Shown here piece after piece: positions 1 to 64,000 of a stretch of DNA of 64,000 nt (positions are counted from its first letter, which is position 1; each line of letters opens with the position of its first letter). The translations under genes and the position numbers were made by a program. Below the pieces are notes generated by a model. That model did no database searches, was not told the origin of the DNA, and saw only the letters and a list, made by a program, of their open reading frames with translations. The DNA comes from an uncultured Clostridia bacterium (GTDB lineage Bacteria > Bacillota > Clostridia > Christensenellales > UBA1242): NCBI GenBank assembly GCA_947629745.1, contig CANREZ010000004.1, positions 8,808 through 72,807 of the forward strand, given 5' to 3'.

Positions 1-2634
1 GGAATAGAAAAGAAATTTGGCGCACACACACCTGAGATTGACGAGAGAATTGAAAAGGAAATGTCGCTCATCGAGAGTCAAGGTTTCGTCGAATATTTCT
101 TGACTGTGCGAGATTATATACAATTTGCAAAGTCCCATGATATAGATGTTGGGCCAGGTAGAGGCTCAGGCGCAGGATCACTTGTGGCTTATACCATTGG
201 CATTACTAATGTTGACCCGCTAAAATATGACCTGTTTTTTGAGAGGTTCATCAATAAGGAACGTATCACCGCGCCAGACTTTGATATCGACTTCCAGGAT
301 AATAGACGTGATGAAGTGTACAACTATGTCCTAAATAAATACGGCCCAGACCGTGTGGTGAAGATTATCACGTTCAACAAAATGAAAGCAAAGAACGCTA
401 TAAAGGACGTCGGCCGTGTGCTGCGCGTGCCATATAGCGTGACAGATAATATAACGAAACTCATGCCTAACCCAAAGCCAGGTGATGAGAATATGATAGT
501 AAAATTGTTTGGCTTAAATCCTGATGACACAACGGGTCGCAGTGCAGACCTAGTGGAATTGTACAATTCCAGTGACGACATCAAGCGTATGGTGGATATT
601 GCAGCAAAACTAGAGGATACGCCAAGGAATACCTCAGTGCACCCATGCGGAGTGTTAATAGGATTTGACAATCTATTCAATTATATCCCACTTGCAAAGA
701 TCGGTGATGATGTCACGACTCAGTACGAGAATAAGTGGTTGGAAAAATTAGGACACTTAAAATTTGACTTCCTAGGCCTTAGGAACTTGACTGATATAAA
801 ATATGCTAAGAAGTATATCAAGGAAAATTACGACGTTGATATAGATTTTGATAAGCATGGTTACGACGACAAAGACGTCTTTGACATGATATCTCGTGGA
901 GATACCAAGGCCGTGTTCCAATTCGAATCCGGCGGAATGGTACGATTCATGAAGGAGCTCATGCCAACTAGATTAGAGGACCTGATAGCAGGAGTCGCAC
1001 TCTACCGTCCAGGTCCAATGGATGAGATCCCAAATTATGTCTACGGCAAACACCATCCGGATAAGATAAAGTATTTGCATCCGGATATGGAAAATATTGT
1101 GAAGGACACATATGGTGTCATAGTGTACCAAGAGCAGGTCATGCTGATACTTCAGACTCTTGCGGGATATTCTCTAGGACAGGCAGATATCGTCCGCCGT
1201 ATGATGAGTAAGAAAGAGCTAGATAATATGGCAAAGGAGAAGCTAGTCTTCCTAAATGGCAGACCAGCCGAGGGCGGCAAACCAGCTATCGATGGAGTGC
1301 TAAAGCGTGGCATGAGCGAGGAGCTAGCAAATACACTATGGAATGCTATTGAGAAATTCGCTAGTTACGCGTTCAACAAATCTCACGCGGCTGTGTATGC
1401 ATTCGTTGCATATCAGACGGCTTATCTAAAATGTCATTATGAGAAAGAATTCCTCACCGCTGTGTTAAATAATAGAATCACTGCGGCTAATGAAATCACA
1501 AATTACGTTCGTTATGCAAAGGAAAAGGGTATTGAGGTCCTGCCTCCAGATATCAATCTATCTGATACGTACTTCACTTGCAAGGGCAAGGAGAATAAGA
1601 TTCGCTTTGGCCTCGCTGCGCTAAAGAACGTTGGCATCAACCTCATTGACTCCATTATCGCTGAGCGTGACCGTGGAGGAAATTATAAGGACCTTTACGA
1701 CTTCATCAATCGTCAAGCACCAGGCAACCTAAATAAACGTTGTATGGAGAGCTTGATACTATCGGGGGCATTTGACTGCTTCGGCAAGAATAGGTCGCAG
1801 CTGATGAATGTTTATCCGAAGATAATTGACCGTGTCGCTGCGGATAAAAATAGTCGAGCTATTGGCCAGTACAGTTTGTTTGACACCGTGCTAGTCGATG
1901 ATGAGTCAAATAAGATAGAGTATCCAGATATGCCAGAGTATAGTTATGAGACTAAGCTAAAACTGGAGAAGAGTCTAGTCGGCATCTACATCTCAGGCCA
2001 TCCACTGGATAAGTACAAGGAAAAATTAGATACATTCGAGTACAATAGTGAAGATATGTCACTAGGTGAAGGTGGACAGGACAATGACGATAACAATGAT
2101 GAGATTATAACCCTTGGTGGACTAAAAGATGGCGACCACGTGACTATGGGTGGCATGATCACTGAGTATAAGCGTCATATGAATAAAGCCGGCAAGGAAA
2201 TGGCATTTGCGAAATTGGAGGACCTGCATGGCTCAGTGGAGATAACGATATTCCCACTAGTTTATGCTAAGAACAAGGATATAGCAAAGGACGACAATTT
2301 GGTGACTATCTCGGGAAAACTAAATCTTAGACCGGGAATGCCCCCAAGTGTTGTTGTGGATAGCATTGTTGCTTGGGAGAGGATAGCAGATAGCGCTGAT
2401 CAAGGTCCACATGCTAGGGAAAAGACGTTATATCTCATGTATGACCTAACGAATATTGCTCTGCATGAGAGTATTGTAAAATCTCTAAAATCATATCCAG
2501 GCACAACACCAGTTGTGGCAAAATGCAGTGTGACGGGCAAAGCATATCAGATAGGATGTGAAGTGAATACCGATAGTTTCCTTATGTCCGAGCTTCGTGC
2601 ATTTATCCCGGATCATCATATGAAAGTTTGTTAG
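1..2634 (+). CDS. dnaE: DNA polymerase III alpha subunit, C-terminal 877 codons (5' end outside window)
   Basis: Frame 1 is open from nt 1 (GIEKKFGAHTPEIDERIEKE precedes the tracked Met at 61). Pol III alpha hallmarks are present: PDFDIDF, KFDFLGLRNLT, AVFQFESGGM, LYRPGPM, VYQEQVM, FNKSHAAVYA. Stop at 2632-2634 is followed by a terminator. Confidence 0.95.
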   Translation, partial: GIEKKFGAHTPEIDERIEKEMSLIESQGFVEYFLTVRDYIQFAKSHDIDVGPGRGSGAGSLVAYTIGITNVDPLKYDLFFERFINKERITAPDFDIDFQDNRRDEVYNYVLNKYGPDRVVKIITFNKMKAKNAIKDVGRVLRVPYSVTDNITKLMPNPKPGDENMIVKLFGLNPDDTTGRSADLVELYNSSDDIKRMVDIAAKLEDTPRNTSVHPCGVLIGFDNLFNYIPLAKIGDDVTTQYENKWLEKLGHLKFDFLGLRNLTDIKYAKKYIKENYDVDIDFDKHGYDDKDVFDMISRGDTKAVFQFESGGMVRFMKELMPTRLEDLIAGVALYRPGPMDEIPNYVYGKHHPDKIKYLHPDMENIVKDTYGVIVYQEQVMLILQTLAGYSLGQADIVRRMMSKKELDNMAKEKLVFLNGRPAEGGKPAIDGVLKRGMSEELANTLWNAIEKFASYAFNKSHAAVYAFVAYQTAYLKCHYEKEFLTAVLNNRITAANEITNYVRYAKEKGIEVLPPDINLSDTYFTCKGKENKIRFGLAALKNVGINLIDSIIAERDRGGNYKDLYDFINRQAPGNLNKRCMESLILSGAFDCFGKNRSQLMNVYPKIIDRVAADKNSRAIGQYSLFDTVLVDDESNKIEYPDMPEYSYETKLKLEKSLVGIYISGHPLDKYKEKLDTFEYNSEDMSLGEGGQDNDDNNDEIITLGGLKDGDHVTMGGMITEYKRHMNKAGKEMAFAKLEDLHGSVEITIFPLVYAKNKDIAKDDNLVTISGKLNLRPGMPPSVVVDSIVAWERIADSADQGPHAREKTLYLMYDLTNIALHESIVKSLKSYPGTTPVVAKCSVTGKAYQIGCEVNTDSFLMSELRAFIPDHHMKVC

Positions 2635-2639
2635 CAATT

Positions 2640-2671
2640 GATATAGGTGGCAGCACCTATATCTTTTTTTT
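2640..2671 (+). terminator. Rho-independent terminator of dnaE
   Basis: Perfect 10-bp stem GATATAGGTG / CACCTATATC with loop GCAG, followed by a T8 run. Confidence 0.85.
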
Positions 2672-2742
2672 ATTATTAAAAATATTTGGTATTGAAAAGT
2701 AGTAATTTTTGTGTTAATATACTAAGTAATAGGAGAGGAGTC

Positions 2743-4233
2743 ATGTTATTCAATTGTTACAAAGGTGAAGGTGTCCCATTTGAGTTTAGACCACAGGGAT
2801 TAGAGGAATTTTTTGATGATAAGAATATTTATGAACTAGTGGTAAATGGTGACTATGACGGGATATACAAGAAATATATTGATTTCCTAAAGGATAAGAA
2901 AATGGCTTATAGCAAGGCCCTAGCGGTATATCTTGCTAATAAGCAATTAGTAGAGGCGGGTGAAAAGACCGAAAGGATACCGCACCCATATACATTCTAT
3001 ACCGCAAACGTTATCACAATTCGTCTAAATAGAGGTGAGTTACATAGAGATATTATGGATGAGCTTAAGGGTCTTATCAAATATTTTGACGAAAAAGGTT
3101 TTACGGTAAACATTATCTTATTTAAGAATATTCATGATCAGCTACCAAATTCTAAAGTTAATTATTATTATAATGTTTTCAATATAGAGTTGTTAGACGA
3201 ATTAGATAGGCAGTTAAATAACGCTAAGCATAGGGGCGCGCTTAGATTCATGGAGATATATCCACCTATCAATATCCGTATGGATGATGAGGAACGTAAG
3301 GGACGTGCTAGAGTGCCGGGCATATTTAGTTATGAAGAAGGCCTAAATAGAATGTGGACCCTTGATGACATCAAACTAATATATAGGGAACTAGAGAAGA
3401 TAACAACCACTATTACAAATAACCATTATTCCGAACTTGAGGCAATGGCTTATATTCACTACTATGCAGTGCACAATTTTAGGAAGCAAGATATTGGGCT
3501 TGAAGAGAGCAGGACTCTCATTGGTCTATTGAAACACAAGTTGGGACTACAAGCTGGCTTTGCGACATTTATTAAGGCTGCAGTGGACAAGTTAAAGTAC
3601 AGCCGTCTTAGCTGCGACTATGTGTGCATCAGCTACTATGATACTGAGGGCAACCCACAGCAGGCATTGGTCAATAAGATTACATTATGCGATTACAAGT
3701 ACCAGACCAATCATATTCCAGTGAGTGGCACATTTATCGAGGACTCATTTAGTGACGCTAAGAGTAGCAGCAATGAATCGTTGTATGATATTAATAAAAA
3801 TGCTGTATCATTCGCACACTTCCTGATGCCTTTTGATATGGCACTATGGCAAAGTGTTTATGTAAATTCGGATACTGTACCTAGTTATGCTGTTCCATAC
3901 AGGAGACTCTATGCTCTATATGGAATATTCCAAAATTATGAGGGCAGTGCTCAATTCATTTATGACGAATTTAGCAAGTGGGGAGAGCCAAAGAAGATTC
4001 CATACACCATTATGCGATATTTATTCACTAATATGATGGCAAGCCTATGTGACGAGTTTGGTCTAAGTGATGTGGAATACTTGCGTGGAATTGTTGACGG
4101 CACGAAATTTACGCGTAACTTCGTCGATGCTAACAACCCAACTTGGTTACTGCTATTTGAGGATGCAGTGAATTATTATTTAAGGGCTATCAAGAATACA
4201 AATAGTGATGACAACCGTGGAGACGGGAAATAA
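2743..4233 (+). CDS. Hypothetical protein; paralogue of the next ORF with a degenerate transglutaminase-like core
   Basis: ATG 2743 is preceded by AGGAGAGGAG (2731-2740). The tracked TTG at 2686 lies beside a TTGAAA-17-TAATAT promoter-like site (2692-2720). Collinear similarity to ORF 4285-5904: TANVITIRLNRGEL/TANVFTLLINKSEL, GFTVNIILF/GLSVNIFV, KGRARV/RGRARD, YIHYYAVHNF/TIYYYAVKRF. Positions matching the paralogue's Cys and His read Gln/Ala and Ala. Confidence 0.6.
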   Translation: MLFNCYKGEGVPFEFRPQGLEEFFDDKNIYELVVNGDYDGIYKKYIDFLKDKKMAYSKALAVYLANKQLVEAGEKTERIPHPYTFYTANVITIRLNRGELHRDIMDELKGLIKYFDEKGFTVNIILFKNIHDQLPNSKVNYYYNVFNIELLDELDRQLNNAKHRGALRFMEIYPPINIRMDDEERKGRARVPGIFSYEEGLNRMWTLDDIKLIYRELEKITTTITNNHYSELEAMAYIHYYAVHNFRKQDIGLEESRTLIGLLKHKLGLQAGFATFIKAAVDKLKYSRLSCDYVCISYYDTEGNPQQALVNKITLCDYKYQTNHIPVSGTFIEDSFSDAKSSSNESLYDINKNAVSFAHFLMPFDMALWQSVYVNSDTVPSYAVPYRRLYALYGIFQNYEGSAQFIYDEFSKWGEPKKIPYTIMRYLFTNMMASLCDEFGLSDVEYLRGIVDGTKFTRNFVDANNPTWLLLFEDAVNYYLRAIKNTNSDDNRGDGK

Positions 4234-4284
4234 AATATTTATCTATTTGGATATTCAAAGAAATTAAAATATGGAGGGGATAAT

Positions 4285-5904
4285 ATGATATTCACTTTTA
4301 ATTCACATTCAGCTGATGGCGTCAAATTACTTGATGCGATCACAGCAGGGGATATGGAGGCTATCCACAAAATATATGTGGATAGGCTAAAATATGAGAA
4401 GAGTATGTTTAGCGACTATATGAAATTCTATATCTCTCATCGCAATAATGCAAAGGCTGAGAGACAATATGTGAGGAATAAATATTCTTGGGGTGATGAT
4501 GCTATCAAAATTAATCAAGTGAATGTAGGGGACATAGAGCATTCGTCATTATATAGACTAAATATGAATCCTCCAAAGCTCCCAACAGCGAATGTATTTA
4601 CTCTTCTGATCAATAAGTCGGAGTTAACACTAGACCTATTGGATAAATTGGAGGACGCTATAAGATATCTACTGGACCAAGGTCTCAGCGTGAATATTTT
4701 TGTTACCGCAGCATTCAGACATTATGCAGTAACACCAGCGTACATTTATTCTAGTAAAGTGCTATATAAATTGCAGGAACTAGACAAATTAGTATCTAGC
4801 AGCAAACACGGCGGATGGGTAAAAATTAGTGAGGTAGACGAAACAGAAAATATTAGATATGACGACTCACTAGATCGTGGCAGAGCCAGAGATATCAGCG
4901 AGTATGAGACTGTCGAGGATCATCCACAAAATCTGCTAGGTCCAGACGATATTATAGACCTTAATGAAAGGATAAATGATCTATGTAGTGATATAAAATC
5001 CGCAGGACTATCTCCATTCGAAGCATTTGAGACGATATATTATTATGCAGTCAAGAGATTCGGATATGTAGAAGATGCAATATCATCTAAATTTTTTGAT
5101 ATGGCTCAGCTAAACAAAATAAATAGGGGAGTGTGCACTGCAGTTTCGCAGTTCATACAAGCATGTACCTTTAGACTAGGTATGCCGGGCCTAAAATGTG
5201 ACCTAATGTATCTGCAGATGCAAAATAGGGATAAGGATATTATATCCCATGTCGCTTGCAAGGTAATGCTAAATGACCCAAAATATGGGATCAAAGGAAA
5301 TTATACCTCCGACCCAACAGCGGATTTAAAAGTTGTGGATATCCTAAAACATGACTCAAGTGATGAAGATATAGCAACCATCTTATCTAATAGATCTAGC
5401 GATGGTGACGCAGAGTCTGCCACATCAGATGATAATGTACGTGGAGCATATCAGTTATTTGATATTTATAATGTTGAGCCTGCTGTATCCATGGCATTTA
5501 GCTTGATTCCAACGAAACTCCTTAGATATTACAAGAGTAATGTGGAAATTTTTGCACAGGAGGAGGTAACCCCTTGGGGAAAGATACATACTAGATATGA
5601 TACAATAAAGGAATTAAAGCAACATGATATACTAGATAGATTAATTGAGGAATCATCTGGTGCCACACCTATATCGAGCGATCATATTGTAGAGTGCCTA
5701 ACAAATATTGATGGAATACTGAAGGAACTAGATTTTGATAACGATTTCATTCCTCAAACTCTAGATGATACCATATTCTGGAGCAAAGTAATTACATACA
5801 ATCTACTACTAAATCATAGGCCAAGGCTATGGGTTGACGATATCAGAAATTCGAAATTCGATAACATGATTGAGTTAAACAGGAATGGCAATCGAGACGA
5901 GTAA
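4285..5904 (+). CDS. Putative transglutaminase-like (Cys-His-Asp) fold protein
   Basis: RBS GGAGGGG lies just upstream. The motif RGVCTAVSQFIQACTFRLGMPG ... SHVACKVML ... YTSDPT matches the order and spacing of the transglutaminase core (G-x-C ... R-x-x-G-[IM]-P ... H ... D-P-T). Family assignment is by eye only. Confidence 0.6.
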   Translation: MIFTFNSHSADGVKLLDAITAGDMEAIHKIYVDRLKYEKSMFSDYMKFYISHRNNAKAERQYVRNKYSWGDDAIKINQVNVGDIEHSSLYRLNMNPPKLPTANVFTLLINKSELTLDLLDKLEDAIRYLLDQGLSVNIFVTAAFRHYAVTPAYIYSSKVLYKLQELDKLVSSSKHGGWVKISEVDETENIRYDDSLDRGRARDISEYETVEDHPQNLLGPDDIIDLNERINDLCSDIKSAGLSPFEAFETIYYYAVKRFGYVEDAISSKFFDMAQLNKINRGVCTAVSQFIQACTFRLGMPGLKCDLMYLQMQNRDKDIISHVACKVMLNDPKYGIKGNYTSDPTADLKVVDILKHDSSDEDIATILSNRSSDGDAESATSDDNVRGAYQLFDIYNVEPAVSMAFSLIPTKLLRYYKSNVEIFAQEEVTPWGKIHTRYDTIKELKQHDILDRLIEESSGATPISSDHIVECLTNIDGILKELDFDNDFIPQTLDDTIFWSKVITYNLLLNHRPRLWVDDIRNSKFDNMIELNRNGNRDE

Positions 5905-5931
5905 ACTAACTAAAAATTTTAGCAAAATCTA

Positions 5932-5960
5932 TTGACAATAGTATATATTTTAGATATAAT
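5932..5960 (+). promoter_or_regulatory. Consensus sigma-A-type promoter of the rplJ-rplL operon
   Basis: TTGACA (5932-5937), a 17-nt spacer, then TATAAT (5955-5960). Confidence 0.8.
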
Positions 5961-5966
5961 ACCCAT

Positions 5967-6120
5967 GATAAAAATTAAATTTTATACCATAGACAGTACG
6001 GGACATATGTCTTAATAATCGTACCGAGGTTAAAATGTTTAGATTGTGAATTTTGCAACCTTACGCTTTAACTTTGGCGTAAGGTTTTATTTTTATCCAC
6101 ATTTATAAAGGAGGATAATA
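5967..6120 (+). promoter_or_regulatory. Ribosomal protein L10 leader-like 5' UTR with terminator/attenuator hairpin
   Basis: About 150 nt of untranslated leader lies between the promoter and rplJ. A perfect 10-bp stem AACCTTACGC (6057-6066) / GCGTAAGGTT (6078-6087) is followed by TTATTTTTAT, 30 nt before the rplJ RBS. This matches the known L10(L12)4 autoregulatory attenuator layout of Firmicutes. Confidence 0.7.
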
Positions 6121-6606
6121 ATGAGTGCTAATCAGGAAGCAAAGAAAGTCTTAGTCGAAGAAATCAAAGAGAATTTGAAGCAAGCAAAGTCCGTCGTTTT
6201 CCTAGATTATACTGGTCTATCAGGTAATGAAGCTGTAGATCTGAGGAAGAAGGCAACCAAGGCTGGCGTCATATACAAAGTCTACAAGAATAGACTCATG
6301 CTCCGCGCATTGAACGAACTAGGAATCACAGGTTTTGACGCAAAGCACTTAGAAGGAACAACCTCCGTTGCTTTTGGTCAAGACGAAGTATCTGCTAGCA
6401 AAATCGTTGTGGATGGTATTAACGATTATGGCAAAATGTCTGTCAAGTTTGGCTTGCTTGACGGCAGAGTAATTGACGAAGCAGAGATCAAACAATTAGC
6501 CAAAACACCAAGCAAGGAAGTACTCATCGCAATGTTACTTTCTGCTCTCAATGGACCTATGTCTGCACTATGCCGTGCGCTAGATGCCATTGCAAAGAAA
6601 AATTAA
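6121..6606 (+). CDS. rplJ: 50S ribosomal protein L10
   Basis: RBS AAGGAGG. The protein reads KKVLVEEIKENLKQAKSVVFLDYTGLSGNEAVDLRKK...YKVYKNRLM, typical of L10, and sits immediately upstream of rplL. Confidence 0.97.
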   Translation: MSANQEAKKVLVEEIKENLKQAKSVVFLDYTGLSGNEAVDLRKKATKAGVIYKVYKNRLMLRALNELGITGFDAKHLEGTTSVAFGQDEVSASKIVVDGINDYGKMSVKFGLLDGRVIDEAEIKQLAKTPSKEVLIAMLLSALNGPMSALCRALDAIAKKN

Positions 6607-6628
6607 GTAGTATATAAGGAGAAAAATT

Positions 6629-6994
6629 ATGGAACTTAAAGAATTTGTTGAAGAAATTAAGAAACTATCAGTCATGCAAGTATCCGAGCTTGTCAAGATG
6701 TTAGAGGAAGAATTTGGTGTCAGCGCAGCTGCTGCTGTAGTTGCTGGACCTGCTGCTGCAGGTGAGGCTGCTGCAGAGGAAAAGAGCGAATTCACCGTTC
6801 ACCTCAAGGAAGTCGGACCAAACAAGATTGCAGTCATCCGTGCTGTCCATGACTTAACCGGTCTAGGACTTAGCGATGCTAAGGCAATCGTCGACAAAGC
6901 ACCATCCGTTGTCAAAGAGAACGTACCAGCTGAGGAAGCAAAGAATTATGAAGCAAAGTTGAAAGAAGCTGGCGCAGTTGTCGAACTCAAATAA
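6629..6994 (+). CDS. rplL: 50S ribosomal protein L7/L12
   Basis: RBS AAGGAG. An Ala-rich hinge ([20 protein letters not shown]) is followed by [24 protein letters not shown]...EAGAVVELK. Confidence 0.97.
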
Positions 6995-7015
6995 ATTTAC
7001 TTTATAAATGTGAGG

Positions 7016-7048
7016 AAAGATGTCAATTTACTTTGGCATCTTTTTTTT
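7016..7048 (+). terminator. Rho-independent terminator of rplL
   Basis: Stem AAGATGTCA / TGGCATCTT (one mismatch) followed by a T8 run. Confidence 0.75.
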
Positions 7049-7262
7049 GCATTGAATAGTAAAATATATAATAGAAGAAGAGTATTAAAATAACTTGAAT
7101 GAATGTAACCTATATATTAGTGTTAATATATTTTAAAGAACAATATATGTAATTATAAGATTGCAACTTAAATATCATTATCGATAATTATAAAAATAAA
7201 ATGTTACCTATATAATAAAATATATAATCCACATTATATAAAATAAAATATTTATAAAGAAC

Positions 7263-7296
7263 AAAAAAATTGCTAACGGGTTGTTAGCAATTTTTT
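7263..7296 (-). terminator. Bidirectional hairpin terminator downstream of the giant minus-strand gene
   Basis: Stem TTGCTAAC / GTTAGCAA with loop GGGTT, flanked by A7 on one side and T6 on the other. It lies 84 nt past the stop at 7380. Confidence 0.7.
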
Positions 7297-7379
7297 ATCT
7301 ATTGATTGTAGATTTATTACTTCAATATTTCAAAGATGAAACTTTTTATTTTAATAATTCCACAATATACACTAATAGA

Positions 7380-10300
7380 TTATTTCACCTTCATTCTACG
7401 TCTTAGTACGAAGAATATCACAACGCCTGCAACCACTGCGACCGATGCTATCACTATCACTATGATTGCCGCGGTATTTAGAGGTTGAGTACGGGTGAGT
7501 TTGTAGGATGCGACTAGTTGTCCTTCCTTGGTAAATATTTGTATCCAGTTGTCACCAACTGTCCTTAGTGTCAATTCACGTCTTACGTTCTCACCAGCGG
7601 TCTCGGCATTGATCTCAATTGGAGTGCCATAACCCGTTGCTGTGATGTAGCTATCACCAATCTGACTGTAGATGACATTGGTATTGTAGTAGACGACTAT
7701 TTCCTTGCTCGTGCTAGTACCAAAATCTATGGATGCACTAACTGCTGGATTTTCGTCGTTGATCCATACCACGAAGTCAAATGCTCGAGTCTCGTTGTAT
7801 CCTGCAAGTCTTGCTGTCACATACACGTGATATGTGTCGTTGCCTGTGAGGGTAGAGGAGAGGATCAAGCTATTGTCATTTGGTATCTCGTAATTTTCGT
7901 TAGCACCTTTGCTCACTCTGTCGATTGTAAATCCAAGATTTGAGGAAATACTGACAAAGGATGTAGCAATGGTTGGGCTAATTATCACGAAATTGTACTT
8001 CGTCATAATTGGCGTTGGGGTGTCATTTGGCTTCCTACTATCGGTCACGAAACTTGTGATGGACACACTGTATCTGCCCGGATCATTAAATGAATACACA
8101 TAGCCACCACCTGCACCAATATTTGTAGCAGTGATTGTATTGCCATTTAGTGTAGCAGTCACCTCTGGGCTAGTGGATGCGTATAGCGATCTATTGGATA
8201 GCGTGAGTGTCACACCAGAGTTTGTGATGTAACCCTCGATTGGGGTATCCTCGTTTATCATGAATTCCACAGCGTTGATGATGTAGAATTCCACATAGTT
8301 GTTAGTGCCAAATACTTGTCTATTACCTGCGAGGTCATAGAATTCTAGTCTATGGCGACCGGTTGTAGTAATGGATAAGGTAAATTTCTCTGCTGCGGTC
8401 GTGTAGTAGGTCTGCACGTAGTGACCGTTATAGTAGTAGTCTGCCTGCACCATGTTGCCTGGCACAGAGTAGAATGCGTCAAACGTGACGACTACGCCGC
8501 TAGTAGCAAGCCTCATGTCACTGATGCCCTCTATCACTCCATCCTCACCAGCTATATCCATATCGGTGAATGAAGGATGAGCTATATTGCTCTCGGATGC
8601 GATGCGGATGATCTCTACATAACGCTCAGCACCCATAGAGCCTGTGCCGTAGATTCTAAATAAATTACGATTGTTGCTATTTGCTACACGCTCGACAACT
8701 AAGTTATTATTCCTATTGACACGGATTAAGATATAGTTGCCGGATATGTCACCAGTTGTGTCTCCGTCAAATGTGATATTTAGTTCATCACTTTCTGGTT
8801 TGTCAAATATTGATGTGACATAGAATGTGTGTAGAGGCCTTGTGTTGTACACTGCTGCGAGTGGACTTGCGGTGAACCTCTGCTCAATGCCATTTACCAC
8901 ACCTATCACGGCGTAGGTAGATAGATTGGATATAATCTTCCTGATATACAGGTCATTTGATGTATCGCTATATCCTAGGCCATTGGTGATGGACAATCTG
9001 TATGTGCCCTCGAGTGTTAGGGTATAACCCTTGGTCACATTGTCTATCACTTGGGTGATATTACGATTTAGGGTAGAGTCGAAATATGTCCTCTCCACTC
9101 TCACCGTTGCACCAAATCTGCCGTCAGACCAAGTGACTTTAAAGTCCTCGGATATTTCGGTTGGATTATTCCTATCACGGCTGATGCCGGATATCACTTC
9201 ATCACCCACGTTGGTCACAATAATATTTTGTAATTCATGAGTGATCTCAAATTCATAGAAGCTTGTGAGTGGATGACCTTCGGTGTCAAATTGACCGTTG
9301 GTGACAAGCTCAATTCGGAATCTAAATGACTTCACGTCTCCACTCCTAAGCACGACAGTTATCGTCCTTAGACTATTTATCTCGCTGATTGTGATATCTG
9401 CGAAACTGAGTGGGCTTGTGGTATTGTATGTCTGCCAGCCAAGGTAACTATTATTTGGGTCCATATAACTAATTGTAGACTGATAGGTTGGTGATGGGAA
9501 GGTCATTGTCACGTGATGAGCGGTGTAATTGACATCATCTATTGTCACATGAGACCATGCGCCATAATCAATATCCACAGTGTATTGCACGCCAAATGCG
9601 TAATATTCTTCACTAAGTCTATCGAAGTTGTCAAGGGTGGTAAATTTGTATGCACCTACTCCAAAGACAAATACATCATCTGCATTTGGATGTGATGGGA
9701 TTGCTTTGCCGCGTGCATCTTGGCTTAGCAAGTTCCATGCGTTGTTGGTGAATTGATACACCTCGAATCTAACTAGCTCAGTCTTGCCACCCGGCACGGT
9801 ATCCCTTGGGATGGTGATGGAGAATTCGTTAGCCGATAGTTGCACTGGCACTATCTTTAGAATTGGTGTTGGGATAGTATAGACGAATGCTAAGTCGTAC
9901 GTGCTATCATATCTATTGATAAATCTGATATTGAATGAATAGGAAGTTTTAGCAGTATCTGCCTCAATTGCAGCAATTGCTGAATTAAACTCGGCAATGA
10001 ACGCATCAAAACTCTCTATACCATTTATCCTTGGGTCGTTCTTTATATCATAAAGTGTGCCATTCTCATCACTGATTGTCACACGCTGCCATCCATCGAC
10101 TGCGCCTGACATGGTGACTAGTTCTAGTCCCTGACCATTGATTGCCTCATCAGATGGGGTGACGTTAGAATATGTGTTAGTGCCAAGGTTTGTGTACCTA
10201 AGTGTTGGAGCGAATGTGTTAGCTCCGTCGGATAGATGCACGACATATTTGGTGTAGTTGCCTGCTTGGTCTACTTCCACAAACTCATAGTAGCCTGCGA

Positions 10301-13300
10301 TATCTCCGGCATAAATCCTAAGAATATCGGCTGCGGTGATTGTCTCAGTATTTGCTGGCCAAGAGATGAAACTATTGTTGTAATCACTTGAATTGAATGA
10401 ATTACTTGGAGTGTAAGTAGAGTAATTGAAGTCATCGTTAGCTGTTCCAAGTTTTTTGAAATATATCATCTGTGTTTCAAGTGTGCTATTGTTATTTACA
10501 AATTCGGTGGCAGATGAGATTGGGAAGAAATATGATGATTCATAATCTTCTCTATTACTTAGCCATCTATCACTATCTAGCAATCTATCGAAGTTTAGGG
10601 TAGGAGCGGTGCGGTCGATTGTGACCTGTATGTTCGTCTCATGATTGCTGTCATAGTGGACAATCTTTGCCGAGTACGTTCCCTCATGATTGCCACATAT
10701 CTTAGTCATATCGATTGTGTAACGCACGTAATCAGCGCGAGAGTCTTCTACTTGTAGAGCCTCAGGCATCTCCACACCATTGACTGTCAGTTTGTTGCTG
10801 CTATCAATTGACACATTGTAGGTTGTGCCGTTGTAACTAATCTGGATATTAGTTAGATCGATACGAGCCTCAAATATAGTCTTGTAGTCGTTTAGAGTGA
10901 GATACAATTCTTGGTCATTGATATTGTTGTACACGACGTTGCGTACTGTGCCACCTGTGGTCGTCTCATCAGTGAATGTTGGGATGAACGAATGGTTACT
11001 GCCTCTGCTAAACTCAGCGTTTGGCGTGTCGTATTGGATTAGGAAGTTGAACGAGAATTTGCTTGCGATATTCGATGGGTTGTTCTCCTCGAATATATCC
11101 TTCATATGCAGCGATAACGCATAATTTGATGCCGCCTGCACGGTAGTTGTAGCAATTGTGTCTGAGTCCCAATCATCGGTATTAACTTTATTAGGATCTA
11201 CTAACACGCTATCGAGGATATATCTAGTTGCTCCACCATCTACGTATGAGAGTTGCTTGTAGAGTGGGAAGTATGTCTCCTCGTTTAACTTGATTGCATT
11301 CTCTATAAAGTCTTGTGCATTATCACCAGTAATATTTAACGCACTGAGTGCAGCATATGTGTTGTACTTATCTAGTGCAATATTTAGCGTTACTGGCAAT
11401 TTCTTATCAGTAAATGCAAGCGTTGAGGAGTTGTTGATATATGTCTGTAGCAGCGATGCATTTAGCGTCTCAGATACAGTACTGCCTAGTTTGAAACTTG
11501 TCCCGCCACCTACTTGGAATTTTAGTTGATCCTCATCCACAACTGCTGGATCAATGCTAAATACACCAGACCTATCGACAATTATGGTGAAGTACTTAAT
11601 CTTTTTATCCTTGCTGCCCTCTGGCACATCTTGTGAATACGTTCTCTTGATGACATACAGTCCCTCGCGGGTGCTGCCGTTTAGTTCATTTATTGTGCCG
11701 GATGCTACACGGGTATTGCCACTCTCATTTGCTACAGTGTACTTATTGTTACCACCGTTATCAAACGTTAATTGATGCCAGGTAGCGTCCTGTGTGCCAA
11801 ATGGGAATGTGATTTGATTAGTGTCATAGTCATTGCCATTTTCACTAAATAGATTGTTGAAACTTAGTATTCCATTTATATCACTCATGGTTGTGGAACT
11901 GGAGCTAAGCAGAGCAGCATATCTATCTAGACTGAATGGGAAGTATGCATACTGCACACTTGCCACTGTATATGAACTTACATTACTTAGATATGTGAAG
12001 TGCAACTGTGTTGCGCTGACATTACGCCAGAGGATGTTGTTTGCAGCCATCACTTTGCCATTATTGTTCTCCACAAAGATGATGCCAAGGGTGTTATCGA
12101 AGTTCATCTCAACGGTCGTCATCGACTGGTTACCAGCGGCATCAGTCACGCGGATATTTATAGCACCCTCACCACTATACACAGCATTTTGTTGATTAAG
12201 TGGATGTTGCGTTGTATCAGCGAAGTATTGTAAGAATTTATGTACAGTAGGGGAGTAAGTGGTTGGAGTGAGGTTAGTTACTGATCCTCCCTCACTTGCT
12301 AGACTGCCATCTACAAGTACATCGGATATTCCAACAAACACATAGTTCTTATTTGAACCATTATTCTGTTGTTCAATAGGAGTTTTGTCATCAGTTGCTT
12401 CAGAACCTTTTACAATTCCCGTGTCACTTGCGGTGTTTGTAGCCTTGCCTAAGATACCAAGTATTTCGCGAGAAACTTTTGTTCCATCGCTATCAGCATA
12501 TCCATCAATCTCAAAGGCTTTGTTTGCCGACCAATACACTGTGGTGTCATTGGTGATTATATTTAGACTATTAGTTGCCTTAGGATGTAGATAGATATAT
12601 GGTTGAGATTTGTCTATCATCACTGGGATATTTGCCTCATTGCCTGCTTGATCTACTAAGTGGAAGTAATATATAGTGGACGTTGCAGTGTAGAGGATTT
12701 GGCTATTTAGAGGATTCGTCACACTCGTGCTGCCATATGCATCACCGTTGTAGTTGTATGGCGTCCATGCAGCATTAGTGTTATCAAATATATCTTTCAT
12801 AGCAGAGAGGCTAATCTTATAGTCAGTTGATACGCCTCCGCCGATATTGTTATTTGTCAAGATATATTTCTTAGCAGCGTTGCTATCATAGCTTAGTTGA
12901 TAAGACTTGTAAGATACGCTAATCCTTGCACCACTTTGTTTTTGGAAGAAATGCAATCCAAAAGCATTGCTGGTGATATTAGGCTTAGTTACAGGATTTC
13001 CTGTAGCAGAGTCTATATTCCATAGATATCCACCATTGCTCGATAGTGCGTCATACACTTGGATATCCCCAATAGGTGTGGTGTCTATCACAAAGGTGTA
13101 GACTATCTCTGCGAGCTTGCCATACTTTACCACAAACTCATAGTTGCCGTCATCGGTTAATGTGGTGTAACTATCTTGATTGCTACCTGCGAAGTAACTC
13201 TCGAATTGGTCATTTGACACGACAGGAGTGTACTCAGCGTTTGTAGTCTCGAAGCTCTTCCTCCTAATCTCCACTTCGTATGGAGAGCAGAAGTAACTAT

Positions 13301-15236
13301 AATTTAGATAGTTTGCATACTCAGTTTTCTTTGCACTGTCGCCATTAGAGCTATCCACTTTCTCTGGATTGTAGCCCACGGTCATCACGACGTTTTTGTT
13401 GGTGAAGAATGGACTGGATAGCGGTGCGGTGTCATGGTTATTTTCATTCATTGTGAGTATTGCGGTCTTTGGCTGGCCATCGGTCTTAGCGAATATGAAG
13501 TACTCGCTATACACATTGGTTGAGCGCTCGTTGAATGTGAATGAAATCTTGATGATGTAGAATCCTGCTTCCATTCCAAACGTGTTGTTGAAATACAAGT
13601 TCGTTGTGGAGGTTGGGCTCTCTTGTGCTTTAAATTCCTCAATCGTGCGTGCATTGTAGTAATATATCTTGCTAACCGGTGTGTTGCCCTCTAGTGCAGC
13701 CAATCCGTATACATCGAAGTGCAATCCAGATAAATTAGTGCTTGGGATTAACAAGTCACTGAATTTGTCATATTGACTTGAACCATTAGTACCATTTTTG
13801 TCACTTAGTGACTTGTAGATATTGCTGTTGCTGTCTGTGGTCACTTGATAAACATTCATTCTTGCGGTGTAGTTAGCATCGAATGTGTAACCATCCTGTG
13901 AGTAATACATAGGGATAGTTTGCAGTGAACCATCAATATTTTTCTCAGCATAAAGCCTTGCGCCATACACGTGTAGCTCAAAGTTTTCACCAACTACGTT
14001 GCTTGCATCACTCAATATTTTTCCGTTGTATGCACAAGGTATGTCTAGCACGCGGTATCCATCATTGGTCAGTATCTGGTAACTAGCCGTGAAGTAGTAG
14101 GTCGATAGGTCGTAGAATACTAGTCTTGCGATATAATGGTTCACTCCATTAATCTTGGTAGGGGATACCTCTAGTGTCTGCTCAGGTTGTCCCTCGGTCG
14201 TTATATGTAATGTACGTTTGCCATCACTATCTCGAGTAACAGATGTGTCATATAGCACACGGGTCTCTCGTTGTTTGTAGAATGATAGGTGATAGTTGTC
14301 TATATCATACTCTAGAGTTGGACGAGTCGACTGATTGTCGTAGTAGAAATATGCGAGTTCGTTGTCGTCATTGAGTTTCACATCGTTGTCTGTGGTCTCA
14401 CTCTCGGTATCTGGCATAGAGTAATTTAGGAACTCAGGGTAGTTGTTGTATGTCTTTTCACCTTCACCTGTATAACTAGTAGCGAATTGTTCATCAGAGA
14501 ATAGGTAGAAGGAGTATTCGTATTTTAAGTTGTTGACACTCTGACCCAGTTGGTCAAAATTACTATTTGAATTATTCTTGTCCAATCTTAGATAAGAATA
14601 GATGAAAGATAGTGTGTACTGACCGGTCTCTACGTTACTGAGCAAGCTGTATTTATTTAGGTCAATGACTCCAACGAAATAACTAGTATTTATGGAGTTG
14701 CTCCCACCTGTTTTTTCTGATCCGTTGATGATACCTAGTTTATCGTTCTTCTCTTCGCCACCATTTTTATATTCAGATAGACTAATTGATGTGTCACCGT
14801 TAATTGTGAGAGTGACTGAGGTGATATTGGTGTAGTATTTGCTATTTTTATCAGCAGATGATACTTCATAAGCTGTCTGGCCGTTGGTAGCATTCTCAGG
14901 ATAAGCGAAGCTAATGTATAGCACATCGGTTGTATTTTGATTCTTGTAGGTCTCTAGCATCACATCATCGCCAGGGTTAACGTTGGTTGATGAGTCTATG
15001 TATGAATTACTGGATGTGCCTTGGGCTTCCTTTATCACATCATCCCAGTGGTCCTTTGGATTGGAAGAAAAAGACAAATGTTGTACCTTTAGAGGTTGGC
15101 CTTCACCCAGGGTAGTGACCAGGGTTTCGCCTTCGGCATTGTATCTATACGTTTTATCATAAACTAATACACATCCAAGCACTAAGCATAGCACGGACAT
15201 GATGATAGCGGATATTCTTGCATACACCTTTGACAT
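7380..15236 (-). CDS. Giant (2618-aa) surface protein with an N-terminal signal/lipobox-like sequence and a C-terminal TM anchor; candidate T4SS-associated adhesin
   Basis: ATG at 15236 lies 8 nt after GTGGAGAG; the tracked GTG at 15251 is part of that RBS. The N-terminus is MSKVYARISAIIMSVLCLVLGC (hydrophobic core ending VLGC). The C-terminus is AAIIVIVIASVAVVAGVVIFFVLRRRMKVK. The body is N/T/S/Y-rich and beta-rich, with no enzymatic motif seen. The gene is co-oriented with and downstream of traG. Confidence 0.85.
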   Translation of the reverse strand: MSKVYARISAIIMSVLCLVLGCVLVYDKTYRYNAEGETLVTTLGEGQPLKVQHLSFSSNPKDHWDDVIKEAQGTSSNSYIDSSTNVNPGDDVMLETYKNQNTTDVLYISFAYPENATNGQTAYEVSSADKNSKYYTNITSVTLTINGDTSISLSEYKNGGEEKNDKLGIINGSEKTGGSNSINTSYFVGVIDLNKYSLLSNVETGQYTLSFIYSYLRLDKNNSNSNFDQLGQSVNNLKYEYSFYLFSDEQFATSYTGEGEKTYNNYPEFLNYSMPDTESETTDNDVKLNDDNELAYFYYDNQSTRPTLEYDIDNYHLSFYKQRETRVLYDTSVTRDSDGKRTLHITTEGQPEQTLEVSPTKINGVNHYIARLVFYDLSTYYFTASYQILTNDGYRVLDIPCAYNGKILSDASNVVGENFELHVYGARLYAEKNIDGSLQTIPMYYSQDGYTFDANYTARMNVYQVTTDSNSNIYKSLSDKNGTNGSSQYDKFSDLLIPSTNLSGLHFDVYGLAALEGNTPVSKIYYYNARTIEEFKAQESPTSTTNLYFNNTFGMEAGFYIIKISFTFNERSTNVYSEYFIFAKTDGQPKTAILTMNENNHDTAPLSSPFFTNKNVVMTVGYNPEKVDSSNGDSAKKTEYANYLNYSYFCSPYEVEIRRKSFETTNAEYTPVVSNDQFESYFAGSNQDSYTTLTDDGNYEFVVKYGKLAEIVYTFVIDTTPIGDIQVYDALSSNGGYLWNIDSATGNPVTKPNITSNAFGLHFFQKQSGARISVSYKSYQLSYDSNAAKKYILTNNNIGGGVSTDYKISLSAMKDIFDNTNAAWTPYNYNGDAYGSTSVTNPLNSQILYTATSTIYYFHLVDQAGNEANIPVMIDKSQPYIYLHPKATNSLNIITNDTTVYWSANKAFEIDGYADSDGTKVSREILGILGKATNTASDTGIVKGSEATDDKTPIEQQNNGSNKNYVFVGISDVLVDGSLASEGGSVTNLTPTTYSPTVHKFLQYFADTTQHPLNQQNAVYSGEGAINIRVTDAAGNQSMTTVEMNFDNTLGIIFVENNNGKVMAANNILWRNVSATQLHFTYLSNVSSYTVASVQYAYFPFSLDRYAALLSSSSTTMSDINGILSFNNLFSENGNDYDTNQITFPFGTQDATWHQLTFDNGGNNKYTVANESGNTRVASGTINELNGSTREGLYVIKRTYSQDVPEGSKDKKIKYFTIIVDRSGVFSIDPAVVDEDQLKFQVGGGTSFKLGSTVSETLNASLLQTYINNSSTLAFTDKKLPVTLNIALDKYNTYAALSALNITGDNAQDFIENAIKLNEETYFPLYKQLSYVDGGATRYILDSVLVDPNKVNTDDWDSDTIATTTVQAASNYALSLHMKDIFEENNPSNIASKFSFNFLIQYDTPNAEFSRGSNHSFIPTFTDETTTGGTVRNVVYNNINDQELYLTLNDYKTIFEARIDLTNIQISYNGTTYNVSIDSSNKLTVNGVEMPEALQVEDSRADYVRYTIDMTKICGNHEGTYSAKIVHYDSNHETNIQVTIDRTAPTLNFDRLLDSDRWLSNREDYESSYFFPISSATEFVNNNSTLETQMIYFKKLGTANDDFNYSTYTPSNSFNSSDYNNSFISWPANTETITAADILRIYAGDIAGYYEFVEVDQAGNYTKYVVHLSDGANTFAPTLRYTNLGTNTYSNVTPSDEAINGQGLELVTMSGAVDGWQRVTISDENGTLYDIKNDPRINGIESFDAFIAEFNSAIAAIEADTAKTSYSFNIRFINRYDSTYDLAFVYTIPTPILKIVPVQLSANEFSITIPRDTVPGGKTELVRFEVYQFTNNAWNLLSQDARGKAIPSHPNADDVFVFGVGAYKFTTLDNFDRLSEEYYAFGVQYTVDIDYGAWSHVTIDDVNYTAHHVTMTFPSPTYQSTISYMDPNNSYLGWQTYNTTSPLSFADITISEINSLRTITVVLRSGDVKSFRFRIELVTNGQFDTEGHPLTSFYEFEITHELQNIIVTNVGDEVISGISRDRNNPTEISEDFKVTWSDGRFGATVRVERTYFDSTLNRNITQVIDNVTKGYTLTLEGTYRLSITNGLGYSDTSNDLYIRKIISNLSTYAVIGVVNGIEQRFTASPLAAVYNTRPLHTFYVTSIFDKPESDELNITFDGDTTGDISGNYILIRVNRNNNLVVERVANSNNRNLFRIYGTGSMGAERYVEIIRIASESNIAHPSFTDMDIAGEDGVIEGISDMRLATSGVVVTFDAFYSVPGNMVQADYYYNGHYVQTYYTTAAEKFTLSITTTGRHRLEFYDLAGNRQVFGTNNYVEFYIINAVEFMINEDTPIEGYITNSGVTLTLSNRSLYASTSPEVTATLNGNTITATNIGAGGGYVYSFNDPGRYSVSITSFVTDSRKPNDTPTPIMTKYNFVIISPTIATSFVSISSNLGFTIDRVSKGANENYEIPNDNSLILSSTLTGNDTYHVYVTARLAGYNETRAFDFVVWINDENPAVSASIDFGTSTSKEIVVYYNTNVIYSQIGDSYITATGYGTPIEINAETAGENVRRELTLRTVGDNWIQIFTKEGQLVASYKLTRTQPLNTAAIIVIVIASVAVVAGVVIFFVLRRRMKVK

Positions 15237-15280
15237 ATTCTTACTCTCCACTTTTAATTACCTTTTAGTCTTTTGACCTT

Positions 15281-15297
15281 TTGTCATTTCATGACAA
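15281..15297 (-). promoter_or_regulatory. Perfect 7-3-7 palindrome in the 5' leader of the giant gene (operator or 5' stabilising hairpin)
   Basis: TTGTCAT-TTC-ATGACAA lies between the predicted promoter (15318-15346) and the RBS. Confidence 0.3.
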
Positions 15298-15317
15298 ATT
15301 ATGTAATTCTTTAATAC

Positions 15318-15346
15318 ATTTTAGCATACCAAAAAATTTTTACCAA
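15318..15346 (-). promoter_or_regulatory. Predicted promoter of the giant surface-protein gene
   Basis: The minus strand reads TTGGTA, a 17-nt spacer, then TAAAAT, with TGC immediately upstream of the -10 (extended -10). Confidence 0.5.
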
Positions 15347-15423
15347 ATAATTATTATATATTTTAATATATATACTTATTATACGAAATCCTTTAGGTCT
15401 TATACTTTAGAGGTTTTTTGGCA

Positions 15424-15448
15424 CAAAAAAATCCCTATTTCTAGGGAT
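15424..15448 (-). terminator. Rho-independent terminator of traG (minus strand)
   Basis: Stem ATCCCTA / TAGGGAT with a 4-nt loop. The A7 run on the plus strand is a T7 run on the minus strand downstream of the stem. Confidence 0.75.
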
Positions 15449-15468
15449 TTTGCAATTATTATTAGTTA

Positions 15469-17502
15469 TTAGAATCCGCCGAAGCCGCCAAACCCGCCGA
15501 AGCCGCTCTTCCTCTGTGGGAGGACTACTTGGTTACGATTGCGGATATCGTAGAGCACTTGGGTCTCATCGAAGAATCCAGCTAGCGTCCTATCTGGCTC
15601 AGGCCTACGCATATCAAAGAATTCAGAGAGTTTGTAGGATGGTTGGAATGGCGCTTTGATAGGAGGTTCCTTTAGGATAGAGACTATGAGGTCTTCCTTT
15701 AGCGAACCTAATTCGTCTGGGTAGATAAGTGGACGTTGTTCCTTGCTAACTTGTGTTGAGGAGCTCTTACTCTTCTTGTCACCCTCACCGCTAGATGAAG
15801 ACGACTTTGTTGTCGTGGTGACTGTGGTGTTACCGCAACGCTCAGAGAACGCTTTCTTCGTCTCATCATCGTTTGAGGCAATATACACGTGCATATTGCA
15901 GTTGTCACGCACGATGGCTGCCACTTCGTTGCCATACTTGGTATTTAGCTGAGTGTAGGATTGTAGTATCAGACAGAAGAATATGTGACGAGAACGTGCC
16001 ACAGTGATCTTGTTGTCAAACCTATCAATTGGTGGCATATTCGCGAACTCATCTAGGATGAAGTACGTTGGATGTTTTAGATAGGCCTTTTGGTCGTCAT
16101 TTGCTATTCTACCATTCTCACGAGCAATCTCAGTTAAGGTCTTGTACAATTGTGAGATGAATAGAGTAGCTATCTTGTGCCTACCTACTTTCTCATCAGG
16201 AATCTTGATGAACAATGCAGTAGATTGGTCGTCAAAGTGGGATAGGTCCATCTCATTTGCACTAGTGCAGTAGCATATACCTGCATCGGTAAACGGCTCT
16301 AGATAACCAGAGGAGATAGATAGGTAGTTTTGCTTGGTCTTATCGCTATTCTTTATAACCTCACTGGATAGATTCACCGAGTGACAAGTCACAGGCCTGC
16401 CGTTGAAATAATCCGTGATGGACAACATATCGTTATTTGGGTCATTATCTCGGTAGTTTGCAATCTGCGCTACGTTAAAGAAATTGAATTTGTCCCTTGT
16501 CATGCCAAGGTCTGGATTATCGCTATCCTCTAGCATAGCGAGCATCACGGCGTTAACGAAGTTTTTTGCACCCATTTCCCAACGTGGGTCATTCTTTGAC
16601 TCGACGATACACAGCGCTTCGCAAATTTCTTTTAGTTCAGCCTCTGCAAGCACTCTGTATTGTTGCTGAGATGCTGTTAGTGCGCGCTCGAGATCTTCCT
16701 TTGTAGCATAAGCATTTCCCTCATATTCGTACCATGGGGAAGTGTATGTGACGTCTTTTGAATAAGCAAGGGTCGGGTAACTACTTGGCTGGTCACCCAT
16801 GTTGTGCACGCCCACGCGCTGCTTTGCTGTGCGTGCTTTTTCCCACAAATTGTATGCTCGCTCCATAGGATTCCACCTAGTGGATTTGAATGGTTCATCT
16901 AGGTTAAAGACCATCACACGGTAGCCTTGTTTCCTCAGTTTCTCACTGTGGAGGTTGTACAATTCACCTTTTGGGTCAGTGATGACAATGCTTGGCTTTG
17001 CAGCGCTCTCACTGAATATTTGTATCAAAGGATTGACGAATTGCGTAGTTTTACCAGCACCGGTAGTACCTATGACCAGACAGTGTAGGTCTTTATCATA
17101 CATGTTGACTATGAGTTTGCCATTTTTCTTTTCCACACGCAGAGGGAAACCAACTTTTTTCGAATATTTCAATTTATCATAAGTGGTGAACATATACCTT
17201 GGGGTGTCGTGCAATTCTTTTTCCGTGCACCAATGTTGGTCATAGAATTTGTCCTTATCGGTCTTCACACTCGATCCACCCGAGTCGTCCATCTTCTTTA
17301 GAGCACCTTTTACGCATATTAGTATGGCGATGGCAAGACCCACACCACCTAGCATCAGCGCAAATCCTGAGAAGAAGTCGCTCGCAGCGAGGTTGAATCC
17401 ATCCGATCCGCTGCCAGTCAGACCATTCAGGAATGCTCCTACTAGCACACCAGCGATAGCTCCTCCCAAACACGATATTAGATATTTAACAAAATTTTTC
17501 AT
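15469..17502 (-). CDS. traG: Type IV coupling protein (TraG/VirD4 family ATPase)
   Basis: N-terminal TM helices are followed by Walker A VIGTTGAGKTT, DPKGE, Walker B YFILDEFANMPPI and RSRHIFFCLILQSYTQL, in the order typical of TraG/VirD4. RBS GAGGG. The C-terminus is an unusual GFGGFGGFGGF. Confidence 0.9.
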   Translation of the reverse strand: MKNFVKYLISCLGGAIAGVLVGAFLNGLTGSGSDGFNLAASDFFSGFALMLGGVGLAIAILICVKGALKKMDDSGGSSVKTDKDKFYDQHWCTEKELHDTPRYMFTTYDKLKYSKKVGFPLRVEKKNGKLIVNMYDKDLHCLVIGTTGAGKTTQFVNPLIQIFSESAAKPSIVITDPKGELYNLHSEKLRKQGYRVMVFNLDEPFKSTRWNPMERAYNLWEKARTAKQRVGVHNMGDQPSSYPTLAYSKDVTYTSPWYEYEGNAYATKEDLERALTASQQQYRVLAEAELKEICEALCIVESKNDPRWEMGAKNFVNAVMLAMLEDSDNPDLGMTRDKFNFFNVAQIANYRDNDPNNDMLSITDYFNGRPVTCHSVNLSSEVIKNSDKTKQNYLSISSGYLEPFTDAGICYCTSANEMDLSHFDDQSTALFIKIPDEKVGRHKIATLFISQLYKTLTEIARENGRIANDDQKAYLKHPTYFILDEFANMPPIDRFDNKITVARSRHIFFCLILQSYTQLNTKYGNEVAAIVRDNCNMHVYIASNDDETKKAFSERCGNTTVTTTTKSSSSSGEGDKKSKSSSTQVSKEQRPLIYPDELGSLKEDLIVSILKEPPIKAPFQPSYKLSEFFDMRRPEPDRTLAGFFDETQVLYDIRNRNQVVLPQRKSGFGGFGGFGGF

Positions 17503-17604
17503 AAAACCCTCAACTAGATTTCACTATTATACACTAGTATAATAAAATTTCCTTATTCTTGTCAAAAAATTGTAAGGAGTTTTTTATTCTTTGTGGAGGT
17601 AAGG

Positions 17605-17861
17605 GATGTGACACGCCAGTGTCCTTGAGTATAGTGAGATTATCCATGAAAATGCGACGTAAAACATAACTGTGTATCAACTTTATTCTAATTTAAGGCG
17701 CCCCGTAGTAGGGGGAGCTGTTGGCTCTTGCCAACTGAGGGGATTGTACTCAATTATGACCTTTTTATATAGGCCGCCCTTAGTAAAGGGGGCTGGATGC
17801 GTTAGCAGACTGAGGGGATTGAGCCGACTTTTATCCCTCTTTGTGCCAACTTTATGCCCAC
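17605..17861. repeat. Repeat mosaic A in the traG/pilin divergent spacer (b1 partial, a1, a2 modules)
   Basis: b1 is at 17605-17640 (GATGTGACACGCCAGTGTCCTTGAGTATA). a1 is at 17695-17746 and a2 at 17771-17823, both of the type AAGGCGCCCCGTAGTAGGGGGAGCTG-hairpin-CTGAGGGGATTG. A TGCCAACTTTATGCCCAC tail resembles the b-module end. Confidence 0.8.
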
Positions 17862-18141
17862 TAATAGAAAGTAGCTACCATATTTTTTCATTTCTTATAA
17901 TTTGCTTGTCATCATCAAGGGACATATCGTGCCATCTGATGGGACTAATGTCGACTTCTATCTCCCTCCATATTTTCCTACTCCACCCATCTTTTCTATA
18001 TATTACTATAATAATTATAAATATAAGAATATATGTATAAATATCCAAGTAATTTGGCGCACGTTGTGGCACTTTATGCATTAGGATTTATAAAGAAATG
18101 GCAATTGTAGTAAAAAATTTTATAAAACGTGTGAAAAATAT

Positions 18142-18170
18142 TTGACGATGGGCACGGTATTCGCTAAAAT
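18142..18170 (+). promoter_or_regulatory. Predicted promoter of pilin-like gene 1
   Basis: TTGACG (18142-18147), a 17-nt spacer, then TAAAAT (18165-18170), about 45 nt before the ATG. Confidence 0.6.
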
Positions 18171-18216
18171 ATACTTAAGATTGGTAGCAGCGCATGCTAC
18201 TATATGGGAGGGGAAA

Positions 18217-18555
18217 ATGACAAAGTTCTTAACTTTACTAGGAGAGGTTGAATCTGTTCAGGCACAAGATTGGTACACAAAAATCCTAAAGCCAATTTTG
18301 GATGGAGTTAGAATTGCATTGATTCCTATCATAATAATTGCAGCAGCTGCTGGAACAGGCTACGCAATTTGGTTAGGTGTCAAACTTGCAAAGGCTGATA
18401 GCGATGACGAGCGTACCGAGGCAAAGAAGAAGATGATTTACTTCATCATTGCATTCGTTGTGACAATTATCCTGTTAGTTGTGTTACAGATTCTTGCAAG
18501 TAATGTACAAGTTATCTATGACTTGGCAACTAAAACACAAGATGCTGCAGCATAA
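18217..18555 (+). CDS. Small 2-TM membrane protein, VirB2/TrbC pilin-like T4SS component (paralogue 1)
   Basis: ATG 18217 follows GGGAGGGG. Two hydrophobic helices are separated by a charged loop: IPIIIIAAAAGTGYAIWLGVKLAKADSDDERTEAKKKMIYFIIAFVVTIILLVVL. This is collinear with IPAGGTVYAVSIGIKLARADGEESRKEVKKRLVNSIIGLVAVIGLFIILFLYF in ORF 19236-19730. Confidence 0.7.
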   Translation: MTKFLTLLGEVESVQAQDWYTKILKPILDGVRIALIPIIIIAAAAGTGYAIWLGVKLAKADSDDERTEAKKKMIYFIIAFVVTIILLVVLQILASNVQVIYDLATKTQDAAA

Positions 18556-18579
18556 TGAGCAAAAATTTAGTAGAAAAAG

Positions 18580-18606
18580 TAGAGCCGTGAGGCTCTATTT
18601 TTTTTG
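18580..18606 (+). terminator. Rho-independent terminator of pilin-like gene 1
   Basis: Stem TAGAGCC / GGCTCTA with loop GTGA, followed by a T9 run. Confidence 0.85.
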
Positions 18607-18666
18607 TGCATGAGGGTGAGGGATAAAAATTAAAGTTGGTACATAATGTAGGCAAGAATGCTGATT

Positions 18667-18868
18667 GATGTGGCATGCCACTGTCCTTGATTATAATAAA
18701 GTATGTTTGTTTGATTATTCAAAGGAATGAAGTTGGTATGTGGAATAGGCTCTAGTTCCCACCTTAATACCAACTTTGTTACCCACATTCTAATAATAAA
18801 GTGATGGTAGAGTTGTCTTAAATTGTTATAGATAACTCATTACACTTTAGGAGAGTGGCGTGCCACAC
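18667..18868. repeat. Palindromic element formed by b2 (+) and b3 (-) modules
   Basis: b2 at 18667-18743 and a diverged reverse-complement copy b3 at 18761-18868 are separated by 17 nt. The termini are GTGGCATGCCACTGTCC and GGAGAGTGGCGTGCCAC. There is an internal AAGTTGGTATGTGG / CCAC..ATACCAACTT pairing. The a4 fragment ACTGAGGGGGATTGAG follows at 18867-18882. Confidence 0.8.
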
Positions 18869-19235
18869 TGAGGGGGATTGAGTGTGCTTACGTGCTCGCC
18901 TTGGTACCAACACTTAACCTATCTATATACTATCTGGTCAAATTGATAGTTGCACAAACTACCACGATGTTCCCATAAACACTAATACTATTGTCAATAA
19001 GCATCTATATTATGACAAAAACGCATTAAATTAGAGCAACAAAGAAACCGCCAAGATATGAGGAAGGGAGAGTGGTTATGATCACTATAATTTTCCCATA
19101 CGGCGTCATACTCTAGAGAGTGTGTAACTAGATATAATTATGTGGAATAAATATGAATCAATAATAATTTAGATACGAATTGTATAGACAAGATAATATT
19201 TTTGGTGTAAAATATGATATATGAGGTATGAAAAT

Positions 19236-19730
19236 ATGAGGACCAAGAATTTAAAGAGAAATCTTGCCATAGTATTTGCCGTGAGCTTAGTGCTAGTGCT
19301 AATTAGTATGGTTGTGATGGAAATTTGCACCGGCCATAGTGTGAGTGCACTGCTAAATAATGGCATATTAGGTGACCCTAATACTTCAAGCAGTATGCCA
19401 AATACTAGTGGTGATCAATATACCGCTGATGACCCTAGATTCGCTGAGATCATGGGTGGATTCAAGGTATTCTTCATTGTGATGTTGATAGTGATACCTG
19501 CTGGTGGCACGGTGTATGCAGTGTCAATTGGTATCAAACTTGCACGTGCTGATGGTGAAGAGTCGAGGAAGGAAGTAAAAAAACGTTTGGTCAATTCCAT
19601 CATCGGTCTAGTTGCTGTGATTGGTCTATTCATTATATTATTCCTATACTTCAATAACTATCGCGTTATAAATGATTACCTCCGCCAGATGTTCGGCACT
19701 CTGCATTCATCCAATATTCCACAAGAGTAA
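19236..19730 (+). CDS. Small membrane protein, VirB2/TrbC pilin-like T4SS component with signal-peptide-like N-terminus (paralogue 2)
   Basis: ATG 19236 lies 9 nt after TGAGG. The N-terminus is MRTKNLKRNLAIVFAVSLVLVLISMVVMEI. The C-terminal 2-TM core is collinear with ORF 18217-18555. Confidence 0.7.
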   Translation: MRTKNLKRNLAIVFAVSLVLVLISMVVMEICTGHSVSALLNNGILGDPNTSSSMPNTSGDQYTADDPRFAEIMGGFKVFFIVMLIVIPAGGTVYAVSIGIKLARADGEESRKEVKKRLVNSIIGLVAVIGLFIILFLYFNNYRVINDYLRQMFGTLHSSNIPQE

Positions 19731-19798
19731 ACGTGGTTGATATAACGAAATATTTGGTTTGTGTAAGTAAAAACATATTTAAAATAATAAAAATTAAA

Positions 19799-19825
19799 AT
19801 ATCCCTCAAATGGGATATTTTTTTG
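19799..19825 (+). terminator. Rho-independent terminator of pilin-like gene 2
   Basis: Stem ATATCCC / GGGATAT with a 6-nt loop, followed by a T run. Confidence 0.8.
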
Positions 19826-19893
19826 ATTAATACTACACCTCATTAGGCGATTAGGCGCTCACAAGTGCGGATAAAAATTAATTATAACCTTGT

Positions 19894-20044
19894 AAGGCGC
19901 CCCGTAGTAGGGGGAGCTGGATGCACGAAGTGCAGACTGAGGGGATTGAGCAAGCTCCTACGCTTACCCCACATACCAACTTCATTCTCTCTAGATAATC
20001 AAACAAACATATTTTATATAACCCAGGAGAGTGGCGTGCCACAC
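19894..20044. repeat. Repeat mosaic C upstream of virB4 (a3 module plus b4 module in minus orientation)
   Basis: The first 26 nt of a3 (19894-19950) are identical to a1 (17695-17720). b4 (19969-20044) is about 80 percent identical to the reverse complement of b2 (18667-18743). Confidence 0.85.
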
Positions 20045-20153
20045 AAACTTTTGGGCAAAAAGATAATTTGGGTTATTTTAGTTTGTAAAATGACCCAGAT
20101 GTTGTATAGTATTATATATAATCTAACTTTATTATAGATAGAGGTAAATAAAA

Positions 20154-22820
20154 ATGGCTGCAAAATTTATTCCAAGACGTACTAAACTCAAATTGGAGTT
20201 GTACAAGAATATAACATTCGGGGACGTGGGCATTGCCCTAGTCGGTATCGCGATACTATTCTTGCTACTATTCTCCACATTCCAGTTCCACATATATGTG
20301 GCAATAGCATTCGCTACACTGTGGTGTATGCTATTCGTCCCAGTCTCGGATGGTGTGAAAATTTATGGCGCGGTGATCCTCGCATTCAGATTCATCTCGT
20401 TTAGGAAATCTTATGAGAAGAAATACACCAACAAAGCACATGACATCAAAAAGATTCTCCCATACGAGGGTATCTCCCTTGGACAATTCATCTCCTATGG
20501 TGAATACTACGGCATGGTGCTTGAGATCGACCCTATAGAATTCTTCCTCTTAGATGAGGAGAAACAAGAGGGCGTGGTGCGAACCATGACCAACGCAATC
20601 CATAGACTTGGCATGGACCAGTACATGACCATTGTGAAATTGAAGAAACCTATGATCCTCGACCAATTGCAAAATTATGAAGACGACAAATACAATACAC
20701 TGCTTGATATGACAGAACGTGGTCTGTATGAGAAATATGAGATTGAGGCAAGGTCACCTGTCTTTGAGGAAAGATTAGCCACAATCAGACAACTAAATTA
20801 CGACAACAAGATCCTAAAGAGCCACTACTACTTCGTAGTCTACGACAAGAGTAGGGAGCAACTTAGGAGTTCCATAATGGGTATGATATCGGCACTAAGT
20901 GCCTCAGCTACGCCAATAACTGCCAACATATTGTCAGGAAATGAGCTTTTAGCGTTCCTAAAAGCAAATTACGATAGCAACTTTGATGAACGTGATCTAG
21001 ATATCCTCACAGCAGATGAGCAAGTGGCTTGGACTAGGCCAAACAAAGTGAGGTTCTCTAGCCTAAATACTTATATCGACGACGTGGCATACCGCACGTT
21101 CACCATATCCGAATATCCAATATATGTGCCAAATGCTTGGGCTTATCCGTTATTTGAGCTCGACCAATGTAGAGTCGTGGTCAATATAGAGCCTATAGGG
21201 AAGTTTGAGGCTGAGAAGATGCTGGATAGATCCATCGTGGAGGTGGATGGCAAACTGCGTAAGGCTGGTGGAGAGGGCGCAAAGATTGAGTTACAGACCC
21301 ACCGTGAGACATTGACCGACTTGCTCGCATCACTTAAGAATAGTAGTGAAAACCTCTTCAACGTCAATATCCATATCGTGGCAGAGGATAGCCAAAAGAA
21401 AGAAGTGCGTGCAACGCTAAAGCAGAATGGCTATAGATACACCGAGAATTTCGGTAGACAAGTGGATGCCTTCATATCTACTTCTCCATCAAGGCTCGAC
21501 AAATTGAAGTATTACAAACGTGGTATGCAGACAAGTACTGTTGCTGCTATGTTCCCATATATCTCGTCAGCTTTGCAAGATAAGCGTGGATTCTACCTCG
21601 GGTATAACCAATATCCAGTGTTCACCGATTTCTTCCAGAGAAACGATATTCGTACCAATTCCAATATGATGATAATAGGAAAGTCTGGTAGCGGAAAATC
21701 TTATGCTACGAAAACTCTACTTGCTAACCTCGCTGCGGACAACACGCGCATATTTATCCTCGACCCTGAGGATGAGTACCGACCAATATGCGATCACTTG
21801 GGTGGCAAGATTATCGATGTCGGTAATAGTAGTGATGGTATCTTCAATCCATTCCATATATTCACCACACTTAAGGCTGATGAGGGTGATAGCGATGACT
21901 CCTACAACGCGCATTTGCAGTTCCTTGAGCAATTCTTTAGGCTGATATTGCCGGGGATGAGTGCCGATGCTTTTGAGAAGTTAAATTCATTGTTAGTCAA
22001 ACTGTATGCATCAAAGGGCATTGACGAGACCACAAGGCTTGAGGCTCTAAGACCTGAGGATTATCCAATATTTGACGACCTTATCAAGATCATAGATAAG
22101 GAACTGAAGACCGAGAAGGACGATTATCAGCACTCGCAGCTGCAGACCATTCGTGTCTATATAGAGAAATTCGCTTCAGGCGGCAGGAACTCCAACCTTT
22201 GGAATGGTCCAACCAGCATTGAGACCAATGAAAACTTCGTTTGTTTCAACTTCCGTACTCTAACTAACAACCGAAACGACATTATCACCAACGCGCAGAT
22301 GTTACTTGTCTTCAAGTATCTAGATAACGAGATTAGTAAGAACAAGGACTTCAACGACAAGTACTTCCCAGAGATGCCAGGTGAGGATAGGGATGAGAAC
22401 GAATTCAGGCGAATAATCGTGGCTGTCGATGAGGCGCACGTCTTCATCAATCCAAAGTATCCAATAGCACTGGACTTCATGGCTAACATGGCAAAACGTA
22501 TCAGAAAGTATCATGGAATGCAGATAATTATCACGCAGAATATCCACGACTTCGTGGGATCAGAGGAGATTGAGAGGCAGTCCACTGCAGTTATCAACGC
22601 GTGCCAATACTCCATGATCTTCTCACTTGCGCCAAACGATATGACCGAGCTTATCACTCTGTATAAGAACGCAGGTGGTATCAACAAGGAAGAGCAAGAC
22701 CAGATCGTGACCGCACCTCGTGGACAATGCTTCCTCATCACGGGCCCTATGAATAGGAGTATAGTGAGGATTGAGGCACTGCCAACTGTGCAGTATTTAT
22801 TCAAACGTGACGATGAATAG
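20154..22820 (+). CDS. virB4: VirB4/TrsE-type T4SS ATPase with N-terminal membrane (VirB3-like) segment
   Basis: RBS GAGG. N-terminal helices are VGIALVGIAILFLLLF, IYVAIAFATLWCMLFVPV and YGAVILAFRFI. Walker A is IIGKSGSGKSYATK and Walker B is RIIVAVDEAHVF, followed by IIITQNIHDF. Confidence 0.9.
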   Translation: MAAKFIPRRTKLKLELYKNITFGDVGIALVGIAILFLLLFSTFQFHIYVAIAFATLWCMLFVPVSDGVKIYGAVILAFRFISFRKSYEKKYTNKAHDIKKILPYEGISLGQFISYGEYYGMVLEIDPIEFFLLDEEKQEGVVRTMTNAIHRLGMDQYMTIVKLKKPMILDQLQNYEDDKYNTLLDMTERGLYEKYEIEARSPVFEERLATIRQLNYDNKILKSHYYFVVYDKSREQLRSSIMGMISALSASATPITANILSGNELLAFLKANYDSNFDERDLDILTADEQVAWTRPNKVRFSSLNTYIDDVAYRTFTISEYPIYVPNAWAYPLFELDQCRVVVNIEPIGKFEAEKMLDRSIVEVDGKLRKAGGEGAKIELQTHRETLTDLLASLKNSSENLFNVNIHIVAEDSQKKEVRATLKQNGYRYTENFGRQVDAFISTSPSRLDKLKYYKRGMQTSTVAAMFPYISSALQDKRGFYLGYNQYPVFTDFFQRNDIRTNSNMMIIGKSGSGKSYATKTLLANLAADNTRIFILDPEDEYRPICDHLGGKIIDVGNSSDGIFNPFHIFTTLKADEGDSDDSYNAHLQFLEQFFRLILPGMSADAFEKLNSLLVKLYASKGIDETTRLEALRPEDYPIFDDLIKIIDKELKTEKDDYQHSQLQTIRVYIEKFASGGRNSNLWNGPTSIETNENFVCFNFRTLTNNRNDIITNAQMLLVFKYLDNEISKNKDFNDKYFPEMPGEDRDENEFRRIIVAVDEAHVFINPKYPIALDFMANMAKRIRKYHGMQIIITQNIHDFVGSEEIERQSTAVINACQYSMIFSLAPNDMTELITLYKNAGGINKEEQDQIVTAPRGQCFLITGPMNRSIVRIEALPTVQYLFKRDDE

Positions 22821-22825
22821 GATAG

Positions 22826-22852
22826 AGCAAGGTATAGTGCCTTGCTTTTTTT
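22826..22852 (+). terminator. Rho-independent terminator of virB4
   Basis: Stem AGCAAGG / CCTTGCT with loop TATAGTG, followed by a T7 run. Confidence 0.85.
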
Positions 22853-22962
22853 GTGTGGAGTAGGTGGCGGGGTGCGGGCTGCTAGCAGAGCTAGCAGGCC
22901 CACGAGCCCCTGGGGCTCCCGCCGCTCCCGCGGCGGAGCACCCCGCCACATACTTCGCACAA
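22851..22962. other. GC-rich four-way-junction palindrome (candidate structured RNA or ssDNA/cruciform element)
   Basis: The 25-bp outer stem pairs 22851-22875 with 22938-22962, including a perfect 12-bp GTGGCGGGGTGC/GCACCCCGCCAC. It encloses three abutting hairpins at 22876-22901, 22904-18 and 22919-36. By my count 69 of 87 nt in 22863-22949 are G/C, in an AT-rich context. Confidence 0.7.
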
Positions 22963-23018
22963 AAATAGCACACACTATATCAAATTCTACTATGACAATA
23001 ATTTTATACTAAATGCAT

Positions 23019-23047
23019 TTGATTTTTGTCGTAATATGTAATATAAT
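23019..23047 (+). promoter_or_regulatory. Predicted promoter of the VirB6-like gene
   Basis: TTGATT (23019-23024), a 17-nt spacer, then TATAAT (23042-23047). Confidence 0.6.
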
Positions 23048-23080
23048 AAACTTATAGAATAATGACTCGGAGGAAAAACT

Positions 23081-25768
23081 ATGTTCTCTGTAATGAATCT
23101 AGGCATCATCGATACCATTATGAGCTGGTTGATGAATCTATTTTCAACTGGATTGTTGCTTGCAGTTAATTTGATTTACGCTATATTTAGCAAACTATTA
23201 TTCCTGATCGGTGCAGCGTTCGCTAATATTGCAGATTTCTTCCAAGCAGTTTTTCGTGCCCTTGCAGGTATCGGCACTCCAGGGTATAACAAGGTACTCC
23301 AGATGGAGTTTACCGAACAAGTTGCTCAAGACCCTATCCTTAGAGTCATAACTAGTGAAGTTGTCATCAATCTATTCATATCCATGATGGTCCTTGCAAT
23401 AGGCATCGTCATCGTATCTACTATCGTTGCTATGATCAGACAGGAATATGCTACCGATGGTGGAGATAAGAATAGTAAATCTGAGATTTTAGGCAAAGCC
23501 GTCAAAGCTTTTGCAAATTTCGTCATAGTGCCTGTGGCATGCGTGGTGGGAATACTCCTTGCTAACACATTGCTCCGCTGGGTAGATTATGCTACGGCGA
23601 ATGGCAATGATACCACAATCGGCGCACAAGTATTCTACGCATCAGCGTACAATGCCAATAAGATGCGAAGTAGTGGCCATAAGTCTAGCCAGTTAGTCTC
23701 CCTAGAGGGTACGATATTTGAAAATTTTGACTTGACCGCATTTATATACAATCCAAGTGGTGGTGCGGGACAGTATTTTACTAGTGATGAACAGTCACCT
23801 AATACAGGTTGGAGTAATAGTATCTATAGCAATGGTCAAACTATTGGTAACAACAATATGACTTGCAACGAGATTGCTAATCTTATCGACCAAGCCTTCT
23901 TAAACTTTGATGAAATTATAGAGAATGACCAAGACCACGACCTAGGTTTCGGGGCTACATATTTCGATTACAAATATCAGGATACTGTGGACGAGTACTA
24001 CAATCTCGGCGCTATCAATTACATAATCTTCATCGCGGGAGAAGTTGCGGTCATGTGGATGATGCTCAATATGACTCTCGGTATGATGAAACGTATCTAT
24101 CTTGCCGCTATTTACTTCGTCATAGGTCCTCCAATTATCGGTCTCACGCCTATCAAGGACGGCCTTAGCAAATGGAGAGGAGACTTCATCAATAATGTCC
24201 TATCCGCATTTGCTCCAGTCGTGGGATTAAATATATTCTTCCAGATATTGCCAGCTATCAATACTATCAATATCTTTGCAAGTAATCAATCATCCTACAA
24301 TGCTATCATCCATATGCTATTTGCTATAGTGGGCCTCATGGTGCTAAATGAGATGTCGAAGGCCATTTCCTCGCTACTTGGCACAGGCGACGCCCTCGAG
24401 ACAGGAAAAGGTATGTCAAAGCAAGTTGCTGCCGGTGCTGCTAAAGTCGGTGCAGTTGCTCTAGGTTTAGGCGGTGCAACAATAAAGGGTGTTTCTATGG
24501 CTAATAAACTTCGTCAATCTATGTCTAACAGTATGGCCGCAGGAAAAGCAAATAATTTAGATGCAGGTGAACTTGATACATATCGAAAAGAAGAAGCCGT
24601 TTCAAAAAAATATGCAGGTCAGAAAGTTGGCGATATTGTATCTGATTATTCAAAAGACAGAGCAGAATTTAATAAAACTTATGGCGGAACTACGGCGGAA
24701 CGTGATGCCAAAGAAAAAGCAGCTCAAGCTTCCATGTCAGCTGATGATTTTAAAGCTTGGAAAGAAGAGCGTGATAATAAGAGAAAAGATTTAGATACTA
24801 GGAAAGACGACTTAGATATTATTAGAAAGGGTGCATATTTCCAGAGGGATGCAAAATCTGGACAATTCACCAGGAATAAGAGCGCTGAAAATGCTAAGAA
24901 ATTAAAGAAACTCAGCAATAGACTTGATAATAATGATATAGTAGAGACTGTTGACAGTAGTGGCAAGAAGACATATGAATCGAATCTTCAAAATAGATGG
25001 CATCAATTTACGAAAAATCCAGGTGCAGTGGGAGGTTGGATTACAGATAAAGGTAAATCTCTCTTAGGTGGTCTTAGAGAATCTACTGTGGGTAGATTAA
25101 ATGAAGGAATCGATAGTTCCATTAATATGCTGGGTGAAGCAGCTCATTTTGATATGAAGAAAGCTAGGTCCAAAGCAGCTCAAGGAAAAGGTAAGATACT
25201 TGAGCGTGTGTTAGGAGGCGTAGGAAATAAGCTTGCCGAGCCTATCGACTTTACTGGCCCAACAGGTTCACAAGCAGCTGCTGCTAGATTTAGTGCAGCA
25301 CAACAAGCTCTATCCGGTGTTGATACTAAAGCATTTGCTAAAGCGTTCCTAGATAAAATGTATTCTGCATTAAAGAGTAAAGATATAAATGCTAATAAGT
25401 TAGGCATGAAAATGGCAAAGCAAGCAGGTATTAAACTTGATAAAACTACCATAGATGATATTAAAAATGGAAGTATCGCTAAAGGTAAATTCACAGATGA
25501 TGAAAATCGTCAAAGGGCGGTCATCAATGCTGCTACATTGCATATGTCTGCAGGAAAGACTCACATGGATAGTGAATTGCTAGCACAACTTGAGAGGAAC
25601 TCTGACCACGTTGTATCAAAATTTGTTCACGAACTTAGAGAATTATCTAAGAGTACTAAGGATAGCAACAAGAAGATTATTGATGCAAGCAAGAGTGACA
25701 ATCAGAAACTTATCGACAAACTTGACGAATTGGTTAAACTCTCAAGAGATGATAAGAAGAAGCCATAA
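23081..25768 (+). CDS. Polytopic membrane protein, VirB6/TrbL-like, with a long hydrophilic K-rich C-terminal domain
   Basis: RBS GGAGG. About 7-8 hydrophobic helices lie in the first ~440 aa (e.g. VVINLFISMMVLAIGIVIVSTIVAMI, FANFVIVPVACVVGILLANTLL, IYLAAIYFVIGPPIIGL). The next ~450 aa are charged and coil-like. The gene sits directly after virB4, as in many T4SS loci. Assignment rests on topology and context only. Confidence 0.55.
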   Translation: MFSVMNLGIIDTIMSWLMNLFSTGLLLAVNLIYAIFSKLLFLIGAAFANIADFFQAVFRALAGIGTPGYNKVLQMEFTEQVAQDPILRVITSEVVINLFISMMVLAIGIVIVSTIVAMIRQEYATDGGDKNSKSEILGKAVKAFANFVIVPVACVVGILLANTLLRWVDYATANGNDTTIGAQVFYASAYNANKMRSSGHKSSQLVSLEGTIFENFDLTAFIYNPSGGAGQYFTSDEQSPNTGWSNSIYSNGQTIGNNNMTCNEIANLIDQAFLNFDEIIENDQDHDLGFGATYFDYKYQDTVDEYYNLGAINYIIFIAGEVAVMWMMLNMTLGMMKRIYLAAIYFVIGPPIIGLTPIKDGLSKWRGDFINNVLSAFAPVVGLNIFFQILPAINTINIFASNQSSYNAIIHMLFAIVGLMVLNEMSKAISSLLGTGDALETGKGMSKQVAAGAAKVGAVALGLGGATIKGVSMANKLRQSMSNSMAAGKANNLDAGELDTYRKEEAVSKKYAGQKVGDIVSDYSKDRAEFNKTYGGTTAERDAKEKAAQASMSADDFKAWKEERDNKRKDLDTRKDDLDIIRKGAYFQRDAKSGQFTRNKSAENAKKLKKLSNRLDNNDIVETVDSSGKKTYESNLQNRWHQFTKNPGAVGGWITDKGKSLLGGLRESTVGRLNEGIDSSINMLGEAAHFDMKKARSKAAQGKGKILERVLGGVGNKLAEPIDFTGPTGSQAAAARFSAAQQALSGVDTKAFAKAFLDKMYSALKSKDINANKLGMKMAKQAGIKLDKTTIDDIKNGSIAKGKFTDDENRQRAVINAATLHMSAGKTHMDSELLAQLERNSDHVVSKFVHELRELSKSTKDSNKKIIDASKSDNQKLIDKLDELVKLSRDDKKKP

Positions 25769-25779
25769 TGAATCCTAAG

Positions 25780-25806
25780 GATGATCCCGCGAGGGGTCAT
25801 CTTTTT
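25780..25806 (+). terminator. Rho-independent terminator
   Basis: Stem GATGATCCC / GGGGTCATC (one G-U pair) with loop GCGA, followed by T5. Confidence 0.75.
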
Positions 25807-25848
25807 GGTGCACTAGGGCGATAGGAGAAAAAATATATATCCGCAAGG

Positions 25849-25877
25849 TTGATTATTACTAATAATTATATTATAAT
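25849..25877 (+). promoter_or_regulatory. Predicted promoter of the 1434-aa ORF
   Basis: TTGATT (25849-25854), a 17-nt spacer, then TATAAT (25872-25877). The hexamers are identical to those at 23019-23047. Confidence 0.6.
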
Positions 25878-25922
25878 ATATAATAAGAATATTGCTTTGA
25901 TGTATATTATGAGGTGATAAAT

Positions 25923-34262: not shown

Positions 34263-35429
34263 ATGGTAAAAAGATTGTGCATAGCTTTATCCATTATACT
34301 TATAATAGCCTCACTAATTCTAGTAAATGCGGCAAATGTAGTCTTCGCTGCAAATACTCTAGACTTAGCGGGGGATAGTTACATCTTAGTTGAGGCAAAT
34401 AGTCTAAAGATATTGGAGGCAAGTAACGAACATGAGAAAATGCCTGTGGCTAGCATCTGCAAGCTCATGACCAGCCTCATCACTATGGAGTATATCGAAT
34501 CGGGCAGTATTAGCCCGGATGATATGGTGACCATCAGTGAGCACGCAGCATCTATTGAGGGATCTCAAGCATTCCTTGATGCAGGCAGCAAGTATAAGGT
34601 GGAAGATTTGCTAAAAACTTTGATAATTGCAAGCGCAAATGATAGCAGTGTAGCCCTTGCCGAACACATAGCAGGTAGCGAAAATAACTTCGTTCGCCTC
34701 ATGAATGACCGAGCAAGCGAATTAGGAATGCTAGATACAATATATGAGAATGCAACCGGGCTAAATACCATGGGCCAACACTCCACAGCATATGACACTG
34801 CACTAATCCTAAGAGAGGTAAATAACCACGATTTGTATCACAAGTATAGTAGTATCTGGATGGACGAACTAGTCCACCCATCAGGCAGATCTACTGAGCT
34901 AGTCAATACTAATAGGCTAGTGAAGTATTATGACAAGTGCGTATGTGGCAAAACCGGATTTACCGATGAGGCAGGATACTGCCTATCATGCTATGCAACT
35001 GATGGTAAGCTCGATTTAATAGCTGTGACGCTAAAATGTGACAAGGCAAATGAGAGATTCGAGGATTGTGTGAAACTGTGCAACTTCGGCTTTGCAAATT
35101 TTAGGAGCGAAAAGGTCGTGGATAGCACGGTAACCCTTGGCAGCGTCCCAGTATCTAGAGGAAGAGAAGATAGAGTATCCTATCATGCAGCGCGCGACTA
35201 CACTAGTGTAGTAAAGGTAGGCGAGAGCGCAGATATCACAATTAATGTCGAATTATGTGATATAGTAGCACCAATAAGATCTAGTGATGTAGTGGGTCGT
35301 ATGACGCTGATAGACCAGTCAGGAGTGATACTAGATGAGATAAACTTGGTGGCAGAAACATCAGTGGATAGAGCTAGATACAGTGACGTTCTTGACAAAA
35401 TGTACGACAATTGGAATGTAATAGGATAA
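34263..35429 (+). CDS. D-alanyl-D-alanine carboxypeptidase (S11, DacB/DacF type)
   Basis: ATG 34263 follows GGGGGAA, and a signal peptide is present. Motifs are SxxK (ASICKLMT), SxN (SANDS) and KTG (GKTGFT). Confidence 0.9.
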   Translation: MVKRLCIALSIILIIASLILVNAANVVFAANTLDLAGDSYILVEANSLKILEASNEHEKMPVASICKLMTSLITMEYIESGSISPDDMVTISEHAASIEGSQAFLDAGSKYKVEDLLKTLIIASANDSSVALAEHIAGSENNFVRLMNDRASELGMLDTIYENATGLNTMGQHSTAYDTALILREVNNHDLYHKYSSIWMDELVHPSGRSTELVNTNRLVKYYDKCVCGKTGFTDEAGYCLSCYATDGKLDLIAVTLKCDKANERFEDCVKLCNFGFANFRSEKVVDSTVTLGSVPVSRGREDRVSYHAARDYTSVVKVGESADITINVELCDIVAPIRSSDVVGRMTLIDQSGVILDEINLVAETSVDRARYSDVLDKMYDNWNVIG

Positions 35430-35444
35430 TTAAATATCAAAATA

Positions 35445-35479
35445 AACTCTGGGTAAAGCGAACTTATCCAGAGTTTTTT
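35445..35479 (+). terminator. Rho-independent terminator
   Basis: Stem AACTCTGG / CCAGAGTT followed by T6. Confidence 0.7.
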
Positions 35480-35569
35480 CGTGCAAAATAGTTAGGCTAT
35501 ATTGCGTGGAATAATTTGCCTCAATCATGCAATTATTATATAATATTACAAATATCTTTTGGAGGCAAA

Positions 35570-36250
35570 ATGTTCGGAATTTGGGGAGAACTTGAAGGTG
35601 GCGGGAATGTTGCTATAGTGTATGGCTTAGCAATAATTTTTACCATCCTATTATCCTTTACCTTGCATGAATTTTCCCACGCATTCGTTGCCTACAAGTG
35701 TGGTGACCCAACGGCAAAGGAAGCAGGCAGGCTCACGGTCAATCCATTCCGCCACATGGACCCAATAGGTATGATATGTTGCTTTATCTTTGGATTTGGC
35801 TGGGCAAAGCCTGTGCCTATCAATCCACTGAGATTTAGGAATTTTAAACGCGGGTTAGTGCTCACATCCATTGCGGGTGTTACTATGAATTTCATCCTTG
35901 CATTCTTTAGTGCTGGGGCGTATGTGCTGATGATAAGATTCGTGCAATTTAGTGCGATTACATCGGAGTTTGTATACTATCTAGCATTATTCGGATTGTA
36001 TTTCTTTAGCCTCATGACTACTATCAATCTCACCCTTTGCGTATTCAATTTGCTCCCTATCTATCCACTGGACGGATTTAGGGTAGTGGAGGCTGTTACG
36101 AAATATTCTAATCCTTATGTGAACTTCATGAGGCGTTATGGCACACTCGTGATGCTAATAGTAGTGATTTTTGGAAGTCCACTTATCTCTATGCTCATGG
36201 ATATAATTGGTTGGCCGATCGAGGCGTTCTGGGGATTATTTGTCAGGTGA
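35570..36250 (+). CDS. Site-2 protease family (M50) membrane metalloprotease
   Basis: ATG 35570 follows GGAGG. The HExxH motif (LHEFSHAFVAY) sits in the first TM region, the protein is polytopic, and LLPIYPLDG lies downstream. Confidence 0.8.
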   Translation: MFGIWGELEGGGNVAIVYGLAIIFTILLSFTLHEFSHAFVAYKCGDPTAKEAGRLTVNPFRHMDPIGMICCFIFGFGWAKPVPINPLRFRNFKRGLVLTSIAGVTMNFILAFFSAGAYVLMIRFVQFSAITSEFVYYLALFGLYFFSLMTTINLTLCVFNLLPIYPLDGFRVVEAVTKYSNPYVNFMRRYGTLVMLIVVIFGSPLISMLMDIIGWPIEAFWGLFVR

Positions 36251-36253
36251 TTT

Positions 36254-37006
36254 ATGGATAAAAAGGAAGAAGAGATTATTGAATCAAGCGATGGTCCTAC
36301 ATTCAAACTCGATGGATTCGAGGGGCCACTAGACCTACTGCTTTATCTTATCAAGCGCTCCAAGATGGAGATAGAGGATGTCGAGCTATCCTCCATCACC
36401 GAGCAATATCTCGATATGATAAAGGATATGGATAGCGTGGATATGGAGCGCGCTAGCGAATTTATCGAGATGGCGGCTATACTGATTGAGATAAAGAGCA
36501 AGGCTCTGCTCCCGTCCGAGCAGAGTGAGGATGGCACTATTTCCGATGAAGAAATGCTAAAGATGAGGCTTAGGGAATATCAGGTGCTAAAAGAGAGTTT
36601 TGATAAACTAAAAGGCATGGATGACGTGGAAAAATTTTACCGCGCACCTGACCCAAAGGCAAACAAAGTAAAAATTGTGTTAAAAGAGAATATGAGTCTA
36701 GACCTGCTGCTCGATGCTTTCCAAAACCTTATGATTAAGATGAATAATAGGAAGGAAGATGAGAAGCCAAAGCAGATAGCAAAGGAGCGCTTCACCGTAG
36801 CTGAGAAGATATCATCGCTTCGTGATACACTCCTGCTCCATGAGTCAGTGAATTTCAGCGAATTATTCGACAAAGATATCTCAAAAGAAGAAGTCATCAC
36901 CACTTTTATGGCGCTACTGGAGTTACTAAAAATGCAAGAAATTTCTGTTAGCCAGAAGGAAAATTACGGTGACATAGCAATTACTAGGAGGAAGGAGAGT
37001 GAATAA
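36254..37006 (+). CDS. scpA: Segregation and condensation protein A
   Basis: FKLDGFEGPLDLLLYLIKRSKMEIEDVELSSITEQYL and EFIEMAAILIEIKSKALLP match the ScpA signature. scpB lies immediately downstream. Confidence 0.92.
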   Translation: MDKKEEEIIESSDGPTFKLDGFEGPLDLLLYLIKRSKMEIEDVELSSITEQYLDMIKDMDSVDMERASEFIEMAAILIEIKSKALLPSEQSEDGTISDEEMLKMRLREYQVLKESFDKLKGMDDVEKFYRAPDPKANKVKIVLKENMSLDLLLDAFQNLMIKMNNRKEDEKPKQIAKERFTVAEKISSLRDTLLLHESVNFSELFDKDISKEEVITTFMALLELLKMQEISVSQKENYGDIAITRRKESE

Positions 37007-37700
37007 TCTATCAAATATTATTGAGGCGATATTATTCGTCTCAGGTGACAGTGTGGCGGTAAACGACATAGCGGAGAAGCTAGGTGTCACTGAGGAAGAT
37101 ATATCTAGTGCTGTCGAGGAACTAAAGGCTAAATACGATGAAAATTCAGGGATAAAACTATTGTCATTCAATGGCAAATTGCAGTTTGCATCAAATTCGC
37201 AGTATGGGGAGAGCGTGAGCGCTGTGCTAAATCCTATCAAAGAGAGGAATCTCACCCGCGCAGTGCTAGAAGTCGTCGCAATCATTGCATACAAACAACC
37301 AATCACTAGGCTGGACCTAGAAAATATTCGTGGGGGAGTGAATAGTGACTACGCACTATCAATACTTCTTGAAAACGGCTTAATCGAGGTAGTTGGTAGG
37401 AAAGACGCTATCGGCAAGCCTTTGCTATTTGGCACGACGGATAAATTCCTAAAGCGTTTCAATCTATCCGATATCTCCGACTTGCCAGACTATGAGGAGC
37501 TCCTTGAGCGCATCAAAGTGATTCATCAGCCAAAGGAGGAATTATTCAATTACACCGATTACTCCACCGGAGAGGGCGAGAAAGTGAATGAAGATAATAC
37601 TGACGAGTCCGAGCAGATCAGGATATACAACGAAATGACCGAGGCACTAAAGAATATCAAAGTGCCGGATGTAACTATTGACGAGGGCGATGAATTCTAA
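36999..37700 (+). CDS. scpB: Segregation and condensation protein B
   Basis: IIEAILFVSGDSV...AVLEVVAIIAYKQPITRLDLENIRG is typical of ScpB. The start overlaps the scpA stop by 8 nt. Confidence 0.9.
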   Translation: MNNLSNIIEAILFVSGDSVAVNDIAEKLGVTEEDISSAVEELKAKYDENSGIKLLSFNGKLQFASNSQYGESVSAVLNPIKERNLTRAVLEVVAIIAYKQPITRLDLENIRGGVNSDYALSILLENGLIEVVGRKDAIGKPLLFGTTDKFLKRFNLSDISDLPDYEELLERIKVIHQPKEELFNYTDYSTGEGEKVNEDNTDESEQIRIYNEMTEALKNIKVPDVTIDEGDEF

Positions 37701-37775
37701 GTGAGAGACTAAAAATATTACTCTTATCACTATACATATCAACATCTTAAATAAAACTAATCGATATACAAATTT

Positions 37776-37802
37776 TGCACCTAAATGATAGGTGCATTTT
37801 TT
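37776..37802 (+). terminator. Rho-independent terminator of scpB
   Basis: Stem TGCACCT / AGGTGCA with a 7-nt loop, followed by T6. The tracked TTG start at 37775 abuts the 5' edge of this hairpin, so the tracked reading frame runs through it. Confidence 0.8.
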
Positions 37803-37843
37803 GTGTCTTGCATAATTTTTCCAATTTGGCACAAGTTATTAGT

Positions 37844-38422
37844 ATGAATATTGGGCAGCTTATCTTCATCCTAGTGATACTACTCTTGATACTGGATATC
37901 TATATTAGGGTCAAGGTGGAATATCAGGTGGACCAAAATCTCGGCCATATCAGGCTATATCTATTTGGGATTAGGGTAATCAGCTTTGACTTCACATTAG
38001 TACTAAAGCACTTCAAATATTCATCAAAGCCAAAGAATGTGATACGAATCAAAATCGACCCTACGGCAAAGTCTGTCATATTCGCTAAAATATTATTTAG
38101 CAATATTCGGAAGAAAACTGTACTTAGAATTTGCAGGGTAGATGCCGTTATTCATAGCCGAGATATTATGCTAGGTAGCGTGCTTGGAGGGCTAAGCAAT
38201 GTGATACTTGCTCCCTACATGACGACATTAAAATCGCGACATATCGATGCGGATATCTTCGGCCAAGTGGATGTGAGCTATAGTGAGGATAATATCAAGT
38301 TTGCAGGGGATCTAGCCATAAACATCACGTTATTTGACATAATAGTAGGGTTAATCAATACAATATATGCTTTCTGGAGGTGGGGAAATGAAATCAAAAA
38401 ACGACAAATCGACGGAGTCTAA
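37844..38422 (+). CDS. YtfI-like (DUF2953-type) sporulation-associated membrane protein
   Basis: This is the first ATG after the terminator. There is an N-terminal TM (IGQLIFILVILLLILDIYI), and the gene sits directly upstream of the ytfJ-like gene as in Bacillus ytfI-ytfJ. The RBS is weak. Confidence 0.45.
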   Translation: MNIGQLIFILVILLLILDIYIRVKVEYQVDQNLGHIRLYLFGIRVISFDFTLVLKHFKYSSKPKNVIRIKIDPTAKSVIFAKILFSNIRKKTVLRICRVDAVIHSRDIMLGSVLGGLSNVILAPYMTTLKSRHIDADIFGQVDVSYSEDNIKFAGDLAINITLFDIIVGLINTIYAFWRWGNEIKKRQIDGV

Positions 38423-38795
38423 CGCGCAGAGTACAGGGGTGGACAAAGTAATATCCACGGCTATATCGAGGCTCCGGGACCTAGTGGATGTGAATACTGT
38501 GATCGGTGAGCCATACAATATGCCAGATGGGTCCATCATCGTGCCTATCTCCAAAATTATTGTGGGGTTCGTTGCAGGTGGCGGACAAGTGGATTCAAAA
38601 TCCACACCTGTGCCATTTGCAGGAGGATCGGGAGCTGGACTAACTGTCGAGCCAATAGGGCTTGTGATAAAGACCATTGATGGCAATTACAAGTTCGTGC
38701 CAACACTATCAAAAGGTTATGGAATACTAGTCGAGCAAGCCACCAAATTATTCAAATCATTCCGGGAGAAAATAAATGAAGAAGAAGATAATTAG
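38388..38795 (+). CDS. ytfJ: YtfJ/GerW-family sporulation protein
   Basis: ATG follows GGAGGTGGGG. LVDVNTVIGEPYNMPDGSIIVPISKIIVGFVAGGG...FAGGSGAGLTVEPIGLVI matches the GerW/YtfJ pattern. Confidence 0.8.
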   Translation: MKSKNDKSTESNAQSTGVDKVISTAISRLRDLVDVNTVIGEPYNMPDGSIIVPISKIIVGFVAGGGQVDSKSTPVPFAGGSGAGLTVEPIGLVIKTIDGNYKFVPTLSKGYGILVEQATKLFKSFREKINEEEDN

Positions 38796-39900
38796 TGCTA
38801 TATTTATTTGCCTAGCACTCACTATAATTGCTACACCCATTAAAATGTACAAGGTGTTTGCACTAGATGAGCGGGCAAGTGTCGTGCTGGATGCTAAAGG
38901 GAAGAACGTGCTGTATGGATACAACGAACATGATAGGCTCCCTATGGCTAGCACCACAAAAATCACAACGGCAATAGTGGCTATTGAGAATTATCCTGAC
39001 CTAGATAGGATGGTGAAGGTCGACGATAGTGCAGTGGGCATAGAGGGGACGAGCATTTATCTAGAATATGGAGAGGAGATATCCATGCGAGAATTGCTAC
39101 TAGGATTGATGCTCGCTAGTGGCAACGATTGTGCTTGTGCTATAGCCTGCGAAGTAGCGGGGAGCCAAGATGGATTCGTACAGATGATGAATGACTTTGT
39201 GGCGAACCTCGGCCTAAGTGATACTCACTATGACAACCCACATGGCCTCGATAGCCCTACACATTACACATCGGCATATGATCTAGCCTATATCACCTCA
39301 TATGCGCTGGACAATCCAACGTTTAGAGAAATTTGTTCCACAAAGACGGCAACAATTTCGGGTAACTCCAAGAATGAGGCTAGATATCTAAGACACAAAA
39401 ATAAACTATTATTCTCTGATCCAAATTGCATTGGGGTAAAGACCGGCTTTACGGATAATGCGGGCAGATGCTTAGTGCACGCTACCGAGGCAGATAATAT
39501 GAGACTTGTGTCGGTCGTGCTAAATTGTGGGCCAATGTTTGATAGGTGCAAGGAGTTAGACGAGAATATTCGGTCCGAATACTCCTATCACCAATTCATC
39601 GCACCATATAGTGTGGTAGGGCGTGTGGTAGTAAGTAATGGTGATGTAGAGTACATCAACGCTGCTGTCAAAAATGGGTATGATTGTGTCATAAAGTCTA
39701 GTGATATTGATAAGTACACCACGGTATTTGATATGACCTACGATATGGAAGCTCCAATAGAGAAGGACCAAGTGATAGGCAGCGCCAAGGTGTTATTCGG
39801 CGACGAGGAGATATTCTCCACTCCAATTTACGCCATAAGCGGTGCGGAAAATATAGATATTAGATATTATCTAGATAATATAATTGACGAGTGGATCTAG
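38776..39900 (+). CDS. dacB: D-alanyl-D-alanine carboxypeptidase (S11, DacB type)
   Basis: A signal peptide is present. Motifs are SxxK (ASTTKITT), SxN (SGND) and KTG (VKTGFT). The scpA-scpB-...-dacB-rluB synteny matches Bacillus. Confidence 0.88.
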   Translation: MKKKIISAIFICLALTIIATPIKMYKVFALDERASVVLDAKGKNVLYGYNEHDRLPMASTTKITTAIVAIENYPDLDRMVKVDDSAVGIEGTSIYLEYGEEISMRELLLGLMLASGNDCACAIACEVAGSQDGFVQMMNDFVANLGLSDTHYDNPHGLDSPTHYTSAYDLAYITSYALDNPTFREICSTKTATISGNSKNEARYLRHKNKLLFSDPNCIGVKTGFTDNAGRCLVHATEADNMRLVSVVLNCGPMFDRCKELDENIRSEYSYHQFIAPYSVVGRVVVSNGDVEYINAAVKNGYDCVIKSSDIDKYTTVFDMTYDMEAPIEKDQVIGSAKVLFGDEEIFSTPIYAISGAENIDIRYYLDNIIDEWI

Positions 39901-39917
39901 TAATAAAAAGCAAGTAA

Positions 39918-39945
39918 AGAGACTAATTAGATTAGTCTTTTTTCT
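39918..39945 (+). terminator. Rho-independent terminator of dacB
   Basis: Stem AAAGACTAAT / ATTAGTCTTT with loop TAG, followed by a T run. Confidence 0.8.
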
Positions 39946-39967
39946 TTGCTATGTGATATAATAAATT

Positions 39968-40687
39968 ATGAGACTTAACAAGTATTTAGCATCATGTGGA
40001 CTGGGCAGTAGGAGGAAGGTCGAGGAGATTATCTCCGCCGGCCGAGTAAAGGTAGCAGGCAAGGTTGCTGGATTGTCCACAATAGTGAGTGATAATGACA
40101 TAGTAGAGGTGGATGGCAAGCGCGTGAGTGTGGCAAACACCTATGAATATATCCTGCTTAATAAGCCAAAAGGCTATCTATGCACAACTAGTGATGATCG
40201 TGGCAGGCCGACTGTTTTGGACCTAGTAAGGTCAAAGAATAGACTATTCCCTGTAGGTCGTCTTGACTACAATTCGGAGGGAATGATCATACTCACCAAC
40301 GACGGGGACTTTGCAAATGACCTCATCCACCCATCACACGGAGTGACAAAGACTTATGATGTGAAGACCAAGTATCCACTAAATGACCGGGAATTATCTG
40401 CCCTTGCACACGGCGTAGATGTCGGCGTGTATGTGACAGCTCCTGCAGTTGTGGAGGATTGTAGTTGCGATAGTGATGGCAAGTATCACACATATATCAC
40501 GCTCTTTGAGGGCAAGAATAGGGAACTTAGACGAATATTCGAGACGTTCTCTCTACAAATTTTGTCACTGAAGCGTATCCGCATTGGCAGTCTAGAATTA
40601 GGAGATCTGCCAGTGGGCAAATATAGGAGGCTATCTAATGACGAATTGAGGTTATTGAAAATGTCTAGAGTTTCCAAGGTTAATTGA
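39968..40687 (+). CDS. rluB: rRNA pseudouridine synthase (RsuA/RluB family)
   Basis: The S4 domain reads MRLNKYLASCGLGSRRKVEEIISAGRVKV. The catalytic motif is VGRLDYNSEGMIILTNDG. Confidence 0.9.
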   Translation: MRLNKYLASCGLGSRRKVEEIISAGRVKVAGKVAGLSTIVSDNDIVEVDGKRVSVANTYEYILLNKPKGYLCTTSDDRGRPTVLDLVRSKNRLFPVGRLDYNSEGMIILTNDGDFANDLIHPSHGVTKTYDVKTKYPLNDRELSALAHGVDVGVYVTAPAVVEDCSCDSDGKYHTYITLFEGKNRELRRIFETFSLQILSLKRIRIGSLELGDLPVGKYRRLSNDELRLLKMSRVSKVN

Positions 40688-40738
40688 TTGCAAAAATAGC
40701 CTTAGATCATTATAATAGAGGAAGTATTAGGAGGGAGC

Positions 40739-41404
40739 ATGATATCAATTGCAATAGATGGCACGAGTGGAGCAGGGAAGAGCACAGTAGCGGATATTTT
40801 GGCAGAAAAGCTCGGTATCATGCATCTCAATTCAGGCGCACTATATAGAGCATGTGGACTGTATATGTTAGAGCATAATATCGACCCACATGACGGAGAT
40901 AGGGTGTGCAAAGTTTTGCCGAAGTGCAAAATTAGTGTGAAATTCGAGGACGGCAAGCAGAGGACTATACTTTGTGGCATTGATGTGACGGACAAATTGT
41001 ATTCTAGCGTTATGTCCGATTATAGCTCCATAGTCTCACAATATGAGAGGGTGCGTGAGTATATCAAGCACGTCCAGCAGGATATCGCAAAGGACCATAG
41101 CATAATAATAGAGGGCAGAGATATCACAAGTGTTGTACTGCCAAATGCGGATTTTAAATTTTTCCTCACAACCAGTGTGGAGATTAGAGCCAGCAGGAGA
41201 CTAAAGGATCTAGTAAAAGCTGGTGAGAAAGTGACCTATGACGAAGTCCTTGCCGAGCTAAAGGAGCGCGACTATAGGGATACAACTAGGGCAATAAATC
41301 CACTAATAATAGTGCCGGATGCAATAGTGATAGATACAAGCAAACTCGATCAATACGAGGTGGCAGATTATATGATAAAAGTGATAAAAGATAGGAGGGG
41401 ATAA
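40739..41404 (+). CDS. cmk: Cytidylate kinase
   Basis: IAIDGTSGAGKSTVADILAEKLG P-loop, plus SGALYRA and IIIEGRDITSVVLPNA. Confidence 0.93.
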   Translation: MISIAIDGTSGAGKSTVADILAEKLGIMHLNSGALYRACGLYMLEHNIDPHDGDRVCKVLPKCKISVKFEDGKQRTILCGIDVTDKLYSSVMSDYSSIVSQYERVREYIKHVQQDIAKDHSIIIEGRDITSVVLPNADFKFFLTTSVEIRASRRLKDLVKAGEKVTYDEVLAELKERDYRDTTRAINPLIIVPDAIVIDTSKLDQYEVADYMIKVIKDRRG

Positions 41405-41405
41405 G

Positions 41406-42194
41406 ATGTTTTATTGGTTAGTAAAGATAATATTTTTTCTCCCACTAAGATTAGTCTATCCCACTATTGTGCGGGGCAAGAAAAATATAGTAGATGGCAG
41501 GATGATATTAGCACCAAATCACCAGACACTAAATGACCCTATAATCATCTTTAGCGAGATGAATAAACGCTTCTCCTACATGGCAAAAGCCCCACTTTTT
41601 GAGAAACAACCTCTAAAGTGGATACTCTATCACCTAGGCGCATATCCCGTACATAATAAGGCAAACGATATCACCGCAGTGAAGACTACACTAAGACTGC
41701 TAAAGGACGACAAACGCGTGGTCATATTCCCTGAGGGAATGAGGATAAAATCCGATGTGTCAAACGAAATAAAACACGGCGTTGCAAATTTTGCACTTAA
41801 GACCAAGACTCCTATTGTGCCAGCGTGCTTCATGCGTTTTACCAACGCGTTTACGCTAAATACTCTTGTCATTGGCAAACCTATCTATCTGCACGAGATG
41901 GAGGAATTTTCTGGTCCTATAAATCACGAGACCCTGGATGCAGCAGGCAAAATCATATCCGAGAGCATCTATGCGCTAAAGGATGAGTTTGTAGCAGGGA
42001 AGATAGAGGCAGCATCACATTTCTATGACAAACAGATTGCCGATATGTACTACGAGATGTATAGGAAATCGTCTCACACATCCCGCAAACGTTATGACAA
42101 AGTAGCGCAACCATTCATTGAAGATATCAAGCACATTGAGGAATTAAAGGCAAAGAAGATAGCAAAGATTAAGAAGAAATATAGCGTTGCGTAA
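41406..42194 (+). CDS. plsC: 1-acyl-sn-glycerol-3-phosphate acyltransferase
   Basis: NHQTLNDP (the NHxxxxD motif) and IFPEGMR (the FPEGTR-type motif). Confidence 0.88.
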   Translation: MFYWLVKIIFFLPLRLVYPTIVRGKKNIVDGRMILAPNHQTLNDPIIIFSEMNKRFSYMAKAPLFEKQPLKWILYHLGAYPVHNKANDITAVKTTLRLLKDDKRVVIFPEGMRIKSDVSNEIKHGVANFALKTKTPIVPACFMRFTNAFTLNTLVIGKPIYLHEMEEFSGPINHETLDAAGKIISESIYALKDEFVAGKIEAASHFYDKQIADMYYEMYRKSSHTSRKRYDKVAQPFIEDIKHIEELKAKKIAKIKKKYSVA

Positions 42195-42212
42195 TATAAA
42201 ATTAGTTTTATT

Positions 42213-42248
42213 GACTAAATGAGGTATATTCATTTAGTCTTTTTTTTA
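42213..42248 (+). terminator. Rho-independent terminator of plsC
   Basis: Perfect 10-bp stem GACTAAATGA / TCATTTAGTC followed by T9. Confidence 0.85.
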
Positions 42249-42293
42249 GATATAAAAGGTTTAGTTTTTGGCAAGAATATTTTAGAGGGGATT

Positions 42294-43391
42294 ATGGAGA
42301 GAAAAGAAATTCTTGCAAAGAACATTGTAAAATACAGCATTCACCTAAAGCGTGGCGAAAAAGTCTGGGTGGAATACAGTGGCGTGGACGATGAGATGAT
42401 AAGATATCTAGTGCGCGAGATATGCGCATCTGGAGGCATTCCACTACTAAAATCTTATAGCCCTGCACACATCAAATATCTTATAAATTATGGAGGACTA
42501 GCTGCTATTAAGTTGCTTGCAAAATACGACGTGGAGCAGATGCGAGACGTGGATGCGGTCATCCTATTAAAAGGTCAGGAAAACAAATATGAGTATAGCG
42601 ATATAGATGAGCACGGCAGGAAGTTATTTGACAAATATTATAGCGAGCCTGTACACAATAAGATTAGATTATTCAAAAAATGGGTGCTGCTGAGATATCC
42701 AACAGTGGGTTTTGCCCAAGATGCACATATGAGCATGGAGAGCTTTGAGGACTTGTACTACAAAGTATGCCTACTAGATTACTCCAAAATGTGCAAAGCT
42801 ATGGATGGGCTAAAGAAATTGATGGAGAAGACCGATAAAGTGCATATATTATCCGATGAGACTGACCTCACGTTTTCCATCCGTGGCATTCCTGCAGTGA
42901 AGTGTTGTGGGGACAAGAATATTCCTGACGGCGAGATATATACAGCGCCTGTTAGGGACTCCATCAATGGTCACATATACTTCAATATCCCATTTAGCGT
43001 GAATGGGGAATACTTTAATGGCATTAGATTAGAATTTCGGGACGGCCGAGTGATTGATTGCGACAATCCGGCATTCAATAAGATATTAGATACTGACGAG
43101 GGGTCGAGATACGTTGGAGAATTTGCGTTTGGCGTGAACCCATATATGACGCGGCCTATCGGGGATATATTATTTGACGAGAAGATGGCATACTCCATCC
43201 ACATGGCCCTTGGCAATTGTTACGATGATGCACCAAATGGCAATCACTCGGCTATTCATCTAGACCTCATATGCAGTGCACATCCAGATTTTGGCGGAGG
43301 GAAGATATTCTTTGACGACAAATTAATTCGCGAAAATGGCATATTCACACTGGACAAATTAGTTGTGTTAAACCCCGACCATTTGGTATAA
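42294..43391 (+). CDS. Aminopeptidase, M29 (AmpS/PepS) family
   Basis: ATG 42294 follows AGAGGGG. Motifs are GEIYTAP, EFAFGVNP and FDEKMAYSIHMALG. Confidence 0.85.
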   Translation: MERKEILAKNIVKYSIHLKRGEKVWVEYSGVDDEMIRYLVREICASGGIPLLKSYSPAHIKYLINYGGLAAIKLLAKYDVEQMRDVDAVILLKGQENKYEYSDIDEHGRKLFDKYYSEPVHNKIRLFKKWVLLRYPTVGFAQDAHMSMESFEDLYYKVCLLDYSKMCKAMDGLKKLMEKTDKVHILSDETDLTFSIRGIPAVKCCGDKNIPDGEIYTAPVRDSINGHIYFNIPFSVNGEYFNGIRLEFRDGRVIDCDNPAFNKILDTDEGSRYVGEFAFGVNPYMTRPIGDILFDEKMAYSIHMALGNCYDDAPNGNHSAIHLDLICSAHPDFGGGKIFFDDKLIRENGIFTLDKLVVLNPDHLV

Positions 43392-43406
43392 TAATTCTAG
43401 AGGTGA

Positions 43407-44417
<1,011 letters not shown>

Positions 44418-44423
44418 AATATT

Positions 44424-44455
44424 ATCCCCATGAGTAAATCTTTTGGGGATTTTTT
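44424..44455 (+). terminator. Rho-independent terminator of gap
   Basis: Stem ATCCCCA / TGGGGAT followed by T6. Confidence 0.8.
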
Positions 44456-44517
44456 ATCGCATAATATATTTGAAAGTAGCGCAATATGTGGTACAATAAC
44501 TAAAATGGAGGGGAAGT

Positions 44518-44994
44518 ATGAGGTGTCCAGTTTGCGGATTGAAGATACGCGGCGACGAGTGTAGATATTGCCACACAAGACTAGATGATGTGTATCAGTC
44601 TAGCAATCACGCAGCACGCGCTCTTAGGCGCACTGACCCAAAACGCGCACGCGATGAAGTAGTCTACACGACCTATGTGCCAAATGATGTGAAGAAGACC
44701 AAACTTCGCGTACTCACTTGGACACTAGGATATGTCGGGGCTAACGACTTCCTAGTAGGAAGATTCCTCCGTGGGTGGTTCAAATTAGTTAGCACAGTGC
44801 TAATCTTTGCATCAGTCATAGTGCTTGTTATTGGCGAGATAAATGCACTAGCTTTTACCGATACTTTCCAGACAATCTCGGAAATTCTTGCATTTCCTGC
44901 AAGCTTTGCTTTCCTAATGTGGGTGCTAGATTGCTTTGGGGTGATATTCAATAGATACAAGATCCCTGTCGTGCTAGGAGGTAGTCATGAGTAA
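44518..44994 (+). CDS. TM2-domain membrane protein with N-terminal zinc-ribbon
   Basis: The CPVCG...CRYCH ribbon is followed by [24 protein letters not shown], which resembles the TM2 G-x-x-G-x-h-x-F-Y-x-G pattern, and two TM helices. Confidence 0.7.
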
Positions 44995-46060
44995 GACTGT
45001 AGTAGTAGGCATGAGCGGGGGAGTGGATAGCTCGGTCGCAGCAATTCTATTAAAGAATCAAGGCTACAACGTAATCGGCCTATTCATGAATAATTGGGAT
45101 GAGACTGAGGACGATGCTTGCACATCAGTGACCGATTGGGAGGATGTGAAACGCGTCTGCACGGCTCTGGATATCCCATATTATAGCGTGAGTTTCGCAA
45201 AGGAATACATGGATAGAGTGTTCAAGTATTTCCTTGAGGAATATAAGGCGGGCCGCACTCCAAATCCCGACGTGCTGTGCAATAGGGAGATAAAGTTCGG
45301 ACCATTCCTTGAGAAAGCTCGCGAGCTTGGTGCCGACTATATAGCAACTGGCCATTACTGCGATATATCTCACGAGGGCGGAGTCCATAGATTGCTCCGT
45401 GCGGCAGACACATCAAAGGACCAGACGTATTTCCTAAATCAATTATCCCAAGATCAATTAGCGGACGTCCTATTCCCACTAGGCAAGATGAAAAAGGACG
45501 AAGTGAGGAAGATCGCTACTGAGTACGGCTTAGTCACTGCGAAGAAAAAGGACTCCACCGGAATATGCTTCATAGGGGAGCGAAATTTTAGGAAGTTTCT
45601 AAAGAATTATTTACCTGCAAAGCCGGGCAAAATTTGTGACCTTGATGGCAATGTAGTGGGTGAGCATGAAGGTATCATGTATTACACATTAGGCCAGCGC
45701 CGAGGACTAAATCTTGGTGGCAGGAAGGATGAGGACGGCAGGTGGTTTGTCGTGTCAAAAGACGTGAAGAATAATATCCTATATGTTAGCCACAAGGATG
45801 AGACCCCACTATATAGCAAGGCTCTAGTCTCGCACGCTATCAATTGGATACCGTCTAGGCCAAAGGAAGATAAATTCACATGTTTTGCAAAATTCCGTTA
45901 CCGCCAACCTGACCAAAAGGTGACAGTCACGATACGGGGCGATGGCGCATACGTCGAGTTTGACCACCCGCAGCGCGCAGTCACTGAGGGGCAGTATGTA
46001 GTATTCTACGATGATGTTGCTTGTCTCGGTGGTGGAGTAATAGACGAAGTTATTAAGTAG
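44987..46060 (+). CDS. mnmA: tRNA 2-thiouridine(34) synthase
   Basis: [17 protein letters not shown]-loop, plus [17 protein letters not shown] and KDQTYFL. Confidence 0.95.
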
Positions 46061-46086
46061 TGTCAATAAGTATATACTTTTTGACA
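46061..46086. other. 26-bp near-perfect palindrome abutting the mnmA stop
   Basis: TGTCAATAAGTAT|ATACTTTTTGACA has 13-nt arms with one mismatch and no following T run. It contains a TTGACA hexamer. Confidence 0.5.
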
Positions 46087-46273
46087 TAAACGTATATTTT
46101 ATGTGTAATTTGCATAAAAATTGCTATATTAAATAATCATGACATATAGTATTTATTTGAGATATTATCAATGCCACTTAGACTTTGCTAAGGAGTCTTG
46201 TAGTGAATATTGTGTATAGATAATATCCATATATTTACACAAAAAATCCACGGATATAATCCGAGGTTTTTAA

Positions 46274-46305
46274 CAAAAAAAGGCGATGAATGACATCGCC
46301 TTTTT
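46274..46305. terminator. Bidirectional terminator
   Basis: Stem AGGCGATG / CATCGCCT with loop AATGA, flanked by A7 and T5. It abuts the stop of the minus-strand small ORF. Confidence 0.8.
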
Positions 46306-46473
46306 CTATTCTTGTTCGTTCATATCCATGACGTAGTAGCTACCTTCATGTTGAGTAGCAGGGAAACGTGAACCTTTTTCCAAGTACAATTTCCCACCAT
46401 CATGGCCCAAACTATCATATGCCTTGTAGTTGCAAGACATTGGCACATATTCGCCTGGTCTATACTTATCCAT
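46306..46473 (-). CDS. YjzC-like small protein (55 aa), absent from the supplied ORF track
   Basis: The minus-strand ORF reads MDKYRPGEYVPMSCNYKAYDSLGHDGGKLYLEKGSRFPATQHEGSYYVMDMNEQE. AGGAGG lies 7 nt upstream and a terminator directly downstream. The pattern PGE..P..G.Y......G.....L..G..FP resembles B. subtilis YjzC. Confidence 0.65.
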   Translation of the reverse strand: MDKYRPGEYVPMSCNYKAYDSLGHDGGKLYLEKGSRFPATQHEGSYYVMDMNEQE

Positions 46474-46524
46474 AATATTTCCTCCTAAGACTATTTTGTG
46501 CTAAAGGGGACAAATTATGTATAG

Positions 46525-47529
46525 TTACTTTCGCTTTGCCTCATAGCATGCCACAGCGAGGCTGACCGTTGCGCCCACCATAGGGTTGTTGCCCATGCCG
46601 ATGTATCCCATCATGTCGACGTGTGCTGGCACTGAGCTAGAACCTGCGAACTGCGCATCAGCGTGCATCCTGCCCATAGTATCGGTGAGACCATAACTAG
46701 CGGACCCCGCACCCACGTTGTCTGGATGTAGTGTGCGGCCTGTGCCACCGCCACTTGCTACGGAGAAGTAACTCTTATTATTCTCATGACACCATTTGCT
46801 ATAGATTCCTGCGACTGGGTGAGTGAAACGTACAGGATTGGTGCTATTGCCGGTGATGGATATATCCACGGCCTCATGTTGCATTATTGCCACACCTTCA
46901 CTAACATCGTTACATCCATACACAGATATATCTTTCTTGTAACCATCACTGAATGGGTGACGGTCGATGATTCTTAATTTATTTTTCTCGTGGTCAAACT
47001 CAGTCTTGACGTAGGTGAATCCATTTATCCTGCTGATGATATAAGCAGCGTCTTTGCCAAGGCCATTTAGAATGACTCTTAGTGGTTCGCGTCTAGCCTT
47101 GTTTGCGCTACGGACAATGCCTAGAGCGCCTTCAGCTGCAGCAAAACTCTCGTGACCGGCTAGCAAGCAAAAACATTTTGTGTTATCATCAAGCAGTTTG
47201 GCAGCAAGTTTGCCATGGCCTATGCCAACTTGCCTACTATCTGCCACACTACCGGGGACGCAGAATGCTTGCAGTCCCTCGCCGATCCTCTCGGCACAGT
47301 CTATCGCACTCTTTGCGGATTTGTCACACAGTGCATACGCAACGCCTAGGGTATAGGCCCATACTGCGTTGTCGAAGCATATTGGTTGGACGGAACGAGT
47401 GATCTCCTCCACATTGATGCCGTGGTCTAGACATAATTTTTTGCAATCTTCGAGCGACCCTAGATTATGCTCTTTGCAAAAACTAGATATCTTATTTATC
47501 CTGCGGTCATATCCCTCAAACTTCACCAT
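46525..47529 (-). CDS. GGGtGRT-family protein (function unknown)
   Basis: It contains the eponymous motif SGGGTGRTLHPD, is 334 aa long, and is translationally coupled to the upstream NifU-like ORF. Confidence 0.85.
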   Translation of the reverse strand: MVKFEGYDRRINKISSFCKEHNLGSLEDCKKLCLDHGINVEEITRSVQPICFDNAVWAYTLGVAYALCDKSAKSAIDCAERIGEGLQAFCVPGSVADSRQVGIGHGKLAAKLLDDNTKCFCLLAGHESFAAAEGALGIVRSANKARREPLRVILNGLGKDAAYIISRINGFTYVKTEFDHEKNKLRIIDRHPFSDGYKKDISVYGCNDVSEGVAIMQHEAVDISITGNSTNPVRFTHPVAGIYSKWCHENNKSYFSVASGGGTGRTLHPDNVGAGSASYGLTDTMGRMHADAQFAGSSSVPAHVDMMGYIGMGNNPMVGATVSLAVACYEAKRK

Positions 47530-47531
47530 AA

Positions 47532-48230
47532 TTATTGCCTCCTAGGGTCGATGAATTTGACCCCCTCGCTAAATCTGCCATAAGTCTTTTTGCAGGACTC
47601 AAATGCTTTATTTAGGTCCATGCCGTCTTTGAATAATCTCATCATAGCAGATAGATTCACATACTCGTAGCCTATGATCTCATCATTTGCGTCAAGTGCG
47701 AGCTTTAGGATATATCCTTCTGCAGTATTTAGATATCTTGGGCCTTTTAGCTTCGTAGAGTAGTGTGTACCCACGAGGCTAGATCCATTCTTGCCTAGGT
47801 CATCTAGCGCGCCACCTACTGGCAGCCCGCCATCTGAGAACGCACTCTGCGACCTGCCATAGACTATTTGCAGGAATAGATTCTTCATCGCATCATTTAT
47901 TGCGTCACACACGAGGTCACAGTTTAGGGCTTCTAGTAATGTTTTTCCAGGTAATACTTCGCTAGCGATGGCAGCCGACTGCGTCATGCCCGAGCAGCCA
48001 ATGGTCTCAATTAAGGCCTCCTCAATGATGCCATTCTTAATATTTAGGGTTAACTTGCACGTGCCTTGCTGTGGTGCACATGTGCCACAACCGTGTGTAA
48101 AGCCACTAATATCTCCTATGTCCTTCACTTTCGTCCAATCTCCCTCCTGTGGGATAGGAGCAGGGCCGTGGTAAGTGCCGTTACGTACAGCACACAGATT
48201 TTTTAGTTCTTCAGAATATTCCATAAACAC
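47532..48230 (-). CDS. NifU/IscU-like Cys-rich protein, partner of the GGGtGRT protein
   Basis: Cys clusters HGCGTCAPQQGTC and IGCSGMTQSAAIASE are reminiscent of scaffold proteins. The stop lies 2 nt before the next start. Confidence 0.55.
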   Translation of the reverse strand: MFMEYSEELKNLCAVRNGTYHGPAPIPQEGDWTKVKDIGDISGFTHGCGTCAPQQGTCKLTLNIKNGIIEEALIETIGCSGMTQSAAIASEVLPGKTLLEALNCDLVCDAINDAMKNLFLQIVYGRSQSAFSDGGLPVGGALDDLGKNGSSLVGTHYSTKLKGPRYLNTAEGYILKLALDANDEIIGYEYVNLSAMMRLFKDGMDLNKAFESCKKTYGRFSEGVKFIDPRRQ

Positions 48231-48338
48231 TCCTTGTATTTCCTAGATTATAACAAACTTGCAGGATAAAACAAAATATCTTTGCCCTAGGATATCCAAA
48301 AATTTGTCATAAGTTCACATTTTTGTTAAAATAGTTGT

Positions 48339-48917
48339 ATGAAAAAAACTATCGATTGTAACAATACTTACTCCCAGATTTTGAAGGATAGCAAGTTCAT
48401 TTCCTATAGCTTCCGAGTGTATGACACAAAGGATGTAGGTGCCATATTAGACGACCTAGGGGAGAGGCATCCAACTGCCACACATATTTGCTATGCCTAC
48501 TCCATTTCGGGCAAGAATATATCCAGTGACGACGGAGAGCCTAGTGGCACAGCGGGTGCACCGATTCTCTCAGTTATCACCAAACGCGCGTTAGACTTCA
48601 CGCTAGTTGCAGTCGTTAGATACTTTGGTGGCACGAAACTCGGTGCAGGCGGACTCATCCGTGCATACACGGCCTCGGCAGCGCGCGTTCTTGACCTATC
48701 CGGCACGAAGAATATTCATTTATTCAAGAAATATATCGTCTCATCCACTCTTGCCGACTCTCGTAGTGTATCAAAGGTGCTTAGCAGCACAGGGATTATC
48801 CAGTCTGTGGGATATGGAGATAGGGTGGAGTACACATATTTGTCTCAAAACTTTGACCCACAAGATATTTTAAAGTTTGGCGCCCAAGTGCAATATTTGG
48901 AGGACGTATGGCAATAA
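48339..48917 (+). CDS. yigZ: YigZ/IMPACT-family protein
   Basis: HICYAY and DDGEPSGTAGAPIL motifs. Confidence 0.85.
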   Translation: MKKTIDCNNTYSQILKDSKFISYSFRVYDTKDVGAILDDLGERHPTATHICYAYSISGKNISSDDGEPSGTAGAPILSVITKRALDFTLVAVVRYFGGTKLGAGGLIRAYTASAARVLDLSGTKNIHLFKKYIVSSTLADSRSVSKVLSSTGIIQSVGYGDRVEYTYLSQNFDPQDILKFGAQVQYLEDVWQ

Positions 48918-49531
48918 TCACTAAGGTTAGCGAGCAGACTCATAATAAGAATAGAGTCAATGTTTATCTGGATGGCAAATTTTGTACTGGGCTCAATATG
49001 GAGACGGCTGTCACCCACGGCATACGTGAGGGAGAGGAGATAGATGAGGCAAGGCTCAGAGAAATATCTTTTGACTCAGATAGGAGGACGCTGCTCTCCC
49101 GCGGCTATGAATATCTATCCACCAAACCTAGGACCTATGCCGAGATGTATCGCAAGATGACCCTCTGGGGCTATGGCGACCCGGTAATTAGAGCAGTTTT
49201 AGACCAAATGGTGCAGTCGGGATATATCAACGACCGGGACTATGCGGATAGATTCATCGAGCAGTCTAGGGATATCGGCAGAGCGAAAATTCTAGCTAAA
49301 TTAGGCTCTCTTGGGATAGAAAAAGATGTGATAGATGAGGCGATGAGAGGATACTGTGTGGATAGCGAAGTTATTTACCACCTATGTGAGAAATTCATGG
49401 CAGGGAAGAGGAAGACAGCAGATAACATAGCAAAACTTGTTAGACATATGATGAGCAAAGGCTTTGCTTATGAAGATTTTCGTAGTATAATAGATGAGTA
49501 TAGGAAAGATATCGAGGTGGGAGAATGTTAG
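48908..49531 (+). CDS. recX: RecX-family regulatory protein
   Basis: The protein is about 200 aa of helical repeats with a typical start (ITKV...NRVNVYLDGKF) and an INDRDYADRFI repeat. Assignment is by eye. Confidence 0.7.
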   Translation: MAIITKVSEQTHNKNRVNVYLDGKFCTGLNMETAVTHGIREGEEIDEARLREISFDSDRRTLLSRGYEYLSTKPRTYAEMYRKMTLWGYGDPVIRAVLDQMVQSGYINDRDYADRFIEQSRDIGRAKILAKLGSLGIEKDVIDEAMRGYCVDSEVIYHLCEKFMAGKRKTADNIAKLVRHMMSKGFAYEDFRSIIDEYRKDIEVGEC

Positions 49532-49887
49532 TAGGAATAGACACTATCGATGTGGTGAGGATGGAAAAATTCGTTCAGAATGAGACCTCACTTGCTAGAT
49601 ACTTTACGCCTGACGAGGCTGCTTATGTGACAAAGACTGTCAATCGCACTATGCGCTTGGCAGGAATATATTGCGTGAAAGAGGCTTTCCTAAAGGCTCT
49701 AGGCATTGGGATGTTCAATGGAGTGGAGCTAAATGAGATAGAGGTTGTGCACGACAAATCTGGCCGCCCGTCACTGAAACTCACCGAGAACGCCCGCATG
49801 ATGATGATAGCAAAGGGTGTGACCAAGGCAGATATATCTATCACCCACACTTTTGATATAGCAATGGCTGTGTGTATATTGTACTAA
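49525..49887 (+). CDS. acpS: Holo-[acyl-carrier-protein] synthase
   Basis: LVGIDTIDVVRMEKF, KEAFLKALG and SITHT motifs. Confidence 0.9.
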   Translation: MLVGIDTIDVVRMEKFVQNETSLARYFTPDEAAYVTKTVNRTMRLAGIYCVKEAFLKALGIGMFNGVELNEIEVVHDKSGRPSLKLTENARMMMIAKGVTKADISITHTFDIAMAVCILY

Positions 49888-49907
49888 TTGTTAACGTTTG
49901 CATTTTT

Positions 49908-49935
49908 GCTCCAAGCGACCGCTTGGGGCTTTTTT
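49908..49935 (+). terminator. Rho-independent terminator of acpS
   Basis: Stem GCTCCAAGC / GCTTGGGGC with loop GACC, followed by T6. Confidence 0.8.
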
Positions 49936-50002
49936 ATGCATAAAAATGGCAAAAAAACGGATACTACGATTAGGTGGCAGATACTTTTGAAGGTGGATAT
50001 GT

Positions 50003-50215
50003 ATGGCAAAAGACCAGTTAGGAAATAATCTAGATACTACTATCCGTGAGCATATTTTGGCTTTGCAGCATAAAATGAAGCAAGTAGACATGGATGCAAT
50101 CTATAGCGCATATTACGCATCGAGCGCTCCTATCGAAGACTTAGGTACGGGATACGAGGAATTAGTAGATTATGAAAACAAGTTAGGTGACGATATTGGA
50201 AATCAGACGCGGTGA
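50003..50215 (+). CDS. Putative antitoxin in the MazE/EndoAI position
   Basis: The ORF is 70 aa, has RBS GAAGGTGGA, an acidic C-terminus, and overlaps the mazF start by 29 nt. No clear RHH/AbrB motif was recognised. Confidence 0.45.
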
Positions 50216-50543
50216 TATATTCTATGCAGATCTTAGTCCCGTTGTGGGTAGCGAACAGGGTGGAGTGCGCCCTGTCCTTGTCTTGCAGAACGATATAGGC
50301 AATAAATATAGCCCTTGCGTCATAGTATCGGCTATCACCTCCAAGATCACTAAGACCAAACTCCCTACTCACGTGGAGTTACATAAAGGGGATAGCAATT
50401 TGCCAAGTGATTCGGTGATACTCCTAGAGCAGATCAGGACGATAGATAAGCATAGACTAAAGGAATTCGTAGGGAGTCTAGATAGCAAGTTACTTACAGC
50501 AGTCTCCGATGCACTTCTAATATCCCTAGGATTTATTCACTAG
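50187..50543 (+). CDS. mazF: MazF/EndoA (PemK-family) endoribonuclease toxin
   Basis: [59 protein letters not shown] is near-collinear with B. subtilis EndoA. The location downstream of acpS matches Bacillus. Confidence 0.9.
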
Positions 50544-50580
50544 AATACTTTTTGGAATCAATTTAATAGAAATTTTGCCA

Positions 50581-50609
50581 CTTTGACCCCCGTTTGGTCA
50601 AAGTTTTTT
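50581..50609 (+). terminator. Rho-independent terminator of mazF
   Basis: Stem CTTTGACC / GGTCAAAG followed by T6. Confidence 0.85.
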
Positions 50610-50649
50610 GTTAATTTCAAAAAATTTTGCAACATTTTTAATATTGGTA

Positions 50650-50678
50650 TTGAAATTGCCGGATAGATGTGTTATAAT
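50650..50678 (+). promoter_or_regulatory. Promoter P1 upstream of the 1878-aa gene
   Basis: TTGAAA, a 17-nt spacer, then TATAAT with TGT immediately upstream (extended -10). Confidence 0.6.
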
Positions 50679-50728
50679 ACCCGTGAAAGCAAGGGGAATA
50701 TTGGTCAAAAATTCATAAAAATTGGGTA

Positions 50729-50756
50729 TTGACAAATATTCTGATTGTTGTATAAT
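50729..50756 (+). promoter_or_regulatory. Promoter P2 upstream of the 1878-aa gene
   Basis: TTGACA, a 16-nt spacer, then TATAAT. The -35 flank ATTGGGTATTGAC repeats the P1 flank ATTGGTATTGAA. Confidence 0.6.
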
Positions 50757-50793
50757 ATTAGTAGATAATTATTAAGGGGTTGGTGAAATAATT

Positions 50794-53700
50794 ATGGCAA
50801 AAATATATGAGTATAAGTTTGTTAACGCAAAGGGTGATTTTAGTGTAGAGACTATCACGTCATCTAAGATTAAGGCAGCGTACGATTACTGTCTTAAAGA
50901 TTCTTTGCTCGCTATGTCACTTAGCGATAAGGATTTGAAGAAGGCTGTGTCACTTATCTATAGTGCAACTGATCTAAAATCTGGCACTAAGAAGGTTACT
51001 TCAGACAAATTGAGAGCAGCTTTGGTTGATGCGATTAGGAATATTCCTAGCTATCTTAAGACTCATACAGATTCCATCACTTCATCAAAGGATGCTGATT
51101 TTAAGGATTCTTTGATTAAAGCTGTAGATACGGCTTTTGATAAATATGATTCAGCAAAAGATTTAGATGGTAAAGATGCTTCAAACCGTATCCTAAAATT
51201 GGATAAGGAATTGAATAGGCTTACCAAAGAACATAAGCGTGAGAATTTTAAGAAAGCAAAGGTAACGACTGCTGTTGTTGATAACGATGTTTTGAATGAT
51301 ATATTAACTAATGACCAAGATGCCGCTAATCTCTTAGTGGCTAATGCTCACAAATATTATGATGTTATCAACGAAAATGACAAACAGAAAGATTTGATTA
51401 ATATTGTTGATAAAAAGGGTGTGTACGATAAAGATCCTACTGCAGCTCAGAAGATAGGGAATGCTATACTTAGGCCAATTAAGTTTCTATCACGCCATCC
51501 ATTCGCATATGCTATTGTAGCATCTGTTGTAGCATTTGGGGCTACTGGTAAATTTGTTCCTACCAATCCTGCAATTACTGCACTAGGGGCATTAGGCGGA
51601 GCTGCTGCTCTTGAGGCTGTTGGTGCAGCTGCATTGCACAAGGAATCAAAAGAGCAAAGAATATCACATGCTTATAGGAAAAATTCTAAAGATGAGCTCA
51701 AATTATTTGATAACGCTGCTCGTAAACTCGAGAAATCTAGCAACGATACTAGGAGTTTGCTATTCCTAGATGACACATCAGTTGTTCGTTTTATTGACAA
51801 AGTAAATAATGCTAGGAAGGACCTTGGTGGTAATCAGGATGTGGCAGATATAATAGCAAAGGGCACATCAATTATTAAAACATCAGAGCTAAAATTTAAG
51901 AAAAAATACAAGAATTTCTCTGTGTTTGGCAAAGGACATCGTAATATCAATAATACTATCAATTCTATGATATATCTCTTAGGTGCAGACGTAAATGATG
52001 AGTCAGAGGCATTGAGTATTGATAATGTGAAATCAAAGGGTAGCCTCATTGGTGATAGAAACACAATAAGCAATATCTACAAGCGTAACGAGCCTGCAAG
52101 GATTCAGAAAAAGAGTGATAACTATAGGGAAATGACCAAAGAAACTGCTAAATGTCTTGTATTATTAAAGGACAGTGCAAAAGCAGCTGACCAGTTAAAC
52201 TACAATATCGCAGCATTGCGTGGCTTACTGATCAATCTAGTCAATATGCCAGATGAATATCATTCACAAATTAGTATAACTATCAAAGATAAAGCTGGTA
52301 CCGAGAAGGCTTTAGATTATGATGGGCTAAAGAACTTAGTTAGAGAAAAATTAGATTCTTATAGAAAAGCATATATGCAATTTGACCACGATCGTAGATG
52401 TGAGATGATTGCTAGGTACAGAGAGCTTGATGCTAAGAAAGATCGTGATTCGTTTGAAAGTGCAGAATTACAAATGCTAGATAGGGATCTTACAGCTGAT
52501 GAGAAGAAATTAGACCCTCAATATCTCGCTAAATCCCATATTTGGGTTAATGGTGCTAAGGGTAAGACTGAGATTGATTCCAAGTTATTGAATTTGCCTA
52601 AATATAGTGAATTACCTAAAGATGAAGATATGAAGAGTGCTGAAGCTAAAAAATTAGCAGGTAAACATTACAAACATATGGACAAAGTCATCGCAAAAGC
52701 TAATGATAAGGCTTTAGCTGATCAGGTAAAGATAAACTGGAATAATTATGAGGACTTCAAAAAGAAAGTTGACGACAAGACATTAGCAAAATGGAACAAC
52801 GATTTTAGAGCTAATTATTTAATTGAAAACTTTAGATTAACTAATGATAAAGGTGAATTTGCTGGATATCATGTAGATGTGGACAAAGATAATGATAAGC
52901 GTACAGTTTTAGGTAAAGATAAGCTTGTCAAGAATATGGACTTTGATGAAATTAAAGCATTGACAGATACAGATATTCAAAAATTGTCCGTTGCAGATCA
53001 AATCAGAATCATTGATGCAAAGATTGACCATGAAACTGAGAGATTCACAAGTGCAAAATTAAGTAAAACGGATTATACAAAGCTATTTAAGTTAGAAAAA
53101 GAGCGTGAGTATTTACAAGACTTAGGCGAGAAGTTAGATAAGAATAATATCTTAAGGTTCAATCTTAATAATTACAAAGCTTACACTAAGTATATGCTTA
53201 GTGATGCTAAGAAAGCTGATTATGAAGCATTAAAGACTGCATGTGCAGATGAAATTAAATCACTCACTACCAGGGATGACCTTATCAAAGAATATATGAA
53301 GTCATTTAGTGATCATGGAACAGCTGCAATGCTAAAAGCATTTAACTCAGAATTAGTTCATGTTGACAAGAGTGGTCATTATGACGAGACAATAACTGGA
53401 GATTTATTCGAGGAATTCTTTAAAGCTGAGACTAAGAGATTAGTAATTAAAGAGAAGAGAAGAGCTTTAGCAGATGCTGATAAGGACGCGAAAAATCGTC
53501 TTGCAAAGAATAATAAAGCATATGCTAAGTACATCAAGAGTGTAAAAGCAGATGATCTCAAAGCATTAATTGATGGATTCAAAGACAACTATCAAATTGC
53601 TGCTTATGAAGAGAGGAACATGAAAGGTGAGCTCACTCGTTATGATACCAAACTATTGGACGACAAAATTACTGAGTTAAATAACACAGTTACATCTACA

Positions 53701-56430
53701 AAAGATAGCTTTAAAGTAGCAGATAAGACAGCTGATGATTTCAAATCACTATTTGAGAATGAAAAAGAGCTTGAATATGTCAAAGATTTAAAGAATAAGC
53801 TAGAAAATGTTGACAAATTCAATAAAAATAATTATGGGCTTTACAAGACAATTGTTGTTGCTCATGATGAATTTAAGGCAAAGAAAGTTGAATTTGCAGC
53901 TGAGATTGGTCTAGATGCTCTTGATAGCGAAGATAAAGTCAAGGATGCATTGAATACATTTGAAAACGATCCTAAGAATAAACCTTATTTAACACATGAT
54001 ATCTTGGATACTCATAAGGAATTAATGTTTGTTGATAAATCTGGCTTGTTTGATCCATCGCTATTTAGTGGTAAGACTATGGATGAAACCTCAGATTATT
54101 ACTTGATTCTCAAAGCCGAGACACAAAAGGAAATGTTAGAGGAAAAACTCAAGACATTTACTAAGACTACAACAAAGCATGCTGGAATATTTGGTGTATT
54201 CTCATCATCTTTACTAAGAAAGGACAAGACAACCGTTAAGAAATATGATGCTGCTCCAACTGATGGTGATGCAAAGAAAGCTGATGTTGCAGCAGAACCA
54301 GAAGTAAAGTCAGAAGACTCTAAGGAAGCAAAGAGGAGAGCAAAAGAAGAAAAGAAACTCTTTACAAAATATGTCAGTGACTTAAACAAGGGCGATACGA
54401 CAGTTGAGAATGTCATAAAATATTATAAAAATACTAATACTGAGGAATCTGGCGCAGCAAAAGCTGAAGAAGAGAAGACAGATAAGTATGAGAACTTTAG
54501 AGAGAAGAATTACATTTCACAAAATGACTTCAGGGCTGCAGTTGAGAAGTACAATGAGGAAAATCCTGACCACCAGATTGCCGATGCTGAGATTGAGCCT
54601 ATGTACGAAAAGATATATGTCGGTAGTAAATACAAAGGAAGTAGTGCATTAATCAAGAATTATGGCAAGAGCAATGTATCTGCTGATGTAAAAGATGAGG
54701 ATAAATATTCTGCATACGAGATTATCAAGTATTACAATATAGTTAAGGGTGCTATCGATCAACCAAAGGTTGCAGGAGTTGAGTACAAAACTATTTACAC
54801 AAAAGATAGAGATAAGACATATGAGAATCTTCCAAAGGCATGGCAAGATAGAGTAGATGCATTTGTAGCACAATTTAATAGTATTCGTCCATTTGAAAAT
54901 GCTGAAGAAGCTAAGAAGCAATATGTCGATGCTATCTATGAGGGAATAGAAAAAGATAAGACATTTATCAAGGCATTCGAAGATTACAATAAATTACCAA
55001 ATAAACGTTACTTAAATGTTCTAAACACAGCTATCCAGGATATGAATATTAGATTCCATCCTGCTATCGAAGCAAACATTGATACAATGAATCCTGCTGA
55101 TGCAATTATTTTGCAAAAGCTCCAAGACAAGGTTGCAAAAGATTTTGGTATCCAGAATCAAAACAAAGAAAATCAACTAAGTCATGTGACACCTGCAATT
55201 GATACTATGTTGGAGCAAGTTGGTGCTAATACTATACAAAACAACTTGATTAAAGACTTAGTTAAAGCACAAGAAAAACTTGAGGACGATTTTGAACAAC
55301 AGTGCAATAAGTTTGTAAAAGCCATTAAGAAAGAAATTAGACAAAATAAGAAAGCACCTGCATCAGAATATAAGGCTGATCAATTACTAAACGCATTCAT
55401 AACTTATAAGTTAGAGAAAGCAGGGAAGATTGATGATGATGGTAAATTTACCACAAGTGATGCATTATGGGCTATAAATGAAGTTAATAGAGATTATAAG
55501 GACTTGATGAATAATCCTGAAGGAATAATACGAACTGAATATGCAAAGAATGTCTTAAATGGTAAAGTATCTAGAATTTATCATACTAAAGCATCAAATA
55601 TGTATGCAATTATAGTAGCTAAGAAGATAAAGAAAAATAAAGTCAAGAGAGAAAATGACGGCACTTATAAGACTGTCAGAGACGAGATAAAGTCATTCTT
55701 TGATACTGTTGTAAACAAGGTAAAAGGTGTTGTAAAAGGCATTAAAGAAAATAAAGAGAATAACAAGAAGAACAAAGTAATTGATCCTGAAAAACAAAGT
55801 GAAATAGCTCGTAAAGACCGTAAAAAGAGAGCTGAGGCAGCAAAGAAGGCAGAAGAAGAGGCTGAGGCTGCAGAAGCTAAGAAACGAGCAAAGGCAGAAA
55901 AGAAAGCTAGAGAGGAAAAAGCTAGACTTCTTGGAAACTTTATTGAAGAAGTAAATAATCTACCATACCTTAATGTTGAAGATTATGATAACACCGAATT
56001 CCTCGAAGACTTACAAGAAGGCATGATGCTCTACAACGAGCAGTTACTTAATGCAATTTATGATAACGCACGCATGAACGCTACAGTACGTGAAATAGCA
56101 TATAAGAGTTATAAGGCAAAGCATACAAAAGATATCGAGGAAGCTAATATCTCTCCACTTGAAATGGTAAGGCACAGTATGCCAATTAGTGAATTTAAAA
56201 CCTATTATGCAAAGTATTTCGCAAATATAATTGGTAAAATTAAAGATGAAGATTATCGTGTATATATGAAAGACGTGCTATTAGGAAAAGAAGTCGCAGA
56301 GGCGTGGAAGAAATATAACGAGGAACTTAAGAAAGGATTTGAAGATTCTAAGAAAGAGCCTGAAGATTTAACTAAGAAAGAGCCTGAAGATTCTAAGGAA
56401 AAACCTGAATCTGGTGATGACAGGAAATAA
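50794..56430 (+). CDS. Giant (1878-aa) membrane-anchored K/E/D-rich repeat protein, function unknown
   Basis: A hydrophobic hairpin PFAYAIVASVVAFGATGKF...ITALGALGGAAALEAVGAAAL lies about 235-285 aa in. Internal modules of about 220 aa repeat (..LFKLEKEREYLQDLGEKL..NNYKAYTKY..VHVDKSGHYDE.. versus ..LFENEKELEYVKDLKNKL..NNYGLYKTI..MFVDKSGLFDP..). The tail is lysine-rich (KKRAEAAKKAEEEAEAAEAKKRAKAEKKAREEKA). Confidence 0.85.
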   Translation: MAKIYEYKFVNAKGDFSVETITSSKIKAAYDYCLKDSLLAMSLSDKDLKKAVSLIYSATDLKSGTKKVTSDKLRAALVDAIRNIPSYLKTHTDSITSSKDADFKDSLIKAVDTAFDKYDSAKDLDGKDASNRILKLDKELNRLTKEHKRENFKKAKVTTAVVDNDVLNDILTNDQDAANLLVANAHKYYDVINENDKQKDLINIVDKKGVYDKDPTAAQKIGNAILRPIKFLSRHPFAYAIVASVVAFGATGKFVPTNPAITALGALGGAAALEAVGAAALHKESKEQRISHAYRKNSKDELKLFDNAARKLEKSSNDTRSLLFLDDTSVVRFIDKVNNARKDLGGNQDVADIIAKGTSIIKTSELKFKKKYKNFSVFGKGHRNINNTINSMIYLLGADVNDESEALSIDNVKSKGSLIGDRNTISNIYKRNEPARIQKKSDNYREMTKETAKCLVLLKDSAKAADQLNYNIAALRGLLINLVNMPDEYHSQISITIKDKAGTEKALDYDGLKNLVREKLDSYRKAYMQFDHDRRCEMIARYRELDAKKDRDSFESAELQMLDRDLTADEKKLDPQYLAKSHIWVNGAKGKTEIDSKLLNLPKYSELPKDEDMKSAEAKKLAGKHYKHMDKVIAKANDKALADQVKINWNNYEDFKKKVDDKTLAKWNNDFRANYLIENFRLTNDKGEFAGYHVDVDKDNDKRTVLGKDKLVKNMDFDEIKALTDTDIQKLSVADQIRIIDAKIDHETERFTSAKLSKTDYTKLFKLEKEREYLQDLGEKLDKNNILRFNLNNYKAYTKYMLSDAKKADYEALKTACADEIKSLTTRDDLIKEYMKSFSDHGTAAMLKAFNSELVHVDKSGHYDETITGDLFEEFFKAETKRLVIKEKRRALADADKDAKNRLAKNNKAYAKYIKSVKADDLKALIDGFKDNYQIAAYEERNMKGELTRYDTKLLDDKITELNNTVTSTKDSFKVADKTADDFKSLFENEKELEYVKDLKNKLENVDKFNKNNYGLYKTIVVAHDEFKAKKVEFAAEIGLDALDSEDKVKDALNTFENDPKNKPYLTHDILDTHKELMFVDKSGLFDPSLFSGKTMDETSDYYLILKAETQKEMLEEKLKTFTKTTTKHAGIFGVFSSSLLRKDKTTVKKYDAAPTDGDAKKADVAAEPEVKSEDSKEAKRRAKEEKKLFTKYVSDLNKGDTTVENVIKYYKNTNTEESGAAKAEEEKTDKYENFREKNYISQNDFRAAVEKYNEENPDHQIADAEIEPMYEKIYVGSKYKGSSALIKNYGKSNVSADVKDEDKYSAYEIIKYYNIVKGAIDQPKVAGVEYKTIYTKDRDKTYENLPKAWQDRVDAFVAQFNSIRPFENAEEAKKQYVDAIYEGIEKDKTFIKAFEDYNKLPNKRYLNVLNTAIQDMNIRFHPAIEANIDTMNPADAIILQKLQDKVAKDFGIQNQNKENQLSHVTPAIDTMLEQVGANTIQNNLIKDLVKAQEKLEDDFEQQCNKFVKAIKKEIRQNKKAPASEYKADQLLNAFITYKLEKAGKIDDDGKFTTSDALWAINEVNRDYKDLMNNPEGIIRTEYAKNVLNGKVSRIYHTKASNMYAIIVAKKIKKNKVKRENDGTYKTVRDEIKSFFDTVVNKVKGVVKGIKENKENNKKNKVIDPEKQSEIARKDRKKRAEAAKKAEEEAEAAEAKKRAKAEKKAREEKARLLGNFIEEVNNLPYLNVEDYDNTEFLEDLQEGMMLYNEQLLNAIYDNARMNATVREIAYKSYKAKHTKDIEEANISPLEMVRHSMPISEFKTYYAKYFANIIGKIKDEDYRVYMKDVLLGKEVAEAWKKYNEELKKGFEDSKKEPEDLTKKEPEDSKEKPESGDDRK

Positions 56431-56495
56431 TTTAGACATTTTATCCGCTTGGATAGATAGTTTAGATTATTCCATCCAAGTATTTCACTAACCAA

Positions 56496-56529
56496 AAGAT
56501 ATGTGTCAATTTGACACATATCTTTTTTT
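56496..56529 (+). terminator. Rho-independent terminator of the 1878-aa gene
   Basis: Long palindrome AAGATATGTGTCAA / TTGACACATATCTT followed by T7. Confidence 0.85.
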
Positions 56530-56530
56530 A

Positions 56531-56725
56531 CCCATTGAATATATTATTTTTGATATTCTGTGAAATGACGATGCAATGGAGTTTTTAACAATCTTAACCA
56601 TAGAACGGATTATTTTTGATATTCTGTGAAATGTTATAAAAATTATATATTATTTTGTCCATTCCATTAGATGGATAATTTTTGATGATTTGTCAAATGA
56701 GTGATGGATATTTACTGCATGATAG
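56531..56725. repeat. Tandem repeat, 3 copies at an exact 66-bp period (plus a partial 4th)
   Basis: The 24-nt core TTATTTTTGATATTCTGTGAAATG occurs at 56544-56567 and identically at 56610-56633. The diverged copy TAATTTTTGATGATTTGTCAAATG is at 56676-56699. Flanks (CCATTGAATA / CCATTAGATGGA) are also related, and GATGGATATTT recurs at 56703. Confidence 0.8.
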
Positions 56726-56889
56726 GCGATTAGGATAATATATTTTAAAGTATTATCCAAAGGGTAGAGATAGCGGGTTGTGTTTAGGGTATTCCTTTGG
56801 ATAAAAAATGTGGGATTTTGTGTCGAGGGGATGGATTATATATTCATTTGCATTTGACGAAAATGTAGGAAATAGAATATAATTATAAC

Positions 56890-57780
56890 GTGGAAAAGAA
56901 TAGAGATTATAACAAAAATATATTTGGATACGAAGTAGATCTAAAGAAACTACTGATTTATGGTGCAATATATCTACTGATCATTGCTATCCTGGTTATC
57001 ATTGATAGATTCGCTATGCATGTCAGTTGGTACGGTGTGTTAGTCGGCAGTGGATTCCTATTTGGGCTTGGATTATTCTGTGTGACGAGCAAGACACGGG
57101 GGATAAAAAAGGATTTCCCGTTCAACCTCATTTGCTGGGTGTTCCCATTTGCCATTGTTGGCGCTAGACTATACTATGTGTTATTCAGACTAGATTACTA
57201 CGCTCACCAACCGTTTATCGAATCCATCGCTGTGTGGAAGGGTGGTCTTGCTATCTACGGCGGAATACTTGCTGGGATCCTTGCAGTATTCATCGCGTGC
57301 CGGGTGCACAAAGAGAGTTTCATCGACTGTCTAGATTGTCTCGCCCCTTGTATGATACTCGGACAAGCTATAGGCAGGTGGGGAAATTTTATAAACCAAG
57401 AGGCTTATGGCATAGAGATCACCAACCCAAATTGGCAGTTCTTCCCATTTGCAGTATACATAGATAGAGTTGCCGAGTGGCACCTTGCCACATTCTTCAT
57501 CGAGAGTATGTGGTGCCTAATAGGTTGCATTGCTTTGCTTGTGATATTAAGGAAAACTCATTCCAAGGGCATTGCTCTATGCTCCTATGGACTAATCTAC
57601 GGCGCTGAGCGTGTAGTGGTCGAGGGCTTTAGGACAGACAGTCTCTGGGCTAACATATTCGGCTGGAACGTCAGGATATCCCAATTGTTATCTGGTGTGA
57701 TTATTGTGGTATCAATCATCGCTCTTATTACAATAATTATATGTAATAGGAGACGCAATGAAAAGGAGCACAATATATAA
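56890..57780 (+). CDS. lgt: Prolipoprotein diacylglyceryl transferase
   Basis: HVSWYGVLVGSGF, GGLAIYGGILAG and GRWGNFINQEAYG motifs. The GTG start at 56890 is uncertain. Confidence 0.9.
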   Translation: MEKNRDYNKNIFGYEVDLKKLLIYGAIYLLIIAILVIIDRFAMHVSWYGVLVGSGFLFGLGLFCVTSKTRGIKKDFPFNLICWVFPFAIVGARLYYVLFRLDYYAHQPFIESIAVWKGGLAIYGGILAGILAVFIACRVHKESFIDCLDCLAPCMILGQAIGRWGNFINQEAYGIEITNPNWQFFPFAVYIDRVAEWHLATFFIESMWCLIGCIALLVILRKTHSKGIALCSYGLIYGAERVVVEGFRTDSLWANIFGWNVRISQLLSGVIIVVSIIALITIIICNRRRNEKEHNI

Positions 57781-58243
57781 CTTATCTCTAGCAGGCAGCG
57801 TAGTTATTGCAGGTCTCATTACCCTTGTGCTATACTTCCTAAATGTAAATATTTATCCACTATTCCTAAGTATATTTTCCTTTTGCCTAGGCGTCACGTG
57901 CATCATTCGTGCATATCTATACCGAAGCATGAGCACACTAGCCTTAGCGCTACTACTGATACTCGGGGATGTAGTCTTCATGTTAGATATTTATTACAAT
58001 CTAACGCGGGATGCCTATATCGCTATGTTTGCAATAATACTAACTATTATTAGCGGGATGGTTTACATCATATTTTCATCAATTCGCGCGAAGATTGCGT
58101 GCTTTACACTTGCACCCATTGCAGTGGTCACCACACTTGTTGCATACAGATTAGTAAACATTTGGGTAGAGATAAGTGTGATAGCTTCAAGCGTAATTTT
58201 AGCTATAATTTTTATAAAATTTTACAAGAAAAATAATTCATAG
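57758..58243 (+). CDS. Hypothetical polytopic membrane protein (161 aa)
   Basis: Five hydrophobic helices. The start overlaps the lgt stop. No family was recognised. Confidence 0.6.
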   Translation: MKRSTIYNLSLAGSVVIAGLITLVLYFLNVNIYPLFLSIFSFCLGVTCIIRAYLYRSMSTLALALLLILGDVVFMLDIYYNLTRDAYIAMFAIILTIISGMVYIIFSSIRAKIACFTLAPIAVVTTLVAYRLVNIWVEISVIASSVILAIIFIKFYKKNNS

Positions 58244-58251
58244 GAGAAGAC

Positions 58252-59061
58252 ATGGACAGATTCAACAAGACAAAGAATGGTTACAATCCGGACGAGGTCG
58301 AGCGTTACATCACCCAGATGACCAAGCGCTACGAATCGCGAATTGCTGACCTAAAGAATGAAAATGTCGCAAGCACCACGCTGATAAACAACCTAACTAG
58401 TGTGGTGGATGGATACAAGTTGCAGGAACAACAAATAGCTCGTGCACTCATTAGTGCTGTGTCAAAAGCGGAAGAGATTGAGCAAAATGCCCGAAATGAA
58501 GCGCTAGCGCAGATAGAAAATATCCGCTCAATTCAAGCCGAGTGTGAGAAGTTGTTGAATAAGATGAAGGAGTCATCTGCTAGTAACAATTTCGCTAAAT
58601 CCCTAAGCGCTCTACGAAATAGCCTAGATACACTAGAAGGCAAATTACCAAAGAAAGATACCTATAGGAAAGCGATGAAGGAGAATGGTAATAACTACAT
58701 CCGAAATGTGCTAAACAAGATGGATTATGTAGTGAATGCAGCTCCATCCGATGACGTGGCAGAGACACTTGAGACTCTAGATATAAAGGAACACGAGAAG
58801 AGTAATGATAGGATTAAGTCCATTGGTGGCAGATTGCAGAGTATTTCTCAAAAAGTTGCTCTCGGTGGCACACTTGCCCAGCGCTACCTCGATAGCGAGA
58901 TAGAGGATCACAACAATGCATATTTCAAGAATTTTGCTCAAGCACCAAAGAAAGCCGAGCCTGAATATGCATTTGACCTAGATAGTGTGTTGACACCTGA
59001 TGAGAACTTGGAAGAGATCATGTCCAGTTTTGATTTCTACGACCCAGAAAAGAAGAAATAA
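58252..59061 (+). CDS. DivIVA-domain protein
   Basis: The N-terminus DRFNKTKNGYNPDEVERYI matches the DivIVA/GpsB lipid-binding domain motif (F..x..GY.x.EV..), followed by coiled coil. Confidence 0.75.
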   Translation: MDRFNKTKNGYNPDEVERYITQMTKRYESRIADLKNENVASTTLINNLTSVVDGYKLQEQQIARALISAVSKAEEIEQNARNEALAQIENIRSIQAECEKLLNKMKESSASNNFAKSLSALRNSLDTLEGKLPKKDTYRKAMKENGNNYIRNVLNKMDYVVNAAPSDDVAETLETLDIKEHEKSNDRIKSIGGRLQSISQKVALGGTLAQRYLDSEIEDHNNAYFKNFAQAPKKAEPEYAFDLDSVLTPDENLEEIMSSFDFYDPEKKK

Positions 59062-59167
59062 AAGAATACATCAAGATATGAGTATATGTGCATACAAAAT
59101 ATTTTGATGTATTTTTAGTAATTGACATTTACTTGATTAAACATTAAACTACTATATAGGAGAGATT

Positions 59168-60553
59168 ATGAGGCATATAGATAATAGTCTACACAAATTG
59201 CTAAGATATATCCTTTATCTTGCTGCAATATGTATATTTGCCATAGTGATAATGCCTACTTTTTGTCTAGAAGACGCCAGTGTCCTTGCTGATCCTGGGG
59301 AAGACAAAGTGGTGACAGCTAACCAAGTGGACGATGTAAATCTATACAAAGCACTATGCCTGTCATATGGCCAGACGCCAATACTGACTGAGCTTCGCAC
59401 CAATATGTTCCTGGATGCTAGCCACACGACTCCGCTACTTACTAGCAGCAAATATGTAGGGCAGAGTGGAGTGCTCGACTTAGCGTATTTACTAAGTTTA
59501 GTGGATGCTGAGCGCACCGATCCAGTGGATTTTGAGGGTCTAGCGTACTTCGACATGAGCGATATTAAAGTGTTAGATATCTCCGGCACAAAGATTTCGT
59601 TCAATAGAACATTCCTTAGTGCGTTGCCAAATTTAGAGAAAATTTATCTAAACGATGTGACGTTTTCTAGTTCCCCAAGGGCTGTACTTGGTGGCATATC
59701 CAATAAAATTACTTATATCGAGATGAAAAATGCAGGAGTAAGCGAGCTTGACTTATCCTACATCCAGACACCAAATACTGTGTATGTAAATCTTGAGGGC
59801 AACGACTTTGAGAGCCTAAACGACATAAAAGTGGGCACAGTGGTCGAGGGTGGCACATTCCTAAATATAAACTTACTAAATTGTGACAAACTAAATGCGA
59901 CCATCAATGCTGCAGGCAATGCGTTATTTGAGTTTGGCCCAGCACTAAATGCTCGTGGCAGATACACCAGTGCCGAACCAATCAAATATTTTAGTTTCGG
60001 CGATATGAGTGCATTTGGATACGACGACGGGATAGTATTTGCTATCTACAGCGGCACCGAACGAATTGATGTATACAGTGAAAATACCGATATTACTCTC
60101 CCTGTTGGCAACTACAAGGGATATTTTGAGACAAATTCAGGTGAGAAGATTGGAGATAAGGAATACGATATAGCCTTCATACCTGATTCGCCAAAGGCCG
60201 TAATTGTGTGGCAGGGCAAGGAATATGAGGAGTACAAAGATAAGATTAACGGCAGGCCAACTATCCGCGTGCTTGATACTGATGGCAAGGAAATATACTA
60301 TATGATAGGCACAGGTGATTGGCAAAAACTCGATGGTGACACCATATACGCCAATCACTCAGGGGCATTCAATGTGCAGATCAAGGTGGTGGAAAACGGC
60401 GTCGACTCGGACCCATATATAATACATCTTACCACCAGCATCAATGGGACAATACCAGATACACTGTTATTTGTAATACTGCTACTAGTATTCGTATTAT
60501 TCGTATTTGGCCTAGTGCCACTTATCAAATGGGTGATGAAGCGCAGAGGATAG
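59168..60553 (+). CDS. Leucine-rich-repeat surface protein with C-terminal TM anchor
   Basis: An N-terminal signal anchor is followed by LRR-like units (LDISGTKISFNRTFLSALPNLEKIYLNDVTF, VSELDLSYIQTPNTVYVNLEGNDFESLNDI). The C-terminus is LLFVILLLVFVLFVFGLVPLIKWVMKRRG. Confidence 0.7.
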   Translation: MRHIDNSLHKLLRYILYLAAICIFAIVIMPTFCLEDASVLADPGEDKVVTANQVDDVNLYKALCLSYGQTPILTELRTNMFLDASHTTPLLTSSKYVGQSGVLDLAYLLSLVDAERTDPVDFEGLAYFDMSDIKVLDISGTKISFNRTFLSALPNLEKIYLNDVTFSSSPRAVLGGISNKITYIEMKNAGVSELDLSYIQTPNTVYVNLEGNDFESLNDIKVGTVVEGGTFLNINLLNCDKLNATINAAGNALFEFGPALNARGRYTSAEPIKYFSFGDMSAFGYDDGIVFAIYSGTERIDVYSENTDITLPVGNYKGYFETNSGEKIGDKEYDIAFIPDSPKAVIVWQGKEYEEYKDKINGRPTIRVLDTDGKEIYYMIGTGDWQKLDGDTIYANHSGAFNVQIKVVENGVDSDPYIIHLTTSINGTIPDTLLFVILLLVFVLFVFGLVPLIKWVMKRRG

Positions 60554-60734
60554 TGATCTAGTAGCATAACTATTCTCATGATTAAATATGTGAATGGGTT
60601 AAACTATTAACCTGGTTCAAAAATACTTGGATTGTATAAGATATCTTATAACTAAAATATAAGTGGATGGCATAGGTCATTCACTTTTTTATTAGTCCGG
60701 TATTAAATGTGTCAATTAGGAAAGACTTTAATAT

Positions 60735-61541
60735 ATGGAATTTATTAGGAAGCACATCAATATTATAGTCGTGGCGGCAGTAGTGCTAGTGGCAGGAGTT
60801 GTGGCACTAGGGATATCCCTATCTGGCATGAAAAATGGCGACTACGACTATGTGATGATAGATACCCCTGGCAAAGTGGAGATGATAGTGACCAAGGATC
60901 GGGTGATAGACTCGGTGTATGCGAGAAATGACGAAGGCGCTATGCTACTATCCCTTAGGGAATACATTGGCTCGGATCTAGAGGAGGCTATTGACCTGAT
61001 GCTATACGACAGCATGAGACTAGGCCTGATAGACACAACTGTGGATGACAAGGAGTCGAATAATTGCATCAAACTCACTGTAGTGTCAGGTCTTACCAAT
61101 TCGCTAGAGAAGCGTGTATTTACTCGTGTGTACCAGTACCTATCTCGCCACCAAGTATATGCGGTGATACTAGAGAACGAAAAGGATATGAAGATAATTC
61201 GCATGGCAAGGGAATACCAGATATCTAGCCCGGATAAGATGGAGTTAATCAATTCTATCGAGGAGGAGTCGGGCAAGAATATTACCTTGATTCGAGGGGA
61301 AACTGAGGAAGAGCTAATAGATATGATACGAGATATTCATCTTGGGCGTACTTCTTATACCCAATATCTATCCATGGCTGATGAGAGACTATCTATGTAT
61401 GAGAGTAAATTTTTTGACCACGAAGAGAGTGTTTCTGACAAAACTGCGCGTGAATTTGCCACAAAATATGAAAAATATTTAAAGGCGAACAACACGCGTT
61501 TTGAATTGGATCTGAAAAAAGCCCGACTCGGTGAGGCGTAA
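60735..61541 (+). CDS. Hypothetical N-terminally anchored membrane protein (268 aa)
   Basis: A single N-terminal TM (IIVVAAVVLVAGVVALGISL) precedes a hydrophilic domain. No family was recognised with confidence. Confidence 0.6.
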   Translation: MEFIRKHINIIVVAAVVLVAGVVALGISLSGMKNGDYDYVMIDTPGKVEMIVTKDRVIDSVYARNDEGAMLLSLREYIGSDLEEAIDLMLYDSMRLGLIDTTVDDKESNNCIKLTVVSGLTNSLEKRVFTRVYQYLSRHQVYAVILENEKDMKIIRMAREYQISSPDKMELINSIEEESGKNITLIRGETEEELIDMIRDIHLGRTSYTQYLSMADERLSMYESKFFDHEESVSDKTAREFATKYEKYLKANNTRFELDLKKARLGEA

Positions 61542-61606
61542 TTGCTTGTCAAAAGATAGGAATTTTGATATCTTAGGATAATATCTTTTTAAGGAGTCTA
61601 TCCATT

Positions 61607-62440
61607 ATGGAGAAAGTATTATTCTATCTATCCGGCAGTAGTGGGGTTGGGAAGAATACTGTAATAGGCAAAATCACTGAGTCTGATCCAAGCATTCATT
61701 ATCTAGTGAGTTACACCACACGTGGTATGCGCCCAGGCGAGAGCGAGTGCAAACCTTATCACTTCATATCCACCGACGAATTCAATAAATTGGTTGCTAG
61801 TCGCAGGATCATCGAGTTTGATAATTACAATGGCAATTATTATGGGCACTGTCTAGATACCATTCTTGAGGAATTGGAAGATCACAGGGCGGTGATAAAG
61901 GATCTGACCATTGCGGGAGTGGAGCAGGCCCTCCACATAGTGCGTGAGAAGCTAAAAGTGGTGACAATATTTGTCACTGAGTCAAAGTATATTATAAAGA
62001 AGAGACTGATAAGTCGTGGTGAGCCAGATTACAAAGCAAGGCTCCGAGAGTATGACAAAGAACAACGCGCGATGTTCAAGTATGACTATGTGATAAAGAA
62101 TAAAGACCTTAACCTTAGCACGGACGCAGTGCGAGCAATTATTGATATTGAGACTGGCACAAATTCTATGCTTAGCAACGAGTCTTGCGACAAAGTGAGA
62201 TTGTCTAAGATAGTGAGACTAGAGAATAAACTCTTAAAAGGCAAGCGTGTAAAGCCTGTGAAAATTGGCCTTCGTGATGGTAGGCTGTATATCCTAAAGG
62301 GCATCAACACATATCTTGCTAGCCTAAAATGTGGCAAGACTGTATCAAAGTGTTTATGTTTTGGGCCATTTGATATGAAGTTGGATAGCCATGCACAAGA
62401 TGAATGGGAAAAAGTGAAAAATAGTTTTAAGATGAAATAA
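61607..62440 (+). CDS. Guanylate-kinase-like P-loop domain fused to a ParB/Srx-like C-terminal domain
   Basis: The Gmk pattern is LSGSSGVGKNTV...SYTTRGMRPGESECKPYHFISTDEF...GNYYG...YDYVIKN. The C-terminal ~90 aa (VRLSKIVRLENK...VKPVKIGLRDGRLYILKGINTYLASLKCGK) resemble the ParB N-terminal-domain layout, but the G-x-x-R motif is replaced. Confidence 0.7.
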   Translation: MEKVLFYLSGSSGVGKNTVIGKITESDPSIHYLVSYTTRGMRPGESECKPYHFISTDEFNKLVASRRIIEFDNYNGNYYGHCLDTILEELEDHRAVIKDLTIAGVEQALHIVREKLKVVTIFVTESKYIIKKRLISRGEPDYKARLREYDKEQRAMFKYDYVIKNKDLNLSTDAVRAIIDIETGTNSMLSNESCDKVRLSKIVRLENKLLKGKRVKPVKIGLRDGRLYILKGINTYLASLKCGKTVSKCLCFGPFDMKLDSHAQDEWEKVKNSFKMK

Positions 62441-62582
62441 ATTAATTGACTAGGAATGAGTGAAATTTTGTGGAAGTAGCACGAGATTACATGGGCCTAG
62501 TCAATTTTATTTTTTGGGTGTTTAATATTGACTAGGAGTGTGGTTATAAGTTATAATTTATATATACTAAGAGGATAGTTAA

Positions 62583-64000: not shown

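Follow-up and report, generated by a model that had tools for sequence, protein, structure and literature searches.

The stretch of DNA that we analysed (64,000 nt from an uncultured Clostridia bacterium; hereafter, the window) contains a T4SS locus in which a coupling-protein gene (traG, VirD4), two pilin genes and virB4 are separated by non-coding spacers. The locus is chromosomal, adjoining rplJ/rplL, dnaE and spo0A, and those window ORFs that were scanned yielded no relaxase domain. An earlier note on this DNA had described three GC-rich modules and a fragment in the spacers; these exist, every sequence that it quoted is present in the window, and the variable inserts that it had called self-complementary fold as three hairpins (Table 1). 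The full copies (a1, a2 and a3) are about 52 nt long and lie within one 2.3-kb stretch of the 64 kb, as solos in direct orientation on the plus strand, so that no terminal inverted repeats bound a unit here. Module a2 is 75 nt downstream of a1, and a consensus scan alone agrees with the earlier placement of both between divergent promoter-like sites of traG and pilin 1. A blastn comparison of the three spacers against the window limited the repeats to the T4SS spacers, and the covariance model, run with filters off, detected no further copy in the 64 kb.

Table 1. Modules and their parts in the window (scores from covariance model R1)
Feature	Positions	Strand	Description
Module a1	17697-17746	+	solo, 'v1' type; 60.8 bits, E 4e-19
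a1 P1 hairpin	17698-17718		GCGCCCCGT/AGT/AGGGGGAGC; two mismatches to the consensus
a1 P2 hairpin	17720-17735		GTTGGC-TCTT-GCCAAC
a1 3' block	17735-17746	+	CTGAGGGGATTG
Module a2	17772-17821	+	solo, other subfamily, GGCCGCCC...GGGGGCTG; 43.2 bits, E 6.5e-13
a2 P2 hairpin	17798-17807		TGC-GTTA-GCA
a2 3' block	17810-17821	+	CTGAGGGGATTG
5'-truncated module	18855-18880	+	P2-like hairpin, then 3' block; P1 missing
Module a3	19896-19948	+	solo; 48.8 bits, E 6.7e-15
a3 P2 hairpin	19922-19934		TGCAC-GAA-GTGCA
a3 3' block	19937-19948	+	CTGAGGGGATTG

The copies share a common 3' end, as had been noticed: the exact 3' block occurs three times in the window, once per module and always on the plus strand. 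The identity between a1 and a3 is also real, extending over 27 nt (17694-17720 and 19893-19919) rather than the 26 nt first given; for a shared 24-mer, no chance match is expected even when three mismatches are allowed. Module a2 had been read as a1 with a single C-G pair exchanged for T-A; it belongs instead to a different subfamily (GGCCGCCC...GGGGGGCTG), the P1 variant of which is also present in the MAG CANPYH. Module a3 is a mosaic, with its 5' 27 nt as in a1 and its 3' 20 nt as in a2. The fragment consists of a hairpin (GTGGC-GT-GCCAC, 18855-18866) followed by CTGAGGGGGATTG at 18868-18880, which has one extra G, and it shares a 3' flank with a 'CCAAC' box; its homology rests on the 3' block and this flank, because its covariance-model score is only 5.7 bits (E 9). 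The same spacers hold a second, unrelated set of repeats that had been overlooked, a 76-nt inverted repeat at 18669-18743 and 19969-20043 (AGTGGCRTGCCACA, CCACATACCAACTT), which was not found in any of 200 loci.

The window modules are members of a wider family, and a covariance model trained solely on copies from other genomes detects them at 43.2-60.8 bits (E 4e-19 to 7e-13). The unit of about 52 nt comprises a first hairpin, P1 (GCUCCCCUU/AAGGGGAGC, loop AGU), a second hairpin, P2, which is variable in sequence and often closed as C-GNA-G, and the 3' tail CTGAGGGGATTG; its consensus starts with aaGGCTCCCC. The two-hairpin fold is real at the family level. Copies from other genomes (150 and 101) had 95% and 91% of cells paired, respectively, and the observed score was reached by none of 500 shuffles. 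Double compensatory changes were seen in all five P2 pairs and in up to seven of the nine P1 pairs (12 of 14 pairs overall), and in P2, which was unconstrained by pattern or model, G.T outnumbered A.C by 20 to 7; these covariation counts and the G.T excess are derived in part from model-fitted alignments. The earlier proposal that structure is conserved while sequence changes is therefore borne out by compensatory changes in copies from other genomes. GNA triloops close 39 of 103 distinct P2 hairpins. The d(GCGAAGC) hairpin is stable, and C-GNA-G triloops suit hairpins in single-stranded DNA.

The motif had not been recognised as an Rfam family, and our searches agree: with gathering or permissive thresholds, the window modules gave no match at E up to 10, and seven loci that contain consensus copies gave none over the modules at E up to 1. 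No hammerhead, twister, pistol, group II domain V, C/D box or tRNA-like fold fitted by eye, and cmscan reported none of them. An integron attC site was rejected as well on anatomical grounds: the first block of each module forms a hairpin by itself, and the conserved 5' and 3' blocks do not make up an R''/R' inverted pair. Replacing the covariance model by nhmmer proved too insensitive (100 matches versus 176), and that search was discarded.

The family is dispersed. In an exact-pattern scan with one genome per species, the matches listed comprised more than 115 stretches, from about 30 Clostridia MAGs and a single isolate; the highest count was 27 copies, in the retrieved parts of one MAG. 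The repeat core is conserved over several Clostridia families (Oscillospirales/Christensenellales-type MAGs). Solos, convergent doublets, and tandem and alternating arrays all occur, including gene-less inverted doublets of about 140-170 nt. Orientation relative to genes is unbiased (76 versus 61 and 66 versus 56), and the neighbours are unrelated housekeeping genes, such as rlmH, gyrB, ABC transporters and sigma factors; one contig bounded by inverted copies contains housekeeping genes only. Carriage by phages was considered and rejected, as viral contigs gave no match to the module. A generic REP/MITE-type repeat, scattered through genomes without context bias or significant covariation, had been set against a functional fold in the earlier note; the many scattered copies and the lack of context bias were indeed found, but the covariation is strong.

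This distribution bears directly on the suggestion that the modules are an oriT or a regulatory hub of the T4SS. Five syntenic VirD4-pilin-VirB4 loci of relatives (72 kb, covariance model with filters off) contained no module, and their VirD4-pilin spacer measures 213-379 nt, versus 639 nt in the window. If they were an oriT, a relaxase serving the adjacent T4SS would bind and nick the DNA at the hairpins and conserved single-stranded tail. The position of a GC-rich hairpin with a conserved unpaired tail beside the coupling-protein gene resembles such a site, and the C-GNA-G triloops would suit it. However, one oriT is expected per element, whereas the window has three to four copies and other genomes have tens each, with no linkage to T4SS genes; together with the absence from related loci, the chromosomal setting and the lack of a relaxase among the scanned ORFs, this makes an oriT scarcely credible.

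A regulatory RNA or leader linked to the T4SS, in which transcribed modules fold and control traG, pilin or virB4 expression, would account for the covariation that preserves the fold and for the placement of all window copies on the strand of the pilin and virB4 genes. A promoter-like site (GTGACA-16-TATAGT, 17608-17635, plus strand) could also read through a1 and a2 towards pilin 1. By contrast, the consensus scan places better promoter-like sites downstream of the modules, and both the fragment and a3 come after terminator-like hairpins, a3 lying between that of pilin 2 (19796-19821) and the virB4 promoter-like site (20083-20110). Given also that the module is missing from the syntenic loci, has no Rfam match and elsewhere sits beside unrelated genes in both orientations, we consider this explanation very unlikely. 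Because the modules are copies of a dispersed repeat that elsewhere forms the ends of a gene cassette, they are most likely neither an oriT nor a T4SS regulator.

That cassette contains a small gene for a DUF559/Vsr-like PD-(D/E)XK protein (Pfam 8e-30; PDB 3hrl, 8e-18). The link was first noticed in three genomes and was followed up in an independent, protein-seeded sample of 80 metagenome loci, picked only for encoding a small DUF559 protein. Modules were present at 76 of the 80; three loci had none and a fourth had only a weak, distant match. A module lay at the 3' end of the gene in 69 loci (inverted in 54) and within 150 nt upstream in 51 (in sense orientation in 44), with both at 45. The 80 loci are relatives of the proteins initially found beside modules, so the link may be confined to this DUF559 subfamily. 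In the complete form, two inverted modules bracket an ORF of about 350 nt. The upstream, sense module supplies the ribosome-binding site through its 3' block, GGAGGGATTG, which lies 6-7 nt before the ATG (Shine-Dalgarno GGAGGGATTGTC-ATG); at the other end, the ORF runs into and terminates in the downstream, inverted module, which overlaps its stop codon. Modules of the v2 type occupy the upstream position and those of the v1 type the downstream one, a pairing that recurs in gene-less doublets. Cassette units that are 93-100% identical sit in unrelated flanks, and homology between them ends exactly at the outer module bases (/AAGCCTCCC and GGGAGCC/, the slash marking the boundary). No target-site duplication was evident at cassette junctions; among seven doublets, the flanks of five lacked any direct repeat of 9 nt or longer, and two doublets showed duplications of 24 and 29 nt. 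The window itself contains no DUF559 gene.

The arrangement at the 5' end of the gene raises the possibility of an RNA translational switch, in which the anti-SD-like arm of P1 (CCUCCC) would pair with a decoy SD, leaving the role of true SD to the 3' block. Such a module would act mainly as a 5' UTR regulator of DUF559, and solos would be copies, decayed or exapted, whose hairpins or ribosome-binding sites are available to neighbouring transcripts. Consistent with this, the 3' block is placed 6-7 nt ahead of the start codon, the C-run of the P1 5' arm co-changes across subfamilies with the G-runs in the P1 3' arm and in the 3' block, the module strand has more G.U than A.C, and the SD of E. 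coli ycjD likewise lies within a 17-bp hairpin. Yet in every cassette the downstream module runs antisense to the mRNA and is conserved just as well, solos have no orientation bias relative to genes, no window copy stands ahead of a credible ORF, and dispersal is left unexplained; we regard such a switch as unlikely to be the main function.

Since DUF559-bracketed cassettes occur in unrelated flanks, the family behaves like REP/REPIN or MITE repeats, with a Vsr-like nuclease rather than a RAYT as its partner. It resembles REP, BIME and REPIN sequences in being a short, structured, extragenic repeat with tens of copies per genome, in occurring as solos, inverted doublets and tandem or alternating arrays, in keeping its stems by compensatory change and, as in REP/REPIN-RAYT systems, in having a single small nuclease gene between two inverted copies. 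It differs from REPs, each a single palindrome of 20-40 nt, in its two hairpins and conserved tail, and in a core that spans several Clostridia families instead of one genus. REP/REPIN-RAYT repeats carry a GTAG or CGTC tetranucleotide at the stem foot (PMC3733652), whereas the module has no such tag, its TAGTA being in the P1 loop. The bracketed gene is, moreover, a DUF559 nuclease, the sole gene recurrently flanked by modules, and not an HUH Y1 transposase, and a RAYT/IS200-type partner was sought without success: clustering of 602 ORFs from about 8 kb around each copy yielded no Y1 or other recurrent transposase. Like an IS and its MITEs, the family has a cassette of about 0.5 kb with terminal inverted repeats of about 55 nt, the left one carrying the ribosome-binding site of the gene; the ORF-less doublets resemble deletion derivatives, and identical units appear in different flanks. 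Unlike MITEs and ISs, the cassettes have no regular short target-site duplication, and most module copies are solos. To our knowledge, the DUF559/Vsr-like protein is in no recognised transposase family (ISfinder families).

A different relationship between repeat and gene is conceivable, in which a REP/REPIN-like repeat is spread by another enzyme and DUF559 is a selfish gene of the homing type, entering doublets that already existed between their two arms. The v1/v2 geometry is common to doublets and cassettes, the genome-scan loci contain about 50 modules for each DUF559 gene, and the Vsr/DUF559 PD-(D/E)XK clade includes I-Bth0305I, a Vsr-like, EDxHD-type homing endonuclease of a phage group I intron (PDB 3r3p; PMC3424549), which is likewise a selfish, mobile nuclease gene. 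Unlike that enzyme, the DUF559 gene is free-standing between structured repeats, with no intron or target gene, and no viral contig matches its module. Against a guest role stand the absence of a RAYT or other recurrent transposase-like gene in the roughly 8 kb around each copy and the cassette homology, which takes in the two modules and goes no further than their outer bases; this fits movement of the whole unit, and co-conversion could mimic it. We therefore see a guest nuclease as somewhat unlikely.

Taken together, these data show that the window modules are solo copies of a dispersed, structured repeat of gut Clostridia, of which the DUF559 cassette is the complete form, and that they are probably passengers at the T4SS locus. 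The cassette is a discrete unit that occupies different genomic places; according to this model, gene-less inverted doublets, tandem arrays and solos would be its derivatives, related to it as REPs and REPINs are to RAYTs or MITEs to ISs. Three solos and one fragment would have reached the non-coding spacers of this chromosomal T4SS locus by insertion or recombination, enlarging them. Passenger status is the most likely explanation for these copies, and we infer that they have no T4SS role; their clustering within 2.3 kb could nevertheless reflect local co-option rather than chance. In this model, the DUF559 nuclease would recognise the hairpin ends and drive the spread of the family. More tentatively, recognition of the two-hairpin ends may allow it to copy both the cassette and ORF-less doublets, which would define a new, REPIN-like class of miniature mobile element with a PD-(D/E)XK nickase in place of the HUH transposase. 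By analogy, E. coli ycjD and its GC-rich repeat of about 16 copies may follow the same principle.

For the T4SS locus, the tempting reading of an oriT or dedicated riboregulator is removed: its spacers have most likely been enlarged by passenger repeats. Such repeats also break metagenome assemblies, and many copies are found at contig ends. More broadly, a family of structured repeats with no Rfam entry is tied here to DUF559; we did not find the family described in the literature searched, nor this association in that on DUF559, ycjD and REPIN/RAYT. DUF559, a very widespread domain of unknown function, thereby gains a concrete candidate role as a nuclease acting on hairpin-ended repeats, and the family adds to RAYT/REPIN a second example of a single-copy nuclease gene accompanied by numerous structured repeats.

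The three modules and the 5'-truncated fragment that the earlier note had picked out were all present at its positions (table), and the block common to a1 and a3, which it had put at 26 nt, comprises 27 identical nucleotides. Each module of ~52 nt consists of a hairpin (P1), a sequence-variable hairpin (P2) and a conserved 3' block; as the note had claimed, the variable insert folds as a hairpin in each copy. For the module 24-mer the chance expectation is zero, even when three mismatches are allowed, and the 12-mer CTGAGGGGATTG has three exact occurrences in the window. Within the 64 kb, the module repeats only in the three T4SS spacers, with all local copies clustered within 2.3 kb. In a consensus scan, which reports consensus matches only, a1 and a2 lie between divergent promoter-like sites, and the fragment and a3 each follow a terminator-like hairpin and precede the next promoter-like site. 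Such sites are neutral space of the sort where repeats pile up; the clustering of the local copies leaves room for local co-option.

Modules, repeats and genes of the T4SS locus (window positions)
Feature	Positions	Strand	Remark
L10 leader RF00557	5969-6100		upstream of rplJ; 84 bits
T4SS genes and ~2600-aa ORF	7380-30227
VirD4/TraG-type coupling protein	15469-17502	-
Second repeat set	17605-17633
Module a1	17697-17746	+
Module a2	17772-17821	+
CCAAC(T)TT box	17845-17852		3' of a2
Pilin 1	18142-18555	+	PF18895
Second repeat set	18669-18743		pairs with 19969-20043
Second repeat set	18849-18868
Module fragment	18855-18880
CCAAC(T)TT box	18905-18912		3' of fragment
Pilin 2	19221-19730	+	PF18895
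Module a3	19896-19948	+
Second repeat set	19969-20043		pairs with 18669-18743
CCAAC(T)TT box	19975-19982		3' of a3
Second repeat set	20025-20044
VirB4-like ATPase	20154-22820	+

The CCAAC(T)TT box recurs ~25-27 nt 3' of a2, the fragment and a3, and therefore the repeated unit in the source genome reaches ~40 nt past the module. A second repeat set, unrelated to the modules, includes a 76-nt inverted repeat (87% identical), between whose arms lie pilin 2 with its promoter-like site and a3. In this set, positions 18849 and 20025 share the exact sequence AGGAGAGTGGCGTGCCACAC; inverted relatives, at 17605 and 18667, bear a promoter-like element, GTG(A/G)CA-16-TATA(G/A)T, superimposed on the palindrome GTGGCATGCCAC. 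A search of all 200 loci of other genomes did not find the set, which could act as an operator/promoter cassette or form an invertible segment.

The window modules belong to a dispersed family. With each species represented by one genome, a scan for exact matches to a pattern that accommodates a1-a3 gave more than 115 stretches among the matches listed. Two of those listed look like chance (one Balneolaceae MAG and one Gammaproteobacteria MAG), and the remainder are all Clostridia, comprising MAGs labelled Ruminococcus, Christensenella, Oscillospiraceae, Acutalibacteraceae and Eubacteriales and an isolate, Neglectibacter caecimuris. At most 27 copies were counted in the pieces examined of any single MAG, and contig ends are a frequent location. 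The consensus is aaGGCTCCCCTTAGTAAGGGGAGCTG-TC(hairpin)GA-CTGAGGGGATTG. A covariance model (R1), built from 31 copies that all came from other genomes, gave bit scores of 60.8 for a1, 48.8 for a3 and 43.2 for a2 and, with filters off, found no further copy in the 64-kb window. Elsewhere, a module may stand alone (a solo), in tandem with others, in a convergent doublet or in an alternating array; gaps between tandem copies span 22-334 nt, and a1 and a2 are likewise tandem.

The two hairpins of the module are real and under selection, as revealed by pair counts from alignments fitted to the covariance model. Among 150 matches from genome loci, 95% of P1/P2 cells pair, and all five P2 pairs are changed on both sides (157 cells); none of 500 shuffles reached the observed pairing score, and slid controls collapsed. 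For 101 matches in loci that had been selected by protein and not by DNA pattern, covariation is seen at 12 of 14 pairs, 7 of the 9 P1 pairs among them. These data uphold the earlier claim that structure is kept while sequence changes. The motif is also, as had been stated, unlike any Rfam family: cmscan of the window against Rfam 15 returned only the L10 leader at the gathering threshold and, at E up to 10, no family covering the modules, and seven loci of other genomes with consensus-type copies gave tRNAs only. In P2, which is constrained by neither pattern nor model, G.T pairs outnumber A.C (20 versus 7) and C-GNA-G triloops occur in 39 of 103 distinct P2 sequences, which is suggestive of the module strand being the folded one; single-stranded DNA suits as well as RNA. 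Across subfamilies, changes are concerted between the C-run in the 5' arm of P1, the G-run that it pairs with and the second G-run, in the 3' block, so UCCCCU could pair with either G-rich segment. Alignments of modules from loci L003-L196 contain recurrent non-Watson-Crick P1 positions (G.A at pair 8-66, G.G at 9-65 and 14-61), the a1/a3 variant CCCCGTAGTAGGGGG among them, and also a G.A at the P2 base; instead of decay, these positions may represent features used in recognition.

Clustering of ORFs near modules yielded one small family, a ~120-aa DUF559 protein (Pfam E 8e-30) encoded 0-34 nt away from modules in three genomes. In a reverse sample, 80 metagenome loci were picked solely for encoding relatives of this protein and then searched with the model. 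Modules were present in 76, at the gene's 3' end in 69 (54 inverted, mostly overlapping the last codons), at most 150 nt upstream in 51 (44 in sense) and in both places in 45. Modules of this family make up the two inverted ends of a DUF559 cassette, which occupies different sites. In the main cassette class the upstream copy reads AGCCTCCCTTGTGTAAAGGGAGGTGGC-P2-GACGGAGGGATTGTC-ATG, and its 3' block is therefore the Shine-Dalgarno sequence; the downstream inverted copy is of the GGCTCCC...GCTG...CTGAGGGATTG type. A translational SD/anti-SD role for the upstream copy is plausible, but leaves both the antisense downstream copy and the dispersal of modules unexplained. Cassettes 93-100% identical were found in unrelated flanks, near-identical ones having two different left and three different right contexts, and homology stops exactly at the outer base of the module (immediately before AAGCCTCCC on the left and after GGGAGCC on the right). 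The cassette is therefore a discrete unit that moved or was copied. Gene-less convergent doublets in Ruminococcus-labelled MAGs contain the same two module types, ~45 nt apart. In MAG JAFUQX, two gene-less doublets (L034 5960-6225 and L052 1120-1385) have direct duplications, 29 and 24 nt long, in their flanks. These duplications are themselves hairpins, one of them terminator-like, and are unusually long for a target-site duplication; none was found at five other gene-less doublets.

The T4SS or oriT interpretation of the earlier note is not supported. Module neighbours elsewhere are unrelated (rlmH, gyrB, ABC transporters, sigma factors and spoVA), and orientation relative to neighbouring genes shows no preference (upstream 76 versus 61, downstream 66 versus 56). 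A model search with filters off found no module in five syntenic T4SS loci of relatives (72 kb), whose VirD4 is 47-57% identical to that of the window; the VirD4-pilin spacer is 639 nt in the window versus 213-379 nt in these loci. Because the surroundings comprise dnaE, rplJ/rplL with their L10 leader, an ORF of 2623 aa that lacks Pfam matches, spo0A, PBP5-type carboxypeptidases and scpA, the locus is part of a Firmicute chromosome rather than an obvious conjugative element. Chromosomal VirD4, PF18895 pilins, VirB4 and a ~2600-aa Pfam-less ORF are shared by the window and loci L001 and L197-L200 of other genomes, and adjoin rplJ/rplL in both the window and L001; in L198-L200, VirD4 is again followed by an ORF of ~2600-2850 aa, and the stretches end short of rplJ/rplL. 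The ORFs scanned included no relaxase, and the T4SS locus may therefore be no conjugation system.

The cassette protein is DUF559/Vsr-like: its nearest NCBIfam model is the YcjD equivalog, at a score under the cut-off, and it matches PDB 3hrl (E 8e-18). In published classifications, a single PD-(D/E)XK clade holds Vsr, DUF559 and 3r3p, a homing endonuclease of a group I intron, and no function is given for DUF559 (PMC1189080, PMC3424549). No report linking DUF559 to repeats was found in the literature searched. In E. coli K-12 (NC_000913.3 1351040-1351830), a perfect 17-bp hairpin contains the Shine-Dalgarno sequence of the DUF559 gene ycjD. The 3' end of the ycjD ORF falls within a GC-rich hairpin repeat, which has a relative in inverted orientation 154 nt downstream. 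For a query of 71 nt that includes this downstream relative, the median number of matching places per genome is 16 across all 5426 complete genomes of E. coli. The ycjD case suggests that the DUF559-repeat association may be general.

We propose that the DUF559 nuclease would recognise the hairpin ends of the modules, possibly the module strand as single-stranded DNA, and would drive the copying of cassettes and doublets. Alternatively, the DUF559 gene may invade doublets that already exist, by homing. Solos including a1-a3 are proposed to be immobile relics shaped by recombination; no DUF559 gene lies within the 64-kb window, and a3 is a mosaic of a1 and a2. The window modules are a REP/REPIN-MITE kind of repeat, new in having a Vsr-like partner gene, and it is this unexpected partner that makes the module family of interest.

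What the first reader, a model, noticed from the sequence alone, without database searches (positions are those of the whole stretch)
17605..20044. Inverted ~77-bp modules carrying a GTGGCRTGCCAC palindrome bracket each pilin-like gene
The b-modules occur in this order: b1(+) 17605-17640, pilin gene 1, b2(+) 18667-18743, b3(-) 18761-18868, pilin gene 2, b4(-) 19969-20044.

- The reverse complement of b2 and b4 match over about 77 nt. CCACATACCAACTTCATTC and ATAATCAAACAAACATA are identical, and overall identity is roughly 80 percent by my alignment.
- Each module terminus holds a 12-bp palindrome: the perfect GTGGCATGCCAC at 18670-18681, GTGGCGTGCCAC at 18855-18866 and at 20031-20042, and a degenerate copy at 17608-17619.
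- So (b1,b3) and (b2,b4) are inverted pairs, each enclosing one pilin-like gene with its promoter. b2/b3 alone form a 200-bp hairpin element.

Possible readings are invertible or recombining cassettes for pilin variation, operator sites for a dimeric regulator, or MITE-like insertions. No recombinase gene is visible nearby, which weakens the inversion idea.
Basis: partly seen in the sequence, partly recalled or inferred. Interest (0 to 1): 0.7.

Follow-up and report, generated by a model that had tools for sequence, protein, structure and literature searches.

The report
Locus-restricted mosaic hairpin repeats between T4SS genes
The inverted palindrome-bearing modules around the two pilin-like genes are real, but they look like lineage-specific hairpin-forming repeat DNA wedged between terminators and promoters, not a pilin inversion switch.

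Summary
Four b cores of about 36 nt sit at 17605, 18667, 18834 and 20010 in the order → → ← ←. b2 and b4 are inverted copies (84% over 83 nt). b1 and b3 are weaker inverted copies (77% over 47 nt). b2+b3 fold into a 200-nt hairpin (z = -6.6).

The b cores are one part of a larger mosaic. It also holds three A modules (57-60 nt), an A-tail fragment abutting b3, a 13-nt C motif and a 13-nt X motif. All of these lie in three consecutive spacers of a chromosomal Gram-positive-type T4SS cluster. None occurs elsewhere in the 64 kb.

Fifty-seven orthologous loci from related Christensenellales/Clostridia lack the modules. The three read closely (L002, L076, L001) have short AT-rich spacers. In L002 and L076 the same promoters and terminators lie close together. 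So the modules are lineage-specific insertions.

Each pilin gene keeps its own promoter and terminator inside the "bracket". The window has no recombinase. The b1/b3 arms share no long identical core. Inversion is therefore not supported.

The best reading is MITE/REPIN/BIME-like repeat DNA that spread locally (0.45). Regulatory exaptation as operator or promoter is a live rival. The source species is known from a single assembly, so orientation variants and genome-wide copy number could not be tested.

The parts
17605..17653 (+). b1: core 17605-17640 with degenerate palindrome GTGACACGCCAG; promoter-shaped (GTGACA-16-TATAGT)
17675..17689 (+). C motif TATCAACTTTATTCT
17694..17750 (+). A1 module: two short hairpins followed by ACTGAGGGGATTG
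17769..17825 (+). A2 module, 75 nt downstream of A1
18142..18170 (+). Promoter of pilin gene 1 (TTGACG-17-TAAAAT), conserved in L076 and L002
18217..18555 (+). T4SS pilin-like gene 1 (PF18895, 31.5 bits)
18580..18606 (+). Intrinsic terminator of pilin gene 1. The scan scored it on the minus strand only; plus-strand function is read from the following T-run.
18621..18633 (+). X motif GGATAAAAATTAA, exact second copy at 19869
18667..18750 (+). b2: perfect palindrome GTGGCATGCCAC; promoter-shaped (GTGGCA-16-TATAAT); contains an exact C motif on the minus strand at 18726
18822..18868 (-). b3: palindrome GTGGCGTGCCAC; a C motif lies at 18768-18780 (+). Together with b2 it forms the 18670-18866 hairpin.
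18864..18881 (+). A-tail fragment ACTGAGGGGGATTGAG abutting the b3 palindrome, which sits where hairpin 2 of an A module would be
19185..19213 (+). Promoter of pilin gene 2 (TAGACA-17-TAAAAT), conserved in L076 and L002
19236..19730 (+). T4SS pilin-like gene 2 (PF18895, 26.2 bits)
19796..19828 (.). Bidirectional intrinsic terminator of pilin gene 2
19869..19881 (+). X motif, second copy
19893..19952 (+). A3 module
19962..20044 (-). b4: inverted copy of b2 (84% over 83 nt); palindrome GTGGCGTGCCAC; C motif at 19974
20083..20110 (+). Likely VirB4 promoter (TTGTAA-16-TATAGT), partly alignable to L076 and L002

Best explanation
The b modules, together with the A, C and X motifs, are copies and fragments of a small, non-coding, hairpin-forming repeat family. 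In kind it resembles a MITE, REPIN or BIME.

In this one lineage the family was inserted and then spread locally into three consecutive terminator-to-promoter gaps of a chromosomal T4SS cluster. b2+b3 is the one intact unit: about 200 bp, with terminal inverted repeats of about 20 nt (TGTGGCAYGCCACTSTCCT) that begin in the 12-bp palindrome. b1 and b4 are solo ends.

b1 and b3 share one kind of subterminal sequence, and b2 and b4 share the other. This is what the two different ends of one element would look like. It explains why the best-matching pairs are interleaved, without invoking inversion.

The apparent bracketing of each pilin gene is a by-product. Repeats in opposite orientations landed in successive spacers.

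- **Shown:** the repeats, their confinement to this locus, their absence from relatives, the retained promoters and terminators, and the hairpin.
- **Inferred:** mobility or local duplication as the origin, the reading of b1..b4 as element ends, and the lack of a dedicated function.
For: - **Spacer lengths.** The spacers are 714, 680 and 423 nt here (coordinates). In the closest relatives L076 and L002 they are about 160-310 nt, AT-rich, and hold only a terminator and a promoter.
- **Retained signals.** The conserved promoter cores survive at the spacer edges in the window. The back-to-back -35 boxes (AGTCAAAAATATTTGACT in L076 and L002) are pushed about 570 nt apart.
- **Absence from relatives.** No b, A or C motif occurs in 57 related loci totalling about 0.68 Mb. 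None of those loci has dispersed inverted repeats.
- **Hairpin unit.** b2+b3 is bounded by terminal inverted repeats and folds with z = -6.6.
- **Nested architecture.** b2/b3 sits exactly where hairpin 2 of an A module would be. The X motif lies upstream and the A tail downstream, colinear with X-A3 at 19869-19952.
- **Divergence.** Copies differ by 14-23%. This is typical of decaying repeats and not of homogenised recombination sites.
- **Composition.** The modules are richer in G+C (0.58-0.62) than the surrounding spacers.
- **Other upheaval.** A second, unrelated GC-rich hairpin insertion follows VirB4. The VirB4 and p895 cassettes are swapped relative to 34 of 39 informative relatives. This stretch has therefore been structurally unstable in this lineage.
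Against: - No copy of any module lies in the other 61.6 kb of the window. The family is therefore low-copy or confined to this locus, unlike classical REP or MITE families.
- No target-site duplication flanks b2/b3, b1 or b4 (by eye). The flanks of the first-spacer insertion share an A-rich stretch of about 16 nt, but it is too low in complexity to count.
- Pfam finds no transposase or RAYT in the window.
- Pattern scans of IMG/VR and JGI metagenomes gave only chance hits. Blastn of spacer DNA found nothing in PLSDB or INPHARED (first spacer only).
- Three hits in three adjacent spacers by a low-copy element needs local hopping, local duplication, or selection for a local function.
Confidence: 0.45

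Rival explanations
1. The b cores are cis-regulatory modules: an operator for a dimeric DNA-binding protein overlapping a promoter. They would have been recruited, possibly on a repeat element, to co-regulate the first T4SS transcription units. The palindrome GTGGCAYGCCAC would be the operator, covering a -35-like hexamer. b1 and b2 would be extra upstream promoters giving long leaders for pilin genes 1 and 2.
For: - The most conserved stretch of the four cores is the 20-nt TGTGGCAYGCCACTSTCCT, not the flanks.
- b1 (GTGACA-16-TATAGT) and b2 (GTGGCA-16-TATAAT) score 10/12. They are among the six best sigma-70-like sites in 3 kb, and three of those six are the conserved real promoters.
- The minus-oriented copies b3 and b4 have the two key -10 positions broken (TGTAAT, TATATA).
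- The sites occur only in this cluster.
- A palindrome of similar shape (GTAGCA-5-TGCTAC) lies in the pilin-1 5'UTR.
- b1 lies about 40 nt and b4 about 45 nt upstream of the -35 boxes of the T4CP and VirB4 promoters.
Against: - Promoter-likeness is weak statistically. Six sites of at least 10/12 were found against 2.1 +/- 1.4 expected, three of them are known promoters, and b1 and b2 are homologous, so they count as one event.
- The sites are absent from the orthologous promoters of all relatives, which carry the same genes.
- The cluster holds no lineage-specific regulator gene. Gene content matches L076.
- b2 and b3 lie more than 300 nt from the pilin-2 promoter.
- An operator does not need the 83-nt b2/b4 similarity.
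Confidence: 0.25
2. The b cores are crossover sites for a site-specific recombinase encoded elsewhere in the genome. This would resemble RecV-type invertons, shufflons or Xer-dependent pdif modules. The recombinase would invert segments (b1/b3, b2/b4, b1/b4, b2/b3) or excise them (direct pairs b1/b2 and b3/b4). The units moved would be promoter-gene-terminator cassettes.
For: - The four sites have the geometry → → ← ←. The b3/b4 direct repeats are 20/20 identical, and b2/b4 share exact runs of 19 and 17 nt.
- Modules sit exactly at cassette borders, between a terminator and the next promoter.
- The VirB4 and p895 cassettes are swapped relative to near relatives.
- Trans-acting recombinases encoded far from their sites are known (my own knowledge).
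Against: - Inversion would not change promoter-gene linkage, because each gene carries its own promoter and terminator.
- b1/b3 have no identical core longer than about 8 nt. The central dinucleotides of the palindromes differ (AT in b2, GT in b3 and b4).
- The window has no recombinase.
- The junctions created by the VirB4/p895 swap carry no b motif. One has an unrelated GC hairpin and one has nothing.
- The architecture is absent from 57 related loci.
- The 14-23% divergence argues against ongoing exchange.
Confidence: 0.07
3. The modules act as RNA. The A modules (two hairpins plus a conserved tail) and the long b2:b3 hairpin would be cis-acting transcript elements. Possible roles are processing or stability determinants, or put-like processive antitermination across the terminators that follow each pilin gene.
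For: - The A copies keep two hairpins. Hairpin 2 changes sequence and length while staying paired (GUUGGC/GCCAAC versus UGCAC/GUGCA), with one compensatory pair.
- The b2:b3 hairpin is very stable.
- The modules lie in the sense orientation between terminators and the next genes.
Against: - Covariation is not significant with three copies (159 of 500 shuffles reach the score).
- A-module folds are not unusually stable (z from -0.4 to -2.1).
- Rfam gives no match even at E up to 10.
- b1 and b2 are inverted relative to b3 and b4, so no single strand carries one consistent RNA.
- Relatives have the same terminators but no such elements.
Confidence: 0.1

Closest known systems
REP / REPIN / BIME elements (extragenic palindromic repeats and their inverted doublets; comparison from my own knowledge)
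   Same: - Short imperfect palindromes in extragenic DNA downstream of genes.
- Copies in both orientations.
- An inverted doublet that folds into a long hairpin (b2/b3, like a REPIN), with solo copies beside it.
- A mosaic with other short motifs, as in BIMEs.
   Different: - Known families have tens to hundreds of copies spread over the genome. Here all copies lie within 2.4 kb, and none in the other 61.6 kb.
- The b2-b3 arms are about 185 nt apart, further than in typical REPINs.
- No RAYT gene was seen.
- Known families are mainly proteobacterial, while this organism belongs to the Christensenellales/Clostridia.
MITEs (for example Correia elements, RUP and BOX; comparison from my own knowledge)
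   Same: - Small and non-coding.
- Terminal inverted repeats that start with TG and end with CA.
- Folds as a hairpin.
- Can carry promoter-like or protein-binding sequences.
- Present here and absent from relatives.
   Different: - No target-site duplication.
- No dispersed copies detected.
- No parent IS known.
- Most copies are partial or solo ends.
Invertible DNA switches and shufflons (fim, hin, C. difficile RecV invertons, the R64 shufflon; comparison from my own knowledge)
   Same: Inverted repeats flank DNA segments next to surface-structure genes. Several sites occur in mixed orientation.
   Different: - The segments contain whole, self-sufficient genes, not a promoter or alternative gene ends.
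- The repeats are long and diverged, not short and identical.
- No recombinase is present in the window.
- The arrangement is not conserved in relatives.

Membership tests
Site-specific invertible switch / shufflon | A pair of inverted repeats with an identical crossover core | tested here: inconclusive
   b2/b4 share exact runs of 19 and 17 nt. b1/b3 share at most about 8 nt. The palindrome centres differ, AT versus GT.
Site-specific invertible switch / shufflon | Inversion changes expression, by moving a promoter or swapping gene segments | tested here: not met
   Each segment contains a complete pilin gene with its own conserved promoter and terminator. The repeats lie outside the coding sequences.
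Site-specific invertible switch / shufflon | A dedicated recombinase | tested here: not met
   No recombinase, integrase or transposase Pfam hit among the ORFs scanned. That set was 38 of the larger ORFs across the window, omitting the two largest (2623 and 1878 aa) and rplJ/rplL. The rest of the genome cannot be tested.
Site-specific invertible switch / shufflon | Both orientations present in a population | not testable with these tools
   The species is represented by one assembly. VirB4 is a 1-member cluster with the next relative at 76%. Exact look-ups of VirB4 and both pilins find no other contig.
MITE | Terminal inverted repeats, small size, no coding capacity | tested here: met
   b2/b3 is 202 bp with arms of about 20 nt (TGTGGCATGCCACTGTCCT versus TGTGGCACGCCACTCTCCT). 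It folds as a hairpin with z = -6.6.
MITE | Target-site duplication | tested here: not met
   The flanks ...GATTGA|TGTGG and CCACA|CTGAGG share no direct repeat. The same holds for b1 and b4.
MITE | Multiple dispersed copies | tested here: not met
   No copy lies outside 17.6-20.05 kb in the 64 kb. The rest of the genome is not available.
MITE | Empty sites in related genomes | tested here: met
   L002, L076 and L001 have short spacers without the modules. Promoter cores flanking the insertions align.
REP / REPIN / BIME | Short extragenic imperfect palindromes, with inverted doublets forming hairpins | tested here: met
   A 12-bp palindrome lies in each core, and b2/b3 form a doublet hairpin.
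REP / REPIN / BIME | High genome-wide copy number and an associated RAYT transposase | tested here: not met
   There are zero copies in the other 61.6 kb and no Y1 transposase in the window. Genome-wide status cannot be tested.
Transcription-factor operator | A palindromic site at a fixed position relative to regulated promoters, conserved across orthologous promoters | tested here: inconclusive
   Palindromic: yes. Positions vary: about 40-45 nt upstream of the -35 box for b1 and b4, and more than 300 nt away for b2 and b3. The sites are absent from orthologous promoters.
Structured non-coding RNA (A module) | Significant covariation, or a match to a curated family | tested here: not met
   One compensatory pair, with 159 of 500 shuffles as good. 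No Rfam match at E up to 10. A covariance model finds no copy in 57 related loci.

The most novel reading that the evidence does not exclude
The b cores are binding and crossover sites for a protein encoded elsewhere in the genome. That protein either co-regulates or physically reshuffles self-contained promoter-gene-terminator cassettes of a domesticated chromosomal T4SS. The VirB4/p895 order swap that is unique to this lineage would be a footprint of such cassette shuffling.
Probability: 0.08. Interest if true: 0.65.

Novelty: new member of a known kind. Interest (0 to 1): 0.3.

Why it matters
If the repeats are only selfish or duplicated hairpin DNA, the value is modest.
- They document a new, apparently locus-restricted repeat family in an uncultured gut Clostridia lineage.
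- They show how intergenic insertions can triple spacer length inside a conserved T4SS cluster without disturbing its promoters and terminators.
- They warn against reading any inverted repeats around surface-structure genes as a phase-variation switch.

If the minority reading were true (sites used by a regulator or recombinase), this would be a recent re-wiring or cassette shuffling of a chromosomal T4SS.

Tried and rejected
1. **Rfam.** Gathering thresholds on the whole window, and E up to 10 on 17400-20250, gave nothing relevant. No tRNA or tmRNA was found.
2. **Public collections.**
   - PLSDB blastn with 17500-20150 and INPHARED blastn with 17560-18140: no match.
   - IMG/VR pattern scans for the b core, the A tail, A hairpin 1 and the b2/b4 19-mer: chance hits only, and flanks unrelated.
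   - JGI metagenome scan for the b core: 13 hits, all chance. Six are one ORF-poor locus seen in several samples that shares only 22 nt, which I take to be host DNA.
3. **Same species elsewhere.** Exact look-ups of VirB4 and both pilins found nothing on record.
4. **Extra degenerate b cores.** I thought I saw them at 17925-17948 and 19058-19083. They would have supported a tidy nested-element model, but they are not significant by profile search or shuffled local alignment. I dropped them.
5. **Coding potential.** ORFs run through the A modules (17672-18040 and 19865-20137 on the plus strand, 19878-20042 on the minus strand). I rejected them by eye:
   - no usable ribosome-binding site or start spacing;
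   - junk-like composition;
   - one copy is interrupted by a stop;
   - overlap with the VirB4 promoter.
6. **Motif resemblances checked by eye against consensus sequences from memory.**
   - CRISPR-repeat resemblance of A hairpin 1 (type I-C-like GCGCCCC...TGGAT): superficial, and the window has no repeat array.
   - Sigma-54, CRP/FNR, Rex, cre, dif/Xer and hix-type site consensus: none fits.
7. **Assembly artefact.** Rejected, because the arms are imperfect and lie inside the contig.
Full report
**Context.** The finding lies in a chromosomal Gram-positive-type T4SS cluster.
- A coupling protein (T4SS-DNA_transf/TraG-D_C, 15469-17502, minus strand) is transcribed divergently from the rest.
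- Next come two small T4SS_pilin (PF18895) genes at 18217-18555 and 19236-19730.
- Then follow a VirB4-like ATPase (20154-22820) and large membrane and surface proteins.
- The cluster sits between rplJ/rplL (L10 leader at 5969-6100) and housekeeping genes: a Spo0A_C protein, D-Ala-D-Ala carboxypeptidases, ScpA/B and others.
- Pfam finds no recombinase, transposase or relaxase among the ORFs scanned. The 2623-aa and 1878-aa ORFs and rplJ/rplL were not scanned.
- VirB4 relatives are all gut Christensenellales/Clostridia MAGs.
- The source species is a singleton. Its VirB4 is a 1-member cluster on one 86.5-kb NCBI contig, and the next relative is 76% identical.

**The observation.** It is confirmed.
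- The palindromes are at the stated positions. They are far more frequent than chance: 18 matches at up to 2 mismatches against 4.6 +/- 3.0, with 0 of 100 shuffles reaching 18.
- b2 and b4 are inverted copies, 84-87% identical over 76-83 nt, E = 1e-17.
- b1 and b3 are inverted copies, 77% over 47 nt.
- b1 and b2 are direct copies, 86% over 29 nt.
- b3 and b4 share an exact 20-mer.
- A profile of the four cores retrieves exactly four sites in 64 kb, each at E about 1e-9.
- b2+b3 fold as one 200-nt hairpin with z = -6.6.
The b1/b3 pair and the b2/b4 pair each enclose one pilin gene with its promoter.

The b cores are one component of a mosaic.
- Three A modules of 57-60 nt lie at 17694, 17769 and 19893. 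Each has two short hairpins followed by ACTGAGGGGATTGAG.
- An A-tail fragment directly abuts the b3 palindrome at 18864-18881.
- A 13-nt C motif (TAYCAACTTYATT) has 5 of its 7 best window hits inside 17.67-19.99 kb.
- A 13-nt X motif occurs exactly twice, at 18621 and 19869.
- The second and third spacers are colinear: X, then a variable middle, then the A tail, then C.
- The middle is A3's two hairpins in the third spacer and the whole b2/b3 hairpin in the second.
- In the covariance-model alignment the b3 palindrome takes the place of A hairpin 2.
- All of this is confined to three consecutive spacers. Nothing related occurs in the other 61.6 kb.

**Comparison with relatives.**
- In the closest loci the spacers are 160-310 nt. 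These loci are L076 (VirB4 76%), L002 (75%) and L001 (67%).
- Those spacers are AT-rich and consist of a terminator followed by a promoter.
- In the window they are 714, 680 and 423 nt.
- The conserved promoter cores are still present at the spacer edges:
  - TTGAC(T/G)-17-TAAAAT for pilin 1;
  - TATAGACAA...GTGTAAAAT for pilin 2;
  - TTGATTTTTGT... for p895;
  - a weaker match for VirB4.
- The two back-to-back -35 boxes of the divergent T4CP and pilin-1 promoters are 6 nt apart in L076 and L002. In the window they are about 570 nt apart.
- None of the motifs occurs in any of 57 related loci. None of those loci has dispersed inverted repeats; they have only local terminator palindromes.
- So the modules are extra DNA acquired in this lineage, placed in the gaps between terminators and promoters.

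**Other upheaval in the same stretch.**
- An unrelated 125-nt GC-rich multi-hairpin follows the VirB4 terminator (z = -9.0). It is absent from L076 and L002.
- The VirB4 and p895 cassettes are in the opposite order to 34 of 39 informative relatives.

**Why inversion is unlikely.**
- Each bracketed segment contains a complete gene with its own promoter and intrinsic terminator, so flipping it changes no promoter-gene linkage.
- b1/b3 have no long identical core. The palindrome centres differ between b2 (AT) and b3 and b4 (GT).
- Overall divergence is 14-23%. This is what decaying repeats look like, not sites kept identical by ongoing exchange.
- The window has no recombinase.
- The genes are VirB2-type T4SS pilins. 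From my own knowledge, inversion-based variation is not the known theme for these.
- The interleaved pairing (b1 with b3, b2 with b4) has a simpler reading. If an element has two different ends, L and R, then b2/b3 is an intact L...R unit, b4 is a solo L end and b1 is a solo R end.
- With two types among four sites, an interleaved order arises by chance one time in three.
- I cannot exclude inversion or excision without reads, and no second assembly of this species exists.

**Best explanation and rivals.**
- I favour a low-copy MITE/REPIN/BIME-like hairpin repeat family that spread locally (0.45).
  - Its main weakness is the lack of dispersed copies, target duplications and a transposase.
  - Three hits in three adjacent spacers need local hopping, local duplication or local selection.
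- The main rival, which is not exclusive, is regulatory use (0.25).
  - The best-conserved part is a 20-mer containing the palindrome.
  - b1 and b2 are promoter-shaped, among the six best sigma-70-like sites in 3 kb. The expectation is 2.1 +/- 1.4, and 5 of 300 shuffles reach six. Three of the six are the true promoters.
  - The minus-oriented copies have the critical -10 positions broken.
  - Against it, the sites are missing from all orthologous promoters, and the cluster has no lineage-specific regulator.
- An RNA role for the A modules is weakly supported (0.1).
  - There is one compensatory pair, which is not significant.
  - Fold stability is unremarkable, and Rfam gives no match.
- Site-specific recombination is possible but unsupported (0.07).

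**Verdict.** This is a real, statistically solid and previously unseen sequence family of a familiar kind. It is most likely repeat DNA, not a pilin-variation device. Interest is modest. Read mapping and a whole-genome copy count would settle it.

Noticed in passing
window 22849-22973: A GC-rich (66%) multi-hairpin of about 125 nt lies immediately after the VirB4 terminator. A long closing stem (TTTTTGTG..GTGGCGGGGTGC / GCACCCCGCCAC..CACAAAAA) encloses three inner hairpins. MFE is -84 kcal/mol and z = -9.0. It is unrelated in sequence to b and A, and absent from the equivalent spacers of L076 and L002.
   Followed up: partly
window 20154-25768, compared with L001-L056 and L076: The gene order is VirB4 then the 895-aa membrane protein. 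In 34 of 39 informative related loci the p895-like gene lies upstream of VirB4. Each gene kept its own promoter. So this is a lineage-specific swap of promoter-gene-terminator cassettes, next to the repeat-laden spacers.
   Followed up: partly
window 18184-18200: The pilin-1 5'UTR hairpin GTAGCAgcgcaTGCTAC has the same arm shape as the b palindrome (GTRGCA...TGCYAC). Six such dyads occur in the window against 0.4 expected, and four of them lie in 18.18-20.04 kb.
   Followed up: partly
window 7380-33535 and L076: The T4SS-like cluster is chromosomal. It comprises a giant 2623-aa surface protein, a T4CP, two pilins, VirB4, and 895-aa and 1437-aa proteins. It is syntenic in the close relative L076, and partly in L002, and VirB4 homologues occur across related MAGs. 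Housekeeping genes flank it, and the window has no relaxase, so it may not be a conjugation system.
   Followed up: no
window 32801-33535 and 32191-32304: A 244-aa protein has only a Spo0A_C DNA-binding domain, with no receiver-domain hit. It follows the cluster both here and in L076. A 51-nt tandem repeat (2.2 copies) lies in its upstream spacer.
   Followed up: no
window about 49990-50545: Two small ORFs in a gap that looks intergenic resemble a mazE/mazF (PemK-type) toxin-antitoxin pair. The motif [16 protein letters not shown] was seen by eye. They were missed by the 120-aa ORF list.
   Followed up: no
window 17558-17577 and 18131-18150: Both flanks of the 570-nt insertion in the first spacer carry a diverged copy of the ancestral A-rich -35/-35 core (GTCAAAAAATTGTAAG and GTGAAAAATATTTGAC). 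This may be a duplication of about 16 nt made at insertion. It is too low in complexity to call.
   Followed up: partly
L077, L080, L083-L085, L088 (JGI metagenome contigs): One ORF-poor locus seen in six metagenome contigs shares the 22-mer AGGACAGTGGCATGCCACATC with b2. The flanks are unrelated, and I read it as host DNA. It is a chance match, not a relative.
   Followed up: yes

Follow-up and report, generated by a model that had tools for sequence, protein, structure and literature searches.

Several described systems come close to the element studied here: REP sequences and REPINs (PMC3116915, PMC3733652), MITEs and foldback elements (PMC3184786, PMC1525189), the mobile GC clusters of yeast mitochondria (PMC4478555), and the sso, ssi and Frpo sites that act on single-stranded DNA (PMC4595007). 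For REPINs an alternative 'clover' fold has been described, and the words 'Firmicutes' and 'Clostridi' are absent from the REP survey PMC3733652. The single-strand origin (sso) of pBAA1/ICEBs1 needs three stem-loops, in which structure counts more than sequence (PMC4595007). For mycoplasma-type ICEs neither a relaxase nor an oriT has been described, and in ICEA transposon hits in non-coding DNA, including one adjoining cds16/cds17, abolish transfer (PMC6030558). The element lies between two genes of the mycoplasma-ICE type in a stretch of 64 kb, which was analysed as a whole and is called the window below.

Setting and predicted fold of the element

The product of the virB4 gene carries the Pfam domains P-loop_TraG, DUF87 and AAA_10 and scored 601.5 bits (cutoff 590) against NCBIfam NF045975 'VirB4_plasma, Mbov_0397 family'; its stop codon occupies 22818-22820. 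The VirB6-like protein encoded downstream scored 93.4 bits (cutoff 90) against NF045848 (MMCAP2_0566 family) and remained under the cutoff of NF045889 (Mbov_0396). It is 35% identical to L121:1075-3774, and the promoter region has the motif TTGATTTTTGT...ATGTA.TA.AAT in common with that of the orthologous gene in L121. In a tblastn search of plasmids the best matches of VirB4 were from Spiroplasma and Mycoplasma, at only 25-28% identity, and no VirB4 relatives were found among viral contigs. Neither Pfam nor NCBIfam detected a relaxase domain in the ORFs of the locus, and among the families listed for the window there was no relaxase, DDE recombinase or integrase; DNA transfer by the locus itself is therefore unproven. 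A 2623-aa ORF had no match among solved PDB structures. The features of the region are as follows.

20154-22820, + strand: virB4-type ATPase gene of the mycoplasma-ICE type, 888 aa (Pfam and NCBIfam)
22824-22852, + strand: intrinsic terminator of virB4, AGCAAGG-TATAGTG-CCTTGCT followed by seven T at 22846-22852 (terminator scan)
22833-22979: full inverted symmetry of 147 nt, reaching on its left side into the terminator (loop and 3' stem)
22848-22855: left arm TTTTTGTG of an ancestral AT-rich palindrome, at the base of the outer stem (comparison with L140, L127 and L128)
22856-22957: GC-rich novelty of about 102 nt occupying what was once the loop of the AT palindrome, with edges uncertain by a few nt (from the spacers of relatives)
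22864-22875: left-hand side of the perfect 12-bp GC stem, GTGGCGGGGTGC, with GTAG directly before it at 22860-22863 (sequence and fold)
22876-22901: hairpin H1, GGGCTGCTAGC-AGA-GCTAGCAG(G)CCC, 11 bp with one bulged G and the loop AGA (MFE and centroid)
22904-22918: hairpin H2, GAGCCCC-T-GGGGCTC (fold and hairpin listing)
22919-22936: hairpin H3, CCGCCGC-TCCC-GCGGCGG, 7 bp with the loop TCCC (fold and hairpin listing)
22938-22949: right-hand side of the 12-bp GC stem, GCACCCCGCCAC, then ATAC (GTAT as the reverse complement) (sequence and fold)
22958-22965: right arm CACAAAAA of the ancestral AT-rich palindrome (comparison with L140, L127 and L128)
23019-23047, + strand: sigma-70-like promoter TTGATT-17-TATAAT of the downstream gene (promoter scan)
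23081-25768, + strand: VirB6-like multi-pass membrane conjugal-transfer protein, 895 aa (NCBIfam)

The terminator and promoter scans agreed in placing the element between the virB4 terminator and the -35 of the next gene (23019), as had been proposed. Because it lies upstream of the promoter at 23019-23047, it is absent from the transcript of the downstream gene.

A four-way junction had been described at 22851-22962 in a preliminary description of the sequence. The letters were as quoted there, and both the MFE and the centroid RNA fold of the + strand reproduced the structure. In the MFE fold of this strand, 22851-22875 pairs with 22938-22962 through 12 perfect GC-rich pairs (GTGGCGGGGTGC/GCACCCCGCCAC), with two G-U pairs (U22856-G22957 and G22858-U22955) and one G-A mismatch (22863/22950) among the remaining positions. 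The pairing of the outer stem was as stated, but the inverted repeat extends further than had been described, measuring 33 nt at 88% (22843-22875/22938-22970). The full symmetry at 22833-22979 gave 70.7% over 150 nt in a self-BLAST, about 36 of 44 arm positions matching. The junction is as tight as claimed, with 0, 2, 0 and 1 unpaired nucleotides, and for H2 the MFE fold favoured 6 bp and a 3-nt loop over 7 bp and a 1-nt loop. It was also rightly called not tRNA-like: ARAGORN found no tRNA or tmRNA in the window, and the loops are of 1-4 nt.

The comparison with shuffled controls that had been proposed gave -89.2 kcal/mol for the + strand RNA against -51.5 ± 3.8 (z = -9.97), with none of 200 dinucleotide shuffles as stable as the element. 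The - strand RNA folded with -83.1 kcal/mol (z = -7.56), the difference of 6 kcal/mol being due to the two non-Watson-Crick positions, which are G-U on the + strand only. As single-stranded DNA, the two strands of 22843-22970 reached -59.2 (z = -12.1) and -55.0 kcal/mol (z = -9.7). The count of 69 G+C in the 87 nt of 22863-22949 was correct, in a window of 39.9% G+C, and no other 80-nt stretch of the 64 kb reaches 70% G+C. When 112-nt folds were slid along the whole window (mean -23.0 kcal/mol, sd 6.1), the element reached -86.6 kcal/mol and the next unrelated site -49.5, so that it beats every other fold by 37 kcal/mol. Two of the four GC-rich perfect hairpins in the 64 kb are inside it.

The spacers at 17503-20153 have duplicated and inverted modules in common and show lineage-specific repeat clutter; the one at 19731-20153 is a patchwork assembled from duplicated or inverted parts of the other spacers. 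These upstream repeat modules are not similarly structured (z between -2.7 and +0.5).

Related loci and searches for further copies

The locus was compared with 15 related loci in five VirB4 clusters of 60-76% amino acid identity (P0002 76%, P0003 75%, P0004 67%, P0005 63% and P0016 61%). The element was absent in 15/15, the spacer behind virB4 consisting of a plain terminator and AT-rich DNA. In these 15 loci the G+C content of the top 80-nt stretch was at most 0.61, and the best 112-nt fold was -44.5 kcal/mol or weaker. The proposal that the element is a working part of the T4SS is not borne out by these results: the homologous loci lack it, which is the observation that had been named beforehand as speaking against such a role, and no homologue was found elsewhere. 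As judged from the sequences compared, the element is not a conserved T4SS component. Given that VirB4 is no more than 75-76% identical even in the closest relatives, the element's absence from them indicates non-conservation and is not proof that it has no function here. Of the four functions suggested in the preliminary description (sRNA, single-strand initiation or promoter site, recombination or nick site, and protein-bound cruciform), none gained positive support, though any of them may still hold in this one lineage.

The spacers of relatives contain a counterpart of the base of the outer stem. Behind the terminator L140 has TTTTTGT-ttaag-ACAAAAA (T8-GT-ttaag-AC-A5T), L127 and L128 have T7-ATGT(G/C)-A5T directly behind theirs, and at the same spot the window reads T7-GTG[about 100 nt]CAC-A5T. 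By this alignment the outer stem is a composite, in which the AT pairs are already present in relatives and the GC-rich part alone is new. The spacer without the insert would be about 155 nt long, within the 93-437 nt (mostly 93-190 nt) of the relatives. The equivalent spacers of L140 hold repeat clutter of their own, which is unrelated. The insert has its own inverted ends, TGGAGTAGGTGGCGGGGTGC and, as the reverse complement, CGAAGTATGTGGCGGGGTGC, with GTAG-GTGGCGGGGTGC on the left; these terminal inverted repeats of 19-20 nt differ by one indel and one mismatch and are headed by GTAG and GTAT. No target-site duplication was seen by eye at 22843/22970, 22851/22962, 22856/22957 or 22864/22949.

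Further copies were sought at several levels. Outside the element the 64-kb window contains no second copy of the 13-nt arm, even with up to 2 mismatches, and no other member of a repeat family to which the element could belong; within these 64 kb there is thus no sign of an interspersed repeat, the other outcome named beforehand as refuting. BLASTN against plasmids and phages gave no match. Among viral contigs two 19-20-mers had a single match, in L131, which is inside a 2035-aa ORF and was rejected as a chance match. Metagenome (JGI) matches to the 12+12-nt stem were likewise rejected, being eight chance hairpins with unrelated interiors on contigs of 55-69% G+C. Six-frame peptides of the element had no match at E <= 10 among 5.8 billion proteins. 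The loose pattern GGCGGGGTGC-N50-80-GCACCCCGCC, applied to a genome collection, matched high-GC genomes alone among the matches listed, none of which had an extended stem or a low-GC context; in Opitutaceae and in an Agathobaculum MAG from the gut, a GTAG-headed GGCGGGGTG stem forms a true REP family. Rfam returned no family at the gathering threshold, and at E <= 10 only generic long-hairpin miRNA models with 20-23 bits (thresholds 61-90).

Since it looks like a one-off insertion and is absent from the related loci and from the databases searched, the element is probably a stray foldback element and not a working part of the T4SS. Stated more narrowly, and held tentatively, our reading is that it is a solitary, lineage-specific, REPIN/MITE-like GC-rich foldback insertion of about 100 nt, or filler from a rearrangement, whose side effect, if any, would be REP-like insulation. 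A small AT-rich palindrome already stood behind the virB4 terminator, and GC-rich DNA would have entered its loop. The two inverted, GTAG-headed ends of the insert would pair together around a self-folding core, and the four-way junction would be the obligatory fold of such nested palindromes once one strand is free. Arrival may have been by hairpin- or ssDNA-directed transposition (of the HUH/Y1 type or similar, acting in trans) or, alternatively, as filler when virB4 and the VirB6-like gene exchanged places. Any present effect would be a generic REP-like one, presumably a block to 3' exonucleases or to read-through between two independently promoted genes, and perhaps also a supercoil sink. 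The location is that of a typical safe site: a terminator stands in front of it, the next promoter comes behind it, and no promoter reads in. The repeat clutter in other spacers of the locus and the gene order that is swapped only here also agree with this reading.

Some observations fit a foldback insertion less well, the lack of a visible target-site duplication among them. A mobile family should have relatives, yet a second copy was found nowhere in the searches, and the three abutting perfect hairpins with near-zero slack at the junctions look more 'designed' than the spacers of MITEs or REPINs. The stems are almost undamaged, which implies either a very recent arrival or selection on structure. 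As to a transposase, Y1_Tnp (PF01797) was not found in the T4SS ORFs, nor among the best 25 of 38 Pfam families in 33 ORFs of the window, the rest being weaker than 1e-14; because RAYTs are single-copy, a 64-kb window does not exclude one.

If the foldback reading is true, the element has little consequence for T4SS biology. It would then be an instance of a very GC-rich foldback colonising an AT-rich Firmicute and a marker of recent rearrangement in the locus, it would illustrate that a 'tight four-way junction' can be the by-product of nested palindromes together with an older AT palindrome, and it could serve as a seed in looking for a REPIN-like family that may exist among uncultured Clostridia of the gut.

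Alternative explanations

The VirB6-like orthologue lies upstream of virB4 in every relative, the order being swapped in this genome only. The element could be a scar of that event, that is, filler or palindrome growth from template switching or repair at the swap, with neither mobility nor function; we regard this as unlikely. It is consistent with a scar that the insert sits exactly between 'virB4 + terminator' and 'promoter + VirB6-like gene', at a junction found in this genome alone, that the neighbouring junction 19731-20153 is itself mosaic, that the inverted symmetry extends into the terminator, and that a single copy is what a scar would leave. However, the locus offers no source of sequence of 79% G+C, and template switching copies nearby sequence and cannot invent GC-rich nested palindromes. 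The AT palindrome also occurs in relatives with normal gene order, thus it was not made by the swap.

It is unlikely that the element is a binding site for a protein on double-stranded DNA, or a cruciform, through which the downstream promoter is regulated or the locus organised, perhaps by a factor that recognises the palindrome GTGGC(A/G)TGCCAC. The window has three copies of this palindrome, each within a T4SS spacer (18670, 18855 and 20031). The ends of the GC stem, GTGGCG and CGCCAC, equal half-sites of the 12-bp sequence, and the flanking context is similar (GGAG.GTGGCG/GCCACA). Three more palindromes, each different, are found within the element, which is 70-200 bp upstream of the -35. 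GC palindromes extrude readily in AT-rich flanks. Against these points, the half-site match is short and post hoc, and the three 12-bp copies belong to duplicated modules and are therefore not independent. The 12-bp palindrome is absent in all relatives, the three inner palindromes are mutually different, unlike those of an operator array, and no regulator gene was identified. A sigma-54 enhancer site was considered and rejected, there being no TGGCAC-N5-TTGC between the element and the gene.

We likewise doubt that the element works as a structured RNA, either as a 3' extension of read-through virB4 mRNA, where it would act as an exonuclease block or insulator, or as an independent sRNA. Such a role would agree with the 6 kcal/mol advantage of the + strand fold and with the fact that REP-type hairpins 3' of genes stabilise mRNA (reviewed in PMC3733652). 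The two G-U pairs among four imperfections are not significant, however, and the element is downstream of a good terminator, with no T-run after the big stem on either strand. The sRNA that had been suggested found no support, as no promoter reads into the element on either strand and it has neither an Rfam family nor conservation. The element itself was rejected as an intrinsic terminator, because on both strands the T-run comes before the big stem and what comes after is A-rich; the terminator scan names only the small upstream hairpin at 22824-22848.

A cis site on transferred single-stranded DNA is improbable to a similar degree. The element would serve as a single-strand origin or primase entry site, or as the oriT of a relaxase-less system of the mycoplasma-ICE type. 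The flanking genes are of this type and are homologues of cds16/cds17. The fold as single-stranded DNA is extremely stable on both strands, and the three stable hairpins that it forms recall a G4-type ssi or the pBAA1/ICEBs1-type sso, which likewise relies on three stem-loops (PMC4595007). On the other hand, none of the five related lineages that have the same T4SS carries the element, and transfer is itself unproven, no relaxase, DDE recombinase or integrase being among the families listed. An sso works in one orientation only, whereas the symmetry of the element favours neither strand. The earlier suggestion of a single-strand initiation or promoter site finds no support in the arms, which contain no -35/-10 hexamers; an Frpo-type promoter was rejected because no promoter-like site lies within 22833-22979 on either strand. 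An ssoA-type origin was rejected too, as no loop (AGA, T/CTG, TCCC) contains the CS-6 sequence TAGCGT or any other TAGCG(T/A). An integron attC site was dismissed by eye, there being no R'' (RYYYAAC) or R' (GTTRRRY) box at or near the ends, and a G-quadruplex because four close G-runs are lacking.

Still less probable is a structure-specific cis site of a relaxase-less T4SS in a walled Firmicute, which would be an entry point for nicking or priming or the junction-shaped substrate of the virB4/VirB6-like swap. If true, this would make it the first candidate cis element of a poorly understood conjugation family; only a cis action on transferred DNA would give the element greater importance. We know of no oriT or sso in mycoplasma-ICE-type systems.

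Finally, an assembly artefact or chimera in this metagenome-assembled contig is very unlikely. It would agree with such an origin that the contig is the sole record of this VirB4 (a cluster of one), that the element and the gene-order swap are both unique to it, and that a de Bruijn assembler might be led astray by short exact repeats of 20-27 nt in the vicinity. Against it, there is no break in the flanks, and the genes on either side are complete and have a terminator, a promoter and a ribosome-binding site of their own. The element is placed symmetrically inside a palindrome also present in relatives, it resembles by eye no common sequencing adapter, and hairpin artefacts arise at contig ends, not 22 kb inside.

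Comparison with known systems

With sso, ssi and F-plasmid Frpo sites (PMC4595007) the element shares compact, stable hairpins, which would persist on SSB-coated single-stranded DNA, and the location in a cluster of DNA-transfer genes; function in those sites rests on structure rather than on sequence. There is no sequence similarity to them, conserved loop motifs and promoter hexamers are lacking, and unlike these sites the element is nearly strand-symmetric and not conserved among related T4SS loci. The mobile GC clusters of yeast mitochondria (PMC4478555) are similarly short, very GC-rich, palindromic and inserted in AT-rich intergenic DNA, but they belong to another domain of life, have no sequence relation to the element, and are multi-copy and shorter.

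MITEs and foldbacks (PMC3184786, PMC1525189) resemble the element in being small, non-coding and intergenic, with terminal inverted repeats and a long-hairpin fold. The IS1397-type insertion into REP loops described in the same papers parallels its position in the centre of a pre-existing palindrome. The element differs from MITEs in having no target-site duplication, parent IS or other copies, and MITEs usually match the G+C content of the host, which the element far exceeds.

The differences from REP sequences and REPINs concern number, symmetry and host. REPs and REPINs occur in tens to hundreds per genome, whereas the element is single copy in 64 kb and was found nowhere else in the searches. 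A REP unit is itself palindromic; each arm of the element (GTAG-GTGGCGGGGTGC on the left and, as the reverse complement, GTAT-GTGGCGGGGTGC on the right) is not, and the arms pair mutually. The middle consists of three perfect abutting hairpins, no RAYT was seen, and the host is a Firmicute of 40% G+C. The overall length and two-arm hairpin design resemble those of REPINs (PMC3116915), the GTAG head on one arm, with GTAT on the other, is similar to that of GTAG-REPs (PMC3733652), and the stem GGCGGGGTG is held in common with the REP family of Opitutaceae and Agathobaculum. Like REPs and REPINs, the element is about 100 nt long and extragenic, lies just 3' of a gene with no target duplication, and has inverted GC-rich ends that pair around a less constrained middle.

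Structure of the element behind virB4

The GC-rich foldback at 22851-22962, between virB4 (20154-22820, +) and a VirB6-like gene (23081-25768, +), is real and visually striking. The bases quoted in the preliminary description are correct, and the four-way junction drawn there was reproduced by ViennaRNA in both the MFE and the centroid structure. The outer stem has 25 pairs, including 12 perfect GC-rich pairs, two G-U pairs and one G-A mismatch, the four-way junction leaves 0, 2, 0 and 1 bases unpaired, and the outer stem encloses three abutting hairpins:

22876-22901, first hairpin
22904-22918, second hairpin
22919-22936, third hairpin

The outer stem stands as described, but its symmetry is longer than was given (33 nt at 88%), and remains detectable to 22833/22979. 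The judgment that the structure is not tRNA-like was also borne out, as no tRNA was found at the element. As RNA, the + strand folds with -89.2 kcal/mol compared with -51.5 ± 3.8 kcal/mol for shuffled controls (z = -9.97), and the - strand with -83.1 kcal/mol (z = -7.56); the single-stranded DNA values for 22843-22970 were -59.2 kcal/mol (+ strand, z = -12.1) and -55.0 kcal/mol (- strand, z = -9.7). The G+C count of 69/87 was confirmed, against 39.9% for the window, and the element is the sole 80-nt stretch in the 64 kb with at least 70% G+C. When 112-nt folds were calculated along the whole window, the element gave -86.6, the next unrelated site -49.5 and the background -23.0 ± 6.1 kcal/mol.

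The secretion locus and its relatives

The genes of the host locus form a compact type IV secretion (T4SS) cluster of the mycoplasma-ICE type:

7380-32203, T4SS cluster, chromosomal, adjoining rplJ/rplL, with housekeeping genes on the other side
7380-15251 (-), giant ORF, 2623 aa, no Pfam, NCBIfam or PDB match
25914-30227, giant ORF, 1437 aa, no Pfam or NCBIfam match

The identity of virB4 was supported by the NCBIfam equivalog 'VirB4_plasma, Mbov_0397 family' (601.5 bits, cutoff 590). The downstream 895-aa membrane protein, which is the VirB6-like one, had two NCBIfam hits, one above cutoff (MMCAP2_0566 conjugal-transfer family) and one below the model's own cutoff (Mbov_0396 family). Other T4SS genes code for a VirD4-type coupling protein, on the opposite strand, and two T4SS pilins; neither the Pfam matches listed nor NCBIfam revealed a relaxase, DDE recombinase or integrase domain in the cluster. 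The closest plasmid relatives of the VirB4 protein are from Spiroplasma and Mycoplasma (25-28% identity). The chromosome is of a walled, Clostridia-like type, and a Spo0A_C-domain gene is present in the window along with D-Ala-D-Ala carboxypeptidases. Upstream of rplJ/rplL, at 5969-6100, is a ribosomal protein L10 leader (RF00557, 84 bits); no other Rfam family reached its gathering threshold anywhere in the window, and the element itself matched none.

VirB4 relatives were sought among 5.8 billion proteins. The nearest were 76, 75, 67, 63 and 61% identical or lower, none being closer, and 15 loci were taken from five of these clusters. None of the 15 contains a sequence resembling the element; G+C over 80 nt does not exceed 61% in any of them, no 112-nt fold is more stable than -44.5 kcal/mol, and in all of them virB4 is followed by a plain terminator and then by an AT-rich spacer. 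The element is not conserved with the T4SS; the proposal that it is a T4SS-linked part thus met the outcome that the preliminary description had itself named as speaking against it. The gene order in all 15 loci is coupling protein (-) / pilin(s), VirB6-like, VirB4, large protein; the order pilin, pilin, VirB4, element, VirB6-like (19221-25768) was seen in the window only. Since VirB4 precedes the VirB6-like gene only here, the junction marked by the element is peculiar to this genome.

The T4SS locus has clearly been rearranged recently. Region 17503-20153 consists of lineage-specific mosaics of duplicated and inverted modules, and the following long non-coding T4SS spacers have repeat modules in common:

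17503-18141, spacer
18556-19220, spacer
19731-20153, spacer

A tandem 75-nt unit (17694-17746, similar to 17769-17821) recurs at 19893-19951, where stretches of 27 nt and 20 nt are 100% identical to it; 17605-17633 resembles 18667-18695, and 18849-18868 is identical to 20025-20044. These modules are present in none of the 15 relatives' loci, and their folds are not significant. Two inverted copies (18669-18743 and 19969-20043, 87% over 76 nt) flank the second pilin gene (19221-19730); a segment that can invert, and is possibly phase-variable, would be laid out in this way. The pilin-flanking spacers of L140, a relative's locus, are full of other short dispersed repeats, e.g. GTCATCCTGAGCGAAGTCGAAGGATCCCCTTAGGCGGAGC and GTCATCTCGACCGAAGTGGAGAGATCTCTTATAAT (1100-1240, 1830-2440); it seems that small repeats accumulate in the spacers of this T4SS family in several lineages.

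Insertion into an older palindrome

Behind the virB4 terminator L140 has T8-GT-ttaag-AC-A5T, two other relatives' loci (L127 and L128) have T7-ATGT(G/C)-A5T, and the window has T7-GTG-(about 100 nt)-CAC-A5T. The relatives carry a small T-run/A-run palindrome at this place; the outer stem therefore has an ancestral AT-rich base, and the former loop of this older palindrome is occupied by the inserted GC-rich DNA. The spacer without the insert would be ~155 nt long, inside the relatives' range. The insert has the inverted ends TGGAGTAGGTGGCGGGGTGC and CGAAGTATGTGGCGGGGTGC (reverse complement), its arms are headed by GTAG and GTAT, respectively, and no flanking target duplication is visible by eye. 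We tentatively regard the element as a solitary REPIN/MITE-like foldback, outside the secretion machinery, which may have entered the loop of the AT palindrome by hairpin- or ssDNA-directed transposition in trans; any effect would be a REP-like insulating or stabilising side effect.

The chief weakness of the REPIN/MITE-like reading is that a second copy is not known. There is none within the window, BLASTN for homologues gave no match in plasmids or phages, exact 19-20-mers found a single chance match in viral contigs, inside a long ORF, and the 12+12-nt stem pattern retrieved eight high-GC hairpins from the JGI metagenomes, all unrelated. No protein among the 5.8 billion was called across element-like sequence.

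Single copy and position would both fit filler DNA or palindrome growth at the gene-swap junction, but this explanation offers no source for GC-rich DNA, and we consider it unlikely. A site active on ssDNA (sso, ssi or oriT) is somewhat less probable still: the sso of pBAA1/ICEBs1 relies on three stem-loops and structure (PMC4595007), and mycoplasma ICEs have no known oriT (PMC6030558), but the element is non-conserved, without motifs and almost strand-symmetric, and DNA transfer by the locus is itself putative.

Equally doubtful is a dsDNA operator or cruciform, an idea drawn from half-sites. The GC stem opens with GTGGCG and closes with CGCCAC, the half-sites of the 12-bp palindrome GTGGC(A/G)TGCCAC, which occurs in T4SS spacers only:

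18670-18681, palindrome copy
18855-18866, palindrome copy
20031-20042, palindrome copy

About 0.5 matches with at most one mismatch are expected by chance in the window. The flanks of the copies are similar to those of the element, and all relatives' loci lack the palindrome, which may be an operator. The half-site match, which is post hoc and weak, would fit either insertion into the centre of a palindrome copy or shared protein-binding half-sites.

A structured RNA, to which we give the same low likelihood, has only the two + strand G-U pairs in its favour. Scanning upheld the virB4 terminator (22824-22852) and the promoter of the downstream gene (23019-23047); the element lies 3' of the former and at least 57 nt upstream of the next -35, and the promoter scan found no promoter reading into it on either strand. 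The T4SS genes each have a promoter of their own and seem to be separate, terminator-bounded transcription units. By its motif, TTGATTTTTGT...ATGTA.TA.AAT, which is common to the VirB6-like gene and the upstream region of its orthologue in L121 (from a relative with a VirB4 75% identical), the VirB6-like gene of the window has retained its own promoter. This motif fronts separate T4SS genes (window 23019-23047; L121 1000-1050 and 3930-3960). Two reading frames are open across the element; a mechanical 154-aa ORF (22511-22975, -), which covers the entire element and the 3' end of virB4 in antisense, is almost certainly no gene, and could be mis-annotated as one. An assembly artefact is very improbable, as the flanks and both adjoining genes are intact.

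Likeness to REP and REPIN sequences

The genome-collection scan, whose pattern was too loose and whose listed matches were dominated by high-GC genomes, turned up by accident a genuine REP family, tagged GTAG/GTGG, whose stem is GGCGGGGTG as in the element. Its unit, GT(A/G)G-GCGGGGTG-CCCT-CACCCCGC, is arranged in many Opitutaceae MAGs among the matches listed as inverted dimers of 70 nt, whose 26-nt spacers vary, and as an inverted pair in a MAG of the gut Firmicute Agathobaculum (L003:463-541). The element of the window would be of far greater importance only if it proved active on ssDNA, or if closer relatives retained it next to virB4 and their substitutions were compensatory. The Opitutaceae/Agathobaculum family fits the REP classes of PMC3733652, and the element shares with the REPIN design (PMC3116915) a two-arm hairpin of ~100 nt; unlike REP units, its arms are not themselves palindromic. 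Since, in addition, the stem identity was partly built into the search pattern, this is resemblance to REP/REPIN sequences, not membership. On present evidence the element is an orphan variant of a small palindromic foldback element rather than a T4SS component of a new class.
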